Source of the DNA: Vermamoeba vermiformis
Taxonomy: Eukaryota
Length of the DNA stretch: 64,000 nucleotides
Reading direction: 5' to 3'
NCBI GenBank assembly: GCA_045837725.1
Contig: JBEWZL010000076.1
Location: 124,001 to 188,000 of the forward strand
Both the position numbers and the translations under genes were made by a program. The notes under the pieces were generated by a model. The model had not been told where the DNA came from and made no database searches. It worked only from the letters and a program-made list of their open reading frames with translations. Positions 1-64,000 of this stretch are shown here, piece by piece. Within the stretch, counting starts at the first letter, position 1. Every line of letters starts with the position of its first letter.

Positions 1-1649
1 AGTTTCAAATTATGAAAGGTAACTTACAATAGTAGGGTTGTTGCAAACAACACCACCGTCCAAGAACCAATCTTCGCCGATTTGAACAGCAGGGAAGTAG
101 CCGGGAGCAGCGCTAGTAGCATCACCGACCTCAGCAGCAAGTACTTCAGGATCCTAAAAATAATGGCTCAGTTAGCTCGATCTGATCTGGGTCCCGAAAG
201 CTGAGCTATTGCATTAAAGACTTACATTGTGGTTGCTGAACACGCGGATCTTCTTGCGCTCAACTTCGTAAGAGGTAATGATGACGTACTTGTCGCCAGC
301 ATCCTTCAACTTCTTGGTGCCAAAAACTTCAGCCAAGACTTCCTTCTTGCCTATATAGCGAATAAATCAGACAAATATATATCGATAGATTATGGATAAG
401 TTGAATTTCAGTAGTGACATGAAACTGAACCAAGGTCCACGCCACTTCGTGGGAACAAATCCGCATCTAAAAACGAGTGCTTACCACGACCGCTATATTT
501 AGGAGAAGTTTGGAGCAAACCGACGGCGTTATCGTGCGCAGATTTGTTCATAATTCTGTTGGCACGTTCGTAGCCATACAAATTAGCAACATCAGCAGCG
601 CTCAACTTGCAAACAGCCAAGCCCAAAGAGATCAAACCACCTATTAGGATAGGCACATATGTTATTATTCGATAGTTGGTAGCAAGGAAATTTAAAAGTT
701 GAGTAATACAAATGGATTTGACTTACCAGTAGAAGTACCGACGAACATATCGAACAATTCGCAAACTGGAGTTCCAATTTTCTTCTCGAACAGCTTCAAG
801 AAGGTAGCGGTAATAACACCTATTGTAAAGTCATTAGTATAAAGCGGCTTTATAATTAAGGCCTCTCTCGCGGATGTACCTCTGATACCGCCACCGTCGC
901 AGCTCAAAATCCACTTCTTGCTGTTTCTCTTCAAGCCCAATTCGCTTGCTGAGCGAGGAGTAACGGGCTATTGAAAAGAATAATAAGGATCAGCGGTAAG
1001 AGCATTGGATGCCGATCGGCAGACTCGAATTCCGGATTTGCTCGACTTACTGGGCAAAGAGTCAATGCCAAGTGCACTTCACCTTCTCCCTTCTCAACGG
1101 GGAACCATTTGTCTTCCTTCACGTTTTCAACCAACTTAGAGACATCAATGTTTAATTGACCCAAAAAGTCATCTGCGCCGACACTGTCTTTATCCTGCAA
1201 GAATTATGATTAATATGACTGCACTAATGCCATGACGGCTATTAGCCCAAATATTGGTTGTCGACCAGAACAGATTAGCAGTTGAAAAAAACTGTGGCGA
1301 CAGTTGAAAATAGCTCCAAATTTGAATTTATATTGTATAATAATTTTAAATATTATCTGTACTTACCCACAAGGTGAGGTTAAGAGGTGTTTTAGTGTCA
1401 GAGACGTGGAAAAGGAAATCCTCGTTCCACTTGGGATTGAGGGACTTGTCGACAACTTTAGTCTTCTTCTTTAAGCCTTGGTATTTAACCTTAACATAGG
1501 GATCTTAAATTAAATAATATTAGAGCGTTTGCAAACGGAATTCCTGCACGAGTTTAAATCTCACCAGAGTAGCCGTTGACATCTGCTGCCTTAAGCTTGC
1601 GAGCCTCAATGATTTGAAGGTGAAGTACGCTCAAAACTGATGCGGCCAT
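1..1649 (-). CDS. C2 domain + patatin-like phospholipase (multi-exon; 3' end runs off the window start)
   Basis: Spliced translation from ATG at 1649: LQIIEARKLKAADVNGYS|DPYVKV...KTKVVDKSLNPKWNEDF...W|DKDSVGADDFLG (C2 domain). Patatin motifs follow: ILSCDGGGIRG, FDMFVGTSTGG (GxSxG), ATSAAPGYFP and FLDGGVVCNNP (DGG). Confidence 0.9.
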
Positions 1650-2298
1650 AGTATTGTGGTAGTTCGGTTTTGTAAATTACGATAGTGCGAGTTTAAAATC
1701 GCTGGTTTTTGCCTTTTACGGCTTTTTGAATATCTGTCAACAATCAACATCCACAATATTATCTCCTTCGCTATCTCATATCATCGCCTTCAGATTCAAT
1801 AGCAAGAGAACGCTGTTGTCGCTCGCATCTGACTTTGGACGGCCATTAGTATTTTGTTGTATTCCAATAGTTGTCTAATGTCGGACTTTCGAACAACAAA
1901 TATCCTCTTACGGTCAACATCGAATTCTATAAAGACTTGCCGGTAATTCGTATTTTTTGCGCCTCGTTTTCTGTATTTCACAAGAAATCACTTCGTTCAC
2001 CGAACCGATCTGGAACAGCGTCCTGCACCGAAATTCTCTGCAGCTTATTTGTCGATTAAAACAAGCCAAGAGACAACAGTCAATCAATCAACTAAATCTG
2101 AAGGATATCTCGCTGATTTGCTTAAAATAGGATCCAGCTTATTTTTAGCGCTAAGCTTTTTTTGAAGCCAACATTAGTTTCAAAGAAGTCATTGCAAGAC
2201 CTCAACTTCAGCATTTACGAATATTTTATTAGTTGTATGCATACCGCGTAAAGCGATAACAACACGACGCATCTGAAAGAAAACGATTCTATTTATCG

Positions 2299-4715
2299 AT
2301 GGATATTGTCCAAAAGATTCAGGCCCAACTCAAGGCCAACGAAAACGAGGGCATGGTGCTCTTGCAAGGATTTGGTTTAAACAAATTCGATGCAGCTTGG
2401 ATTCCAGGTGAGTCGATTTATTTATTATCGACTTTGGTCTTGGTGGCCAATTCTTAATTTATACTTGCTCCATAATCGATAGTACACGATCTAATATATC
2501 GTCTTGTCCAGAATTGCGTTCTGCTAGAGGCTTGGACCTTTCAGCAAACAAGATTGATCAAATCCCTGAAGATTTCAAAACACTCGACAATCGTAAGTTT
2601 TCTGCATCGCTTATATTTTTTTGTGTTTGAGTATACTATGGTAATTAGATTGCATAATTGTATAATCGATTCAGTATGGATTTAGCATTATTTTTAACTT
2701 TTAATCTTGACTGATTATATACTTTAAGAATGACATTTATTTCTCGTTCCTAATCGTGGTATTATGCAGTTCGAACATTGAGAATATGCTGCAATGGCAT
2801 TAGGAACCAGATTCCTGGTCCAATCCTCAAACTCAAGTACCTCGAGTCCCTAGCGATCAGTGGCAATATTATTTCCACTCTTCAAGTAAGTATTAATGCA
2901 TTTTACATATTATTTAATTTCTTAAGGTCCAAATAATCGTTTAAACGGTCGCAATTTAAGTTTACGATGAACAGCCAATCCGGCTTTGTTTTTAAAAACC
3001 ATCGATAGAACTCATCGTTTACATATTGTCTAATAACGGTTCTTGAAAATATCGTAACACAATTCAGAATCTCTTTTTGCAAGTGCCTGAAAGTGAATCT
3101 AATCCAACGTGCAAAGAAATCTCTTGTATTTTACTTCATTAATTTACGTAACCGTTCGCAAAGCCTTTACTAACAATAATATTATGACTTTAGGGTATCG
3201 AGAAACTTGGCAATCTTCGACGATTGGAATGCAATTCGAGCTACATCTCAAAACTGCCAGCCGGGTTGAAGAACAGCCGTCATTTAACTATTGTTTCATT
3301 GCGTGGTAATGATATCGAGTCAGTCGAAGAGTTGGTAAGCGTCCTAATATCCGGAGCGATTCTATTTTATTTTTGTAATTTTCCTTTTATGGCAAAGTTT
3401 TCGGCTTGAACTGATCTTGGTTCCTCTTCTAGGCAAAACTGCGCAACGTCGAGACATTACAATTATCAGAGAACAAGATTAAGTCTTTACCCAAGTCAGT
3501 CAAGTGGGAGAAGCTCACAGACTTGTACATCAACTCGAATCCGATCTCAGAGCTGCCTTCTTACATTGGCAAATTGAAGACTCTTAAGTGCTTGCAGTTG
3601 TCCAAGACTAGAATTACATCCGTTCCTGCAAGTATCTTGGAGTTGGTTCACTTGGAAGAGTTGGATTTGAGCCGCAACAGTTTGACTGAGTTACCTGAGG
3701 GAATTTTCGATCGATTGGTCAACTTAAAGAAACTCGACGTTAGGTATGATTATGATTTATTATATTATCGTCATTACGACAACAAGATGTTGCAAAAATC
3801 TATTTCCGATCTGCTCGATCTAACTCGTTCTGTTTAGCCAAAACGGCATGGCCCGTTTGCCTCGTATGGAGAAACTTACAGCCCTCGAGGACGCTAACAT
3901 TAGCGGCAACAAGTTGCGTGAATTGCCTCACGGCTTGTTGGAACTGACCAATCACAAGTTGAGCATTCTCAACGTGAGCTGCAACAAACTGAAACAGTTC
4001 CCTGACACTGACACGTGTCAACGCGTCAATAAGTTGAAGGTCTTCTTGTTCCACCAAAACGAGTTCATCAACGTGCCTTCGACTTTGACGCATCCGTATC
4101 AAAACGAGGCCGGCAGTCACTTGAACAACGTCTTGCCGACAAAGATCACCGAGAATGTCTATTTGGGCTGCATGCAAGCTGCGCTCAACAAGAAGGGCTT
4201 GAAAGCTCTCGGCATCACGCACATTCTCAACGCTGCGAACCCCGTCATTACGTACGAGCGAGTAAGTCATCCTAGACAAATTCTAGCTCTATATAGTAAT
4301 AAATATACTAACCTTGGTGCCTATAGAAATTCACGTACTTGGTGCTCGGCATGCGTGATCACAGCTTCGAGAACTTGTTGTGCAAAGTGCCACAAGCAAC
4401 AGGATTTATGGAAGACGCTATTAATAATGGCGGCAAGGTCTTAGTGCACTGGTACGTTCACATATATCCATTTAATACATGGCAGTTATTAATATGATAT
4501 TATCGCGCAGTATGGCTGGTGTTTCAAGATCCGCATCCATCGTGATCGCGTACCTGATGACACGAGAGAATATGACCTACAACGACGCCTATAACATGGT
4601 TAAAGAGAAGAGGTCAGTCATTAACCCCAACGAAGGCTTCAAAGCACAGTTGAAGCAGTTGGATGCGTACATGAAGAACAAGCGTGACTTCCACGAGTCA
4701 CAAGAACTTAAGTGA
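2299..4715 (+). CDS. Leucine-rich-repeat dual-specificity phosphatase (Dictyostelium MPL-like architecture)
   Basis: Many LxxLxLxxNxL repeats over several exons, then a DSP domain: KITENVYLG, LGITHILN, VLVHC|MAGVSRSA (catalytic Cys codon split TG|T by an intron), KRSVINPNEGF. Stop at 4713-4715. Confidence 0.9.
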
Positions 4716-5356
4716 GCTATTTTTAGTCACTTGTATTGTAATTATTGTATTATAAATGTACTATAGTGTTAGGGGCGTTAGCGCCCTTTTTGAAAGGAAA
4801 TTTCGATCATATACTCATCTATGTACTGGCTCATCCGGTCAAACTTAGCACGGATCCAACGGAGAATCTTTCTGAATTTTTAAGGCGATTACGCATTTAC
4901 TCGGCATCGATATGTATTGATAACACTATCTTACGTCAGCGAACGTCCAAATAAGAGACACATCGAACATTACTGCGTCATGCTGTCTTTCCAGCATTAA
5001 AGCAGCAATGAAAAGAGAAAATTTAGCAATTAATCACCATGAAAGCCCCGAGCTTGCCAGTGGCCTTCAAATCTTGTCTAGATAATACTTTCGCTTCTAT
5101 ACCAGCTCAACAATAATACGAAGATCCAAGGAGAGAAAATACGTACACCGATTACACTGCTCTAGTAACGATTTTAGAATTGTTTATCGAGCTAGATGGT
5201 TGAGCATCCTACGACAACGCAAGAGATGGAGATGGTAAAATAATAACGTGTTTGACTGATGTACGAGCAATTCTTGTGGACTGTAGCCATTACACGTGCT
5301 TAGTGCACTAAACATTTAAAGTTTGGTAGTGTTTAAAAATTAACCGGCAGTTGACT

Positions 5357-5409
5357 TTTGGGGATCCGAAGGATTTCTTGCGTTTGGGGATCCGAAGGAT
5401 TCCTTCGGA
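5357..5409. repeat. 19-bp direct repeat ending in a palindrome
   Basis: TTTGGGGATCCGAAGGATT at 5357-5375 and 5383-5401; TCCGAAGGA-T-TCCTTCGGA inverted repeat at 5391-5409. Confidence 0.8.
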
Positions 5410-5459
5410 AAATGAAATTTGGTCAATTTTTGGTCAACGAGCGGAACTAATGCATTCTA

Positions 5460-5804
5460 ATGGAGCACAACAGCTCAGAAGAAATATTTGTAGTAAAGGT
5501 TCGAGTGGTCTACGGTCCTGGCGAGCCGACGTACGTCCAAGGCGCGTACCTAAGGAGGTATTTCTTGGAAAATAAGCTCCAAGACGGAGATATAGCGCAT
5601 GTGCCAGCTTCTAAACTTAAAAACTTTAATCCCGAGACGCGCGCGAAGTTTGAAGCTCCTTATATTTCGAATCCGAACGATCTCAAAACAGGCGAGAATA
5701 GGCTCTTTTGGCTCGACGGTTCCGAGTTGGGCCTAAAAATATACATTATATGCTGGCTTATCAATATTAAGAATACGAAACGAGTTTGTAAAAAGACGGT
5801 GTAA
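5460..5804 (+). CDS. Hypothetical intronless ORF (114 aa), no recognisable family
   Basis: ATG-initiated ORF with protein-like composition; no motif recognised. Confidence 0.3.
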   Translation: MEHNSSEEIFVVKVRVVYGPGEPTYVQGAYLRRYFLENKLQDGDIAHVPASKLKNFNPETRAKFEAPYISNPNDLKTGENRLFWLDGSELGLKIYIICWLINIKNTKRVCKKTV

Positions 5805-6584
5805 TTATAAGTGCAGTTCAATAATTGCAGGTACTCAATAAATGTTCGTTAGAGAAATGACCGCACTTGCCATATTTAAATAAAGAACTCGCTAATAGTA
5901 ACTCGACGCCGCTAGGAGTAAATCGCGCCAGGGTACTTGAGCTTCCCTCGGCGTTTGCTACGTCTTTATGGTGTTTGCTCGTGGTTTAGGTTGGCTGATC
6001 TGAAACTATTTTTGGAAATCGCCAAATTTCCTTGTCGCAAACACGATCACGTGACAATCAACCAGGGCTAACTTTTGTTCCAACGCGCTCGGCAGTTCCG
6101 GTTGAAGGAGTGATACGTGCCCAAAGTCAAGTTGTAATTACACTCTGGCGTATTGTATCTTATTGAAGCATTTTATATTACCACGAGTGCTTCGTCAATT
6201 TGAGGCTGCTGAAAAACAAATTAATGAATTATTTTAAAATACGGAGTTGACATCTACGCCACAAGGGACAAAATCGTAATTATTATTAAATACAATAATT
6301 TACAAAAATAAATGATAAATATTACGATCAAATAATAGCGGAACAGCCTTGTAAATCCAATTTTCTTTCTTAGCTGCGTTATTTGTCTTTAGCGCCTTTC
6401 AACTTTTACTCGTCATATTAGTACCAGAAATTATTGCACAGCAGTTGTTTCCAAGCAGAAAATTGGATTGACTTGTGGCCGTTGGTTTTTTGTTGGCAAA
6501 AGATATTCGTCTCGTGCCAGTTTTGATACTTTGTTTTAATTATTTACTAGCAACACCAACGCTCATTTATATATTAATGCGGAA

Positions 6585-7715
6585 ATGAGTCGGTTGTTTG
6601 TACGTGTGATTGAGGGAAAACAGATCGTCGAACCTGACACACCATCGAGGTAGATCCAATAAGATAAATTGCCTTCCTTTGAATGAAAAGTACAAAATTC
6701 ATTATTTTATATTATCGCAATTAATGAAGTCAACGATTTTTTAAATTCATTCGTTCTTCAGATCTTGTTTACTGACGCCTTATAAATAGTTGCTATGTCG
6801 TAGTTAAATACAACGCTACAAGAAAACGAACGAAACGAATTGAACAAGAATACAGCCCTCGCTGGGACCAAACCGTCAAATTCAACCTCCAAGAAAACGA
6901 AAATACCGTCAAGATCAGAGTTTATGTAGGTCATATAGACTAAATATTACTTGCGTATAAATTAGCAACATATGAACCGATTTAACTCTTTCTCCAAGAA
7001 CGCGAAGCAAAGGATCGGACATCTGAAAATCGGTTTCAACCCCGATAAGGAAGAAGAACAGATATTCGAAGAGAAACTTGCACAAGGATCCTTAGTCATA
7101 GGTATTAAATGCCAGGTTAGTAATTACTTTGATGGCACTCAGTGTAACAATATCTTTTTTGGAATTCCAATTAATTGTGTCCTCATTTTTATTCATTACA
7201 ATTAAATATTATATTAAACGAATCTTTAGGTGGATTCATCGAGCAGTTCTTCGTCATCATCGGAGTCATCATCCGATTCAACTGAATCACCTTCAAGTAG
7301 TTCCGCGAGCAGTGTCAGCAGCGTTAGCAGCGTTAGTGTTAGTGCTAGTTTGCCTAATTTAGGCAATGACGGTGGTTCTAGCGGCAATCCAAGTGCTCCT
7401 AGTGGAGGTTCGACAGGCGATAATAATACAGTTGAAATGACGAGCCCATCTGGCGGAGGATCGGGCGGTACTAGTGGCCCAGGCACGAGTGGACCGAGCG
7501 GAAATACTGGTGGAAATACTGGTGGCGGGTCTCATACAATTGGACATAGTCATCATGGAGGCGGAGGTATAAACAACGACAATAACTCTGGATGTGGTGA
7601 TTGTGATTGTGGCGATTGTGGTGATTGTGATTGCGATTGCAAGTGCGACTGTGACTGCGACTGCGATTGTGACCTAGATTGTGGAGGAGATGATGACTGT
7701 TGTACTATTCTATAA
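6585..7715 (+). CDS. C2-domain protein with Ser/Gly-rich linker, (Cys-Asp)n tail and C-terminal CaaX (CCTIL)
   Basis: Four exons: MSRLFVRVIEGKQI...S|CYVVVKYNATRKRTKRIEQEYSPRWDQTVKF...VY|NAKQRIGHLKI...CQ|VDSSSSS...CGDCDCGDCGDCDCDCKCDCDCDCDCDLDCGGDDDCCTIL*. Confidence 0.8.
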
Positions 7716-8101
7716 ACATCCACCAAGTAAATTTTCCTTCGCCAGTACTATTAAGTTGCCTCGAGATACGCTATCTCGGTAATTGTAAACCCTTTCAAAC
7801 TACACTGTTTGATATTGATCCTCAGCGGTACTGATCAACTTCAGCTTTAACAAGTATAACAAATTCCTAAAATTGGTTTACTTTGTTGGAGAAACTTCGT
7901 ATTTGTCAGTAGTACAATCTTTTCGTCCATTATATTTGCTTAGATTGTTAATGTGCTTTAAACTCTTGCTAGGGATCTAAAAAAAGAACACGCATGATTG
8001 ACCTAACCCCTAAGAAAGAGCTTACATTATTATATGTTTTCAAGAGTACATATTGAAAGTGTTTATTATTGGCCAATCAAATTACTATTCGCTATTCGCG
8101 A

Positions 8102-9591
8102 TTAAACCAAATCAATGTGCCTAATATTCGTCAATTTGTCTCTGACTTGTTGCGTCAATTCGCCAGACACTTGCAATATTCTCAAATTAGTCAATGCACT
8201 GAGTCCTATTAATCTATCGCATTGTGCTTCTTCCACGCGTCGTATTTGTAAGCGTTGAATTTTTGTCATGACGAGCAGTTCTTTCGTGATCGGATCCAAG
8301 TTAGCGTTATTTGGGAAATAGAATTGAAGGCGTGTGATATTACTAAATGCGCGTAATCTAGGCACCAATCTATCGTCCAATTGCGAGTCTAAAATTAGCT
8401 CATCCAGATGCGGATTCGGCAAAAACTCGAAAGGCTTAGATGACTTGATATGCAACTTCTTTAACGATGTTAATATGAAATTACTCGTCATAGTATCCAC
8501 AGTAAGGCTTGTAAGCTTATTAAGCCTCGATAAGCAATTATTCGCCGTTCTGCAAGTCAAGTCGAGCAGATTCGTTAAACTGGTTAAATATTCCGCTTCA
8601 ACGTTACAATCCAATTTAGTCAAATTCGGAGCTCTAATTAACCGCATCACCTCTGGTGTAATAAACTCTCGTGCTCTTTTTGGTGTTGCTTCGAATTGTT
8701 CCAGATTCAGCAGTTGCGTCAAAAAATAAAAATTCTCGTAGCGCATTGCAATCTCGTGTATAGTGAGTGATCGTAACTTATATAATGAATTCAATGAGTC
8801 GTAAAATTCTTGCGTTGAAAATGTGGTATTCAACTTTAAGCCGGTCAAATTTTGATTTTTCAAGAGCAGATCTGGATGTGGGTTCTTGATCGTGATATCC
8901 AAGTATTGTAATTTTGTTAGTCTATCCATAGGCGGTATAATATTGATGTCCCAGCTTAACGACTTTAAATTTGTCAAGATCTCAAGTGCTTTTGCGTCAT
9001 CTGCTTCGTAATTTCCTTTTAACTTTGCAATTGCTCTTATCTCCGTCAATTTATCAATACTTATTATTGATAATATGATATCTTTGTCATATCGTAGTGT
9101 TAAACTTTGTAGATTCGTTGCTTTTGAAACGACTTCGATCTGATCTTGAACACTGTAATCTTTAACGCTGAGATCTAACTTATTTATATATGGAAAACAC
9201 TTCAATAGCTTTGCCGGGTAATTTCCGTTGAAATGAAACTCTTGTAGATTAGTTAAGACAGAAAACTGCATCCACTCTTCCTCGTTAAATCGAATCTGGT
9301 TCCATATAATTCAGAAAATTTCAATATTCGTAAATTAGTCAATCTTGCCAATGCTAACGCGTCTTCTTTGACCATTTTCTTCGACTTTAAAAAGATTATT
9401 TGTTTGATAAAGCTGTAATTGACCAGATGCTCCACAAAATCCTTCACTTTGCCTGGCTCTGCCCAATTGAATATTAAACTCGAGTAATAATTCGCTTGAA
9501 GCCAATCTTTGGATACTAATCTAACTTCGAGCTGGGTTTTTGAATCCAGCAGCCCAATAATTAGCGAGATTATTTCATAGGGAAGATCCAT
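8102..9591 (-). pseudogene. Intronless F-box + LRR gene broken by a single frameshift near 9271-9310 (pseudogene or sequence error)
   Basis: F-box N-terminus MDLPYEIISLIIGLLD...VRLVSKDW; LTNL-type LRRs continue in an overlapping frame (NEEEWMQFSVLTNLQEF). I found no GT-AG intron that bridges the shift. Confidence 0.65.
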
Positions 9592-9677
9592 GTTGTAAAG
9601 ATCTAACAGAATAATATAATAATCAAAACAATGACGGAAATTATGTGCTAAAATCAGCCAATCGCGTAACGGTTTAT

Positions 9678-12600
9678 TTAAAGCTGGAATTTCTGAGCGG
9701 TTTGGAACAATCGCTTGAGACCGATCATCACGCTCGAGCCAATAGCGTGGAAGTGGTTCTTTTTGAGGTCTTCGTGCGCCTCATTAGCAGCAGCGTTATC
9801 TGACGAATCGAGAGCTTGAGCCAACTTGAATAATTGTGCAGCAGCAGGGGCAGGAAGGCTGTTCACCTTCTTGTACAACTCCTTCAAGCGGTTGTGAATG
9901 TCATTCAACGCTGCAGGGTCGTCAGTGACTAACGGCGTGAGCTTGTTGATCACGGACTCGAAGTGCGTGGGAATGCCTTCAAGTGTCGCGGGATCAACTT
10001 GCGCCTCGCTGCTGTGATGACCTGCCTTGGCACGAGGAGCTTGAGCGCTAGTAGGAGGTGGTGGTGGTGGCTCAGCAGATACAACGGGCAAGGTGGGAGT
10101 GACGCCAGAAGTCGTGGTCAAGGGAGTCATTGGAGGTGGAGGCGCGACACCACCCATAGTCGGAGGCACGAGACCAGCCATCGGGTTCATTGGCGGAGGT
10201 GCAATGTGGCCAGGAGCGCCGTGGGAAGGGCCTGCAAGTGGGCCAGGTACCATAGGAGGAGGAACCATAGGCTTGAAAGCAGTCATCGGAGGAGGTGCGA
10301 CAACTGGAGCAGTGACTGTCTTGGGTGGGAGGACTGAAGTGACTTGACCGGCACCGGGACCAGGTGGCATGTACGGAGTGGGTGCACCAGGAGTGGTGAG
10401 AAGAGGAGTAGGAGGAGCAACGGGCTTGAAGCCACCGACCATTGGAGGAGGTGGCGTGACAGGTGTCGTGACGCCAGGTCGTTCCAAGAAGTTGGGCATG
10501 CCAGGAGGAGGCACAATAGGGCCAGTAGGATTGAACACTTGCGGTTGCTTAGGCGTGAAAGTGTTGGGAGGGGCAACAGGATTGACACCAACGAATGAAG
10601 GCATCTTGGGTTGAGTCACGGGCATCGGAGGCAAGTTGCCACCGCTAGGGATGACACCCATGCGAGGCTGTCTGGTAGCAGTAGTAGAAGGCGAGACACC
10701 GGCAGTGGTGGCAGCGTGAGTGGGGTGAGCAGCACCAGGGGCTTGGCCAAGAGGGCTGTACTCGAAGGGGAAGCGAGGTCTGTTGGCAGCCTTCTTCGCG
10801 TCCTTGTGCACAGCGTTGAAGACACGGTCCAACAAGATGGCACCCTTCGTCTTGACGTACTTCTCGTCAGCCATGCACTCGACATAGTGAAGAGCGGTGT
10901 TCAAACGACCCTGTGGAAATTATTGTGTTAATTTAAATAGGAAGATAAGTGTCGCAGTCTAACGTACTTGAGAAGCCAAGAACTCAGCGTATTGAGTCAA
11001 TTGAGAGCCCAACACGTCACTAACGTAATCACGCTCGGCAGCCTTGCTAAGAATCACGACCTTCTCAACCAAGTCTTGCAAGCTCTCGATGGAGGAAGGC
11101 TTGGTACCAGCATTTGAACGCTCCAACAAAACATTAATAGTCTTGTCCACGCTAGCAGCGGAAATGTAGCACAACAAAGCAGCACTAAAGTACGGTTATT
11201 AATAACTTGTTATAATTAGCAAACAGTATGATCGGTACGTACTTCAAATCGTTCTTCTCGTTGTGAAGTCTGTCACCCAACAACTCAGTCAATTGCGAGA
11301 ATCGTTCACGATCCTCCTTGTTGTAAGTGCACAAAATGGCCAAGGCTTCTTTCCAGTTGTCAAGATCAGCGCGCATAACCAAATCCTTCAAGTCATTCTA
11401 GGAATGCAAAATCAGTAACTTTCCAGTTAGTGACTCTAATGATAGTTAGACGTACCTTAACGACCTTGGAGATCAAAGTGGTGAAAGGATTGTTCGCGCC
11501 TTGGCTCTTGAAGTAAGTTTCGCGAGCATAAGACCACAAGTCTGAGCCACCGCAAGCAGCCAAGACGAGGGCATCAGCGTAGCGGTTGCTTCTCAAGCAG
11601 CACTCAACGGCAGCTTGCAAGTTACCAACCAAGAGAGCACGAGCAATAATGCCTTCAACGCCTTCTTCCTTAGAAATGAACTTCAAAGTTGGCAAAGGCT
11701 TGGGAGGACGAGGAGTTGAAGCACTACACGTGCATTAGTCGAGGTTGTTAGAATACGGTCAATAATGCTTACATGGTGGGTTGCGGCAAGTTGTCGAAAG
11801 CAGTGGTAGTAGCATCGCCGAACAAACCAGAAACGTCCTTGCGCTCTTCTTCTTCGCCAGTCGAGGCAACCTCTTCAGTAGGCTTAGCTTGGCTCTCTTC
11901 AGCGTCTTCAGCGTCCTCAGCCTCTTCATCCTCGTCGTCGTGTTTGCCGCGAGGTGAAGGCAAGTTGATGACAAAATCTTCGACTTGCTTGTCGAGGGCA
12001 GACATATCGAAGCCCAAGTGTGACAGCAATTGCGAGTGATCGTTTTGTTCGAACACGAACTTAATGAAGGTCCAGATCGACTTCTCTTGGTCATCGCTGG
12101 ACTCGTTAATCTAAATTGCAAGAATTAGTATTAATACCGATCTTCATTATATAAAAAGATATTTTGTTGCATCACAATCAATGTATCAGCGGAGATCTTG
12201 CATCCGTTTTTTTGGATTCACCACCGTTATTGATAAATTTAAACGTTATGCTAAATATAGAAGTACAGCAGCGTACCTTTTCTTCGCAGAATTCGTTGTA
12301 TTGCTTTTGTTGCACGACGGTCTCCAACTTATCAGCACGTTCTAAAACAGCGCTCTCAGTGACAACCTTGTGGAGTTGGATCTGAGGCTTTTGGTTAGGC
12401 TTCTTAGGTCCGTATCTAACGAGGGTGCCGCCGAATCCAAAAGTAGCTCCCGCGGGGCGTCTCAACCAAGCAGGAGGACGAGTCAATTCTTTTTTCTTGG
12501 GTTGTTGCACGTTGCCAAAAGCGTCAGTTTGCACGCTCTTAGGAGTCGAATCAAAATCGTTCAATGAGTACACGCTGACTTTGCCGTCGAGGGACGAAGT

Positions 12601-14136
12601 TGAAGCAATGCCAGGCAAGCAAGGGGACCATTGAACATCGAAGTTCCAGTTGTTGCTAACATCAACCTAGAATTGGAATTAAAACCAAAATTCAAATAAA
12701 TAATCTAATATTATCTATAAACGGAAAGTACTTTGGTAGGTCACTAATTAATTTTATAATTAAATTATTAAAATTATTACCTCGCTCAAAATAGAAGCCT
12801 TGTTGGTGTCCCAGCACAAAGTTCTGTTGTCTTTGCCGCTGCTGAGCAACAAAGAAGAGTCGAATTGGCACCAAGACAACGACAAAACACCCTTGGTGTG
12901 ACCTTGGAAGGACTACAATAACGATTAGAATTAGGATCGAGAAAGCGCGGCGCTGGATGTGGCTTACCTGGCTAGGAGCCAAAGCGTTCTGCAAGTCCCA
13001 AAGAGCAATATCAGGCTGCTCGTCGTCTTCACTAGCAGTAACAAGACGAGTGGTAGCGATAGGACTCCAAGCCAAAGCACGGCAAGTAACGCGTCGAGCG
13101 GGATCGCTGAAGGTCAAAGCCGGTCTCTTAGCACGAAGATCCCAAACAATAGTGACACCGTTGTAGCCGACAGTAGCAAGAATCTAATATATTGCATAAA
13201 TAATTATAAGATCATTATAGCATTAAAATAGAGGACCTCTAACTGCGCGTAACGCAAATTTTTTCTTTTGATATTGCGGGCGTAGCATATATATTTTTAT
13301 GATTTTTAGTATCTCTTACGTGAGGAGCATTTTCTTGCTTGTTCCAAGCAACGCAGGTGACGTCGGCTTTGAATCCGGATGGCTTAGTGCCAGGAGTGTA
13401 GACCGAGGGCTTAGAAGGGTTTGATAAATCCCAAATAAATACCTAAATATTTAGATTAGCATTTGCAAGGCTAATCAATTGCAATCAGCGGTCAAGGCCG
13501 ATATTTCTCGATCAGCGGAATTTTACGTACTTCACCACCAGGACCGCCAGAAGCAAGCAATTGAGGTTGGAAAGGATTGAAGTCCAATGCCTGTACGGGA
13601 CCAGTGTGGCTTTCAGCTGTAGCAATCAAAGATTCTTCTTCTCCGCTGAAAATTAACGAAAAAATAAATTAGAAATATTGTATAATCGTAAAAGCATGCA
13701 AAAAAATCCTCGTAATTATGGGTAATATTAGTGCAATGATTATTGCGAGCTGAAAAATTTTGGTTGATTTTCCCGACGTCAGCTCAAAAATTTTCAGATG
13801 ATACTTTTTGACTTACGCGATGATTGCAGCAGGGTTATACAAGTTAATAACACCATTAGCCAAACCACCAGCAATAATACCATATTTATAAGTTTCAGTA
13901 TCCTTGCTAGGAGTCCAAGCCAATTTGTGGAATCTATCGCTGGATTTGATGGCACCCAACAACTTCATTTCGCTGTTCTTCTCGGTCAAATCGACTCCAA
14001 ATATTTCAAGTGAGCCAGTAGCATCAAAATCCTGGCTCATAGTGCCAGCGACAGTACCAGCTGCGATCAAACGCGGCTGATGCTTCAGAGGACTCCATGC
14101 CACTGTAGCGCTACGACTAATTTCGTTGACTTTCAT
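9678..14136 (-). CDS. SEC31: COPII outer coat protein Sec31
   Basis: [16 protein letters not shown]...AAGTVAG, WD40 repeats, [24 protein letters not shown]...[30 protein letters not shown], long Pro-rich region, helical C-terminal domain (IGLKRL). Confidence 0.95.
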
Positions 14137-14284
14137 TATTATAGACTATTATAATGAAGTGTGTTTGAGTCGTTGTAAAAATTCAAAATAACTGCTAACT
14201 GAACAACAGACTGACGAAGCCAAATTAATTCTTCGACGTCGTAAAGAACTCAAACTTTAATACGGATATTCTCTACTAGAAAAA

Positions 14285-14385
14285 AGAGGAGGGGGCAAAT
14301 TTCTTTGGGTGGATCCTTAGGAGGGAGAAATCCGCATCTACCGACCCAGCAGAGGGCTCGAGTTATTTGTTGACCGAACTTCTCT
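14285..14385 (+). ncRNA. Candidate ~100-nt structured RNA or hairpin element (unassigned)
   Basis: GC-rich island in AT-rich intergenic DNA. Nested stems AGAGGAG/CTTCTCT, GGCAAAT/ATTTGTT, TGGGT/ACCCA, GGAT/ATCC; G-U pairs favour the plus strand. Confidence 0.25.
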
Positions 14386-14545
14386 ATTAAATATGCATCA
14401 TATTGATTATTTGGTAAATAGGTCTAACGAGTTGTCATTGTTCTAACTGAGTTTTAATGATTTTGAAACTATAAACAAACTTGAATCGTAACTAACAGGC
14501 TATTAACAGTATTATAATACGAACGAATTAATTAATTAATATTCG

Positions 14546-15307
14546 TTAATTATTTGGCCGTCCATCGACTTCTTGAATTAATTTCTTTGACGTATTGCTG
14601 TTTTTCTTTTCAGTTTGATTGTTATTATTCTCTTCTTCATCATCGTCCTCTTCGTCGCTGAAATTTTCATCATCTTCTTCGTCACTAGTTGGAATACCCA
14701 AATCCTGCAAAGCAGATCGAGATTAGTTCCGATCGAAAGTGAGATCGAGTTTGACGCACCATTTGAATATAAGGCTTATCCTCATCAACTTGCTCAATAT
14801 TAACTGCATCGGGATTCTTGGAAATATCTTCCTCGAGCTTTTTATTGGCCTGTTCCATTAGAGGCAGAAACGCTTTGACACGATCCAAGACTGTTTGAAA
14901 GAAAATCATTATTAAGCCGTAAACTATTACTAAAAAATGCACACTAATTTATTATTGTAACCAATAATCATTAGACTGTTGTTTAAAAAGTAGATCAGAT
15001 GTAAATCCAGATCGGATCACACCAACAAAATTAAATAATTTAAATTTATTTACCTTTACTTCGTTCTGGCTTTGTAATGACTACTTTGTTCTTATTAATC
15101 AAGAACGGCGCATCTACAAGAAATAGACAAGATCAGCAATCAAAAACCCGCAATAAAAAACAGTTACAAAATCGGAGATATGATCTAATATTTTTAGTGC
15201 TATATTATCTATTATCAAATACCTGGATTTGGATCGATGTAAAACAAGGCTTTGGACGATTGCTGTCGATTGTCTGTGCCGTTTTTATCTTCTTTATTAT
15301 GCTCCAT
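14546..15307 (-). CDS. NOPCHAP1: NOPCHAP1/C12orf45-like (DUF4598) snoRNP assembly chaperone
   Basis: Four exons; core VLDRVKAFLPLMEQANKKLEE...NIEQVDEDKPYIQM|DLG followed by an acidic tail, as I recall the DUF4598 pattern. Confidence 0.7.
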
Positions 15308-15769
15308 GTCTATATAATGGGAGTAATGTTCGTACTCTACAATTTAGTAATAAAATGAAGCACGATCCAAAAAATAAGAAAGTTGACCGGTCAAACTATT
15401 GAAGAACGGTAATAAGCGACATTGAACGAAGTTACAGACAACGTTAGCTATTGAAGACGTAGTAATATGACTGGAAAGGTGTTGAGATTGCGCTAGCGGT
15501 CGATTGAATCGAGAGGTTTCGTTCTTGCGCAATTTAACAATTTATTTGAATCCAAAAGCAACAACTCAACTTCTCTTAAGTGAGCAAAGATTGCTTCTAT
15601 TATTATTTGGTGCAATAGTAGATAAGGTAATTAGACGATATAATGGAAGATACTACCCAGATCTTTTCGATCTTTCGTGTCATTATTATAAAAGACTGAT
15701 ACGTATTCTAATATTTATATAATTATTAATTATTACCGCTTATTAATATTATCATTATTGAGCAGTGCA

Positions 15770-17073
15770 ATGGATTTGTTTGAAAATTACGAAAAGGAGT
15801 TGCAATTAGCGGTGGACACAGCCACTAAAAAAGTTCGTCAATTATCCTCTGTTACTGGAGGTAAGTAAATTACATACGTTATTCTATTTATTAAATTATT
15901 AGGATTATTAAACGAATAATTGGCTAGATCGAAATGAAAATTACTCGTCTATTTCAATTTTATCGTATATAATTAACTTTATCTATATAGAACGCAGAAA
16001 AATTATTTTGCAAGAAATTGATGCAGAAATTGAAAATATCAGAGACTTGGTAAGTCTTAACTCGGCTAGATTTCAGCGTAGCACATCTACGGCTTGCTTT
16101 ACCATGCACAATCTCAATTTTGCAACGCCAAATAATGAATAGCTATAACTATAGCAGCATAAAATAGCTTGATATTGTTGGATGGTTCAACCTCGCTAGA
16201 ACTCCGTGTTAACTTTGTTTCTATATTTAGATGGACAATATGCGTCACGTGGCCCGCAACAGCCGAGGCAGCGATGCAATGAATGTGCGCATTAAGGACT
16301 ACGATCGCAAAGTCGATGTATTGACACGTGAACTGAACGCTACTCGCAATCAAACCAATCGATCAGACTTGATGGCTGGTGCTACTGGCAGAAAGTTCGG
16401 AGATATCGAGGTACGCTCTTTGCACTTAATATTTCCTTATTAGGCAATAACCAAACCTCTAACACAAAATACTACCATTGCGACCTCATTACTTGTCTCA
16501 CCTTGCGCGCTCTATCTAAAACAAATTTACTGCTTCCAGCATTAACATTGAATTTTATTTGCAGGCCCAAGAAGGAGATCAACGACAAAAGATTCTTGCT
16601 GGCAATCAAAAGCTGTTTGAGGGCTCCGAACGATTGAACGAGACGCAACGTATTGCTTACGAAAGTGAATCTATTGGCACACAGACTATTATCGATCTTA
16701 AGCGACAGAAGGATACTCTTTTGCGTGCTCGAGATGGTGTAAGTAATCTCACACTTTTTCTACGAGTTAAGGACCCGATCGGATCCGCAACTTTTTGTGC
16801 TTGCACATTTTTTCTGCTGCCCTCTAATCGAACAATATTTTATATCGATACTCTACCGTGGGTTGTCTATGCCATATATTAATACTAATGATGTGCTATT
16901 CAATGTAGTTGGAAGACATCGATGACAATGTGACTACTACACGAAAAGTTTTGGGAGCTATGTCACGACGTGTCGCTACGAACAACGTTATTTTGGCATT
17001 GATTATTCTCATATTGTTCGCTACTATCTGTCTCATCGTTTGGTTCAAATGGCTCAGACACCTCATCCAATAA
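15770..17073 (+). CDS. VTI1: Vti1-family Qb-SNARE
   Basis: MDLFENYEKE N-terminal helical domain, RSDLMAG, SNARE motif QRQKILAGNQKL...SERLNETQRIAYESESIGTQTIIDLKRQKDTLLRAR, then KVLGAMSRR and a C-terminal TM helix. Confidence 0.92.
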
Positions 17074-17595
17074 GCGCAAGATCTCAGGTACCTTTATTAT
17101 CTTGCCGGCCTTTTTGTTATTGTTATACGTAGATTGTTATCTAAGATGCTTTTATGCGATTTGATGTGCAGCGAGTGCTTCACATTGGATTGTCTGACGT
17201 GTCTTGGATCACGCGATCTGCACCCAAAATGTACATAAAACAATATTTCTAAACCTATCCAGAGTCCAAATGACCTCACATCATCTTACTGCCCCCATCT
17301 ACAATCCATAGTGCTGTAATAATGCACTGTGGCTAACCTCCCTACAGATCACAAGATTCAACAAATGAGCGGATGCGTTCAACCAGGGTTTGCAATTCTG
17401 CTTACTGACTAACCGGTTTGCTCTTCCGTAGTACACCTGTACACTATAGATACGCTATGCGTTGGTTGATTCAACGAATATGACACTATTTTGAGACATG
17501 CACGGACCTTTGACTATGTTTGACTTTGTTCGTCACCTTGTTTTGTTCGATTTTTCCGTGTGCGAGTTTTAGTATTTTCAATTCAAACAGCAACC

Positions 17596-18051
17596 ATGGA
17601 AGCATTATATCGTGGATTGGAATTGCCCTTTTATATTTTTAGGGTGCCCAATTTGAAGCTCAAAACGCCTCAAATCCCAGATTTGGCTCCTATGACCGTG
17701 TTCTACTTGGTCTTCCTCTCTTACTTCTTGGTCGCATCTGGCGTCGTTTATGATATTATTTCAGACGCCCCTGCTATGGGTCAAGTCACTGACGAAGTCA
17801 CTGGTGCTCAAAAGCCCGTTGTATTTATGAAGTACAGAGTCAATGGCCAATTCATCTACGAAGGATTGGCTGCTGGAATGTTGTTTTCGCTTGGAGGACT
17901 TGGATTTATTATTTTGGACAAAGCAAACAACAAGGGCATCTCCGAACGAGACCGTTACGTGCTCATGTTTGCCGGTGGAGGCGCCATCTTGTTGGCTTAC
18001 AACCTTTTGATTGTATTCTTGCGAATTAAGATCCCTGGCTACCAAGGATAA
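17596..18051 (+). CDS. OSTC: Oligosaccharyltransferase subunit OSTC/DC2 (intronless)
   Basis: VPNLKLK...SYFLVASGVVYDII...P...KPVVFMKYRVNGQFIYEGLAAG...GGLGFIILD...FLRIKIPGY. Confidence 0.93.
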   Translation: MEALYRGLELPFYIFRVPNLKLKTPQIPDLAPMTVFYLVFLSYFLVASGVVYDIISDAPAMGQVTDEVTGAQKPVVFMKYRVNGQFIYEGLAAGMLFSLGGLGFIILDKANNKGISERDRYVLMFAGGGAILLAYNLLIVFLRIKIPGYQG

Positions 18052-18402
18052 GAAGAATATTCTTTGGCAACGGTACATGCTTTCCCACGAGTTAATCATG
18101 TAAAACAGCTTTATAAAATAATTTTGAAAATTTTTAATCCAAAAAATATCTTTGACCTTATGGACTGTTTCAGGTCCATAATTATAACTAACATTTAGCA
18201 AAAATATTGTAAAGCAACAAAATAATGACTGGAAGAATATTACAGCAAGTGAGAGTGGAAAACAAAAACAGGATGCGCACGCACCAACAACTCAACAGCA
18301 CAACTTAATATAAGCAGCAATCAATCGGGTCTCGCTTACAGCCACAGTTTAGTACCAATAGATGCATTTGAGGTGATTACACGAAGCGAACAAAGTGTTG
18401 AC

Positions 18403-18609
18403 GTGTCGATCGAGGTGACTACCTACAGCAGCTCCTGTGTCACCACCGTAATTCTTTTATCTCATGACTTTACGATATTCAAGGTCACGGTAGATGTGGT
18501 TAACGTTCAATATGTTTCATTATCATCTTTTATAACCGAGGATCAGAAAGGCGAGCGAATCTAAGTAGCTGGTCCTAGCTTCTTGTTCAGAGTTCTGAGG
18601 GATCGACAT
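18403..18609 (+). ncRNA. Candidate multibranched structured RNA (unassigned)
   Basis: 9-bp closing helix GTGTCGATC/GATCGACAT encloses four hairpins: GGTGAC/GTCACC, ACCGT/ACGGT, GGTTA/TAACC, TCAGAA/TTCTGA. Lies between two convergent genes. Confidence 0.35.
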
Positions 18610-18720
18610 ATCTTTACAAGTACTATGCTTTACTTGTTTTGGCTATAGTGTTAAATATTTATTCGAGACTACAGGTTGCTTTATACATGGGTTGTTGAGT
18701 GGATTCGATAATTATTTTAA

Positions 18721-19239
18721 TTACATGTTGCCAGGTCGTTTCTTCAATTGTTCAAGACTACAATAAAGAGTTAATATGTAGTTGATTATAATATTGAGCT
18801 TATTTAAGCCAAGCGCACAGTTGTAATTAGTAGACGATCACGCGTATCTGGCGCAAAAAGCAACGCCATAATTTTTAAATAATTCAATTAAATATCTAAT
18901 GTATTAATTATAGTAATAATAGCCAATATACACGTAAAATACAATATTTTGAGGGTTGAATTCATTCAAAAATAAAAATAAAAAATTAGATAATTATTAC
19001 ATTCTCGATTATTCAACTAATACATACCGAGAACGTTGTTTAGTAACTTCATCGACTAAAGTATAGTTCCAGGATTTCCATTGCTTCCAAGGGATTTGAA
19101 TTTTACGTAAAAACAAAGATCGACCTCGTTTAACGTGTCTCTTTGCTTGTTGAACATTATTCATGCCGTTCTTAGTGAACTCTCTTCTGAGCACGTTGAG
19201 AGCGGCTTCCCAGTTACCGTTGGGGATTGGGATCTTCAT
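18721..19239 (-). CDS. Probable mitochondrial ribosomal protein bS21-like
   Basis: Small basic protein IPIPNGNWEAALNVLRREFTKNG...KRHVKRG, resembling the bS21 pattern; second exon RLEQLKKRPGNM* joined by a GT-AG intron. Confidence 0.45.
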
Positions 19240-19815
19240 GGTTGTTCTTGCTCGAAATAATAATCAACTAAATGCTTCAGCTCTTTTGAATACCACACCT
19301 CAGCGATGATTGACGACCACAAAGTGTGATGCAAATATCAGCGTCCACTGAGCAGTAGCAAGAATGAGTGCAGGAACAAGACGTCCTGTTTTGAGGAAGT
19401 TCTGCATCTAAGATGGAATAGTAAAACTCCACTATCGTGCAACTATTCCAAAATAACAAGATAATTAATTATTACATTATTTGGCGTCTGCATTTGTAAG
19501 TTTATCAATTTAATCAACCCGCTGATAATTTTTATCATCGGCTTTTTAACAACAACGATATTGCGAGCAGCTAAGGAATTGACGCGACAGTCCCCGGTTA
19601 ATTTAGATACATTATTTACGATATTAATAATACCATGATAGTGGTTCTATTTTTACTGCACTTCTTGTCCCAATAGTGAGATTCACTCAGGGTGTTGGGT
19701 ACATGTGTCAGGGCTGTGAAACGAATTTAATAATGTCGAGGCAAATTCTGTAGGATAAATTTTAAAGCAAGAAGAGCAATACCAGTACCAGTGCAAAGAG
19801 GCCGAGAAAAATAAC

Positions 19816-21993
19816 ATGTTCTCAACGCACACTTGGCGGATCGTGTGTCTCGGAACACGTAAGTTTAACTCACATACTACCCTATAAATGTGTTTAGCTA
19901 GTCGCTCACATGATATTATTCCTTAGTGCTCATTTGTTCTTGCATGGGACTCGAAGTTACAGCACCTGAAAGTATAGCCCACACGGTAATAAATTTTCTC
20001 TCCTACCACGATAGATTATCTCTTTATTTATTAAGGGTATAATAACGATGATCTAGCAATGCCTTAATATTGCTGGGGTAATATATTAATAATTGTTTAT
20101 CGAGCAATGGTATACGAAAGTTGATCTCAGCAAACACTGTATGAAAGTGCCAATAATGCTAATCACGTTGATAGGTGTTCAATGCACCGCGATATCGATG
20201 GGTGGGACCAGAGGATTGGAGCTTCGATGTGACAGGACAGCTGGTCGATGAAAGGGACACGGATCTTGTCGAAAGGTATGAAAGTACCATGATTTGTACA
20301 AGATTCGTTAAATTCGATTTTAAACGATCTGAATATGCATGAACGCATCGAAATTCGACGCAAATTGAATTTAATTAATTTGACGCAGGATCGTTCTAGT
20401 TGGTTACACGCCGGCAAGAGAAAAAAGCCAAAAAATCGAAAGCCTTTGGCGTATGAATGTTTCAGCTATAGTGCTGGTACCCGACTCTGCTCCAGGTGAG
20501 TCTAACTCATTAATTAGGGTATTTTCCGGTTAAATCACAACGCATCCAAATTCAGTATACTGCATTTCAGCTTTTATCGATAAAAACCTTTAGCGGTACG
20601 TTTATTTCAGTTGATCTTACTGGCTTGAACAATTATGCACGGGTCACACTTCAATATGATGTCTTGGTACCAACTGTAATGATCTCGAACTTCACGTGGC
20701 AACAGATCCGTACTTGGCTTGATGATGGATTGAATATAACGGTGCGAGTAACTTCTACTGGTACGAGTCTATATGGAATATTTTTAGACTTTAGGTGGTG
20801 CAAAACACTTTCCTAACGTAACTGCAGATGTAAACCAATGGGATCTCATGATGCACTCCGGGGCAATGGTCTTCTATTCAGTATTCCTATCTGCGTTTAC
20901 CGCAACTTGCATCGGACTTGCCGCGTACAAGTTGATTATGTTCGTGCGTGCTAAGGGCTGTCAAGAGTCGATCCCGCAAACCATGCTCATCTTCGAAATC
21001 GTCGCTAACACTCGTAAGCTTACTAATGCTTGTTCGATTATAATAATATATATGTAATTAACGGCTATAATATTGTTTTAGTTCGTCTGTTCCCTTGTGC
21101 GGTGGATCCGCTTCAGTCGCGTACTCTCTTGCCATATATGGCTATTCAGGTGTTCTATACCATTAGCTGGCCGTTCGTTATAATTAATTTGCTATTAATA
21201 AGCTTCTATTGGTACGTCCCTTTGAATTTTGAAACTTACCTAACCTAGCTACGTTACACAACAATGAGCTGATTATGCTTTTTAGGCACGAATTAATGCA
21301 AAAATCGTCGTTGACTATGAACACATTCTTATCCAAACTACGCATACCATTCTGGATCATCTTCGCTCTGCTACTCGCACTTGATCTCACTCAAAGTCTA
21401 CTTCGTGGCCTTCTGTTCGAATTGAAGACGTTCTTAACTATCGTAGGCGTCATATATATAGTATTTGGCCTATTGTGCGTTATATTCTACATTTACACTG
21501 GTACAAGGTTAACGCGTACAATGACTAAAGTCTCGAAGAAGATGGTCAATTCAAATAGATTAGAGCGACTCAAAAAGGTACGTAGTAGCATTTAGCCAAT
21601 AAGGTATGATTGATTTTATGCTATATAAAGTTTTGCAACAATTTTGTAGCGAGACGGATCCATTTTCCGACAACGGTCTATTTTTAAAATTAAATTCTAT
21701 TTTTAACAGTATCTTTTTAGACATCAAGATTTATCTATGCAAGTGCAGGAGGTGTTATTGTGTGGCTAATAGCTGTAGCTGTTGGTGGTCTAACCTCAGC
21801 GTTTTGGATCCCCTGGGGCTTTTTCAGCGTATGGATTGTTGCTTTCACGTCTGTCACGTTCATCAGTTTGATGCAAATACTCGCCATTCATGAACCGAAT
21901 TCGTTGTGCGGAGTGCCTAGAACTTCTACAGATGTCTCGCTGTCGAAGCCAGGGAACAATGGATCGTCATTTAATGGTTCAGTACGAGTTTGA
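19816..21993 (+). CDS. PA-like ectodomain + 7TM receptor-like protein, paralog 1
   Basis: Signal peptide, VFNAPRYRWVGPEDWSFDVTGQLV, VPTVMIS...WLDDGLNITVRVTS, then seven hydrophobic segments (YKLIMFV...QTMLIFE...SWPFVIINLLLISFYW|HELM...LMQILAIHEP). Exon layout shared with the paralogs. Confidence 0.85.
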
Positions 21994-22337
21994 GTTGTTG
22001 TAATATATGCGCGAGTTGTACAGGTAAATACAATTATATTTTTATAGTACTTTAGTGGTGGTGCCGACAGTTTTATTTAACGGCGAAACTTTCTCCGTTG
22101 AATCCAGCGAGCAGTTACCACCGAAATCACAGAAAGTTGGTATTTGATATTCAAATTTAACAATATTAATAGTATACAGCGATTTTTATCTCACTTAAAT
22201 CTCTAGCCTTTCTTGGATTGATGATTTTGACATCTGAGAGCAAAAATCTCGTATTTGGCTTGGTGACGGAACATTGTTTAGGTCAGAATTTATAGTTTTA
22301 TAAACTGAACTAATGACGCAACAGTTAGGCCCATAGT

Positions 22338-24453
22338 ATGAATCAATTGCCTTCTTATTTGACGTGTCTCCTTATCATTAGTAAGTTGCAAAAATTTATG
22401 AAAGATTCCCGTTTCTAATACGCGTAGTTTGTTTAAGTTCATGCAAGGCTCTACAGATTTTGGCTCCGCCTGAAGTTGCGAATATAGTAAGCATAAATGA
22501 TTATATAAACTGCCTTTATTTTAACACTTAAAAATATCTTGTTGCGAATCCAATTTTTTCGAGCGTTTTCGCGTGTACATTATGAACATAGATGTATTAT
22601 TTTATTTTTGCATATTTAACCAGCCGATTCAATTTTTTATCTTGCAATTTCGGATTAGATCGATCAGTTTATTGGCAAGTACTAATGGAGCCATTTTTAG
22701 AGGTTTGAATCTCCAAGGAGCTTTTATGTTGGACCTATGCCGTGGAGTTTTGATGTCGTCGGGGCGCTTGTGAACGACAATGCTACGGATGTCACAAACA
22801 AGTATGTCATACACAAAGCAAAATACTGTCAATATTAATAGGAAATGCGCCATCATTCCTTTATTAACGCACAGATTCGTTTTATTGTTTATACTTGATT
22901 TGATTTAACTAATTACTGTGTTTAAGGATCGTCTTGTTTAGCTATCGCTATCCAGCGACTTTACGAATGGATGAAGTGACGAGACTATGGGAAAGTGGCG
23001 CACTGGGGATAGTTATGGTGACTGATCCGTCGTTAGGTGATTTATATTACGATTAAATCGAAATTTATTCCGCCTCTAACGAAATTTCTGTTCAGTGAAT
23101 ATAACCGGATCCAGCAACTACGCCCTCGGTGATGTACAATCTGATATATTACTACCAACAGTGATGATCTCCGAAGTAACCCGTCAAATTTTGCTTGATT
23201 GGCTGGTTCAAGGCATGAACATCACTGTACGAATTACTTCTGAAGGTAGGCGCTATATGCGTCATATAAATTTATATACAATATTAATTGCTTACCAGAT
23301 CCGAATCAGTGGGATGACATGATGAGATCAGATGCGATGATTTTCTATTCGGTCTTTTTGTCAGCCTTCTCAGCGGCGTGTCTTGGCTTGGCTATTTACA
23401 AATTGTTTATGTTCGTCAAGGCTAAAGGATGCCAACAATCTATAGCCCAGACGATGCTTATTTTTGAAATCATAACTAATACAGGTAAGATCTGGATGCC
23501 GCTAAAAAGCAGATCCGTTCAAAATATTAATTTCTTCGATAGTACGGCTGATCCCTTGTGCAATCGACCCATTGCTCTCGCGTCAAATATTTCCATTTAG
23601 ATTTGGCGCGTTCTTCTTTACAATGAGCTGGCCGTTCTTAATGATCAACTTGTTATTGTTGAGCTTTTATTGGTACGTCTACAATGCCTCAAATAACGAT
23701 GAGATTCTCGTTAATAATGCTATTTCCGTTATAGGCAAGAGTTAATGCTCAAATCATCGCTCGTTATCAACACATTTTTGAACAAGTTGAAAGTGCCTTT
23801 TTGGGTCATTTTTGGCTTGCTTCTTGCTATCGAAGTGAATAGTAACGTCATTAGAGGCTTTGGGTTCGACCCCGCGATATCAGTGCTGATTATCAGTGGG
23901 TTCTATCTGTTGCTTGGCACCTTCTGCGTGATCTACTACATCGTTACTGGCACGAGACTTGTTTTGAGTCTCAATCGAGCCACGAAGGCTTTTGTATCGA
24001 GCAAGCGAGCACAACGATTGCAGCGAGTACGTACATAGTGTGATAATATCAGAAACTGAAATTATTCGGCTCTACCTGATCTGGATTTGAATTTTTCCGT
24101 TTCTGCTTTCTTTCAGAAAAAGCGATGTAATTTTAACTCTCTTTGTTTAGACGTCAAGGTTTATCTACGTGGTCGCTGCTGCTGTCATTTGTTGGCTAGT
24201 TATCATTTCGCTCAGTTTGACGGACTTGTTCTGGCTGCCTTGGGGCTATTATGGCATTTGGTTCTCGCAATTCTTTATCATCACGTTCATTAGTCTTATG
24301 CAGCAGCTCGCTATTCAAGAGCCAAACTCCGCTTGCTCGATCAAGAGTTCCCAGCGGTCTACGGGTACATCTGGCAAATCGAACCAAGAAAATCGCTTGA
24401 GTACCAAAGAAACTCCGCTGACGGGTGCTACTCCGTTAACTCAAGAAGTGTAA
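22338..24453 (+). CDS. PA-like ectodomain + 7TM receptor-like protein, paralog 2
   Basis: MNQLPSYLTCLLII|...RFESPRSFYVGPMPWSFDVVGALV...SGALGIVMV...LLPTVMISE; same 7TM core and intron phases. Confidence 0.85.
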
Positions 24454-24759
24454 TATATTTATGTGCATATGATGTTAAATAAAATGAGGTTTGTTTACCG
24501 GATGTAGATCGCTCTCCCTTATGTATTTGTAAATATGACTATTCATGAAACGAACGCAGATGCTCTTGCAAACACTATTAAAGAATTAATTCCTTAACTG
24601 TCAGATTCAAAAGCAGATTGCGGAGCTGCTTTTACTCCGGTGACACGAACCAAAGAATCACAACTGACTTCTTGATTGTTTCAAAACGACGAAAATAGGT
24701 TCAATCGTAATCTTGTGACATAGACAAAAGCACAACTTGTACATATAGTTCTTCGGCAA

Positions 24760-26836
24760 ATGAATTCCAAATCGGTTTTGATATTTTGCTTTATAGTTGC
24801 AACTGGTAAGTTTTTCTAAACATTGTCGAAGTCTGATCTCGAGCTATTTGCTTTGAATATTAATAATCCTAATTAATTAATCTCACTCATAGCTGTAAAT
24901 ATGTCAGAAGCGTTTTCCATTATTGCGCCAGAAGATCTGAAAGACACTGTAAGTTTACGCTCTGTGACGACATTAAAAAATCATATTATCACCGTTCATT
25001 CGGATAAAATTCGTTGAAATCAAATTCTTGCCGAACACTTCATGATCAGATTAGATCTTACCTGATTTTTGTTTGAAAATTGTGTTAGGCTTACCCTTTT
25101 AGCGGAATACTTTGCATTTCACTAAGCGTTGTATTTTCAACAGTTTAATTCACCTCGGTTACGATGGGTTGGTCCGTCTGACTGGACTTTCGATGTTACG
25201 GGCGTTTTGGTGCATTATAATCGTTCAGTCGATGTAACAAATAAGTACGATCGGCTAATCGTTTTAACATAATTATCCGTTTAACTTCATATATAGGATT
25301 GCTTTAATAAACCTGTCCGACTACGGTGACATCGACGATCTGGCCAATAGACGTGCCCTGGGGGCTTTAGCATACACGGATAATTCACCAGGTAGATCTT
25401 ACCGCCATTTGACGGCTAATTATGTAATGTGCGGTGTCACCAATTTTTTTTCCATTTTAGGAAAATTCAACTTTTCGGGTGCCTCGCTCATCATTCCTAA
25501 TTAATTTATTAATTACATAATGCAGTGGATATCCCTGGGCTTGCAAACTACGTGGTTGCTGAGGCCCGTTTTGAGACCAAATTGCCGGTGGTTGCAATTT
25601 CGGAGATCGCGTTCAATAAACTTGGTTCATGGCTCGATGAAGGAAGAAATCTCACTGTTAGAGTATCTTCAAATGGTATATACGCGCTCATTATATCTAT
25701 ACCACTTCGTAGCTAAACGAAGTATTTTCAGACGTGAACGAGTGGGATCTGATGATGGGGTCAGGCGCGATGATCTTCTATTCAGTATTCATGTCTGCAT
25801 TCACTTTGACTTGCATCGGACTTGCTGCGTACAAACTGATCATGTTCGTGCAAGCCAAAGGCTGTCAAGAGTCAATTCCTCAAACGATGCTAATCATGGA
25901 GATCGTAGCGAATACGAGTACGTAACAAAAAATGTCGCTACGAACTAGTGGCTAACAATAGTAATTCATTAGTCCGTTTCTTCCCCTCGGCAGTGGATCC
26001 GCTCCAGTCTCGCGCATTATTGCCATTCGCGGCGAGTCAAATGTTCTTCACAACGAGTTGGCCCTTCGTTATCATCAATCTGTTGCTGATTAGCTTTTAC
26101 TGGTATGTCCAAAGAGCAACACAGCTGCTAACGATAACTAACTAACTACATTAGGCACGAGTTGATTAAGAAGACCTCGATGAAGATCAATACATTCTTA
26201 GACAAACTGCGCATCCCATTTTGGTGCATTTTCGCAGTGATCTTGGCATTGGAGCTAACAGCGAGTATTCTACGAGGAATGAGATTCGACTTGCAAGTAT
26301 TTTTGGTCGTGATGGGCGTGTGTTACGTCGTCATTGGCTTGGCATGTGTCATATTTTACATCATCACAGGCATCAGGTTGACAAGAGCTCTTCGACTTAC
26401 TGCAAAAAAGATTGTTAATTCGAGCCGAGCGAAACGTCTAAACAGAGTACGTACTTCCGAAGTGACACTTTGACACGTGTCATCCAGATCTCAATACTTC
26501 TATGGATAGTATCTAACGTCTCTTATCTGTTAGACATCGAGATACATCTACGCAAGTGCAGGAGGTGTGATTGTATGGCTGATTGCTATAGTCATCGGAG
26601 GTCTAACGAATACGTTCTGGCTGCCCTGGGGATACTTCGGTGTTTGGTTCGCTGGATTCCTTGCCATCACGTTCATCAGTTTGATGCAGATCTTGGCCAT
26701 TCATGAACCAGGTTCAATTTGTGCAACTCCATCGTTCAAGTCGACTGAACGTACTTCGAAGAGTACACCAACGGATGGAACAGGTTCAGCTCATTTGATG
26801 ACGCCGATAGGCGATCATTCTTCGCCAAGAGATTAA
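24760..26836 (+). CDS. PA-like ectodomain + 7TM receptor-like protein, paralog 3
   Basis: MNSKSVLIFCFIVAT|...FNSPRLRWVGPSDWTFDVTGVLV...RRALGALAY...KLPVVAISE; same 7TM core. Confidence 0.85.
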
Positions 26837-27178
26837 TAGATACACTTGTAATTTATGTAAATAGTAAGTTATGTTTTTTCTTGCCTAGTGTCCCTGACCT
26901 TGACGGGAGCCAATTTTTTCCATAGCTCCATGCGATGTATTTATGGAGGAAGTTATTGGCAGTCAATTGTGCTCTTAGATACGATCCGAACGTTTTGATT
27001 TCGCAATGCGCGAATCTTCTTAATCTCCCGCGCACGAGATTAACGATCACAATGTGACGTGAATGTGACAGGCACGCTGATTTTGTTTTTCGGTTCTTGA
27101 TTAGTTAATGTGATTACATAGAGCCACTAGGCACATATGATAGGCTGTAGTGGTGGATTTTAGGCTCTAAAAATCAAA

Positions 27179-29495
27179 ATGATAAGTAGATCTTTGCTGA
27201 AATTGTTTTTCCTCGTAGGCAAGTTAACGGGTGCAGAGCAAAACGCTTCATGCAATCCATAATACTATTAAGTCATTACTAACGTGGATTTTTACGTTAG
27301 GCTTTTTGAGCTTAGCAGTTGGTTTGGAAATATTGACACCGGAAGATCTAGCAAATACCGTAAGTTATTTAACCTTATTTCGACTCGTTAACGAATCATT
27401 TTAATTTATTACGCGCTAATATTACCATGATTTTGATATACTGTTCGTTGGTGCAATTATTTGTTTCAGCTAGACAGATGGCGAAACGAATTTGAAACGG
27501 ATAGTGAAAGTTTACTAATAATGTTATTATAGAGGTTTATTGCACCTCGATTACGATGGATTGGACCCGATGATTGGGAGTTCGACTTGATCGGCGAGCT
27601 AGTTTCCATAAATAGCTCAGATGTGGCCAACAAGCAAGTTCTAAATTCCAAAATGCCGTTAAACGAGTACCAAATGTTCTAATGCGTCATGTATTATAGA
27701 ATTGTCCTCAGTAGACACTACCAAAACGAAGAGCTCGAAGATCTTTGGAAAAGAAATGCGTTAGGAGCCGTTGTGTATTCAGGACATTCACCAGGTACTT
27801 ATAAGAGCCACTGTAGGCTCGTAGTTATAAAAATCGCGCGAGTTCGATTCAGTCGCTTTTTTTACCATATTTAGCAAAAAAAGAAAACGTTGGATCTGTC
27901 GATTTTGGAATTTATCGGGTCATTAACCAATAACTTTTGCAGCTGATATTCCAGGCATATCGAATTACGTCCTAGATACGCCTCAACGCGACGTTATCCT
28001 GCCTACAGTCACGATTTCAGTTCAGACTTTTGAAAAATTGCGAGGCTGGCTTGAAGACGAAGGAAGAAATATTACCATCCGCTTGACTTCTACCGGTTCG
28101 TTCAATTATTATATCGATCGGAATTTATTCCGCTCGGAAAGCATTCTTTTGATTGATCGTTCATTGTTTCAATCCAGATCGAAGTCAATGGGACGAGATG
28201 ATGCATTCAGGCGTGCTTATATTCTACTCCGTATTAATGTCTGCATTTACACTGACATGCATCGGCCTCGCCATTTACAAACTGATCATGTTCGTGCAAG
28301 CCAAAGGCTGTCAAGAGTCGATCCCGCAAACTATGCTCATCTTCGAGATTATTGCTAATACGAGTAAGTAGCGTGTTTATATTAGTAATTTTTAATAGGC
28401 ATTTATTAATGAGAACGATTAGTTCGATTTTTTGCGAGTGCTGTGGATCCGCTCCAATCACGAGCAATCCTGCGGTACACAGTGAGCCAAATGTTCTTCA
28501 CTACTAGCTGGCCGTTTGTCATTGGCAACCTCTTGCTGATCAGCTTCTACTGGTACGTGACAAACGCTTACATAGCTCTCGAATACATTGACAATTGACC
28601 ATCACGCGATGATACTTTGACACGCACAGCATTCAATCAATTAATTTTAAGCCACTACTATTAATATTCAATTATGAGTTATTATCGTAGTACCTTTATA
28701 TCTGTCTTTATCGTCTTCGGATCCAGAAAATATGACACTTTGACACTTTGACACGCGACTAACTTGCCTTACTAGGCACGAATTAATGAGCAAGAGTTCA
28801 ATGCGCGTCAACAGATTCTTGTCCAAGTTGAGAATTCCATTCTGGTGCATCTTTGCAGTCATCTTGGCGATGGAACTAACAGCGAGCTTGTTGCGAGGAC
28901 TTGGCTTTGATTTGAATATCTTTTTGATAGTGATGGGCATTGGCTACATCGTGATTGGACTGGGCTGCGTTATTTTTTACATTTACACCGGAAGAAAATT
29001 GACGAAGATGATGGACAAGGCCTCGAAAGAGTTGATTGCTTCGAATAGAGTCAAACGCCTTAATAGAGTACGTCACCAAAATTTCAATCCATAACATTTC
29101 CTTTTTAGGCAAAAAACAATTTGTCAAATTTCGAAAATTTTCTTTCTGATTTTGCGAGGCCTTTTACGTTTTGTCAATCACTCACTAATATCTTTTAGAC
29201 ATCGAGATACATCTACGCAAGTGCAGGAGGTGTGATTGTATGGCTGATTGCTATTGCCGTTGGAGGCTTGACAATTGTGTTTTGGCTGCCGTGGGGATAC
29301 TTCGGCGTTTGGTTCGCTGGCTTCTTTTCGATCACGTTCATCAGTTTAATGCAGATCTTGGCCATTCATGAACCAAGATCGATCTGCGCTAGACACGCCA
29401 AGTCCACTGACATGTCGCAGACCAAGTCAAACACGACGCTCAATCTGTCAAATACTCAGCCTAATTCTCCGATTAACTCCGTGCGTTCTGAGTAA
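27179..29495 (+). CDS. PA-like ectodomain + 7TM receptor-like protein, paralog 4 (two GC-AG introns)
   Basis: MISRSLLKLFFLV|GFLSLAVGLEILTPEDLANT|RFIAPRLRWIGPDDWEFDLIGELV...RNALGAVVY...ILPTVTIS; GC donors at 27219 and 27634 in positions where paralogs use GT. Confidence 0.85.
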
Positions 29496-29594
29496 CGAAA
29501 ATATTATTTTAAAAATTGTTTATAAACTAATGTACAATAAAAATTTAGATTTAATAGTGGTGGTATATAATTACAAAATTGGGTGCGATGAAAT

Positions 29595-32500
29595 TTAACA
29601 TATTTTACAGCCGCTACTGTCTTTAGTCTCCTGCGAGAACTCAGTGATAAAAATTCGCGGAAAAGAGTTGGTCCAATAGGTGGATGTGTGAAAACTGGAT
29701 GGGTCAGATCCAATTCCTGACGGCAAAGTCTCGTCGGGCGGAATATCTTGCAAGAACATTCGTGCTTTGTTTTCATCTTTGACGTTGTGCTCGATCCACA
29801 GGTACCACAAGAAATTGGCGCAACGCACTTCATTCTTGTCGCAGCAGATGACAAAATGATCGTGTTTTTCTACCGAACAAATCAAACATTAGTAAAACAA
29901 TAATAACAACGTTAATAATAATCCATCATTATTATTAATGTAAAAGAAGCAGGTTCGAAAGAAAAAATTTCCAAAATCGTTAGGGTTAGGGTTAGATTTT
30001 TTTTTTTTGACTTGTTACCTTCGTTATAAAGCGTCAAAGAAAAGCTATTTGAGTTAACAGTCGACATAAAATTTGATCCGTGCTTAGAACTGACGATTTC
30101 TGAGACAGTCTCTATTTTGCCGATGTGATAGTTTTTCCAGCTGATCGGAAATTGGTGGATCGGGTCGAATCGCCACTACAGAATAGTAATTAATATAGAA
30201 TAGTAGAATAATAGTATATTGTATTCTTACTTCGTGTGAATGGTGACGTGTAAAGACTTTCTTGAAGCTCTAAAAAAAATGTCAAAAAAATGACACGTGT
30301 CAAACTAGCTAACGATGCTGTTTAACTATGACTTGATAAGGTAAGTATTTTTAAAGTGACACGTGAAAAAATAAATCTTTGATTAATATTTTTCAGCATA
30401 ACTTCGCCTTACCTCTCCAAAACTCGAAAAAAATAAAATGCTGCATTCGCCGTCTTCAGCTATTCTTATTTTAGCCTTTTCATTATCGATCGTTTGATAT
30501 TTTACGGTGACTTTCATTTGCATTGGTATTTTGAGAATGTCGATCATCGTTTTAATCATCGTGAAATTTCGTGTTAGTAACGCCTCTGTAAACCATTTCA
30601 GTGAATTTTGTTCGTATTCTTCTTCGAAATTGGGGTCTGCGCCTTGTTTTGGCGGATTTTTCGCGAGAAGTTTCACGTATTTTGGCCACAGATCTTTGTA
30701 CTGCTCGAAGATCGGGTTGCAATGAGCAGCATATTGATAGATAACTTCAGGATTATCTATCTTAGACTTAACAATAAAATATTAAAAAAAAGGTTCTTAG
30801 TATTAATTATTGATAAAATTGAGATCCGTACCAGGGCTCCGTGATCCACCAAAATGTTCACAATAGGAATCCATTTGTTATGAACTGGCTTCGATAAAAC
30901 GTACTATTATATATATTAGTATTAACATAGATTATACTGTTTGAGACTCACGTCTAATGCGGTCAAATCTTTCGCGTTAATTTCGTTGACGTCAACACCT
31001 CTCTTGATCAAGTACTGCAGCGTCTTAGGCCTCGCTGAATATGCAGCCAAATGTACCGTTGAATCATAGTTGGCATTAGTAGCTAATATATTCACCCGCG
31101 AGTCTTTTCCAATCTAATACAACGAGTCAGTAAGTGTCAAAAGTGACAGGTTGACACGTGTCAATAACGTTTTTTCACGTGTCAAACGGAGACTTGTACG
31201 AATTTATAATAACGATTTGAACTATTAGGTCGGGGTTTGAGTTTGACAGGTGTCAAATAGTGACACGTACCATTTCTTCGAGTTTTTTAATCGCGTTCAA
31301 ACAGGCGTTGTCATTAGTGCTCTCGAGAATACAGTGGTGATAAATAGTGTTTTTGAAGTCAAATTCCAAGTTCAAAATGTATTCTAGCGGCAACATACTG
31401 AAATTATCTTGCTGCATAAAAAGTGAAAAAAAAGACGTTAGTCTATAGCCAAATAAGGCAAGAAGTTGTAATGGTATGCTTACCAGCGCTATAGTTACTA
31501 TATTTGGTATAAAATAATCGGTGGCTAATTCCACGAAATCATGTCGCTCTAACCGCAAAGCAGTTGAAATAAGTTCTACGATTGTTTTGGGTGTCATTTG
31601 CCTGTTCAAGAAATTCATGCAATGTATTGCGAACGTCGGACAAAAATATTGTTCCGCTAATTGATCTCCGAGCATCGCTAACTCGATTGATGGAAACTTT
31701 GGTTCATTTCCTAATTTGGAAAAAAAGTTGGATCTCGTTAGTGCTCCATCTAAGGACCACTATTATGACATGTATAGTATACCTGTATATATAGATTCCA
31801 AAAATAATTGAAATAGCGGAGTTTTTTGTTCTTCGTTCATGTAGCCAGTAAGATCCAAAACAATTTGTTGCGCTGACTTTTCTTTCATTTCTGACGCGAA
31901 CATTGCTTGAAAATAATCCGAATCTGCAAATATAACATTATTACTATACGATATTGTAATATTACTGTTATTTAACGTTCAATAAGCAACCGATTTTTGG
32001 ATGTGGTTGTAACGACAAAAAATATTCTATTAGAAGAATCAATTTTATACCAAAAATAGTTAATTTTATACTTACAATGCACGAGCACCATTTTATGACA
32101 AAGGAAATTATTATTAGTGCCTTTAATACTAATAATTATGTCGCCGTTAGGCGTTCTTCGTCGGGGCACAGGAACAGTGACTTTTATCGTTTCAAAAGCG
32201 GGCTTGGGCGGTTTAAATAAGCAATATAATCCATATTTCTAAATAAGGAAATTAATTTACGGTTAATTTTTGAGGCGTAATAATTAAATAATGAGATCTC
32301 GAAAAATATTTGGATCTGACTTACCTCGCACAATTCTATAAGCTTGTCCTTATTCTTTGATGCTATATTATATTGAATTGCTGTATATGCTTCATGCCCC
32401 ATATAAAACATGCTCAAAAACAGTCTTGTAAGATCCGCGTCATTTTCTAGATCCGATACAATAACAACGCTATCAATATTATCGCTTGAATTATTTTCCT

Positions 32501-32699
32501 CGAATTTTCTTTTTAATAAATCTTCTAGGAATGCTGGACTTCGTCGTTGAATAATAAATTTGTGGCAAGTGAAATAAGGCGATCCGCTGTCGGTTGAAAC
32601 AAATACTTTTAAATCGCTGAATAATGTGTTGTTGAACCATTGGTCAAAATTTTCATATACATTAGCCAAGTGTTGAGGCACAATCACGTCATTTTCCAT
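29595..32699 (-). CDS. Tandem BTB/POZ + ankyrin-repeat protein
   Basis: BTB1 FNNTLFSDLKVFV...FTCHKFIIQRRSPAF; BTB2 GDIIISIKG...FLCHKMVLVH|SDYFQAMFASEMKE; ankyrin STVHLAAYSARPKTLQYLIKRGVDVNEINAKDLTALD; ends ...SGCKIC*. Confidence 0.8.
29980..29995 (+). repeat. Short interstitial telomere-type repeat (TTAGGG)2.7 inside an intron
   Basis: TTAGGGTTAGGGTTAG read directly. Confidence 0.7.
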
Positions 32700-33139
32700 T
32701 ATTATTTTTACTGATCCTAAAAATAATTCCGCAATTAAATTTAAAATCAAATAATTGGATATTGTTTGTATAGGCTCGGTAATATTAATATTATTAATAA
32801 AATAAATTGATAAATTATGAACCAAGACTTCAAAACCAGAAAATCTCTGATCTACTTACGTTATTAGAGTTCTTTAATGGTGGTTATACTCCATAATTAA
32901 TTAATGCTATGATCAAGTGTGGTATATCTATTGAATAGTCTCTTTTAAATAGCAGCGTAACAAAAATTAAATTTCAAACAAAAACGTCAAGCTTCACCGA
33001 AAGATTCTCCTTCGCTACGCTTTAGAAAAAACTCTAATCCTAATAGGAATACCATTCTTAAACTATAGTTACGCCGCCAGGGTCCAAAATAACTTAATTT
33101 ACAACCGGATCTAGTCTCTTTAAGTTTTATTTCAGTTTT

Positions 33140-34951
33140 TTAAGGCTTGAATCCAGTTACAATAGAATAATAAGCGTATGAAGGCGTGATATCAATGTTA
33201 ATGAATCCAATCTCCGTCAACGTTCTTTGCAACTCTTCAGCGCTGAATTGTTTGCCTCGTGTGTTGAGCAACATATGCATTGAGAAGCACGCTGCGGTCA
33301 AATCTCCGTCCTTATTGTCTCGTAGTAATATCTCGTGCACTATATATGGTATAATATTAATAAAACGTTTTACTGGCATTTAAATTCTTCCGCGCATCCG
33401 CAAAAATAATTTCAATGATGCTCAGCCACCATATTATACCATAAAGACACTCAATATGGACTAACATAATATGACATATAATGTATTACTTAGTCGCAAA
33501 ATTGAATTTTGATCTCTACCGGATCTAAATATCGTTGCTAAATGTACTTACGATGGATCCTGCCACCAGAGGGTAATGCATCGAAACTCTTCTTTGCTAA
33601 TATCTGACACGTGCTCCAGCTCCAATCGTGGAAGATATTTGAGAAGAAATGAGCATCGTAACCTTGCGGCCATTCCTCGGTGAACATGTTCAGCGGATGT
33701 GTATCAACTTTGCCTTCAACTAATAATAAAATGGGCCTATTAGCGCAAAATAATACTATAATCAACGCTATTAATATTAAAATGCGGTTCATAATGTTCA
33801 AGGTACGTGAATCTGGATTCAAATCCGATCGCGAAACTAATTTCTTTCAAATGTTGTTCTTACCTTTAAATTTCGCAATATATTCATGAGTAATTTTGCA
33901 CACGACGGGAAGTTCAGCGACGGTGATCTTTTCGAGCTGGTGTTGTTGTGCAATTGAAATGGCAAAACAGCCGCTGCCACCAGCCACGTCTAAAAATTTC
34001 TTAGTCTTGCTCCAATCATAATTGCGCGATGCTCCCTGTATAATAAAAGCATATTAGTACGATCTTAGTGAAAATAAAGCGTTTAAAGCGCTTAAAAGTC
34101 GACTCAGATCTCGCGATCGAATTTTAAATTTACTTCGTGCATCTCTGATAGACCGATAGAACGTGAAAATATGATATATATAATAGTATAGTGATGATAA
34201 CGTACAATAGCGGCGGCAAAGGAATGAGCTTGCATAGCGTTAGTTAGATGTCGAGCGCGGGCCTCAGATAAGTCGCCCATTTCCCATTCTTTAATTGGTG
34301 CGCTGTCCATTGGTGCTTTTGCCTTAATAACATTAAGCAATCTATTATGGTAATCATTCATAGGACCAGCGGACGCGAGCATAGACTTCCTGCAGCCAAA
34401 TCCAAAAAGTTAGAAACTGCATTTTTGCCTTCAAATAGCATATAATACGCACCAATAGAATACACTCTCTGGCAACAAATAAGTTCTAGCAGCATCGGTC
34501 AAGAAGAATTTGCCCAAATGTTTTGTAACGAGTTTTAATCCAGCAAGCACGGCCATAACAGCTTCAGCGGCACGAGCACTAAAAGAGACATTAGGAACAG
34601 CTATTATTATAATAGTTACGTACTCTAAGCCGAGTTTTTCGGTGATTTGTTCGAGGGTAAGGCTCTTTTCTATTCAAATTGTTAGATCGAGCTACCAAAA
34701 ACCAACGACAAACTTTAGTATTTAAAATAATACGAACCTTTATGTAATAATTCAAAAAGACCAATTTCAATGCTCACTGTCACGGTAGCAAGGTGGTGCT
34801 GGCTCATCCAAATATCCCTACGAAAATTTAATTAATTGATTATCGTGCAAAAATGCTATAAAAATTTATAACAAAATTATACGTACCATAAGATATTATC
34901 GGGAGTGGTGGGAGGCTCAATCTTAGATAGATCTTTTTGCAAGAAAGACAT
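33140..34951 (-). CDS. SAM-dependent O-methyltransferase (Methyltransf_2; ASMT/BchU/CrtF-like, with N-terminal dimerisation domain)
   Basis: IEIGLFELL...TLEQITEKLGL, AMQAHS, motif I FLDVAGGSG, NMFTEEWPQGYDAHFFSNIFHDWS, ALPSGGRI, TRGKQFSAEEL...GF. Confidence 0.9.
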
Positions 34952-35419
34952 AGCGATGCTGTATTAATACGGATATGCGGTATACTATTCGTTATGTGCT
35001 AGTAGTGCAGTAAAATACTAACTAATGCAAAAAATTCCTTTTTGACTTGTCCGCAAAGAACCTTCGGGAAAAAATCGATAGCTTCTGTGAAGGTTCGCAC
35101 GACTATTGCTGTACCGGCGCACGCGCAATGTGAATTGTGAGCGATAAGTAATATTTAGTAATCGAACGAGTCAATTCTATGCCGCGATATCTCCTGCGGT
35201 GCATCTTCCAGATTCGAAAAAAATCTGGATCTGAATTCTGCCCCGCTTCAAGTCTTTCCGCTGTCCATTCCTTTATAATTATATGTGGTGACAAATATTG
35301 CTTATGAAGGTTTTTGTGCGCTCTGTTTGTCCATCCAAAAAATGGAGATAACTTTTCATCAGGCATTTATTTTATTCAGCTCACAAATTCGAAATCGGAC
35401 ACATAAGCTCATAATAAAT

Positions 35420-38400
35420 ATGAATGAGCATTTTGGTATACCGGCAAACAACCCGAACATGCCGATGAACGATCCGTTTACGGGATTTAAACTCGACACT
35501 GACGGATCTTTCAAGCACTTCCCTGGAAACACGATAGTAAGCTTTTTAACTAAAGAAGAGCACTCAGTATGGTACAAAGCACTGCTTACCTCGCAAGAAA
35601 TACTTCGCTCAAGCCGGATTGCGCAATTTTTTTCGATCGTCCCGCCACAGACATTTCACATCACTATTTTCGATTTAATTACTGATGTTGGAAGAAACCC
35701 GCAGTATTGGCCCGCTCATATTCCTGTAAGTCACTATTATAGCATCTTTGGGTTTATTTTATTTATTTTTTTTCGGATTCACAATCATCTCACGCGATTA
35801 TTTTTTCGCTATCGCAATTTTATAACATTATAATAAGCTTAAAACTAATATATGTAATTAGCTGAGCGCTCCCCTCGAAGAATTAGAAGCAGAAATGATC
35901 CGAAGAACAAAGTACGTGATCTCGTTAGAAATAAATTCTATAACTACTAATATTACCAAATATAGAGCAATTTTCGATCGTGAACGATTGCATCCAACCT
36001 TATTTAAATTTAAATTTGCTGGAATTAAGTTGGGTTTGACGTTCCGAACTTTCAGTATACTTTTAGAACCGGCTGATGGTAGAACTGCCGATCTAATGAC
36101 TAAATGGCGTCGAGGTACTATCATATAATACTAACAATAATTTTGTGCCCGAAATACAGCTAGATCTGACTGAATTATTTTCAGAGGTGTCTTTGCATAG
36201 CGGAATTGGCTTTCGAGAGAAATTATTCCACGTAACTATGGCTTATCAACGTCAAGCTATTAGTCAAGAGTTCCTAGATGATATTAACAAATTGAATACG
36301 AGCTTGGAAGGGTACGCCTTAAAAATATTTATTGCAAATCCAGATCGGGACTTGAAAATAGCTCCCGTTGTATTTAAAAATGCTTATTAAATGTTATATG
36401 AACTAATTATGGCATTGTATAGGCTTTGGAACGATGCTATCAAGATTCAACCCGAAATAATTCCGCAATCGCCAGTACTCACATTTTTCAGGCAAGATCC
36501 GAAAGCTATTTCGATGATTAAGGCTAATTATACTATATTTATAGAGATATGATGGATTTTAGAACACTTCCGCTGTTTACATCAAACTTATTGCTGTCTG
36601 ATTTCATTACGTTGCGACAAAGTCAAAATCAACCGCAAGAAAAGCCAAAACCAAAAGAAATCATTCTTATATTGGGATACCAAGTCAAAAAAGTACGTAA
36701 TTAATATTAATATAATTATTATTGCCTAAATAAGCAAAAAACAATTGCGTTGTTTTAACGGATCCAAAAGATCTGAGTATAATTTACAAAATAATTGATA
36801 GTAAATATGATATCGTACTAATATGGTTATTATAGAGTGGTAGACCGCACGTTATAATGAAAAATCGATTGAAAAAAGCAGTTGGCGTTTACTTTGCAAA
36901 AGTGACCGAACACAATCAGCCTGGACGCGTGAGTTTCTTTTTGACAGGTGGATATACGACTGGTCATATTGAATCTGAAGCTACTGTTATGCGAAGATGG
37001 CTCTTAGACGGTAAGTCTGAAAGTTTCAAATCCAGATTGAGGATCGAGATTCGGTTTTGCGAAGAAACTTCGTGCTAATGCAGTATATTAATATAGGATA
37101 TGGTATTAGTCCCGACGCGATTTTAACGCCCGAAGAGCGAGCTCAAAATACCGTCGAGAGCGCTTATTTCAGCAAACGAAAATTATTGAAAGAAGGAATC
37201 AACACTGTAAGCAACGATTATCGATTGATTTCTTAATATATTAACTTATATGTATACTATAGGGTGATATTACAGTAATTACGAGCGATTTCCACTTGCC
37301 TCGTGCTTCGCTCGTGTTTTTACATTGCTTCGCAAAATCATCGGTAAGTAGCACTTTATGCATTCAATCAGCTATTATCAGTTTGTCTAGTATATATACC
37401 ACTCAATAAATTAAATATAAATTATTGCAATACGGTTATGAAGAGCGAGACTGCAGATATTTTAGATCGCAAAAAATCAGTCAGTTCTTTAAACACCAAT
37501 AACAATGACTCAATTCGATTTAAATTTTCTCCTAAGTTAATACTCATAAATAATTTAAATGATACTATTGAAACAGCGATAGCGATGCTTGTCCTGCTCT
37601 ACTGATCCAAAATTAATTTCCTTGTATTATTACAGTTCAGCGTCAATTTCGTGACAGCCCCCGCGAGCAACGAAGCCAAGCACGCCGATGCCGTCGAACA
37701 ATTGAAACAGCAAGAAATTGAATTGATTTCGCAGACCCCTGAACAGCTCAAAACATTCGACAAAAAGTTCACCGAACAAACGATTGCTAATTACGAATTT
37801 ACATTATGGGAGGATATTAAGAGGGGTAATATAGCGGGCGTAGAATATTGGCTGAAAAAACATGCTGGTCAAATTAATTCTCAATTTGATGAAAATGGAA
37901 GAACGCCGTTGCATGTCTTGGCTGGCTATGGAAACAGTGCGCCGCATATTCAAATTGCCCTATTGTTGTTGAAAAACAACGCGAATGTCAACGCAGCCGA
38001 TTTTCAGGTACCACATCCGCTCCTAAAAAAAATTAGTAAATCCGATCAGATCCAAAAACTTTCTAATCACCTAAATCCCATTACAATAATTATATTAACG
38101 CTTATTGGTATATTATAGGGCTGCAGACCGCTTCATATTGCCGCTGCAAAGGGTGCTACAGTCATGGCTAAAATGTTTTGCGAGTTCGGTGCTCAAAAAC
38201 AACTTGCAGGTAATTACAATGCAAAAATAAATATAAAACGACTATTAATTAACACTATCATTACATTTAATAGGCCAAGGACCATTTTGGAAAGGAAATT
38301 TGACGCCTCCTGAGATCTTAAGTTTAGATGAGATCAAACAATCGATCAGCGAAGTAGACCACTCGATTATGACGCTAGGACTGCACTGGAATAGAACGGA

Positions 38401-39384
38401 CAAAAAGAACGTATTTTTAGTGCGTCATGCTGAGTCAATTGCTAATCGTTGGTACGGCTACAAAAAACCCATCTCGATCTTGGATCCGAGAATTTCCGAA
38501 GCAGGTGCGTAACACGAATATAACCGTAGAGATATATATTAATAATGAAATGTCAGGCGAGAAGAGTTTAGCGCAATTACGTGAGGCTACAGCACCATCA
38601 ATTCAAAATATGAAAATCGATCTGATTTTTGTCTCGCCTCTGACTCGTGCTTTGCAAACTTGCTTAGGAATTTTCGAACAAGCTGCCTTAGCTCAGGTAT
38701 TGTACAATACAGATTTCTTTTACGGTTTCGTTTTTGTCATTGTTTGAATCTGGATTCGTTTTGTACTAACTTAATTATTTTTCTAAGAATATCCCAATCA
38801 TCGTCGACGAGCGCATTAGCGAACACTTAGCAGATATCAGCGATATTGGCAGACCTAAATCAGCGCTCATGAAAGAGTTTTTGTGCCCGCAGTTGAAGTG
38901 GGACAAACTCAAAGAACTTTGGTGGTACACGCCTCAGGGACCTGTAAGTATATCATGTCTTAGTACCTATAGTACTACATTCAGTGCTGTATATGATATT
39001 CTTGCCTGTCCTTATTAATCGTTTCTTTTACTAGAGCGAATTGACTCCGCCAAACATAACGCAAGTAGCCAAAGAACCAATTGAACACTTTAAGTACGTA
39101 ATATTCGAATCACATCTATTTATTGAGCTAAAAAATAATAACTTAAAATTGTTGTCGAAGAGAAAGTTGTCGAACAATTAATTTTCGTAGCATTTATTCA
39201 GGTGATAATAGTGACAGTAGCTTATTCTATATTTTCTAGGCACCGCTTGACAAGCTTTTGGAAAGATTTGGTCGCTCGCCCTGAGATGAACATTGCCGTG
39301 GTGGCGCATGCGGGAGTGCACAGAGTACTGTCAAGAAAAGAAGCAAAGTTAAGAAACTTGGAGATATATCCTATGATAGTTTAA
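35420..39384 (+). CDS. Fusion protein: DUF1868-type 2H phosphoesterase + DUF218 (YdcF/ElyC) + ankyrin repeats + histidine phosphatase (PGM-like)
   Basis: In-frame spliced path: FKLDTDGSFKHFPGNT, HITI, HVTM, FFR|DMMDF; IILILG...NRLKKA...LTGG...SEA...EERAQNTVESA...VITSDFHLPRA; GRTPLHVLA, RPLHIAAAKG; FLVRHAES, VSPLTRALQT, DERISE, VVAHAG. Confidence 0.8.
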
Positions 39385-39642
39385 AAGGACTATTTAATAT
39401 AACAATAACAGCTGTAGATACAACGAACAAAAAGCACTTCAATCCTAACTATTTCTACGTTATTTTTCGGCGTTAAATCGTGCTTACCATTTTAATTCTA
39501 TAATCATATAACAATATTCCCTTACATTTAATTTACTAGTCCATTACTTTACAAATTCGATTCAAAGATAGATTTTGTTCGAAGCGTTTTCTTCCTTTAT
39601 AATCTTTTTGTATCTCAATATATAACCACGAATATACTCAAC

Positions 39643-41873
39643 ATGATATCTCATAAGAGTTCATTGTCGAAGATCAGCGCGACCAAGCTGTTGTCTTCTA
39701 TGGAGTACGTATTGTAGCGGATGAAAATAGATCTTCCGTATTTACTCGTCAAATATTCTAATAAAATTCGTCATAATTATAGCCCAGGTGTTCAATTGAA
39801 GGGACAACCAACGGAGCGAGCGAGCATCGAATTACTGCGAGATCCGAATTTAACCCTTGATAAGGCGTTAACAGATGTGGCGCTGATGGCCGGCTTTAGA
39901 GAGTTTTTACATAGTATTAAAGCCAATGAAGCGTTGTCGTTTTGGATCGAAACGGGTAAGTCTTTAAACTCCTCGTTAAATAATATTAAAATATTTATTT
40001 AGAGCTGTACCTGACTATCCCCGCAAAACTTATGATGAAAAGAGCCAAAGAAATATGGGAAAAATACTTTAACAAGAACTCGCCCTATTTTATGTATATA
40101 GACGATTTAGACCCCGAGGTAAAATTCGATTAATTAATTTTGGCTCGATCTAATCCGCTGGTACAAAAAGGACTTAAAAAAGCAAGTTGAGGCCGGACCG
40201 AACCGCGATATATTCAAAAAGGCCCAAGACCAGACCTGGTATATTTTAACTATGCAATGCTGGGTCAGCTTCAAAGCCTCGCAGTATTGGGATGATCTGA
40301 TCAAGAGTACGTTTTCTAAATATTATGTCAAGTATTAATATACTCCTAGCTCGACCCCTATCGCCTAATACGGATACTAAGAAGCCACGAGTAAGAACTC
40401 AGACGCTAGATAATTTAGAGCAATTCTTAGCTCGTAGAACCTCCGTAACTACAACCGGCGAATTGGAGCTTGAGGACGTCATCTATAGCAAAGACCTGCT
40501 TATAAGCTTCATGGAGCACCTCACTAACCTCAACGTATCGTATTTGTTGGAATTTTCTTTGGATGCCGGTACGTTTTTTTCAGATCTCATTCCAAAGAAT
40601 ACTAATTATTAATCGACGGATTAGACTGCTTTGCTTTACAACCACAAGATGATGGTATTAAAGAGCGAGCGATAGCATTATGGGGCCGGTACACAAACTT
40701 TACGAACTCGATCTTCCCTAGCGCAAGAATGGATTTCCAAGTAATACCGAGATATGCTCAAATACGTCTTATTAACGAATATTATACAGGATTGGGCACA
40801 ACAATTGCATTCTAAACCAACGCCAAAGTTATTTATGGATATTCGAAACTTCTGCTGGTTCCAGCTGCACAACAAATACTTCCCCGACTTCCTCAACAAC
40901 ATCGTTAAAAAGAACTACCTCGATAATGTCAATGTCCACTATAAGAACAAATTCGTCATTGGGCTCGCTGAGAATCTCGTACAATTAAGGTAATTTCCGA
41001 ATTTTTTAAATAAGCAGAAGTAATGCTATATTATCGTTTTATTAATATTTATGAATATTTTAGGCTGTCGCAAGGCTTGGTGCCTAAAAATAAGCTGACG
41101 TCGCTTTGGCGAAGATTGTTCGAGTACAAGATCCTCCACAAAATCCTCAAGGTTCAAGATTTGATCGATCGACGTCTATTTGGTACTTTTAAGGGATTTT
41201 TATATTCTCTATACGCGGAGGAATATTTGGAATTTTGGCTTGAAGTTGGTGAGTTCCGCTCGGATTTACGCCTCATGATTACGTGTACGGCCGAACTAAC
41301 TATAGAATTCGTAGAGCTATATAAATTAGAGCCGCAAGTTAATAGGCGCGTGACTGGCATGGAAATTTACAAAAAGTTTTTGGATCCTAAGAGCGAAACT
41401 GCGTTGTCGATAGATGGCACCAAGCCCGAGGTAAAATATCTTGATATCGATAAGGTCATATTCAAGTGATACTAACTATAATATTTGTAGGCTATCAAGT
41501 CTAAAATCGAGAAAGAAAATCCAGTGCCGCTGGATTTGTTTGATAAGGCTCAAAATGCGGTCTTAGCGCTGTTTAGAACCAATTTCTTCGGTTCATTTTT
41601 GCAATCAAAACTGCTAAAGGAGCATTTGGAGGGTAAGAATAGTGACTCACCGCAATGCTGACGTTGCAAGATCCGATCGAGTAACTGATTCTTGTTTGTA
41701 GGTCATGATAACACCTTGGAGCCGAAGCCTACGGACCACGTGAAAGAATACAAATATTGGTAAGTATTTGAATAATAATTAAGCTGATCTAGCGGCGTTA
41801 TGAATAATTACGTAATTATTGACTGGATTTCAATTCTTAAAGGCACGATAAAAGCGCCAGTGAAGATCTATAA
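39643..41873 (+). CDS. Protein with three tandem RGS (regulator of G-protein signalling) domains
   Basis: RGS1 GFREFLHSIKANEALSFW...AKEIWEKYF...IFKKAQ; RGS2 SFMEHL...LEFSLDA...YFPDFL; RGS3 FKGFLYSLYAEEYLEFWLEV...EIYKKFL...LFDKAQ...SFLQS. Confidence 0.82.
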
Positions 41874-42200
41874 GAAGGGTTCATTGGATATTTGCAATCA
41901 AGTATTAAATAAAATCAAACCTTTAACCGCGCCGTTGAATTCTGGAGCCACATCCGTCGTGTAAATACGAATTGTAAGTCATACGCGGAACGCAGATTAT
42001 TTTCGCCGTTGCTCCGGGTGTTGACGTAGCAGATTTTCCGAAAATACCATCAAAAAGCACAAATTATGAGTCAGCTTTTGCCGTTCTGTTTTATGATTGG
42101 TCAGATTTCGCCGCGTGCCTGACATAAAAAGCTGTTTCTGTGCGTCTGTTAAACAAAGTAAATCACGGTGAACACAACACACTAGATACCATAAACAAAC

Positions 42201-43171
42201 ATGTACGCGTTGAAAATCAAGTTAGGCAAAGTCACTCGCAGAGTCTCGTTGAATGCAGACGAGACTTCGTTCGATAAGCTTAAAGAAACCCTCAAGAGAT
42301 TGTTCAGCAACGAATTGACCACTGATGCTTTCGTTGTGAAGTACAAGGACGATGAAAATGACCTCATTACGGTAAGATTTGGATTTATTAATTTTGATCG
42401 AGCATGCAAATTCGAAAATTCACTGTGTTACCAGAATCTATTGTTGGTAACACGAGGAATATCAATATAATAATATCTAAAATTTCCCTATGCTGTATTG
42501 TTCAGAAGATCTGAATTCTGAACTTTCCTTATTTTCAGATCAACACCGACGACGAGTTGAAAGAGGCCTTTAACGTGCAAAAAGAAAAGAAGCTCATTAG
42601 ACTCTTAGTCATCGTGCCTTCTGCCCAATCAGATGAGCCTGAATGCTGCTTTGGCAAGTTCATCCAAAAGGCACGCAAATGCGCTCAAGCGAACGGATGG
42701 TGCAATAACAGATCTGGCCAACAAGGCGCTCCTTGTGGTTGGGCTAAGCGTCGTCCTCTTTTGCTCGCTGGCTTGCTCTTCATGTTGTTCTGCCGCTGCT
42801 CATTCTTCTTCATCTTCTTGATCTTCGCTGGCATCGCTGCGTGCAAGATCGTGCGCAAGATCCGTGGTGGACAATGCGGCGCTTACAATGCCCGTGCCTG
42901 CCGCTGGGCTTGCCCCGTCCAGAACTCTTCAGCACCCGCTGCTGCTCCTCAACCCGCCGTTAACAACAACGCCACATCCAACTCCAACATTAGCAACAGC
43001 GCCAGTTCTTCATTGAACCAAAGCAGATCTGGCAACACCAAGTTTGAACAAATGTTGGCTACCTTAGAAGATATGGGCTTTGGTGATAGAAACGCGAACA
43101 TTCGTGCTTTAGTTGAGACTCGCGGAGATTTGACTGAAGCTGTTGTTCGTTTGACTGCTCAACGCAACTAA
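42201..43171 (+). CDS. PB1 + Cys-flanked hydrophobic membrane segment + UBA protein (p62/NBR1-like ends)
   Basis: PB1 with basic ALKIK and OPCA motif VKYKDDENDLIT|INTDDELKEAF; RRPLLLAGLLFMLFCRCSFFFIFLIFAGIAACKIVRK; UBA MLATLEDMGFGDRNANIRALVETRGDLTEAVVRL. Confidence 0.85.
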
Positions 43172-43338
43172 GTTGAACTTGTAGTTTTTGTTTATAGATA
43201 AATTGTAGATAGTTTACAGCACTTTCGTTAGTTCCAAACTCTTTTGATCTGTTTACGAAGCACATCCACTTCGGAGTTACCGTTCCCCTAATTATTAACC
43301 CTTCCCCATTCCCGTTTTATTATTTTAAATGTAGTAAA

Positions 43339-43876
43339 GAGTGCTTGTGGCGATGAGAGCATTCCGGTTAAAGAATGATAGACACCCACACTCATAAAGA
43401 CTCTTGGCGTCCGAGTTTAGGCAGGTATGTAAGGACATCCAAGAGCCGAGTAGATTGTAAGGCGTATTAGCGAAATTTATCGAGTGTCGGACGAGCTGTA
43501 ATATTTCTGATCCAATCAAGTTTTGTTGTGGGTCTCATTCCCCCCCCCCCAACAGAAAAGTTAAAATTAAAAGTATAGGTAGACAGACCAGCGCTAGGGC
43601 AATATCATATCGCATAGCCCTTTCGAACATAGATTTTGCCTATATATTAAATACAAAAATGGAATTTTTTTTGCTGTGAGTCAATTGAAATTTTTAAATT
43701 TTTACGTATACTTATCTATTTTTTTTAGTCCCGTCTCGCACTCCCTTTTGATTTCGATTTGAGCTATATTTATTGTTTGTTATGAGCTGAATAGTGTTCT
43801 ATGATTTGCTTGAGGGTGATTTGTTTTGAATTCTCACGCGATTGTGCTATATTGTGATCGTGAGGGGCGAGATGGG
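43339..43876 (+). ncRNA. Candidate long structured ncRNA or RNA element with pseudoknot (unassigned)
   Basis: Series of 6-11-bp helices, G-U pairs consistently favouring the plus strand; see findings for coordinates. Confidence 0.4.
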
Positions 43877-43939
43877 TTGGTGTGATTGCTAAGTTTCCAG
43901 GGAAAGATGATGCGAGGGGTGCGGAGGGGTGAGTTTTTT

Positions 43940-44755
43940 TTGTTTTGGCGGAGATGGATTATTAAGGTGTTTTAATTATATAAATAATTATTGTAAATTT
44001 ATAAAAGAATTAATATATTAAAAAAAAAAATAAATAAGAAGATATATATATAATAATAATATATATAATTTATAATTTTATTTTTAAATGAATAAAGATT
44101 TTATTTTTTTTATCATTTGAATATTTTTAAATAATAATGAAATGTAAAAATTTTATTGAAAATTGATTAAGTATAGAAAAAAGTAGAGCTATAGAATAAT
44201 TTGGGAGCAATTTTATGAATTGTATGTGTTTATAGTAGTATGATATTTATATATAATATAAAATAGGATAGAAGATTAGAGATTTGCGATACCAATGCAA
44301 ATTTAATTGCTTAAAAAACGCAGATAGTGATATAGGGAAATTAAACTGCGTATAGTGAATATATTGAAGCAGAGGGATTTTTAAAGTTTAAAAGAAGATA
44401 TGAGAAGAAATTATGAAGAAAAAAGAGAGTAATTAAAAGTAGATTTAATGTACCAAAAAAGTTAGAAAAATATGTAAGAAAATGTAGTAATAATATGCTA
44501 TATTAAAGATATAGAAAGAGTTTTATAAGGAAAATAGGAATAAGAAAAATAAAGAATTAAATTTAAATAAAAAAAGAGATATATTTTTTAGTTTGTGTTA
44601 TGCTATTATATTAGATGAAAAAGATTAATTAAGAAAAATAAGAAAAAAAGAGAGGAAGAAGAGAAAAAATGATTGTAAGGAGAAGAAAAAGAAAAAGAAG
44701 TAGGGAAGAAAGGAGGAGAAATTTTACTTTCTGCAAAACCAAATTAAATTTATTA
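43940..44755. other. Extremely AT-rich, C-depleted, purine-skewed low-complexity tract
   Basis: About 17 C by my count in 43981-44720; A/G-rich plus strand; no listed ORF; lies between convergent genes. Confidence 0.85.
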
Positions 44756-44900
44756 ACATACGTAATGCATACATTGCTTATGAACTATGATGAAAATGAA
44801 ATTTCGTCGGAAGACGATTTCACCGAGTTTATTTGATCCGTTAAATTGGTCATTACAACTACTTGTAGGTGCTCGAGTAAAATTGAATTGTATTAAGTAA

Positions 44901-46702
44901 TTACGAAAAACCCTGCGGAGGGTGAACATTGCTTGGTACAGGAGGCACCGTCCTTGGTCGTTTTGCGACATGTATAGCATCTTCTACGGGCCGGTGTGCC
45001 ATCAGACTTGCTTGCGTTGGAGGTACGTGCACCGGGCGAAGTTTCCAAGTCCTAACGAGTTGCCTTGGCAGCCCGTTTTGTTGATGCGACGCGGGACCTG
45101 GAGGGCCTTTTGGTTGTGCTGCCGGACCTGCACCCTGCTTCGGTTGCATTGTCGGTGGCATTGGCTGCTTTGGTGGCGTGCCTGGGGGTGGCGGAACTTT
45201 AACGGCAGCAAGGGGAGGATGAGTCTGTTGTTGCGGCTCAGCGGTGATGGGCAGCAATGAAATCTCAAACGTGAACACTCCATCGTGCTTTGCGGGCTCG
45301 AGCATCGTCGGATCAGGAATGCTGCCAAAGTAGACAGGCGCATTGCTCGTCCATTCCAGCACCATCTCGCCGTCACCGTTCATCAGTGCAATGCGCATTT
45401 TGAAGTGTTTCGTCTTACTACTCCTCAGTACGAACACGATGTCGCCCTTCAACTTCGCTTTGAAAACTTGACAAGCAAACAACCTACATGATACAATAGA
45501 GCTTAGTCGAGCCCTTATTCTAGATGTTAGTTAAGTATTAGCGTACCATTGAAGCCCACAAAACTCAAATTCATGAATGGCGTTGTGGGTGATGACGAAA
45601 GTAAACTTTCGTTCTTCAGGAGTCAACGTAGCCAATGCGACTTCTTCGTTCTTCTTGTTTTTTAACAGCTCTAATATGGCATCTGAATCGAACAACGAAT
45701 CATCGGCCATATCGATTAAGGCTCGTAACGGAAAGCCAGTGAAGTTGATATAACTCATGAGTTCTTTAGCCAAGGGCATTCGTTCTTCAATTGAAGCTTT
45801 CATCCAACGCACCAAGTGTTTGTAACTGCGCTGCGGCATCGACTGGCCCGATCTCATAATAAATTCTCGGAAAAAGTCGCTCGATAAATTTCCAGTACAT
45901 TTCCAGTTCTCTACTTCAATAAGGATGTCGCTATAGTGTATATTATTAGTACTCATATCCAATAGAACCGTGGTACTTACTACCATAAGTTATTGAGAGT
46001 TCTTTCTTCAAATAACGGCCCTGGAGTTTGGCAGATCAGATCAACCATGAACAGCTTCTGAGATGCATTCATCTGATTAAAATTCTTCTTAAATAACTTG
46101 ACGCACGAGCTCTTCATAGCATCAAGTTGAAAATATTCTGCAGCAGGAATCACTTCCAAGATCTGCTCGTTGTTTTCGATCTCGATCGCTTCGTAGTAGA
46201 GGTACTTCAAAATGCAGTCCAAAGTCTTTGCGCTAACATCTGAAAGTCTGACAACACCGTCTGATACTTCTTTACCGTTCATAGCGAATAACTACAAATA
46301 AGGGAATAAGAATTGTGAGCCGATCTGATTGCTGGAACGAACTTAGTAATGAAATTAAAATTGAACTAGTAATAGGATAAATTCTCAATTGATATATCGA
46401 TGTTGAAAGAATAATGCGGTATTACTCACTGCTTGGAAGTACGGGCATCTCTTCATCAATAATTTGTGGACGTTCCTTTCAATCTCTGCATTCTTCTCAT
46501 TTAGAGTAATGATCTTGAAGTCTAAGAGAACAATATTAGGCAATCCTTCGTCTTTTTCTGCGAGTTTCAAGTTTCATCCATCCGCAGTAATCTTACCTGA
46601 ATCTCGGCCAGTTTCGAGTAACTGCTTGTTGTACTCTAGAAATTCCGCTCATTAGTAACTAGTCTATGTTATCTATATTATCGTACCTTTCAAATCGCTC
46701 AT
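44901..46702 (-). CDS. BTB/BACK protein with Pro/Gln-rich C-terminus
   Basis: LLETGRDS|DFKII...VHKLLMKRCPYFQA|LF...VRLSDVSAKTLDCILKYLY...AAEYFQLDAMKSSC; BACK-like LVRWMK...ER...ELMSYINF; Pro-rich tail. Confidence 0.85.
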
Positions 46703-46979
46703 TGTTGTTACGTTGTTTCTCGAGTCCAAATTGAATTACGAATAAACGTTCCAAATTTAAAAACGTTATGTGCGTTACGAATAAGTGATCAGCCATTTTG
46801 GTTTGTTAAGTAAAGAATAGTTGAATAGTAATTATGCCAAAGTTTGCGATCAAATTCAATTCCTTGGGATCTGATCCAGTAACTAAAATTGAATTCAATT
46901 CTGATTTGTCGTTTGTATAATTTGATTTGTTAACCTAAAATTATTTTATAATATTATACAAAATTGAACATACTTGGTA

Positions 46980-49277
46980 TTAATCTTGGTCGGATCGGAC
47001 TGAAGAAGCATTACCAGATGAGTAAGACGTCGTATGACGATGACCAGTGAACTGAAGCTGCGAACCATTTTGAGATCCGTTTGACTTCGTCCTCGACATA
47101 TCCGTTGAAGTGCCGTAATACGAGCAAATCGAGCGCGGTTCGTGGATCGCGAGGATCTGCATGAGACTCACAAACGTTATGCCAAAGAAGCATGCGAACC
47201 ATACTCCAAAGTAGCCCCATGGTATCCAGAAGGTATCAGTCAAGCCTCCAATCGTTACAGAAACGAGCCAGATCACAACTCCGGCAATAAGGGAGTAAAT
47301 GAACTTGGAGGTCTAAATGAAGTATAAGTATTTCGAAGAGAATGGTAATGACGTATATATTATAATAAAGACTTCTCTTAACGAATTTAAAGAAAATAAG
47401 AATTCACATCCGTTGTTTTGTAACGGACGAGTACGTAAACAAGCGAATCAGCTCCACTTACTCTGGTAAGCCTCTTGACTCTATTAGATGCCATTAACTC
47501 CTTCGAGGCCTTTTGCATCAGCTTAGTTAAGCGCAGCCCAGTAATCGAATAAAAGATGCAGCAAGCTCCAGCGATGATAATGTAGCAGACTCCCATAACA
47601 AGTCTGAACGTGTTAAGATTGAGTCCAAGTGCGCGCAGTAGACTAGCTACGAGCTCTAGGGCCAAGATAACCGCAAAAATGCACCAGAAGGGTATTCTTA
47701 GGCGCGATAAGAAGCAATTGATTTTCATCGAGGTCTTCGTCATTAACTCGTGCCTAAAATATTTGACATTATATATTGTAGGTAACAGGATCAAACTTAA
47801 TTCTATTTAAAGCAATTCAATTCATGCTATTCATTCCGTGGCACGTTAACCAAATTAGGAAATGCCTAAATTCGACGCTCTGACTTACCAATAAAAGCTA
47901 ACCAGCAACAAGTTGATGATAACAAAAGGCCAACTTGTCGTAAAGAGCATTTGACTCGCAATGTACGGCAGAACTGCGCGAGATTGGAGCGGATCTACGG
48001 CACTGGCCACAAAACGGACTAAGAAAGAAAATTGGGAGTTAACTCGTATTACTATAATGACACTATATAGATGACATACTTGTATTCGCAACGATCTCCA
48101 TAATAAGGATCGTTTGCGGGATCGATTCTTGACAACCTTTTACTCGCACAAACATGACCAGTTTGTACGCAGCAAGTACGATGCATGTTGCAGTGAATGC
48201 AGACATGAATACTGAATAGAATATCATCGCCCCCGACAACATGGACGCATCCCAAGGATTGACATCTGGAAGTCGAGATTAAAATCTTAATCGAAAGAGT
48301 TTCATGTAAGATAAAAGACATATTCGTGACTCTAATACATGATATTATAACATTACGTACCAGTAGAAGTAATTCTAACGGTTACGTTTCGACGTTCTTC
48401 TTCGATCCATTTTTCTAACAGGTCGTACGTTGGTTGAGATACAATTACAGTTGGCAACAGTACGTCAAAATATGTCTCAAGACCGCGGACATAATTATAT
48501 AGGCCCGGAATGTCCACTACAAAGAAAAGTAAGCTCAGATCGAAAAAGCTGTCAAACTCGATCCAATTGAAATTCCATTTTTGGCAATAACCGGCCGCAC
48601 GCGCGGCCCGTTAATATCAAATACTGTAATAATTTTATGATTTTTACTTACGCGGCGAATGTCCCGTCGCCACCGCAACTCCTGCCGCTTTTCGATTTAC
48701 CAGTTCTGCTATTCGTGAATATTCTTGATCTTCCAGTCGCATCAATACTATTCTATTTAATATAAAATTAGCATTAAATACTAATTATTGGCATTTACGA
48801 ACTTTTGTTCGACATCTGTGTCGTTTATAGACCCCAGCTCCGCAACGACATCGAAAACCCATTCTTCGGGACCAAACCATATTAATCGCGGTGTATTAAA
48901 GGTCTGTAGGATAAACAAATTAGACGTGGGGTTCAAGCGTCAAAAAAAATCTTCGTCACAAACCAGGATGCACATCCAAGATCGTTCGAAAACAAATCTG
49001 AAATACGTATTTAATGTAATTTGCATAAAATACCAAAAATGAGCATATGATAATAACTTGAAATGAACTACACTTACAGTGACTAGATCCTCAGGCGCCA
49101 ATACTTCCATCGACTGAGCTGAACTGAACAGCAAGCCTGAAGAATATATATTTGTCAATATTTACATAAATATACAATGCGTATAATCAGATTCGAAGTT
49201 GTTCCAATATGATTCAATAACGTACACATGTAACTTAACATTAGGACGCATCCAGTCCACCGCACTTGCTCTTTCAT
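46980..49277 (-). CDS. PA-like ectodomain + 7TM receptor-like protein, paralog 5 (inverted, ~17 kb from the tandem array)
   Basis: MKEQVRWTGCVLMLSYM|CLLFSSAQSMEVLAPEDLVT|TFNTPRLIWFGPEEWVFDVVAEL...RKAAGVAV...LLPTVIVS; same 7TM core and intron positions. Confidence 0.85.
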
Positions 49278-51084
49278 TTGTGTAAATCTCTTGGCCTTTA
49301 GTGCGCTGCGTTTAAAATAGTCGCCAATATTGGACGACAGTCGCACACGGAGGAAAAACATTTCACACGATGTGCACCGGTGTGTCACAAGTCGGGAGAA
49401 TCAACGCGATTTCCCTTACATAAATCTAACCCTAATTAACGCTAATTAATACGTGTATAAATGCAACATGACCCTTTTGATATCAAAGTCGAATCTCTGT
49501 TGGGCTCGAACGTCAATACGCGCACTATTTTTGGCACACGCCCGAGCAAACCCTATTTCTGTCCTCGCAGAGTTTATTCGGCCAAAAGCGTCAAACTGAT
49601 TTAGTCGGGATATTTTACTTACTTATCTTAATAATAGACTGAGTATTAAGCTGTCTATGGCCAAGGACTCCAGTTGCGAGTAAACATCCCATCAGATCCC
49701 AATTCCTCACGCCGTAGTTGCATTTAAATAGTCTAAGATTAACAAACCTAGCGTATAAAGTTAATAGATTGAATTTGTCGAGCACTACAAAGGTGCGAAT
49801 CCGACAAAATTTTGTGGCTTACTTTTTACTACGGTAGGACCTATTCCATTAGCAACTATTAACGTTGTTATATTCCCATTAACGATATGATTTTTGTGCA
49901 ATAAGGTGTTGAACACGTGTCCATCTCCTCTGAATTCGTGTAGAGGCAGTATAGCGCCAAGTAATTGATACCTAAAATTTGCCATTTTTTTCAATTCATA
50001 AATTGCCGTCGCTACTCGCTTGATATTCGACTTCCTAAAATTTAAATAATTTAGCAAATATTTTCCTTGGCGCGTTTTTTTGAAATCATCTTTCATACGC
50101 AAGAAAGAAACAAATAAATAATGTTCAGAATAATATAATAGCAATTTTACCTATTTGTCGAAGACTTGATGGTGGGATAGTTGGTTTCGTCGATCCCGCA
50201 TTACTCGTGTACGAGTGAGGCCGCAGTTCATTGTGGTGAGCATGCACTCGATCTTCTTTCGTGTAGGGAGGTGCCTAATAATTTTATTGGTCGCTTTTTG
50301 ACCAATGGCGTAATAGTCTTTAATCCAAAAATGGAAGGGCATCTGTCTCTAGGGGCAAATCGAGGTCCTTGCCGTGCACTGTGTATTCTAATGTTTATTC
50401 TTCTGCCTCCCGCAAACGGCAGCACAAAATAGTGCTTTTGAACGATTTGAGCTTCGATCTGGATAAAACAAACACAGCGTTGTTGCAGAAGATTCAATTG
50501 CCTAAATGTGGTCGACCTATAAGCTTGAACGAGATTTCGCCATCAAATGCATACAGTCTGCACTTCAATCGCGGAAAAGAGCCCCGCAAGATCTGATCCG
50601 TGTGGATCTGCCCAGCGCCAAAGAGCGCCAAAGGGCCTCTACGGAAACCTTGTGTTTTGGTATGGTATTCCCTCTAGAATATGCGAGATCCATGACTACA
50701 CTCTACTACATTCGCAGATCAACACGGATTTACCATCTCTGAAATTCCTATCTACTTAGCCGAAAAACCCCAACAAGGGACCCGAAGTCAATATTCAATA
50801 AAGTGAGTTTCACGTGCTTGCTGAATTAAAACTACACTACAAACAAAGTTTCTATAATTTCCAAACGGACCAATAAAAATGAATCACAATAAAACGACCA
50901 AGTAGGGTAAAATAGCCAATAGGAGCGTTCGCTCGCACCCTATCTTTCGTGTCCGTTACATGACTTCCTCAACTTCGCCGTTTTTATCTTTACAGTAGTA
51001 GTGAAAATACTGTTCGTTTGCGTGACGTTGCAGAGTTTTTTTAGTAACGAGAAACACCAGCCTTATTTATATATTATAGATTTA

Positions 51085-52976
51085 ATGGGTAACGGTAACG
51101 CCAAACAAGCTGAAGCAGCGAACGAGGACGTGCACAATCAGATTCGCAAAAAGAAACCGAGCTACCAGGAAGAACCCGAAGATTATCCAACTGCATCGAC
51201 AAACTATAAATATAAAGATGTTAGAATGCCTTACAGAACTGAAGTTCTCGAAATAAGCGAGGTAAAATCAAATAAAATGGTGTAATTTTTCTTTAATTAT
51301 TAAACGTCAAAAATATTGATGCTGAAATTAATTAAAAATAGGAGGAAGAAAAAATAATTAGAAATTGGCTCGAGTTATCAAAACAAAATCGCGACACGCA
51401 AGTTGTCCCACCAGTTCCAGCTTGGAACGCTCAAAATCCAACTAAAACTAAAATCATATTCGATACAGGTAATTAATAAGAGTAATTAATGCTATGATTT
51501 AGTAAACCGTTTCATTTTTAGATATTGGAACGGATGTCGACGATTCCTTAGCCTTGTTAATGTTACTACATTGTCCTGAGACGGATTTCGAGCTCCTTGG
51601 AATTACTACGGTATTGTATACTCTAAATTTACTTTAAATCCTTTAGCTGAATCGTTCTTGTTAACCGATCTGAAATTTCTGCTTTTTTTTTAGGCGTACG
51701 GCCATACTTATCTCCGAGCGAAGATCACCGAGATGATTATAGAAGGATTTAAACGAGGACCTAACGCGCAGAAAAATATTCTGGGGCCAGACTTTGAAGT
51801 CATCGCCGGTGATGGAATTCCGTTGGGCACTCATCGCCCGATTTGGCACACTGGCTTCGAAGGCGCAGGTCTATATGAAGATATTAAAGACATTGACGAG
51901 GTAGGCCCACGGCAGCTGCTAATATTTAATGCGGAAATTTCGTCCAAAAAAATAACGAACGTTTAGGTCGTAGCGAAATCGAAGAAATATAATGCAGAAA
52001 CAACTCACAAAGCGGCTAAATTTATCGTAGAGCAAGTGAATAAGTATCCTGGTGAGGTAGTAGTGCTGAGTCTAGGCGCTATGACCAATGTAGCGACTGC
52101 GCTTAACCTGGATCCGACTCTCGTTACAAAAATTAAAGTAAGCCGTCCTAACGTACTCTTTCAGTACGCATAATACATCATTTATTCATCTTCTATTTAA
52201 ATAATAATCTATAATTTCTTAGCAAGTGGTATTTATGGGCATGGGCAATCGAATGAAAGCTGAACAAGCCAAGACATTTGAATGGACCTCACCCGAAGAA
52301 CCGATCGCGCCTGAAAAAGTGTTCTATTATTATCCTAATCACAATATATCGAGCGACACGTTGGGTTGCGCGCAAGTGTTCAGATCCGGTGTCAAAATTA
52401 CTGTCGTTAATGATACTGTCACCAACAAGCTTTGGTTTGAAGGACCTGCTTGTGATGAGCTTAGATATGTAAGTATAATCTATTTTTATGGGTCCAGTGT
52501 TGAAGAAACGGATCTGACCTTAGAATTTCCTAATTAGGCAACTGAACCTGCCGAAGCAGAAGTCGTAGGCAAGCTTTTATTTGTATGGCTCCATTATCGT
52601 AGCAGTATATTTTATCGCGACGTTAATGGTACTTGCCCACACGATCCGCTCACAACTGCAGAGGCACTTTATCCAGGTACGATGCACACGCGAAGCTACA
52701 ATAGGAACGTAATATTAATTTCTTAGAACGATTTGTCGAGTACGTACAAGGTCATCTAATGATCCACGAATGGGCTGGATTTCCAACGTTTGGTAAGTTC
52801 GGCAAACGTAATTAAACGGATCGCGTACTGACCTTGTTTTGAAAGTTGTGGATCCGTTAGGCCCTCATAGAATAGGTGTAGGCATTAAACGCGACGAATT
52901 TTTAGAGTTTTTAGCGGAGAAGTTGAGGCCTACTGCTTTTAAACCAAAACCAGAGAAGAAAAACAACGAGGAATAG
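51085..52976 (+). CDS. Inosine/uridine-preferring nucleoside hydrolase family protein with N-terminal extension
   Basis: KIIFDT|DIGTDVDDSLAL (Asp cluster), LLGITT, LSLGAMTNVATAL, VVFMG, NHNISSD, HDPLT; begins MGNGNAK. Confidence 0.88.
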
Positions 52977-53091
52977 ATCCACCTTGTAGAGTAAACGACA
53001 AAATTTCGAAAACCTATACTAGTATTATTTGTTATGCGGTCAAGACGAAGTACGAGATGGCTTGACTCTTTAATGCCCGCTCTTTACTTTC

Positions 53092-56000
53092 TTAATAGAC
53101 TTTCATGCGTTGCTCGACGCGATCCTGTTAGTCAGGTCCGTAATTCGTTATTTATATGGATTTGTACATTTTTAGGGCTATAACACGAGGGCATTTTCTT
53201 TTTGGGTCAATGAGAAAAGTTTACCTTGAAAAGGTTTTTGTAACGTTGGATCGACTGCGTAGTAATCGAGGGAATGAATGAAGACAACACCTTTTCAAAG
53301 GATGATGCTTGTATAGCCTATTGAAATGCTAGATGAGACTATGGCCGCTCAAAAAATCTTATTCGATCTGGATGTTACCTGACAATTTGGATCTGCTTGT
53401 ATTGCCTCCAAGCCAGCTTTCATGCATACACTATCTATATCCGCACCGGTACAGTTCTGCGTCATATTTACAAGCCTCTCAACAAACTTGTCGCTTCGTA
53501 CTTCATCGCTGACTTTCATCGTTTTGAAGTGCGCCAAAAATATTGCCTTTCGAGCCTCCTAAATTTAATATTAGCAACAATACTACCAGAAACATTATGC
53601 TATATTACGTTGTCTGGAGGCGGCACGTAAACTAATCGTTCAAATCGGCCAGGTCTCAAAAAACTTTTGTCGATGTATTCGGGGAAATTTGTAGCGGCAA
53701 TTACAATGACTGAAGGCACTGAAGAGTCTTTATCTGCGTGTAAATTATCGAGTTCTAATGAGAGTTGTGCGATTAACTGTAACGAAAACCCTGGTTAGCA
53801 ATTGCTTCGTGACTAGTCGATCGACCGCATCTGCATCCGCTTACGTTTTTTCCGAAAGTTCCAGCAGAATCTCTGTTACTAAACAAAGCTTCTATTTCAT
53901 CAAAGAATATGACCGAAGGACTCGCCCGCTTTGCGACTCTGAATATTTCGGCGATTGTTTTCTCTGACTCACCAACCTAGACCATTGTGTTGTTAATAAG
54001 CTTATTTTAATTATATTATGTAAATAGCTAATCTTACCTCCGATTTGACAATTTCAGAAATATTTACAGAAATGAAGTTCGTTGCCGACTGCGAGGCCAC
54101 GCACTTAGCCAACATTGTCTTGCCGGTACCAGGCGGCCCATAGCTTCATATAGAGTTAATATAGCTCAATTATTATGGACTAGAAGCTTACAGTAATATT
54201 CCGCGGACCGGATCTATGCCTAATTGTTTGAACGATGCGGAGTGTTGGTAGATCCAAACAGTCATTTGCTGAAGTTGTTTCTAAGAAATCAAAGAGTTAG
54301 CATACCTATACTCTATTATATACAATTTTAATTATACCTTAATATCTTCGAGTCCACCAATGTCGTCCCAAGTTACATCAGGCACTTGAGGGCTGACTTG
54401 TTGGACCGATTGAGGCTTCACAGAACGCTTTGCCAATTCGATATCATCTATTAATATATTGACCTCGCCTATTATAACGAATATTAATATATGTTATTTC
54501 ATATTGATTATTACGGACCTTCCTGGCGGTTATCGTAATGACTGGTGATGAAGCGTTCCAACGCAACACGTTTGGCAAATGAGGCCAGAGTAACTAAATC
54601 TGAGCCTGAATAGCCAAACAGAGACCTACTAAGGGACGACAGTATTGTCTCTTTTTCATCAGTGGTCGCGTGCGGGCTTCGTTTGATCGACAACCCTTCA
54701 AAATTTTGCAACAAGATCTCCTTTCGTTGACTTTCAGTCGGTACACTCAACGCGATTTCACTCTGAAAACACACATTAGTAATCTACTAAAGACTATGTA
54801 ATATGATTGCACGTACTTCGAAGCACTTTCGAACGGTGATGTCGAGTGATTCAATTCGGCTCGTTATTCCAATCACAAGCACTTGTACTTTGAAGTTGAT
54901 GGATTGCATCTCGTGCGTGAATTGGTTCAAAAACTGTTTGGCACTATCTAACGTCGAAAACTTGTCGTCTTCAGTCAGCAACACATCGATGTCGTCAAAC
55001 AGCACTTGGATGTGGATGTGGTTCAGTTAGTCAAGTCTTATGTGCCTTATAATACTTACATATCGCTGGCTGGCGTTTAATAGCACGTTCAAACATGATT
55101 TTCATCGCTCCAACACTGCTTTGCTCCGTGTACAAAGCGAGCAAACTGACCGAATCCACTGAAATTACCTGATCATATTGTCTATTAGTAAATATTATAA
55201 CAAAATAATTATAATGTACTTACTTCTATGCCGGCATCTACAGCCAAATTCTTAACAAGAGAGCTTTTTCCAACACCACTAGGTCCGTGGATCAAGATCT
55301 TTTGCGCGGGTTTCATTTCCCAGTGCGGGATGCTTAGCGTCAAATTGAACGCTATAGACAGCGCCAAACTATCATAAGGTGCATTTAATACCTCCATAAA
55401 TAAGCTATTTTAAATATAAAATAATAATAAAGGTATCGTACGTACCTCTCTACGGTATTGCGATCGTAAGTTTTGAACTTGTCGAAGTTAATCTTGTTAG
55501 CGCGCTGCGTGGGCAAAGGAGCTCCATAAGGCTTGATAATGATCTTGGTATTCTCAGTAATAAGGCCATATGACTCCCACTTGAGTTCTGAAGGACGAAA
55601 GTTAAGATCCGTATCAACGATTGGCTAGCCGTTACCCTCAACATGCTCGCTATGATCTTCGTTATAAATGTGACCGTTGTCTCCTTTTGAACAATAGCAC
55701 TTGTATTTGCGATCAAACCCATCGCGGTGACGCAACTGAACGACGGATTCATTGGAGACGGCCAGATCTTCAAGCTGCTTGACGCAATATAATGAAGAAG
55801 GGTATGAAAACTCTTTGGCTGGATTGTCATCGACGAGATATAAATACAGCACGTCCCAGCTCTTGAGGAAATGAAGGGGTGCTAATTCGAACTGGATCTG
55901 CAACAGAGTATTTTTGAAATTAATATCGTACATTGATATAATAGATAATATGCATTATCTGCGTATTTATGATAACAATTACCTTTTGGCCCTCTTCTAA

Positions 56001-56388
56001 ATTGAAAAATCGAAGGGTGGATCCCGAGAAGTAGAGAGGGATAGCTTCTTTCTTCTTATTTTCGGTAGTATGAATTTTAAATGAATATGTTTCTAATGTT
56101 TCATCACTCGATAACAAAAACAGCGTCCTGGATGGTCCTGTAGATCCAATTAATTTCTCAAACAAATTGCAAAATTGTTTAAATAATAAATTTTGGCGGC
56201 ATTATAGCACTAGAATTCATATCTAATAAGAATATCGTGGTTGGATACTTGCCTTCGTTAATTAAGCGGATGAAGTAGATCTGATCGTCCTCAATTAATG
56301 TCTTATAATCGGCAAAGGAGGCTACAACGAAGTTTCCCTCTCCGTAATTATTGAACGAATAGGAACTCTTGCACACCAACCCTTGCAT
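53092..56388 (-). CDS. Type II (double) AAA+ ATPase, CDC48/AFG2(SPATA5)-like; exact subfamily and start codon uncertain
   Basis: D1 HGPSGVGKS with VLFDDID; D2 [59 protein letters not shown]. Confidence 0.85.
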
Positions 56389-56764
56389 GGTCTCTAGATC
56401 CTCAGTAAAAAAAATACCGCTCAAGTTTCAAGCTTGACATGAACAGACTCGTAAGCTTCGGCTGAGAACGAGTTATTAATCGTGTATTAACGGTCATCTG
56501 CATTTAAAGTACCGAAGGAACGAGATTTGGAATGAAGATCGAATCTGCCTTGATTTTCATTCTGCCTCGTGCCTTTCGGTTGGTACGTTGCTCATGAGTG
56601 TAATAATATGCATTGAGCTTATTCAAATTGTTCTTTAAATTCCAGAGTGGTGTGCTGTCCGTTTGTCTTATTTTTGATCTGCAGACGATACCACAGCTCG
56701 ATCAGCTTTAACAACAACAGCTTACATTAAGACCTTAGTTCTATAACAACAGTATATATACACA

Positions 56765-59053
56765 ATGGCTTCAAGCGCTAAACAATCATCTGCTAGACGT
56801 GTTGGCGAGACTCTTTCTAGAATGGAGAGTGCCAAGCAACACGACGTCCGCACATCAAATATTTTGGCTGGTAAAGGTTAGTATTATACTGTATTAACAA
56901 ATATACGATTATTAATTTTTTAGGGAATTATTGAAGCAAATAATTAATTTTTGAAAATTATTCGTATCCAGATACATTCTCTAAATTAATATTTATCATC
57001 GTATAGCTATTGCCGATACTATTAGAACTAGCTTGGGTCCTCGTGGTATGGATAAAATGGTATGGAAGACAAATTATAGTCGATCTGGCAAATCAGATTC
57101 AACGCTACTTTCACCTTGAAGGCTCAATTTGCTATAATAATTATCAAAAATGAACCCACCACTATTTTGCAAATAATATAGACGTTATTCTGATATCTTA
57201 ACTAATTATTTTGTTGGATGTAACAGATCACCAACAGCGGAGGCGAAGTTGTTATTACAAACGACGGTGCCACAATTTTGAAACAGATGGAAGTCACTCA
57301 CCCTGCAGCTAAGATGGTAAGCAAATGCAATTAAATCGATACGCGATCTACCTTCAGACAACTCAAACAATATTGTAGTTGGTTGATTTGGCTCACGCTC
57401 AAGACGTTGAAGCTGGAGACGGTACAACAACTGTTACTGTCTTGGCTGGATCTTTCCTGAACGCTTGCCAGACCTTGTTGGAGAAGAACATTCACCCCAC
57501 TATCATCGCCAACAGTTTTTACAGAGCCTCTCAATTCGTAAGTAATCTTTGCATTTATTTTTGGGCACGTGCTTGGCGTCTGTGACATGTTTTTCCACGA
57601 GTCACGTGCTTATTTCCTCATTTAGGCCGTCAACACCTTGCGACACATGGCTTTGCCCGTGAAATTGACCGACCGCGAGTCATTGTTGAACAGCGCCAAG
57701 ACCTCGTTGAACTCAAAGGTCGTCTCTCAATACTCCAGTCTCTTGGCTCCTATCGCTGTTGACGCCGTTTTGCGCGTGATTGACCCCGCCACTGCCACCA
57801 ACGTCGACTTGAACGACATTAAGGTCGTCAAGAAGTTGGGCGGTACTGTCGATGACACTACTATGATCGAGGGTCTTGTCTTCACACAAGGTGCTTCTCA
57901 CGCTGCTGGTGGTCCTGGTCGCGTCGAAAAGGCCAAGATTGGTTTGATTCAGTTCCAATTGTCTGCCCCTAAGACCAACGTAAGTACCTTTTGAATACTC
58001 AAATCTCGAACAGACACTAATCTGGTTCATTAGTTGGACAACAGCGTCGTCATCACTGATTACGCTCAAATGGACAGAGTCTTGCGTGATGAGAGACAAT
58101 ATATTTTGAACTTGTGCAAGCAAATCAAGGCTGCTGGCTGCAACGTCCTTTTGATCCAAAAATCTATCCTCCGTGACGCCGTCAACGAGTTGTCATTGCA
58201 CTTCTTGGCCAAGCTCGGCATTATGGTCATCAGAGACGTTGAAAGAGACGAAATTGAGTTCATTAGCAAGACCATTGGTGCTATTCCTATTGCTTCTATT
58301 GAGGCCTTCTCTGCTGCCAAGCTCGGTACCGCAGACTTGGTTGAAGAAGTCTCCACCAACGAGGGCAAGATCGTCAAGGTAAGCTCTTCGTGTTACTGTT
58401 ATCTTGCGTGTCACTAACGTCCCGTTGTTAGATCACTGGTGTTCCTCGTGTCGGCAAGACTGTCAGTGTGCTCGTTAGAGGTTCAAACAAATTGATGTTG
58501 GACGAAGCCGAACGATCTTTGCACGACGCTTTGGCCGTTGTTCGTTCGATTGTCAAGGAAAAGTACGTACAGCACGGTTACCAATTAAGGAAAGTTTATG
58601 ACTAACGCGATCTCCCCACAGGCACTTGATTGTCGGTGGTGGTGCTCCTGAAATCGAAGTTGCCATCCAATTGGAGAAGCACGCCAACACTTTGTCTGGT
58701 TTGGAGCCTTACTGCTTCCGTGCCTATGCTGATGCTTTGGAGGTTGTGCCTTACACTCTTGCTGAAAATGCCGGTCTGAATCCGATCAGCATCGTCACTG
58801 AACTTAGAAACAAGCACGAGAACGGCGAGAAGACTGCCGGAATTAACGTTAAGAAGGTATGTATATTCATATAACGATAGGAGTGGTCAAGCAAGTGCAC
58901 GATCTGATCTGGATGTGTTTTTAGGGAACTATTTCTGACATGGTCAAAGAAAATGTTATTCAGCCTTTGTTGGTCTCTACCAGCGCCTTCAAGTTGGCTA
59001 CCGAGACTGTTTGTATGATATTGAAGATCGACGATATCGTCAAGACCCGTTAA
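56765..59053 (+). CDS. CCT4: T-complex protein 1 subunit delta (CCT chaperonin)
   Basis: [47 protein letters not shown], delta-type [23 protein letters not shown]. Confidence 0.95.
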
Positions 59054-59394
59054 GATATTTTGACGATCTTGATCTCGATCCAGAGCTTCATAGGACGAAG
59101 TCTGAGTTCTTTCATTGCTTGCCATAATACCAAAAAAATTAATAAAAGATTAAATTCCTAATTCGGTCCCGTGTGTCGTCCGGTCAAATCTTTTCACTTA
59201 ACCACAAATTGCCAACGAATTACATTTACCCTATTTATTACATGATTGATCAACACCAAAGTTGTAATTTATATATTATGAATAACCTCTCCTAGCTGCC
59301 ACTCGTTTCGAAAAGAGATTCTACGAGAGATTTTGTATCACAGCATTACCTTTAAAATACCAATACCGAATAATTTTTATTTGGTCAATCTCGC

Positions 59395-62300
59395 ATGGAT
59401 AAAATACAAGAATTAACAGGTAAATATAGATCTTTTGTGTAATATTTTTGATTAGTTCTGATCTTATTCTTAGTTGGGCAACCAATTCGTGCTCGTAATT
59501 CAAAAGGAGAATGGAGCGATGGAACTATAGTCACTATTAGTAATTCAAAATACACGATTAGATGGAACGATAATAATACAGAAGAAGAAATTACACCAGA
59601 TGCGATCAATAGCGGTAGGTATCTCGTAATTTAATCAACTTTGTAAATTCAGTATATTGATGAATTAATATATTTTTTGAACACCATTAAAGCGGTTATC
59701 TGATTAATACTTCAGGCCGGGCTTCTGCCAAGTGGATTCCCTTTACGTCAACGTCTACAGCCACCACACGCAGAAGATTTAGTACAGAGGCATCTCCACC
59801 TGTATTTGGCACATATAGGAGCTCTAAACAATATTCCCCAGTTGATTTGAGTATAGAAGAATCGGCTCACATTTCCAGTTCCGAACAAACACCGACTTCA
59901 CCAAGATCTGCCGCTGAAAATCAAAGCAGTGCCTCTAGCAATAATTCAGAGCCGACATCAGTTTCATCAATATCAACTAGTGAAAATTCAGCTAAATCAC
60001 CTCGTGCGACAGATCAAACCGTTAAAAAGAAAACTAGCAGCAAGCGATTAAAGCCTACAAAAGTTACCGCTGACACGGAGAAAAATAGTACTGTTAATAT
60101 AGAAGGCAATAAGACAACAGAAGTCGATACAAAAGATAAACCAACGGCAGATCTTCCTTCAACGGATGTGTCTGAGCCAACACCGAAGGATAAATCAGTT
60201 AAGCGCTCATCATCGAAGAGAAATTCTGGTAAAAGGAAAGACGGAATTACACGCGGCGAAAGTAAAGTTAAAGGAACGGATGCCGTGACACCTGCGACAG
60301 CTGAAGTTGACAGCCCAAAAACAGAACCAAAAGTTGAATCAAAACCGAAGAAAAATGACAGCAGCGTTGCAAAGGGCGAGTCAAAAGTTAAGATTAAACT
60401 GCCCGTAGAAAATATAGACAACGAAGTGAAATCTCCGAAGGGCGATAAACCCCCAAAGTCACCAAAATCAAGCAGAAAAACAACGTTAGACGAATCAGGA
60501 AGCAGCAAAAGTGGATCAAAATCTCCACGAGACGGCGACAGCAAAGCAGAGATTAAATCTCCGAGAGGTGAAAAGGCACCCAAATCGAGCAGAAAGTCCG
60601 AAGATAAGCCATCAGCCGACCTTGAAAATTCAAGCTCGGTGGATACGAAGGACAAACAATCGAAAAGAAAGAGCGAAAAACGCAAGAGCGATAAGAGTAA
60701 AACCGAAAAGAACACAAAAGTCAAAGGTTCAGAAGGTCAAAAGACCGGAGAAGTTTTGTCACCAAGGGGCGAGACTACCAAGCAGAAGAGCCCTGATGAA
60801 AAGCGCAAGCCTTCTGGCAACAATGAAACTAAAGCGGACGTTAAAACAGAGCCCAAAGCAGACGTTAAGACCGAGATCAAAACAGATTCCAAAGTCGATG
60901 TTAAGGCCGAGGTCAAGACAGAAACAAGCGCTCAAGAGCAAGCAGAAAAGCCCGTGGAAAATGTTAAAACAGAAGAAAAACCTACCGAGACCAAGCCTGT
61001 CGTGCCCCCAGGCGCAGCCAAGCCCAAAGCAGCCGGCGCAAAGAAGCTGTTGGGACCAAAGATGCCCGTGTTGAAACCTCCTTCACAAGCGTACATTCCA
61101 CGTCCAGCTGACGAAGCATTAATTTCACCGCGCAGTGCAGCAGCGAAGAAGCAACAAGCACCATCGGAGACAGGCCCGAAATCTCCGATGACCTCGCCAC
61201 GTGATGCGCCATCAACTCCTAACCCCAAGTCACCGCCGACTTCTCCACGAGAGTCCGGTCCTGCCAAAGTTGGCGCTGCAAAACTCGCCGGGCCTTCACG
61301 AGAAGGATCACCGATGCGCGTAGCACCAGCTGGCGCAGTGAAGAAAGTTCCATCGGCTCATGTTAAAGTGGCGCTAACAGCTGATGCCAGTACGAAGCCT
61401 GAAGTGACTGTGCCTAAGGAAAGCGTTCAAGTTGATTCATCAAGTTCGACGAGTAGTTCAATGGAGATTTCGAATGTTGTCGTTAAAGTGGAAAGTAATA
61501 GTAATAGTAGCGCACAAGAGCAGCCGCTGAAGACTGATTCATCGAGCGTTTCTGGCGCGGAGCCTGAAAAAGTGCTGACAACGATTACGGTCGATGTCCC
61601 TACAGTAAGCCAAGTACTTCATTATACTAGCATTATGATACTAATCGTAATGATTTGTAGCCTACAAATGCTGAGCCAGTTGCAGAATCTGCGCCTAAAT
61701 CTCCGAGATCTCCGAAGGGAGATGTATTTGTACTGGAATGGTCGTTCAATCAAACTGAACGAAACGTGCACATGGCAGTAGGAAAGAAAGGCACGAGCGT
61801 TAATTGGCGTAATGAAGAATGGGGATTAGCAAAAGGAATTGCGCCGTTAACGAATCAAAAGCAGTTCATTGAAGTCGTTCGAGTTAAAGGCAAATCTCAA
61901 CAGTTTCAGATAGGTATATGCAAAGAAGACGTCAGGGTCGAGCAGTCTTACAAAAATTCAGTCATTTCTCCGAATATTATTCCTGGAACTTGGGTACGAA
62001 TTATTTTCATGAACGTGATGAGAATTGTGTACTGACCTACTTGCGACTAAAGGAAACCATTAAAGTTCGTAGATCTAAGGCTGGAGATGTTATAGGCTTG
62101 CTTATTGATATGCAAGAGAAAATGCTGACTTTGTTCGTCAACGGATCTCCTGAACAAGAAGCTAGTTTTGCCAACAAACACGAATGGGGAACAGTAAGGA
62201 ATCGCCTTTCACTTATACATAAATCTAATATTATATAGGCTGATCCGATAGTCAATCCGATATTCCCTTTCTTCTGCATTCACGGCGATCTCGAGCTACA

Positions 62301-62670
62301 GATCTCACCGGTGTGCCAAGTAGAAAAATATAAAGCGATTAATTGGGCTCATGGAGATAAACAGCAGTTACCTACATCTAATAGGTTCGTAATAATATAT
62401 TCAATACGGTTGTATTAATAATGATAACAGAAAAATGTCTCAAGCTACAGAATTCTTCGATGAATTGGGTCTATCGAAGTATCGCTCGTATTTAGACAAA
62501 GAAGTCGATTTGAAGACAATAACAGAGGCTGATTTGAAGAAATTGAATATTCCTCTTGTCCCTCGAAAACGAATTTTGGATGCGTTAGAAAAAGATAAAG
62601 GTACGTAGTGCCGACGTGGACACTATTAATAATACTAACATATTATAATTGTGTAGAAACGAAGAATTAA
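59395..62670 (+). CDS. Tudor/Agenet-like + long Ser/Lys/Pro-rich disordered region + SPRY-like + SAM domain protein
   Basis: LTVGQPIRARNSKGEWSDGTIV...YTIRWND (Tudor-like); FQIGI...GDVIGLLIDMQEKMLTLFVNG...IFPFF (SPRY); FFDELGLSKY...ITEADLKKLNIPLVPRKRILDAL (SAM). Confidence 0.75.
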
Positions 62671-62783
62671 CAACACAGAAATTACAAAAATGAATTAAAG
62701 TCAATTGTACAATCTGTATATAAAATATGTATTTTTATTTTACTCGCAATACAAAAACAAAGAGATTCGATTACATAGCAATA

Positions 62784-64000
62784 TTAAGGCTTGTTGGTAG
62801 TATAAGGCTTAAGCTTGTCTTGATAATCTTGAAGGAAATCCAACAACATTGAGTTGACTGAGGGACCAAAGTAGATCTTGGTGTTGTTTGCAATGGATTT
62901 GACCCACTCGTGCATCAAGAACTCGGTAGTCAATTGCTTTTGCATGGCCTCGGCACTCTTAACAACCTTGTAGTATTCAGCATCGGCAAGGGCCTTCTCG
63001 TGAGCAATATGAGTTGCGTCTTCGATCTCGGCCATCTTTTTCATAGCTTCTTTTTCGTTGATTTGTTGGTCCATGCGAATCTTAGAAACTTCAGCGACCT
63101 TTTCTGCTTCAATCTTGGCCTTCTTACGATCAGTTTCGGCCTCTGTACGAGAAAATTTATCAATATTATTTTTCGATGGCCAAATTAGGAAATGCTGGTA
63201 CGTTACCTTTCTCAATGACCTTTTGCGCTTGAGTAGCAATCAAAAGCTTAGTCTTTTCAGCTTCCATTTGCTCGTAGTTGCGAGAGATAGCTATTAGAAC
63301 AAAGATTAATTTTCGTGTTTCGAAACGGATGTGGATCTGTGACGTACTTTGAGGGATCTTAGGCTTAGTGATACGAATAGCAATAATTTCAATACCAGGA
63401 GCCCATTTATCGCAGTCGTTTTGCAAAGCTTGAGCCAATCTCTCGTCAACAGTGTGGAACAAATCAATGTATACTTCTTGCAATGTGTGCGACGAGCAGA
63501 ATTGATTGATCTATGAAGAAAAATATTAAAACAAAATTCTAAGAAAAATTACGCTATTTTTGAAGCTGTTCAAAGACGTACCTCGTGATGGATCTTATCG
63601 AAGATCCACATCTTGTCGTAATGAACAGTGTAGTTCTTAATAGTCTCATAGACATATTCGGGCTTCAATCTGTTCACAACTTCAACACGATCGAACCTAA
63701 AGTAAGCCAAGTATTAGTAATACAGTACATCCGGATCAAAATGAAGTTCAACGTACCAAATGAGAACACCTCCAGAAGTACCACAAGGGACTGTATTAAA
63801 TATATATATTAATATATGAGCTAATAGATCGTATTATCTGTTATTACATACTGTCGGTGACTTTGTCCGTTTGAACGGTAATTTGAACGTTCTCAGCTTG
63901 GTCCTAATTATTCGATTAGAAAGAGGTACCGAATAACATAAAAGGATAATTATATTAAGAATAGTACTATTATTCATTATGACGGCAATTTCAAAAAGAG
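62784..64000 (-). CDS. ERLIN: Erlin (SPFH/band-7 ER lipid-raft protein); 5' end beyond the window
   Basis: [85 protein letters not shown]. Confidence 0.93.

Follow-up and report, generated by a model that had tools for sequence, protein, structure and literature searches.

Putative PA-domain seven-helix receptor genes in Vermamoeba vermiformis: an array within a large family remotely related to THH1/TOM1

The stretch analysed here (hereafter the window) comprises 64,000 nucleotides of Vermamoeba vermiformis contig JBEWZL010000076.1, positions 124,001 to 188,000. It carries a tandem of four forward-strand genes between 19816 and 29495, separated by spacers of 344, 306, and 342 bp, and a fifth paralog outside the tandem on the reverse strand (Table 1). 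When the exons are joined by coordinate, the reading frames of all five copies are open; each gene has nine exons, and the intron phases are 1,0,2,1,1,1,2,0 throughout. The initial annotation had described such a tandem, a distant fifth copy and common intron positions, and all three are borne out by these five intact paralogs. Copy 2 is the most divergent of the five. Introns 1 and 3 of copy 4 are of the GC-AG type, and an extra intron from 21982 is possible in copy 1, which may alter its last few residues. An RGS gene lies 12 kb from the array and was not counted as evidence.

Table 1. Coordinates of the five paralogs and of the predicted domains in copy 4, numbered within the window.
Feature	Length (aa)	Span (strand)	Exons	Remark
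Copy 1	446	19816..21993 (+)	19816-19858, 19927-19985, 20175-20275, 20389-20495, 20611-20760, 20828-21013, 21082-21211, 21286-21577, 21721-21993	
Copy 2	457	22338..24453 (+)	22338-22380, 22428-22486, 22701-22801, 22927-23036, 23096-23245, 23299-23484, 23543-23672, 23735-24026, 24151-24453	
Copy 3	452	24760..26836 (+)	24760-24805, 24893-24948, 25144-25244, 25297-25391, 25526-25675, 25732-25917, 25973-26102, 26155-26446, 26534-26836	
Copy 4	450	27179..29495 (+)	27179-27218, 27301-27359, 27533-27633, 27700-27794, 27943-28095, 28178-28363, 28423-28552, 28776-29067, 29199-29495	
Copy 5	469	46980..49277 (-)	49277-49226, 49136-49078, 48903-48803, 48752-48652, 48516-48361, 48265-48080, 48018-47889, 47753-47462, 47312-46980	
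PA-like ectodomain (copy 4 example)		27301..28095 (+)	exons 2-5	
Linker and predicted seven-helix core (copy 4 example)		28178..29380 (+)	exons 6-9	remote THH1/TOM1 relative

Splice joints were present at all eight introns of copy 2, two of these joints leaving a few letters unmatched, and, among the 15 joints listed, at no fewer than seven of the eight introns of copy 4, in spliced contigs of runs X1 and X2, which are presumed to be RNA and are 95-99% alike to the window; coverage of copies 1 and 3 was thin. The same exon joins occur in the independent database proteins P0006, P0007, and P0001. The true RNA-seq runs X9 and X11 contributed 68 and 140 reads, mostly less than 90% alike and too few for expression levels. 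Genome-wide, the family occupies 99 loci on 50 contigs, so that the array in the window is a small part of it, and 36 of the 99 have a family neighbour within 10 kb. All 31 loci that were modelled combine a PA-like domain with 7TM. Elsewhere, 576 clusters were found, with named members in four amoebozoans; a database search with P0102 returned itself and one further protein, and 187 pattern matches in viral contigs gave no confirmed member when checked with the narrow alignment A1 only. On this sequence evidence the genes are real, spliced, conserved, and numerous, and share the layout described below. The combination of PA and 7TM has no named family in Pfam, NCBIfam, or the literature searched, as the initial annotation had supposed.

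All five proteins have the same predicted layout: a signal peptide, an ectodomain of approximately 130 residues that carries sequons, seven hydrophobic segments, and a tail with a Ser/Thr content of 29-37%. Hydropathy gives seven peaks downstream of the signal peptide, and the mean number of Lys and Arg is 1.5, 3.6, 7.6, and 3.4 in loops 1, 3, 5, and the start of the tail versus 0.9, 1.0, and 0.3 in loops 2, 4, and 6. Across 117 sequences, hydropathy and this positive-inside bias support seven TM helices with the N-terminus outside and the C-terminus inside, in keeping with the signal peptide, seven helices, and Ser/Thr-rich tail noted at the outset.

Pfam returned nothing significant for 17 single exons of the window or 7 near relatives, neither PA nor any 7TM family; specifically, the PA model PF02225 (cut-off 23.9) matched neither the window's single exons nor the nearest full-length relatives P0001, P0006, and P0007. 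Across a broader set, it scored above the Pfam cut-off in 14 of 85 relatives and below it in 6 more, and it was detected at any E-value in 25 of the 117 members. The family profile A2 found the PA domain of 2ek8 as its best match in the PDB (E 4.5e-6), together with TfR; it aligned with ZNRF3 over PA, linker, and TM1 (E 0.001) and weakly with the PA domains of RNF128 (E 0.094) and VSR1 (E 0.19). ESM features point the same way as a lead (PA 0.86; 10 of the 10 best named matches fall in one family). In NCBIfam only M36 peptidase models matched among the 117 members (16, 13, and 11 of them), presumably because of their PA domains. The cysteine pair in the PA domain of the relative P0097 is absent from the window clade. 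Sequence profiles support a PA-like ectodomain, as originally claimed.

SPPL2 and PA-TM-RING proteins are the known architectures that join PA to a membrane part, and the ZNRF3 match spanning PA and TM1 would suit a membrane enzyme in which PA recognises the substrate, as in SPPL2 proteases, CREST hydrolases, or PA-TM-RING ligases. Against such an enzyme, YD..[WF]V, QPAL, and RING were each found in 0 of 117 members and GxGD in 7 (0 of 31 in this genome), His is conserved at 60% or more at no position, unlike the zinc-binding histidines of CREST hydrolases, HxxxH occurs in 17 of 117, and peptidase A22 and CREST are absent from the 25 most-matched families. The SPPL2/presenilin-type, PA-TM-RING, and CREST identities were rejected on these motifs, which largely refutes an enzymatic role and leaves it very improbable.

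The TM profile scored 39 bits on the genome's TOM1 gene, a value reached by none of 500 window-shuffles (maximum 17.7), versus at most 18 bits on 22 loci drawn from four further families of 7TM proteins (class C up to 6.6, cAR-like up to 11.4, GOST up to 18). With hhalign, two TOM1-type genes of this genome were matched with probabilities of 85 and 88 (E 7e-6 and 3e-6), and the homologous stretch, TM3-TM5, shares an L-L-x-x-F/Y-W motif at an identity of 13-18%. PF06454 itself was detected at any E-value in only 3 of 117 members, with a best score of 24.4 bits; one relative combines PA with PF06454 at 24.4 bits, below the cut-off of 25, and a single exon of the family member L037 exceeds it at 25.5 bits. 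The genome also has a true TOM1 gene (157 bits). Every one of the 31 family loci inspected has ectodomain exons, and none of L031-L036 and L038 does. These comparisons support a remote relationship of the 7TM core to THH1/TOM1; the GPR137 part of the resemblance first suggested is only a weak language-model lead, from an ESM neighbour cluster carrying GPR137_N (0.75). The relative P0130 has precomputed matches to PF02225 and PF25987, which we take to be the PRRT3/4 domain. Weak profile matches to class A GPCRs cover TM5-7 (SSTR2, E 4e-4; S1PR3, E 0.002), and PF00001 (7tm_1) was detected in 1 of 117 members (E 0.0096); class A membership was rejected, as DRY and CWxP occur in 0 of 117 members and an NPxxY-like motif in only 9.

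Within the membrane, the polar residues Q201, E207, N211, R214, E289, R296, S402, and Q405 are conserved. Such residues in TM2, TM4, and TM7 might line the path of a ligand-gated transporter or channel with PA as its lid or substrate-binding domain, and some GPCR-like folds, SLC51A for example, transport solutes according to the accessible part of PMC10041065. The TM profile, however, gives just 2.6-5.3 bits on all six TMEM184/OST-alpha loci of this genome, and no transporter family matched the 117 members consistently, making transport decidedly improbable.

Identity between pairs of the five copies is 52-78% for the TM part, 38-51% for the ectodomain, and 17-51% for the tail. The core is therefore conserved rather than nearly invariant as first described; the motifs quoted for it do occur in the window proteins, but copy 2 departs from all four. 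In 12 close paralogs, ectodomain regions are 29-46% identical versus 42-64% for the helices. A quick tree with SH-aLRT support grouped copy 3 with P0001, L041, and L042 (97), copy 4 with P0006 and L039 (97), and copy 5 with P0007, L044, and L045 (100). Several observations could fit an immune-like or prey-recognition array that evolves fast under positive selection, an evolutionary claim compatible with a receptor function: ectodomain dN is 1.4-2.5 times TM dN in ortholog pairs and, for three pairs of paralogs in the window, 1.9-3.2 times; a related organism has two counterparts of copy 3 (L041, L042); and two clades of the tree consist of own-genome members, 10 in one and 3 in the other. Ortholog ectodomains, however, are 78-83% identical at dN/dS of 0.07-0.09, and by copy the ectodomain values against orthologs are 0.07 (0.03-0.13) for copy 4, 0.09 (0.05-0.16) for copy 5, and 0.13 (0.09-0.27) for copy 3; these Nei-Gojobori estimates are rough because dS is high or saturated; in every window comparison it either lies above 1.2 or has reached saturation. 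The best within-genome identity among the 31 models is at most 73%, apart from a single pair at 97%, possibly duplicated by the assembly. Purifying selection on ortholog ectodomains (0.07-0.13) indicates an old and stable repertoire rather than a fast arms race, and we consider positive selection improbable. Of the diversifying repertoire initially proposed, the ancient divergence of the paralogs stands and ongoing diversification does not.

We favour, with a confidence that is evenly poised, an orphan GPCR-fold receptor family with a signal peptide, an extracellular or luminal PA domain binding a protein or peptide, a 7TM core of THH1/TOM1 lineage, and a short Ser/Thr-rich cytosolic tail. The PA domains of RNF43/ZNRF3 and GRAIL bind protein ligands, as stated in the accessible sections of PMC3937510. 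Here, the PA domain would first bind a protein or peptide, for a bacterivorous amoeba most plausibly from prey or neighbours, whether at the surface or inside the phagosome, with each paralog having its own fixed specificity. Invariant elements at the outer face, namely the Gly of the ectodomain P-G loop (G104, 96/98), the D-x-N-P-W linker (N153, 104/114; W155, 93/114), the TM2 Arg (R214, 112/117), D-P in the first outer loop (D221, 105/117), and the TM4 Glu and Arg (E289, 85/116; R296, 91/115), would then dock PA on the helix bundle and relay binding to it. Output at the cytosolic face may run through the Y-W-x-E end of TM3 (W256, 109/117), the basic third inner loop, and tail phosphorylation to G-alpha and/or arrestin-domain adaptors, which we rate about equally probable. 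With 17 G-alpha loci and 12 Arrestin_N matches in the genome, candidate output machinery is present. Plain G-protein coupling is disfavoured by what is reported for the closest relatives studied: the available portion of PMC2530877 reports that Arabidopsis TOM1 did not bind GPA1, while the TOM1-like Cand3 and Cand5 did, and that of PMC13581589 reports no recruitment of active G protein by PRRT and TM184 proteins. A crude signal-peptide test, passed by only 40 of 68 Met-starting relatives, also counts against a receptor, as do the missing class A motifs and the lack of PA or 7TM matches in Pfam for the five proteins and their nearest relatives.

Location counts against a receptor as well, since TOM1 resides on the tonoplast (PMC10576174) and GPR137 on lysosomes (PMC12716839) rather than at the cell surface. 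Together with TM184C on vesicles and the weak VSR1 and RNF128 matches, it would agree with a cargo receptor or scaffold of the endolysosomal or phagosomal system. In this view PA binds cargo, either soluble or in the membrane, and the TOM1-type core serves to anchor or route that cargo, without signalling. However, YxxPhi and acidic dileucine signals are missing from the tails of all five copies, contrary to the sorting function initially considered; a family of a hundred or so paralogs whose polar helix core is conserved would probably exceed the needs of known sorting receptors, and the charged residues conserved inside the bundle point to a switch or a pocket. We regard cargo sorting as possible, though unlikely.

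Extending the receptor interpretation, PA-7TM proteins might constitute an ancient and so far unrecognised class of signalling receptors in eukaryotes, in which a PA-plus-helix module like that found in sorting receptors and ligases was fused to a TOM1-type GPCR-fold core. Directed at proteins of prey or neighbours, they would rank among the top two receptor repertoires of free-living amoebae by size; this is a tentative and somewhat unlikely proposal. If true, the family would give the TOM1/GPR137/PRRT orphan lineage its first branch in which a soluble ligand-binding domain is built in, making ligand discovery and activation in that lineage directly testable. Prey recognition by solitary amoebae is poorly understood, and TOM1, GPR137, and PRRT are all orphans. 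The small soluble PA ectodomain, variable among paralogs and conserved among orthologs, would be a practical bait for ligand fishing and offers a way to test ligand switching of a TOM1-type helix core. GPCR censuses that rely on known domains, in amoebae and other protists alike, would overlook about a hundred such genes, a number equal to that of class C receptors in this genome (93 matches).

Class C, adhesion, and Frizzled GPCRs and GOST/GOLD-7TM proteins are analogous in placing a folded N-terminal domain on 7TM and in lineage-specific expansion, but their ectodomains are different and TM homology is not above noise (class C, cAR-like, and GOST scores). The Remi-sans-famille (RSF) 7TM family, which according to the accessible part of PMC12716839 occurs in amoebozoans and has a weak link to THH1/TOM1, has an NxLQxxMNxL motif between TM6 and TM7 and no extra domain, unlike the PA-7TM family; membership was rejected, as this motif occurs in 0 of 117 members and 0 of the 31 models. 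The PRRT3/PRRT4 'superdark' proteins and GPR137 are likewise orphan 7TM proteins of GPCR topology with Ser/Thr tails, but PRRT proteins have long disordered termini (PMC13581589 and PMC10041065, in the portions available) and GPR137 has no extra domain (PMC12716839). PA-TM-RING ligases (RNF43/ZNRF3/GRAIL) and vacuolar sorting receptors have the same signal peptide and luminal PA directly before a TM helix, with one TM helix there versus seven here, and neither RING nor a sorting tail here. THH1/TOM1/TOM3 proteins (PF06454, DUF1084) have seven helices in common with the PA-7TM family and are homologous to it over TM3-TM5; TOM1 has no signal peptide or ectodomain, whereas the PA-7TM family carries an ectodomain, and PF06454 is detected in few of its members.

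The family motifs quoted in the initial annotation occur five times in the window, and the common intron layout that it described is found in all five copies (nine exons; intron phases 1, 0, 2, 1, 1, 1, 2, 0). Joining the exons at GT/GC-AG sites resulted in open frames of 446, 457, 452, 450, and 469 amino acids for copies 1-5, with spacers of 306-344 bp between copies 1-4 of the tandem array, and the exon joins are identical in the nearest database proteins, P0006, P0007, and P0001. Among the 15 joints listed of 24, contigs of two sequencing runs, which are mostly 95-99% alike and whose RNA status is a software guess, skip eight of eight modelled introns in copy 2 and seven of eight in copy 4; contig support for the introns of copies 1 and 3 in these runs is thin. 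Pairwise identity among the five copies is 38-51% for the ectodomain, 52-78% for the transmembrane (TM) part, and 17-51% for the tail, and the description of the TM core as nearly invariant was therefore too strong.

Hydropathy averaged over an alignment of 117 family members shows a signal peptide followed by seven peaks, as expected for the seven helices proposed. The mean number of Lys and Arg residues is 1.5, 3.6, 7.6, and 3.4 in loops 1, 3, 5, and the start of the tail, respectively, versus 0.9, 1.0, and 0.3 in loops 2, 4, and 6, a bias that places the N-terminus outside and the C-terminus inside; this predicted seven-helix topology is given by hydropathy and charge, not by a topology predictor. 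All five window ectodomains carry N-glycosylation sequons and none has a cysteine downstream of the signal region. The tails, 31-51 amino acids long with 29-37% Ser/Thr, contain no YxxPhi or dileucine motif in any of the five copies.

Pfam gave no match for the window exons or their nearest relatives. When 85 representatives, chosen for length among 150 listed, were scanned for the protease-associated (PA) domain, 14 scored above the Pfam cut-off and 6 more below it. The profile of the 117 members matched the PA domain of the solved structure 2ek8 (E 4.5e-6, the best) and those of YwaD, transferrin receptor, RNF128, VSR1, and RNF43, while the match to ZNRF3 (E 0.001, profile 70-172) covers PA, linker, and TM1. 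ESM features of residues 22-152 also point to PA (0.86), which we treat as a lead. The PA cysteine pair is kept in a further relative, P0097. Of the 77 full ectodomains, 31 lack cysteine entirely. At the level of sequence profiles, the assignment of the ectodomain as a putative PA domain is borne out and, through transitive homology, well supported.

The TM profile scored 39 bits against the genome's own TOM1 gene, which itself scores 157 bits to PF06454 (THH1/TOM1/TOM3), versus 9-24 bits for three other TOM1-like loci, at most 18 bits for 22 control loci (GOST, TMEM184, cAR-like, and class C), and at most 5.9 and 17.7 bits for 500 full and 500 windowed shuffles, respectively. The relation to THH1/TOM1 noted initially thus holds as a remote one. 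In hhalign, two TOM1-type exons were matched with probability 85 and 88, with the TM3 motif L-L-x-x-F/Y-W aligned. One genome locus was matched by both P0006 and PF06454, and in P0102, a Nematostelium gracile protein, PA occurs together with PF06454 at 24.4 bits (cut-off 25). With a PF06454 match of any kind in only 3 of 117 members, the family is best regarded as a sister lineage of THH1/TOM1, not a member. Class A receptor structures were matched weakly over TM5-7 (E 4e-4 to 0.02), which would fit a GPCR-type bundle; class A membership itself was rejected, the class A motifs being absent. The relative P0130 has a precomputed match to PF25987, presumably the PRRT3/4 domain. Separately, a TOM1-like gene (L032:1501-2109, - strand; PF06454 43 bits, 7tm_1 30.1 of 30.5 bits, E 4e-7) forms a sequence bridge between the TOM1 and rhodopsin-family profiles.

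The array is a small part of a genome-wide family. A single-exon search of the 43.3 Mb genome returned 53 matches, and the union with a P0006 search comprises 99 loci on 50 contigs, 36 of them with a neighbour within 10 kb, a count that is approximate because both searches scored part of the candidates and some pairs look like assembly duplicates. Identical or near-identical match scores of the contig pairs C227/C306, C204/C206, C64/C170, and C153/C202 suggest duplicated haplotigs; loci L007 and L008 are 97% identical. In all 31 loci examined, ectodomain-profile matches lie upstream of the TM exons and spliced alignment recovered the same two TM introns, with 28 models reaching the N-terminal region; the aligner cannot cross stops, and the intactness of these models is partly by construction. 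The remaining 68 loci are known from TM matches alone. For scale, the same genome has 93 class C matches and 4 cAR-like matches, the large class C set including many long single frames. Elsewhere, P0006 retrieved 576 clusters at 50% identity; the named sources in the 30 checked are Vermamoeba vermiformis, Rhizamoeba saxonica, Echinamoeba exundans, and Nematostelium gracile, and two MMETSP transcripts occur in addition. The window itself is probably amoebozoan. Among ESM clusters at 0.96, the commonest taxa are Endomyxa and Zoopagomycota, on few records. None of the matches on viral contigs could be confirmed as a copy.

Orthologs of copies 3, 4, and 5 were found on metagenome contigs of a related organism, and in a quick tree each copy groups with its orthologs (SH-aLRT 97-100). 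For copies 4, 5, and 3, respectively, ortholog identity is 83, 78, and 60% in the ectodomain (dN/dS 0.07, 0.09, 0.13) and 88, 86, and 83% in the TM part (dN/dS 0.04, 0.03, 0.06), these ratios being rough at dS of 1.2-3. Paralog dS is high or saturated, and the paralogs are old. Signs of turnover are a duplication of copy 3 in the related organism and own-genome clades of 10 and 3. Of the diversifying repertoire proposed initially, divergence of paralogs after duplication stands, whereas ongoing diversification does not, given the ortholog ectodomain ratios of 0.07-0.13: divergence was followed by conservation, not by a continuing arms race, a pattern that would suit receptors each binding its own, fixed ligand. 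The copy 4 ortholog shows downstream synteny with the window: sequence corresponding to the window from 33136 on is reached within about 100 bp downstream of it (at L039:3013-3111).

Features of the window and their positions
Feature	Position	Strand	Remarks
Copy 1, C-terminal end	21982-22055	+	Good donor site 9 bases upstream of stop, two nearby acceptors; alternative C-terminus possible
Copy 4, two introns	27219-27300, 27634-27699	+	GC-AG; second shown by reads and contig
Segment absent from related organism	29510-33136		About 3.6 kb; ORFs at 30383-32855 without clear Pfam match
RGS-domain gene	39718-41469	+	PF00615 E 2.9e-7 for 41014-41466; RGS-like text in upstream exons; between tandem array and copy 5
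Ser/Gly-rich ORF	7230-7715	+	C-terminal Cys-Asp repeat, CaaX-like end; candidate for lipid anchoring or metal binding
Ordinary neighbours	16520-18051, 33538-38747, 42195-43171, 45531-46291		v-SNARE, OST3/6-family subunit, O-methyltransferase, DUF1868 2H phosphoesterase, ankyrin and histidine-phosphatase exons, NBR1-type UBA protein, BTB protein

The family is real, expressed, ancient, large, and orphan. Full-text literature, with few subscription papers covered, yielded no paper that pairs PA with a seven-transmembrane, GPCR, or TOM1 part, or with amoebae, Acanthamoeba, or protists, and a looser search found no work on this architecture judging by titles or abstract openings. No PA-bearing receptor was seen in the main-text portions available of surveys of choanoflagellates (PMC12716839), social amoebae (PMC10445921), and fungi (10.1101/2024.11.25.625238) or of de Mendoza 2014 (PMC3971589), whose supplementary domain tables could list some; nine supplements of PMC13581589 contain none of five terms looked for. 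Automatic annotation combines PA with PF06454 or PF25987 on single proteins, and the parts are therefore known and the architecture latent in databases. In the literature covered we found no description as a family and, in agreement with the initial annotation, no family name; the combination of PA with a TOM1-lineage helix core is apparently undescribed.

The function proposed here for the family is an inference. The most conserved positions (G104, 96/98; R214, 112/117; also linker N153 and W155, D221-P222, W256, E289, R296, and Q405) sit inside the bundle and where the ectodomain would contact it. The PA domain may dock on the outer face and relay ligand binding to the helix core; the tail, together with the TM3 end and the basic third inner loop, would then carry the output. 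Enzyme readings were rejected on motif grounds. The location of TOM1 at the tonoplast (in the part of PMC10576174 available) and of GPR137 at the lysosome (likewise PMC12716839) keeps alive an endolysosomal sorting or scaffold role, which we consider rather unlikely. For the receptor reading, the genome offers 17 G-alpha loci and 12 Arrestin_N matches. In the sections available of PMC2530877, TOM1 did not bind GPA1 and the TOM1-like Cand3 and Cand5 did, and in those of PMC13581589, PRRT and TM184 proteins recruited arrestin and no G protein; the TOM1, PRRT, and TM184 results thus provide evidence against simple G-protein coupling.

Follow-up and report, generated by a model that had tools for sequence, protein, structure and literature searches.

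The interval 35420-39384 on the forward strand of the window (the whole 64,000-nt stretch of Vermamoeba vermiformis DNA analysed here) is one spliced, expressed and conserved eukaryotic gene, and we are highly confident that it encodes a single-chain protein of four modules: a 2H phosphoesterase of the DUF1868 branch, a DUF218/Upr-like domain, ankyrin repeats and a histidine phosphatase. An in-frame spliced path linking all four had been proposed in the initial annotation, and RNA contigs or reads now support 14 of its 15 splice joints. Joined together, the 16 exons amount to 2409 nt, an open frame of 802 codons with no internal stop. The gene and its parts lie as follows (aa, residues of the spliced product).

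35420-39384, forward strand: complete coding region, 16 exons, 802 codons plus stop
35420-35725, 35862-35911, 35966-36114, 36185-36311, 36423-36491, 36545-36692, 36836-37010, 37097-37206, forward strand: exons 1-8
37263-37343, 37636-38007, 38119-38209, 38274-38504, 38557-38696, 38788-38943, 39035-39093, 39240-39384, forward strand: exons 9-16
35420-36569, forward strand: 2H phosphoesterase, DUF1868/PF08975 branch, aa 21-242, exons 1-6
36492-36544, forward strand: intron 5, 53 nt, GC..AG boundary, within the 2H domain
36650-37680, forward strand: DUF218/Upr-like domain, about aa 270-420, end of exon 6, exons 7-9 and start of exon 10
37344-37635, forward strand: intron 9, 292 nt, the longest intron, within the DUF218 domain
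37759-38209, forward strand: about 2.5-3 ankyrin repeats, aa about 447-560, exons 10-11
38402-39381, forward strand: histidine phosphatase, branch 1, aa about 603-800, exons 12-16

Thirteen of the 15 joints appear as such among the joints listed, and 36114|36185 is backed by a loose end only; the final joint, 39093|39240 (intron 39094-39239), was placed by inference. Two places had been named at which the region might fall apart into separate genes, 36545 and the stretch around 37350-37600, and at neither is a split borne out. The first is the site of intron 5, whose removal is seen in RNA (joint 36491|36545, one X1 contig and one X12 read); the ATGATG at 36551, just behind it, falls within F.DM..F, the conserved C-terminal motif of the DUF1868 family, which the exon 5|6 joint divides. 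At the second, intron 9 is removed in RNA (joint 37343|37636: one X1 contig spanning 36906..37797, one X12 read and four loose ends) and measures only 154 nt, as against 292 nt in the window, in the metagenome relative L089. The boundary between the 2H and DUF218 domains lies within exon 6, which carries both the last conserved DUF1868/2H motif and the first DUF218 strand, and exon 10 encodes the DUF218 tail together with ankyrin repeats. A start at the upstream ATG at 35342 was ruled out, since relatives carry an in-frame stop there, ahead of the start codon. Neither Rfam nor tRNA scans matched anything in the window.

Every motif quoted in the initial annotation is present in the product (HITI at aa 80, HVTM at 184, LTGG at 319, NTVES at 359, FHLPRA at 388, RHAE at 610, LTRA at 665 and AHAG at 777), and domain searches recover all four families in the places assigned to them, the DUF218 and His_Phos_1 pieces scoring below cut-off. 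The spliced product has neither a hydrophobic segment (maximum Kyte-Doolittle mean over 19 residues, 1.28) nor an N-terminal signal-like stretch, and is predicted to be a soluble protein of 802 residues.

The gene is shared with relatives. In L089, exons 1-11 are open and 497 of 529 residues are identical (94%); exon lengths and splice sites in L089 and in a second relative, L088, are the same as in the window, the donor of intron 5 being a canonical GT in both relatives and GC in the window. More distantly, the environmental protein P0026, which is ended by a contig edge, is collinear with aa 24-371 (32% identity, E 4e-45) and carries both PF08975 and PF02698, its DUF218 domain scoring 46.4 bits (E 4.8e-12). 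The best match to exon 1 is P0001, a 171-aa gene call of exon 1. No fused relative came from comparing exon 1 with longer proteins; P0026 gave none among longer proteins, only itself among proteins of near length, and none in scans of viral and metagenome contigs. A protein atlas search with P0026 returned, among the matches listed, a single one (score 0.75), which we treat as a lead only. Because these searches were word-limited and most eukaryotic genes are represented in the libraries by fragments of one exon, the failure to find the four-module arrangement elsewhere in them is weak evidence of its rarity.

Assignment of the N-terminal module to the DUF1868 branch is supported in several ways. 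Exon 1 matches PF08975 (2H-phosphodiest/DUF1868) with 68.3 bits against a Pfam cut-off of 21 (E 7.5e-19), and the spliced product, compared with a profile made from 40 stand-alone DUF1868 proteins, aligns to positions 11-222 of the 228 and reaches 158.4 bits. On the DUF1868 profile, exons 2-5 by themselves give 40.2 bits, and the best of 1000 shuffles 4.8. When aa 1-234 were used as a tblastn query, all 80 of 80 bacterial DUF1868 loci were matched, with the best alignments covering aa 22-233. The two 2H motifs, HITI (aa 80-83) and HVTM (aa 184-187), align with the HMTV and HITL columns of the family, so that both H-x-T motifs, and with them the catalytic residues, look intact. The N-terminal 240 residues correspond to the whole profile of the stand-alone bacterial proteins (PF08975; Atu0111, PDB 2fsq), with which they have the C-terminal F.DM..F and the two H-x-T motifs in common. 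The fold of the family is, by prediction, that of 2H enzymes, judged on the bacterial homologue P0003 rather than on the window protein: its model (pLDDT 92.8) matches 2fsq best (TM 0.85), with LigT, CPDase (including the Arabidopsis Appr>p CPDase 1fsi), AKAP18, Usb1 and ASCC1 among the further matches. Enzymes of the 2H type open cyclic phosphates, Appr>p included, and their families were reportedly classified by Mazumder et al. in 2002. For DUF1868 itself we know of no biochemical function or substrate, and our literature search returned no paper containing the word DUF1868.

The second module was recovered as three collinear exon pieces of PF02698 with 16.2, 18.7 and 16.9 bits (profile positions 14-52, 46-92 and 84-103), each of which, scanned exon by exon, stays below the gathering cut-off of 27.6 bits. 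Thr 360 of NTVES and His 389 and Arg 392 of FHLPRA share MAFFT columns with the E. coli proteins SanA (T125, H149, R152), ElyC and YgjQ, and the cytoplasmic YdcF has neither the Thr nor the His in the same alignment. The Glu column (SanA E182) is inconsistent even among the E. coli proteins aligned, the C-terminal part not being reliably alignable. By this alignment, the catalytic Thr, His and Arg look intact, and the Glu of the tetrad is left without a placement. The stretch 'NYEFTLWEDIKRG', compared with 'GYETLGRIW' of ElyC as a candidate Glu site, was rejected since it belongs to the first ankyrin repeat. The description of DUF218 as poorly characterised in the initial annotation has been superseded: a bioRxiv preprint of October 2026, in the portions available, reports that these 'Upr-like' enzymes act on undecaprenyl-PP-linked glycans, whose sugar-1-O-diphosphate (phosphoacetal) bond they hydrolyse by an attack of water on the sugar side, and its text contains no mention of eukaryotes (10.64898/2026.10.14.759067). 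The E. coli enzymes UprA/SanA, UprB/ElyC and UprC/YgjQ, with which the window domain shares the family and the Thr, His and Arg columns, are membrane-anchored and periplasmic; the window domain, in contrast, is internal to a predicted soluble eukaryotic protein in which the membrane anchor or periplasmic signal of the Upr-like family is absent. Mentions of DUF218 in a CBASS preprint proved to be word-start matches to DUF2188 and are irrelevant.

Downstream of these two domains, exon 10 matches PF00023 (Ank) with 28.2 bits against a cut-off of 21.1 and PF12796 with 27.0 against 27.3, and weaker Ank matches in exon 11 add one further repeat. The C-terminal module gave two collinear pieces of PF00300 (His_Phos_1; 21.3 and 15.9 bits at profile positions 34-66 and 125-157, cut-off 21.7). 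Its motifs comprise RHAE (610-613), LTRA with its Arg (665-668), the Glu of DERISEH and AHAG (777-780), the first three of which align with E. coli YtjC, CobC and GpmA. A profile built from three E. coli seeds gives 12.7 bits over aa 605-696, encoded by exons 12-14; among 2000 shuffles the highest score was 9.5. This alignment stops at the DERISEH Glu. Judged by these motifs, the catalytic residues (RH, R, E, H) look intact. PDB sequence searches with single phosphatase exons returned no significant match, and an NCBIfam scan nothing further.

What could be the role of such a protein? The single-chain pathway of the initial annotation (cyclic phosphate to monophosphate to dephosphorylated product) is a proposal, and the analysis gave no evidence for or against the link to prey suggested there. 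We favour sequential processing of a small-molecule phosphoester by one chain, a reading to which we give slightly less than an even chance. The protein would act stepwise on a small phosphate linked to a sugar or nucleotide: the 2H domain would open a cyclic phosphodiester, the Upr-like domain would then hydrolyse a glycosyl-(pyro)phosphate (phosphoacetal) bond, and the histidine phosphatase would remove the remaining monoester via a phospho-histidine intermediate, with the ankyrin repeats perhaps tethering the enzyme to a partner or a cellular place. The chemistry reported for DUF218 shifts the likeliest substrates toward anomeric or 1,2-cyclic sugar phosphates and away from RNA ends; that version of sequential processing is nonetheless tentative and, on present indications, rather unlikely. 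Taken further, the fusion might serve as a 'Rosetta stone', implying that DUF1868 2H enzymes, soluble Upr-like enzymes and histidine phosphatases share one metabolite class (sugars or ADP-ribose with an anomeric or 1,2-cyclic phosphate) and that the window protein is a three-step disposal or salvage enzyme converting a cyclic phosphate to a glycosyl phosphate and then to free sugar and phosphate. In this full form we think the idea improbable.

A related logic is known from Appr>p disposal in yeast and plants, where a 2H CPDase opens the 1'',2''-cyclic phosphate to an anomeric 1''-phosphate and a second enzyme, a macro-domain phosphatase, removes it, the steps residing on separate proteins. 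The two steps resemble those proposed here, and the Arabidopsis CPDase structures 1fsi and 1jh6 are among the fold matches of the P0003 model; in the window protein, however, the steps would be fused, and the remover would be the Upr-like domain, the histidine phosphatase or both. The fungal tRNA ligase Trl1 (ligase, kinase and 2H CPD), as portrayed in the partial sources available, is likewise a multi-module protein with its 2H domain in series with end-processing modules. Unlike Trl1, the window protein has no ligase or kinase, and its hydrolase partners would point to phosphate removal, not ligation.

Bacterial neighbourhoods, too, point to a sugar-type substrate. The DUF1868 ORFs there are mostly stand-alone (78 of 79 are 204-309 residues long, one 380), whereas the window 2H domain is fused. 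The neighbour clusters found most often at these 79 loci are ROK proteins (18), TonB-dependent receptors (17) and MalK-type ABC ATPases (11), followed by ABC permeases (10, 7 and 4), a PLC-type phosphoesterase (7) and solute-binding proteins (7 and 6). The locus scan used a 10-sequence DUF1868 alignment, the 40-protein alignment being too diverse. By tblastn with few queries, no DUF218 or histidine-phosphatase gene was detected within 6 kb of 80 bacterial DUF1868 genes, and neither family is among the 25 commonest immediate-neighbour families at the first 60 loci (119 of 155 ORFs). Since neither partner was found near DUF1868 genes, the coupling of the three activities is not echoed in bacterial operons, which counts against the sequential reading. 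So do several other points: fewer than three hydrolytic steps would suffice for the simplest pathway in question, Appr>p to ADP-ribose; ordinary metabolic enzymes seldom contain ankyrin repeats; the DUF218 and His_Phos_1 Pfam pieces each fall below the gathering cut-off; and the catalytic Glu of the Upr-like domain is without a placement in the alignment.

Alternatively, the modules might work in parallel on one pathway rather than serially on one substrate, as in a signalling regulator of the UBASH3/Sts type; the phosphatase would then act on phosphoproteins recruited by the ankyrin repeats, and the 2H domain, perhaps with DUF218, on a small signalling molecule. The precedent is close, and was missed in the initial annotation: according to the parts of two articles available, UBASH3A/B (Sts-2/Sts-1, TULA) of animals already combine a 2H domain with two H-h-(S/T)-h motifs, an interaction domain and a C-terminal histidine phosphatase in one chain, and Sts-1 shows this very order with the 2H motifs HITL and HVTL (PMC10218301, PMC10253181). 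The window counterparts are HITI and HVTM, with ankyrin as the docking domain, and docking repeats fit a regulator. Yet the likeness appears to be one of design, not of membership in the UBASH3/Sts/TULA family. Sts proteins have UBA and SH3 and lack DUF218 and ankyrin, and the window protein is the reverse, no UBA or SH3 being detected on the exon pieces scanned (E up to 1 or 10). In the available parts of the same articles the Sts-1 2H domain is compared with YjcG (PMC10218301, PMC10253181), whereas that of the window belongs to the DUF1868/Atu0111 branch, which in bacteria is found at uptake loci; Sts, moreover, is a metazoan family whose phosphatase acts on phosphotyrosine proteins. A regulator of this type also leaves the DUF218 domain unexplained, and we consider it unlikely.

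The same doubt attaches to RNA 3'-end healing or salvage of 2',3'-cyclic nucleotides, in which the 2H domain would convert RNA>p or a 2',3'-cNMP into a monoester at the 2' or 3' position, to be removed by the phosphatase, with DUF218 acting as an accessory or binding domain. This would be classical 2H chemistry, and LigT, Usb1, ASCC1 and AKAP18 are among the structural neighbours of the predicted family fold. In the source portions available, plant vacuolar RNA salvage uses such a route as separate enzymes (PMC12369478), and the 2H domain of Sts-1 converts 2',3'-cNMPs to 3'-nucleotides (PMC10218301, PMC10253181). Against it, an Upr-like domain that looks catalytically intact would be left without a task, the protein has no kinase or ligase module, and bacterial DUF1868 genes are accompanied by sugar-type transporters, ROK proteins and TonB-dependent receptors rather than by RNA-repair genes.

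Returning to sequential processing, the fusion hints that these enzyme families share one sugar- or nucleotide-phosphate substrate. A conserved, expressed eukaryotic protein that joins DUF1868, DUF218 and a histidine phosphatase turns this into a testable hypothesis, for which the window protein would be convenient soluble material. If true in its 'Rosetta stone' form, this would provide a first function for DUF1868 as well as the first non-lipid substrate and the first role in the eukaryotic cytosol for the Upr-like family. To our knowledge, the 2H domain of the animal immune regulators UBASH3A/B is still without a natural substrate, a question that an answer obtained on the window protein could inform. 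The first biochemistry of DUF218, in the parts of the October 2026 preprint available, concerns membrane-bound bacterial enzymes only (10.64898/2026.10.14.759067). Should the modules act independently, the window protein would be no more than one further multi-domain protein from a eukaryote that has been sparsely sampled.

It is very improbable that the locus makes two or three separate proteins (2H, DUF218, and ankyrin with phosphatase) through alternative starts or ends, with the spliced read-through as a minor form: the intron 5 and intron 9 joints are seen in RNA, exons 6 and 10 each straddle a domain boundary, residues 335-545 contain no Met, L089 conserves frame and splice sites, and 2H and DUF218 are fused in P0026 of a distant organism. 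What speaks for separate products is coverage. RNA molecules and contigs each cover part of the gene, none of them spanning it end to end, and in the raw-read runs X10 and X12 depth over the 3' half is several-fold that over the 5' half (37700-39000 higher than 35400-37400). These runs, however, derive from a 90-95% relative, so uneven mapping is expected, and the depth of X1 contigs is fairly even across the gene (2-7). Given the 3' excess, a shorter additional transcript may exist beside the full form. Among 40 listed fixed differences between the window and a relative's RNA reads (there are 106 further ones), 37 fall at codon position 3 and 36 are synonymous.

The gene at 35420-39384 encodes an expressed, conserved and soluble chain of three hydrolase modules plus ankyrin repeats, in which the recognisable catalytic residues are kept and one Glu of the DUF218 module is unplaced. 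Pfam scans of stop-free pieces recovered all four families of the fusion proposed in the initial annotation, in the order given there, and one spliced path joins them: PF08975 (2H-phosphodiest/DUF1868) matched exon 1 at E 7.5e-19, PF02698 (DUF218) appeared as three weak pieces collinear in gene and in profile, the ankyrin match exceeded its cut-off, and PF00300 (His_Phos_1) gave two collinear pieces, one just under and the other under its cut-off.

For splice joints, we compared window positions 35000-39800 with four public sequencing runs: X1 (contigs skipping introns, mostly 95-99% alike to the window), X8 (an RNA-seq contig set, 99%+ alike) and X10 and X12 (raw RNA-seq runs from a 90-95% relative).

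Splice joints of the fusion gene (last base of one exon/first base of the next)
35725/35862, + strand, splice joint seen in runs
35911/35966, + strand, splice joint seen in runs
36114/36185, + strand, splice joint seen as loose end
36311/36423, + strand, splice joint seen in runs
36491/36545, + strand, splice joint seen in runs
36692/36836, + strand, splice joint seen in runs
37010/37097, + strand, splice joint seen in runs
37206/37263, + strand, splice joint seen in runs
37343/37636, + strand, splice joint seen in runs
38007/38119, + strand, splice joint seen in runs
38209/38274, + strand, splice joint seen in runs
38504/38557, + strand, splice joint seen in runs
38696/38788, + strand, splice joint seen in runs
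38943/39035, + strand, splice joint seen in runs
39094-39239, + strand, last intron, inferred from frame and homology

The resulting 16 exons amount to 2409 nt and 802 codons with zero internal stops. Spliced pieces tile the gene, none of the reads or contigs in the four runs spanning all of it; one 458-nt X1 contig leads from 36906 to 37797 across three introns. The reads of the relative show 146 fixed differences from the window; of the 40 listed, 37 fall in codon position 3 and 36 leave the amino acid unchanged. Two metagenome contigs, L088 and L089, carry relatives with ~85% identical exon DNA, and every projectable exon length and splice site is kept. Exons 1-11 are open in L089 (497/529 residues identical) and exons 1-9 in L088, which extends to exon 12. 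A 1-nt indel in exon 10 of L088 (L088:7370-7742) breaks the frame and is absent from L089 (26 differences between the two contigs over their first 2040 aligned bases); an assembly error and a (defective) allele are both conceivable. Both contigs have an in-frame stop shortly 5′ of the start codon, which fixes the start at the ATG at 35420.

The initial annotation had feared gene breaks near 36545 and 37350-37600, and at both places the evidence favours one gene. The spliced product aligns over aa 21-242 with a profile of 40 stand-alone DUF1868 proteins (158.4 bits; exon 1 and exons 2-5 scored separately, 94.2 and 40.2 bits; best of 1000 shuffles, 4.8 bits), and this alignment crosses the exon 5/6 joint. 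The nearly invariant C-terminal motif of the family, F.DM..F, reads FF/RDMMDF across that joint, so the ATGATG at 36551, considered as a new start and rejected, encodes the MM of the motif. Exon 6 then runs into DUF218 with its first strand, ILILG, aligned with VVLG of ElyC and SanA. Intron 5 (36492-36544) is GC..AG in the window and has a canonical GT donor at that site in L088 and L089. At the second place, the 292-nt intron 37344-37635 is spliced out in RNA (its counterpart in L089 has only 154 nt) and lies within DUF218: FHLPRA is followed by the end of exon 9, and FSVNFVTAPASNE at the start of exon 10 aligns to LPAPANQL of ElyC, ahead of the ankyrin repeats. The stretch between aa 335 and 545 lacks Met, so translation of a stand-alone ankyrin-phosphatase protein could begin no earlier than the second repeat.

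The likelihood of activity was judged module by module. In the 2H module, HITI (aa 80) and HVTM (aa 184) occupy both motif columns of the DUF1868 family. The earlier description of DUF218 as poorly characterised is outdated: a preprint dated 15 October 2026 renames SanA, ElyC and YgjQ of E. coli as UprA, UprB and UprC and reports that they hydrolyse the phosphoacetal bond joining the first sugar to undecaprenyl diphosphate, by sugar-side attack of water and with a need for Mg2+ or Ca2+; the catalytic residues of SanA are given as T125, H149, R152 and E182, several of which are missing in cytoplasmic YdcF (10.64898/2026.10.14.759067). We fetched these four E. coli genes and aligned them with the model, whose Thr (NTVES) and His and Arg (FHLPRA) stand in catalytic columns; YdcF lacks the Thr and His there. 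The catalytic Glu was not placed in this alignment because the C-terminal region aligns inconsistently even among the E. coli proteins. In the histidine phosphatase module, RHAE, LTRA, the Glu of DERISEH and AHAG are all present, and a small profile of E. coli YtjC/CobC/GpmA aligns with aa 605-696 over three exons, though by a narrow margin (12.7 bits vs 9.5 for the best of 2000 shuffles). The protein has neither a hydrophobic segment, and is thus soluble, nor a signal-like N-terminus, which makes it presumably cytosolic.

Ring opening of cyclic phosphodiesters is the established reaction of 2H enzymes, and branch-1 histidine phosphatases take off phosphomonoesters via a phospho-histidine. According to the preprint, Upr-like (DUF218) enzymes break the bond of a glycosyl diphosphate at its anomeric carbon (10.64898/2026.10.14.759067). 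The three modules might act in series on one small molecule, a reading that we hold tentatively, at somewhat less than an even chance. A cyclic phosphate at the anomeric position would be the best chemical fit: its opening could leave an anomeric phosphate, the bond type cleaved by the Upr-like domain, and the histidine phosphatase could act on the 2-phosphate isomer or a leftover 5-phosphate; this anomeric or 1,2-cyclic version is rather doubtful. The fusion ties together two poorly understood families in a way that can be tested.

The layout also mirrors the animal regulators UBASH3/Sts, in which a docking domain lies between 2H and histidine phosphatase and the 2H motifs are HITL and HVTL, to be compared with HITI and HVTM here (PMC10218301, PMC10253181), and the ankyrin repeats speak for recruitment of a partner. 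Family membership is ruled out by the absence of UBA and SH3 from the exon pieces scanned; an Sts-like regulatory role seems unlikely. The protein is a multi-module phosphoesterase with UBASH3 as its nearest relative in design. Salvage of RNA ends or 2′,3′-cNMP, the classical 2H chemistry, would leave the Upr-like domain idle and is similarly improbable. Separate products from the locus, which the deeper read coverage of the 3′ half in runs X10 and X12 might suggest, are opposed by all other evidence and very improbable.

The predicted structure of P0003, a stand-alone bacterial DUF1868 homologue (pLDDT 92.8), best matched Atu0111 (2fsq; TM 0.85); further matches (archaeal LigT-like proteins, Arabidopsis Appr>p CPDase, AKAP18, ASCC1, LigT, Usb1) are generic 2H enzymes with no sub-type prominent. 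We fetched 80 bacterial DUF1868 loci and called neighbours by a simple ORF rule in 79. Immediate neighbours at the first 60 loci (119/155 ORFs) included TonB-dependent receptor families (18), solute-binding proteins (9), inositol monophosphatase (3) and PLC-type phosphoesterase (2), DUF218 and His_Phos_1 lying outside the 25 commonest families. Clustering of as many as three neighbours per side (458 ORFs), with Pfam run on ten cluster representatives, gave ROK at 18 loci, TonB-dependent receptor at 17, MalK-type ABC ATPase at 11, ABC permeases at 10, 7 and 4, PLC-type phosphoesterase at 7, solute-binding proteins at 7 and 6, and MFS at 5; related Proteobacteria supply many of the loci, so the counts cannot be treated as independent. 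This points to uptake and catabolism of an imported sugar-like or sugar-phosphate-like compound, not RNA repair. A tblastn search of the 80 loci with the DUF218 and phosphatase portions of the model, and with the four E. coli DUF218 proteins, was negative, and bacterial operons offer no counterpart of the three-way coupling.

Exon 1, used in an exhaustive HMMER search, matched 240 proteins at E <= 0.001. The best match was this same exon called in prokaryote style (97% identity), with cluster members on JGI contigs up to 471 kb; most others were stand-alone proteins of 220-250 residues. P0026, a 348-aa environmental protein on a 1320-nt JGI contig, carries PF08975 and PF02698 (the latter partial, at the C-terminal end) and is collinear with aa 24-371 of the spliced model (32% identity, E 4e-45); the 2H-DUF218 pair thus predates this species group. 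Library searches returned no full four-module relative, and since they are ill-suited to intron-rich genes we do not claim uniqueness. The literature searched contained no mention of "DUF1868" and no paper combining "DUF218" with "histidine phosphatase". The protein-atlas cluster nearest P0026, at a weak score of 0.75, comprises 120 proteins, 38% of them with PF08975, and those with a record are mostly Nucleocytoviricota, so giant viruses may carry DUF1868-type 2H enzymes. Other architectures were two tandem 2H domains (P0027, 504 aa), a 2H domain followed by ~290 residues without family match (P0063, 537 aa, filling a 1628-nt contig) and ~215 unassigned residues ahead of DUF1868 (P0050).

The window is of eukaryotic nature: at the fusion locus introns are short and of GT..AG type, and long bacterial-style ORFs are lacking. 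Pieces of two ordinary housekeeping genes confirm this, OST3/OST6-family (17524-18051, +; E 4.1e-09) and UBA-domain (42515-43171, +; E 3.6e-05). The flanking genes, an O-methyltransferase upstream (33847-34673, −; Methyltransf_2 and dimerisation-domain pieces) and an RGS-domain gene downstream (39718-41469, +), show no evident functional connection with the fusion. Two low-complexity ORFs, both long, lie elsewhere: a Ser/Gly-rich one ending in Cys-Asp dipeptide repeats (7230-7715, +), and a Lys/Ser/Pro-rich one of 696 codons (59691-61781, +) in a stretch of strong AT skew (0.345).
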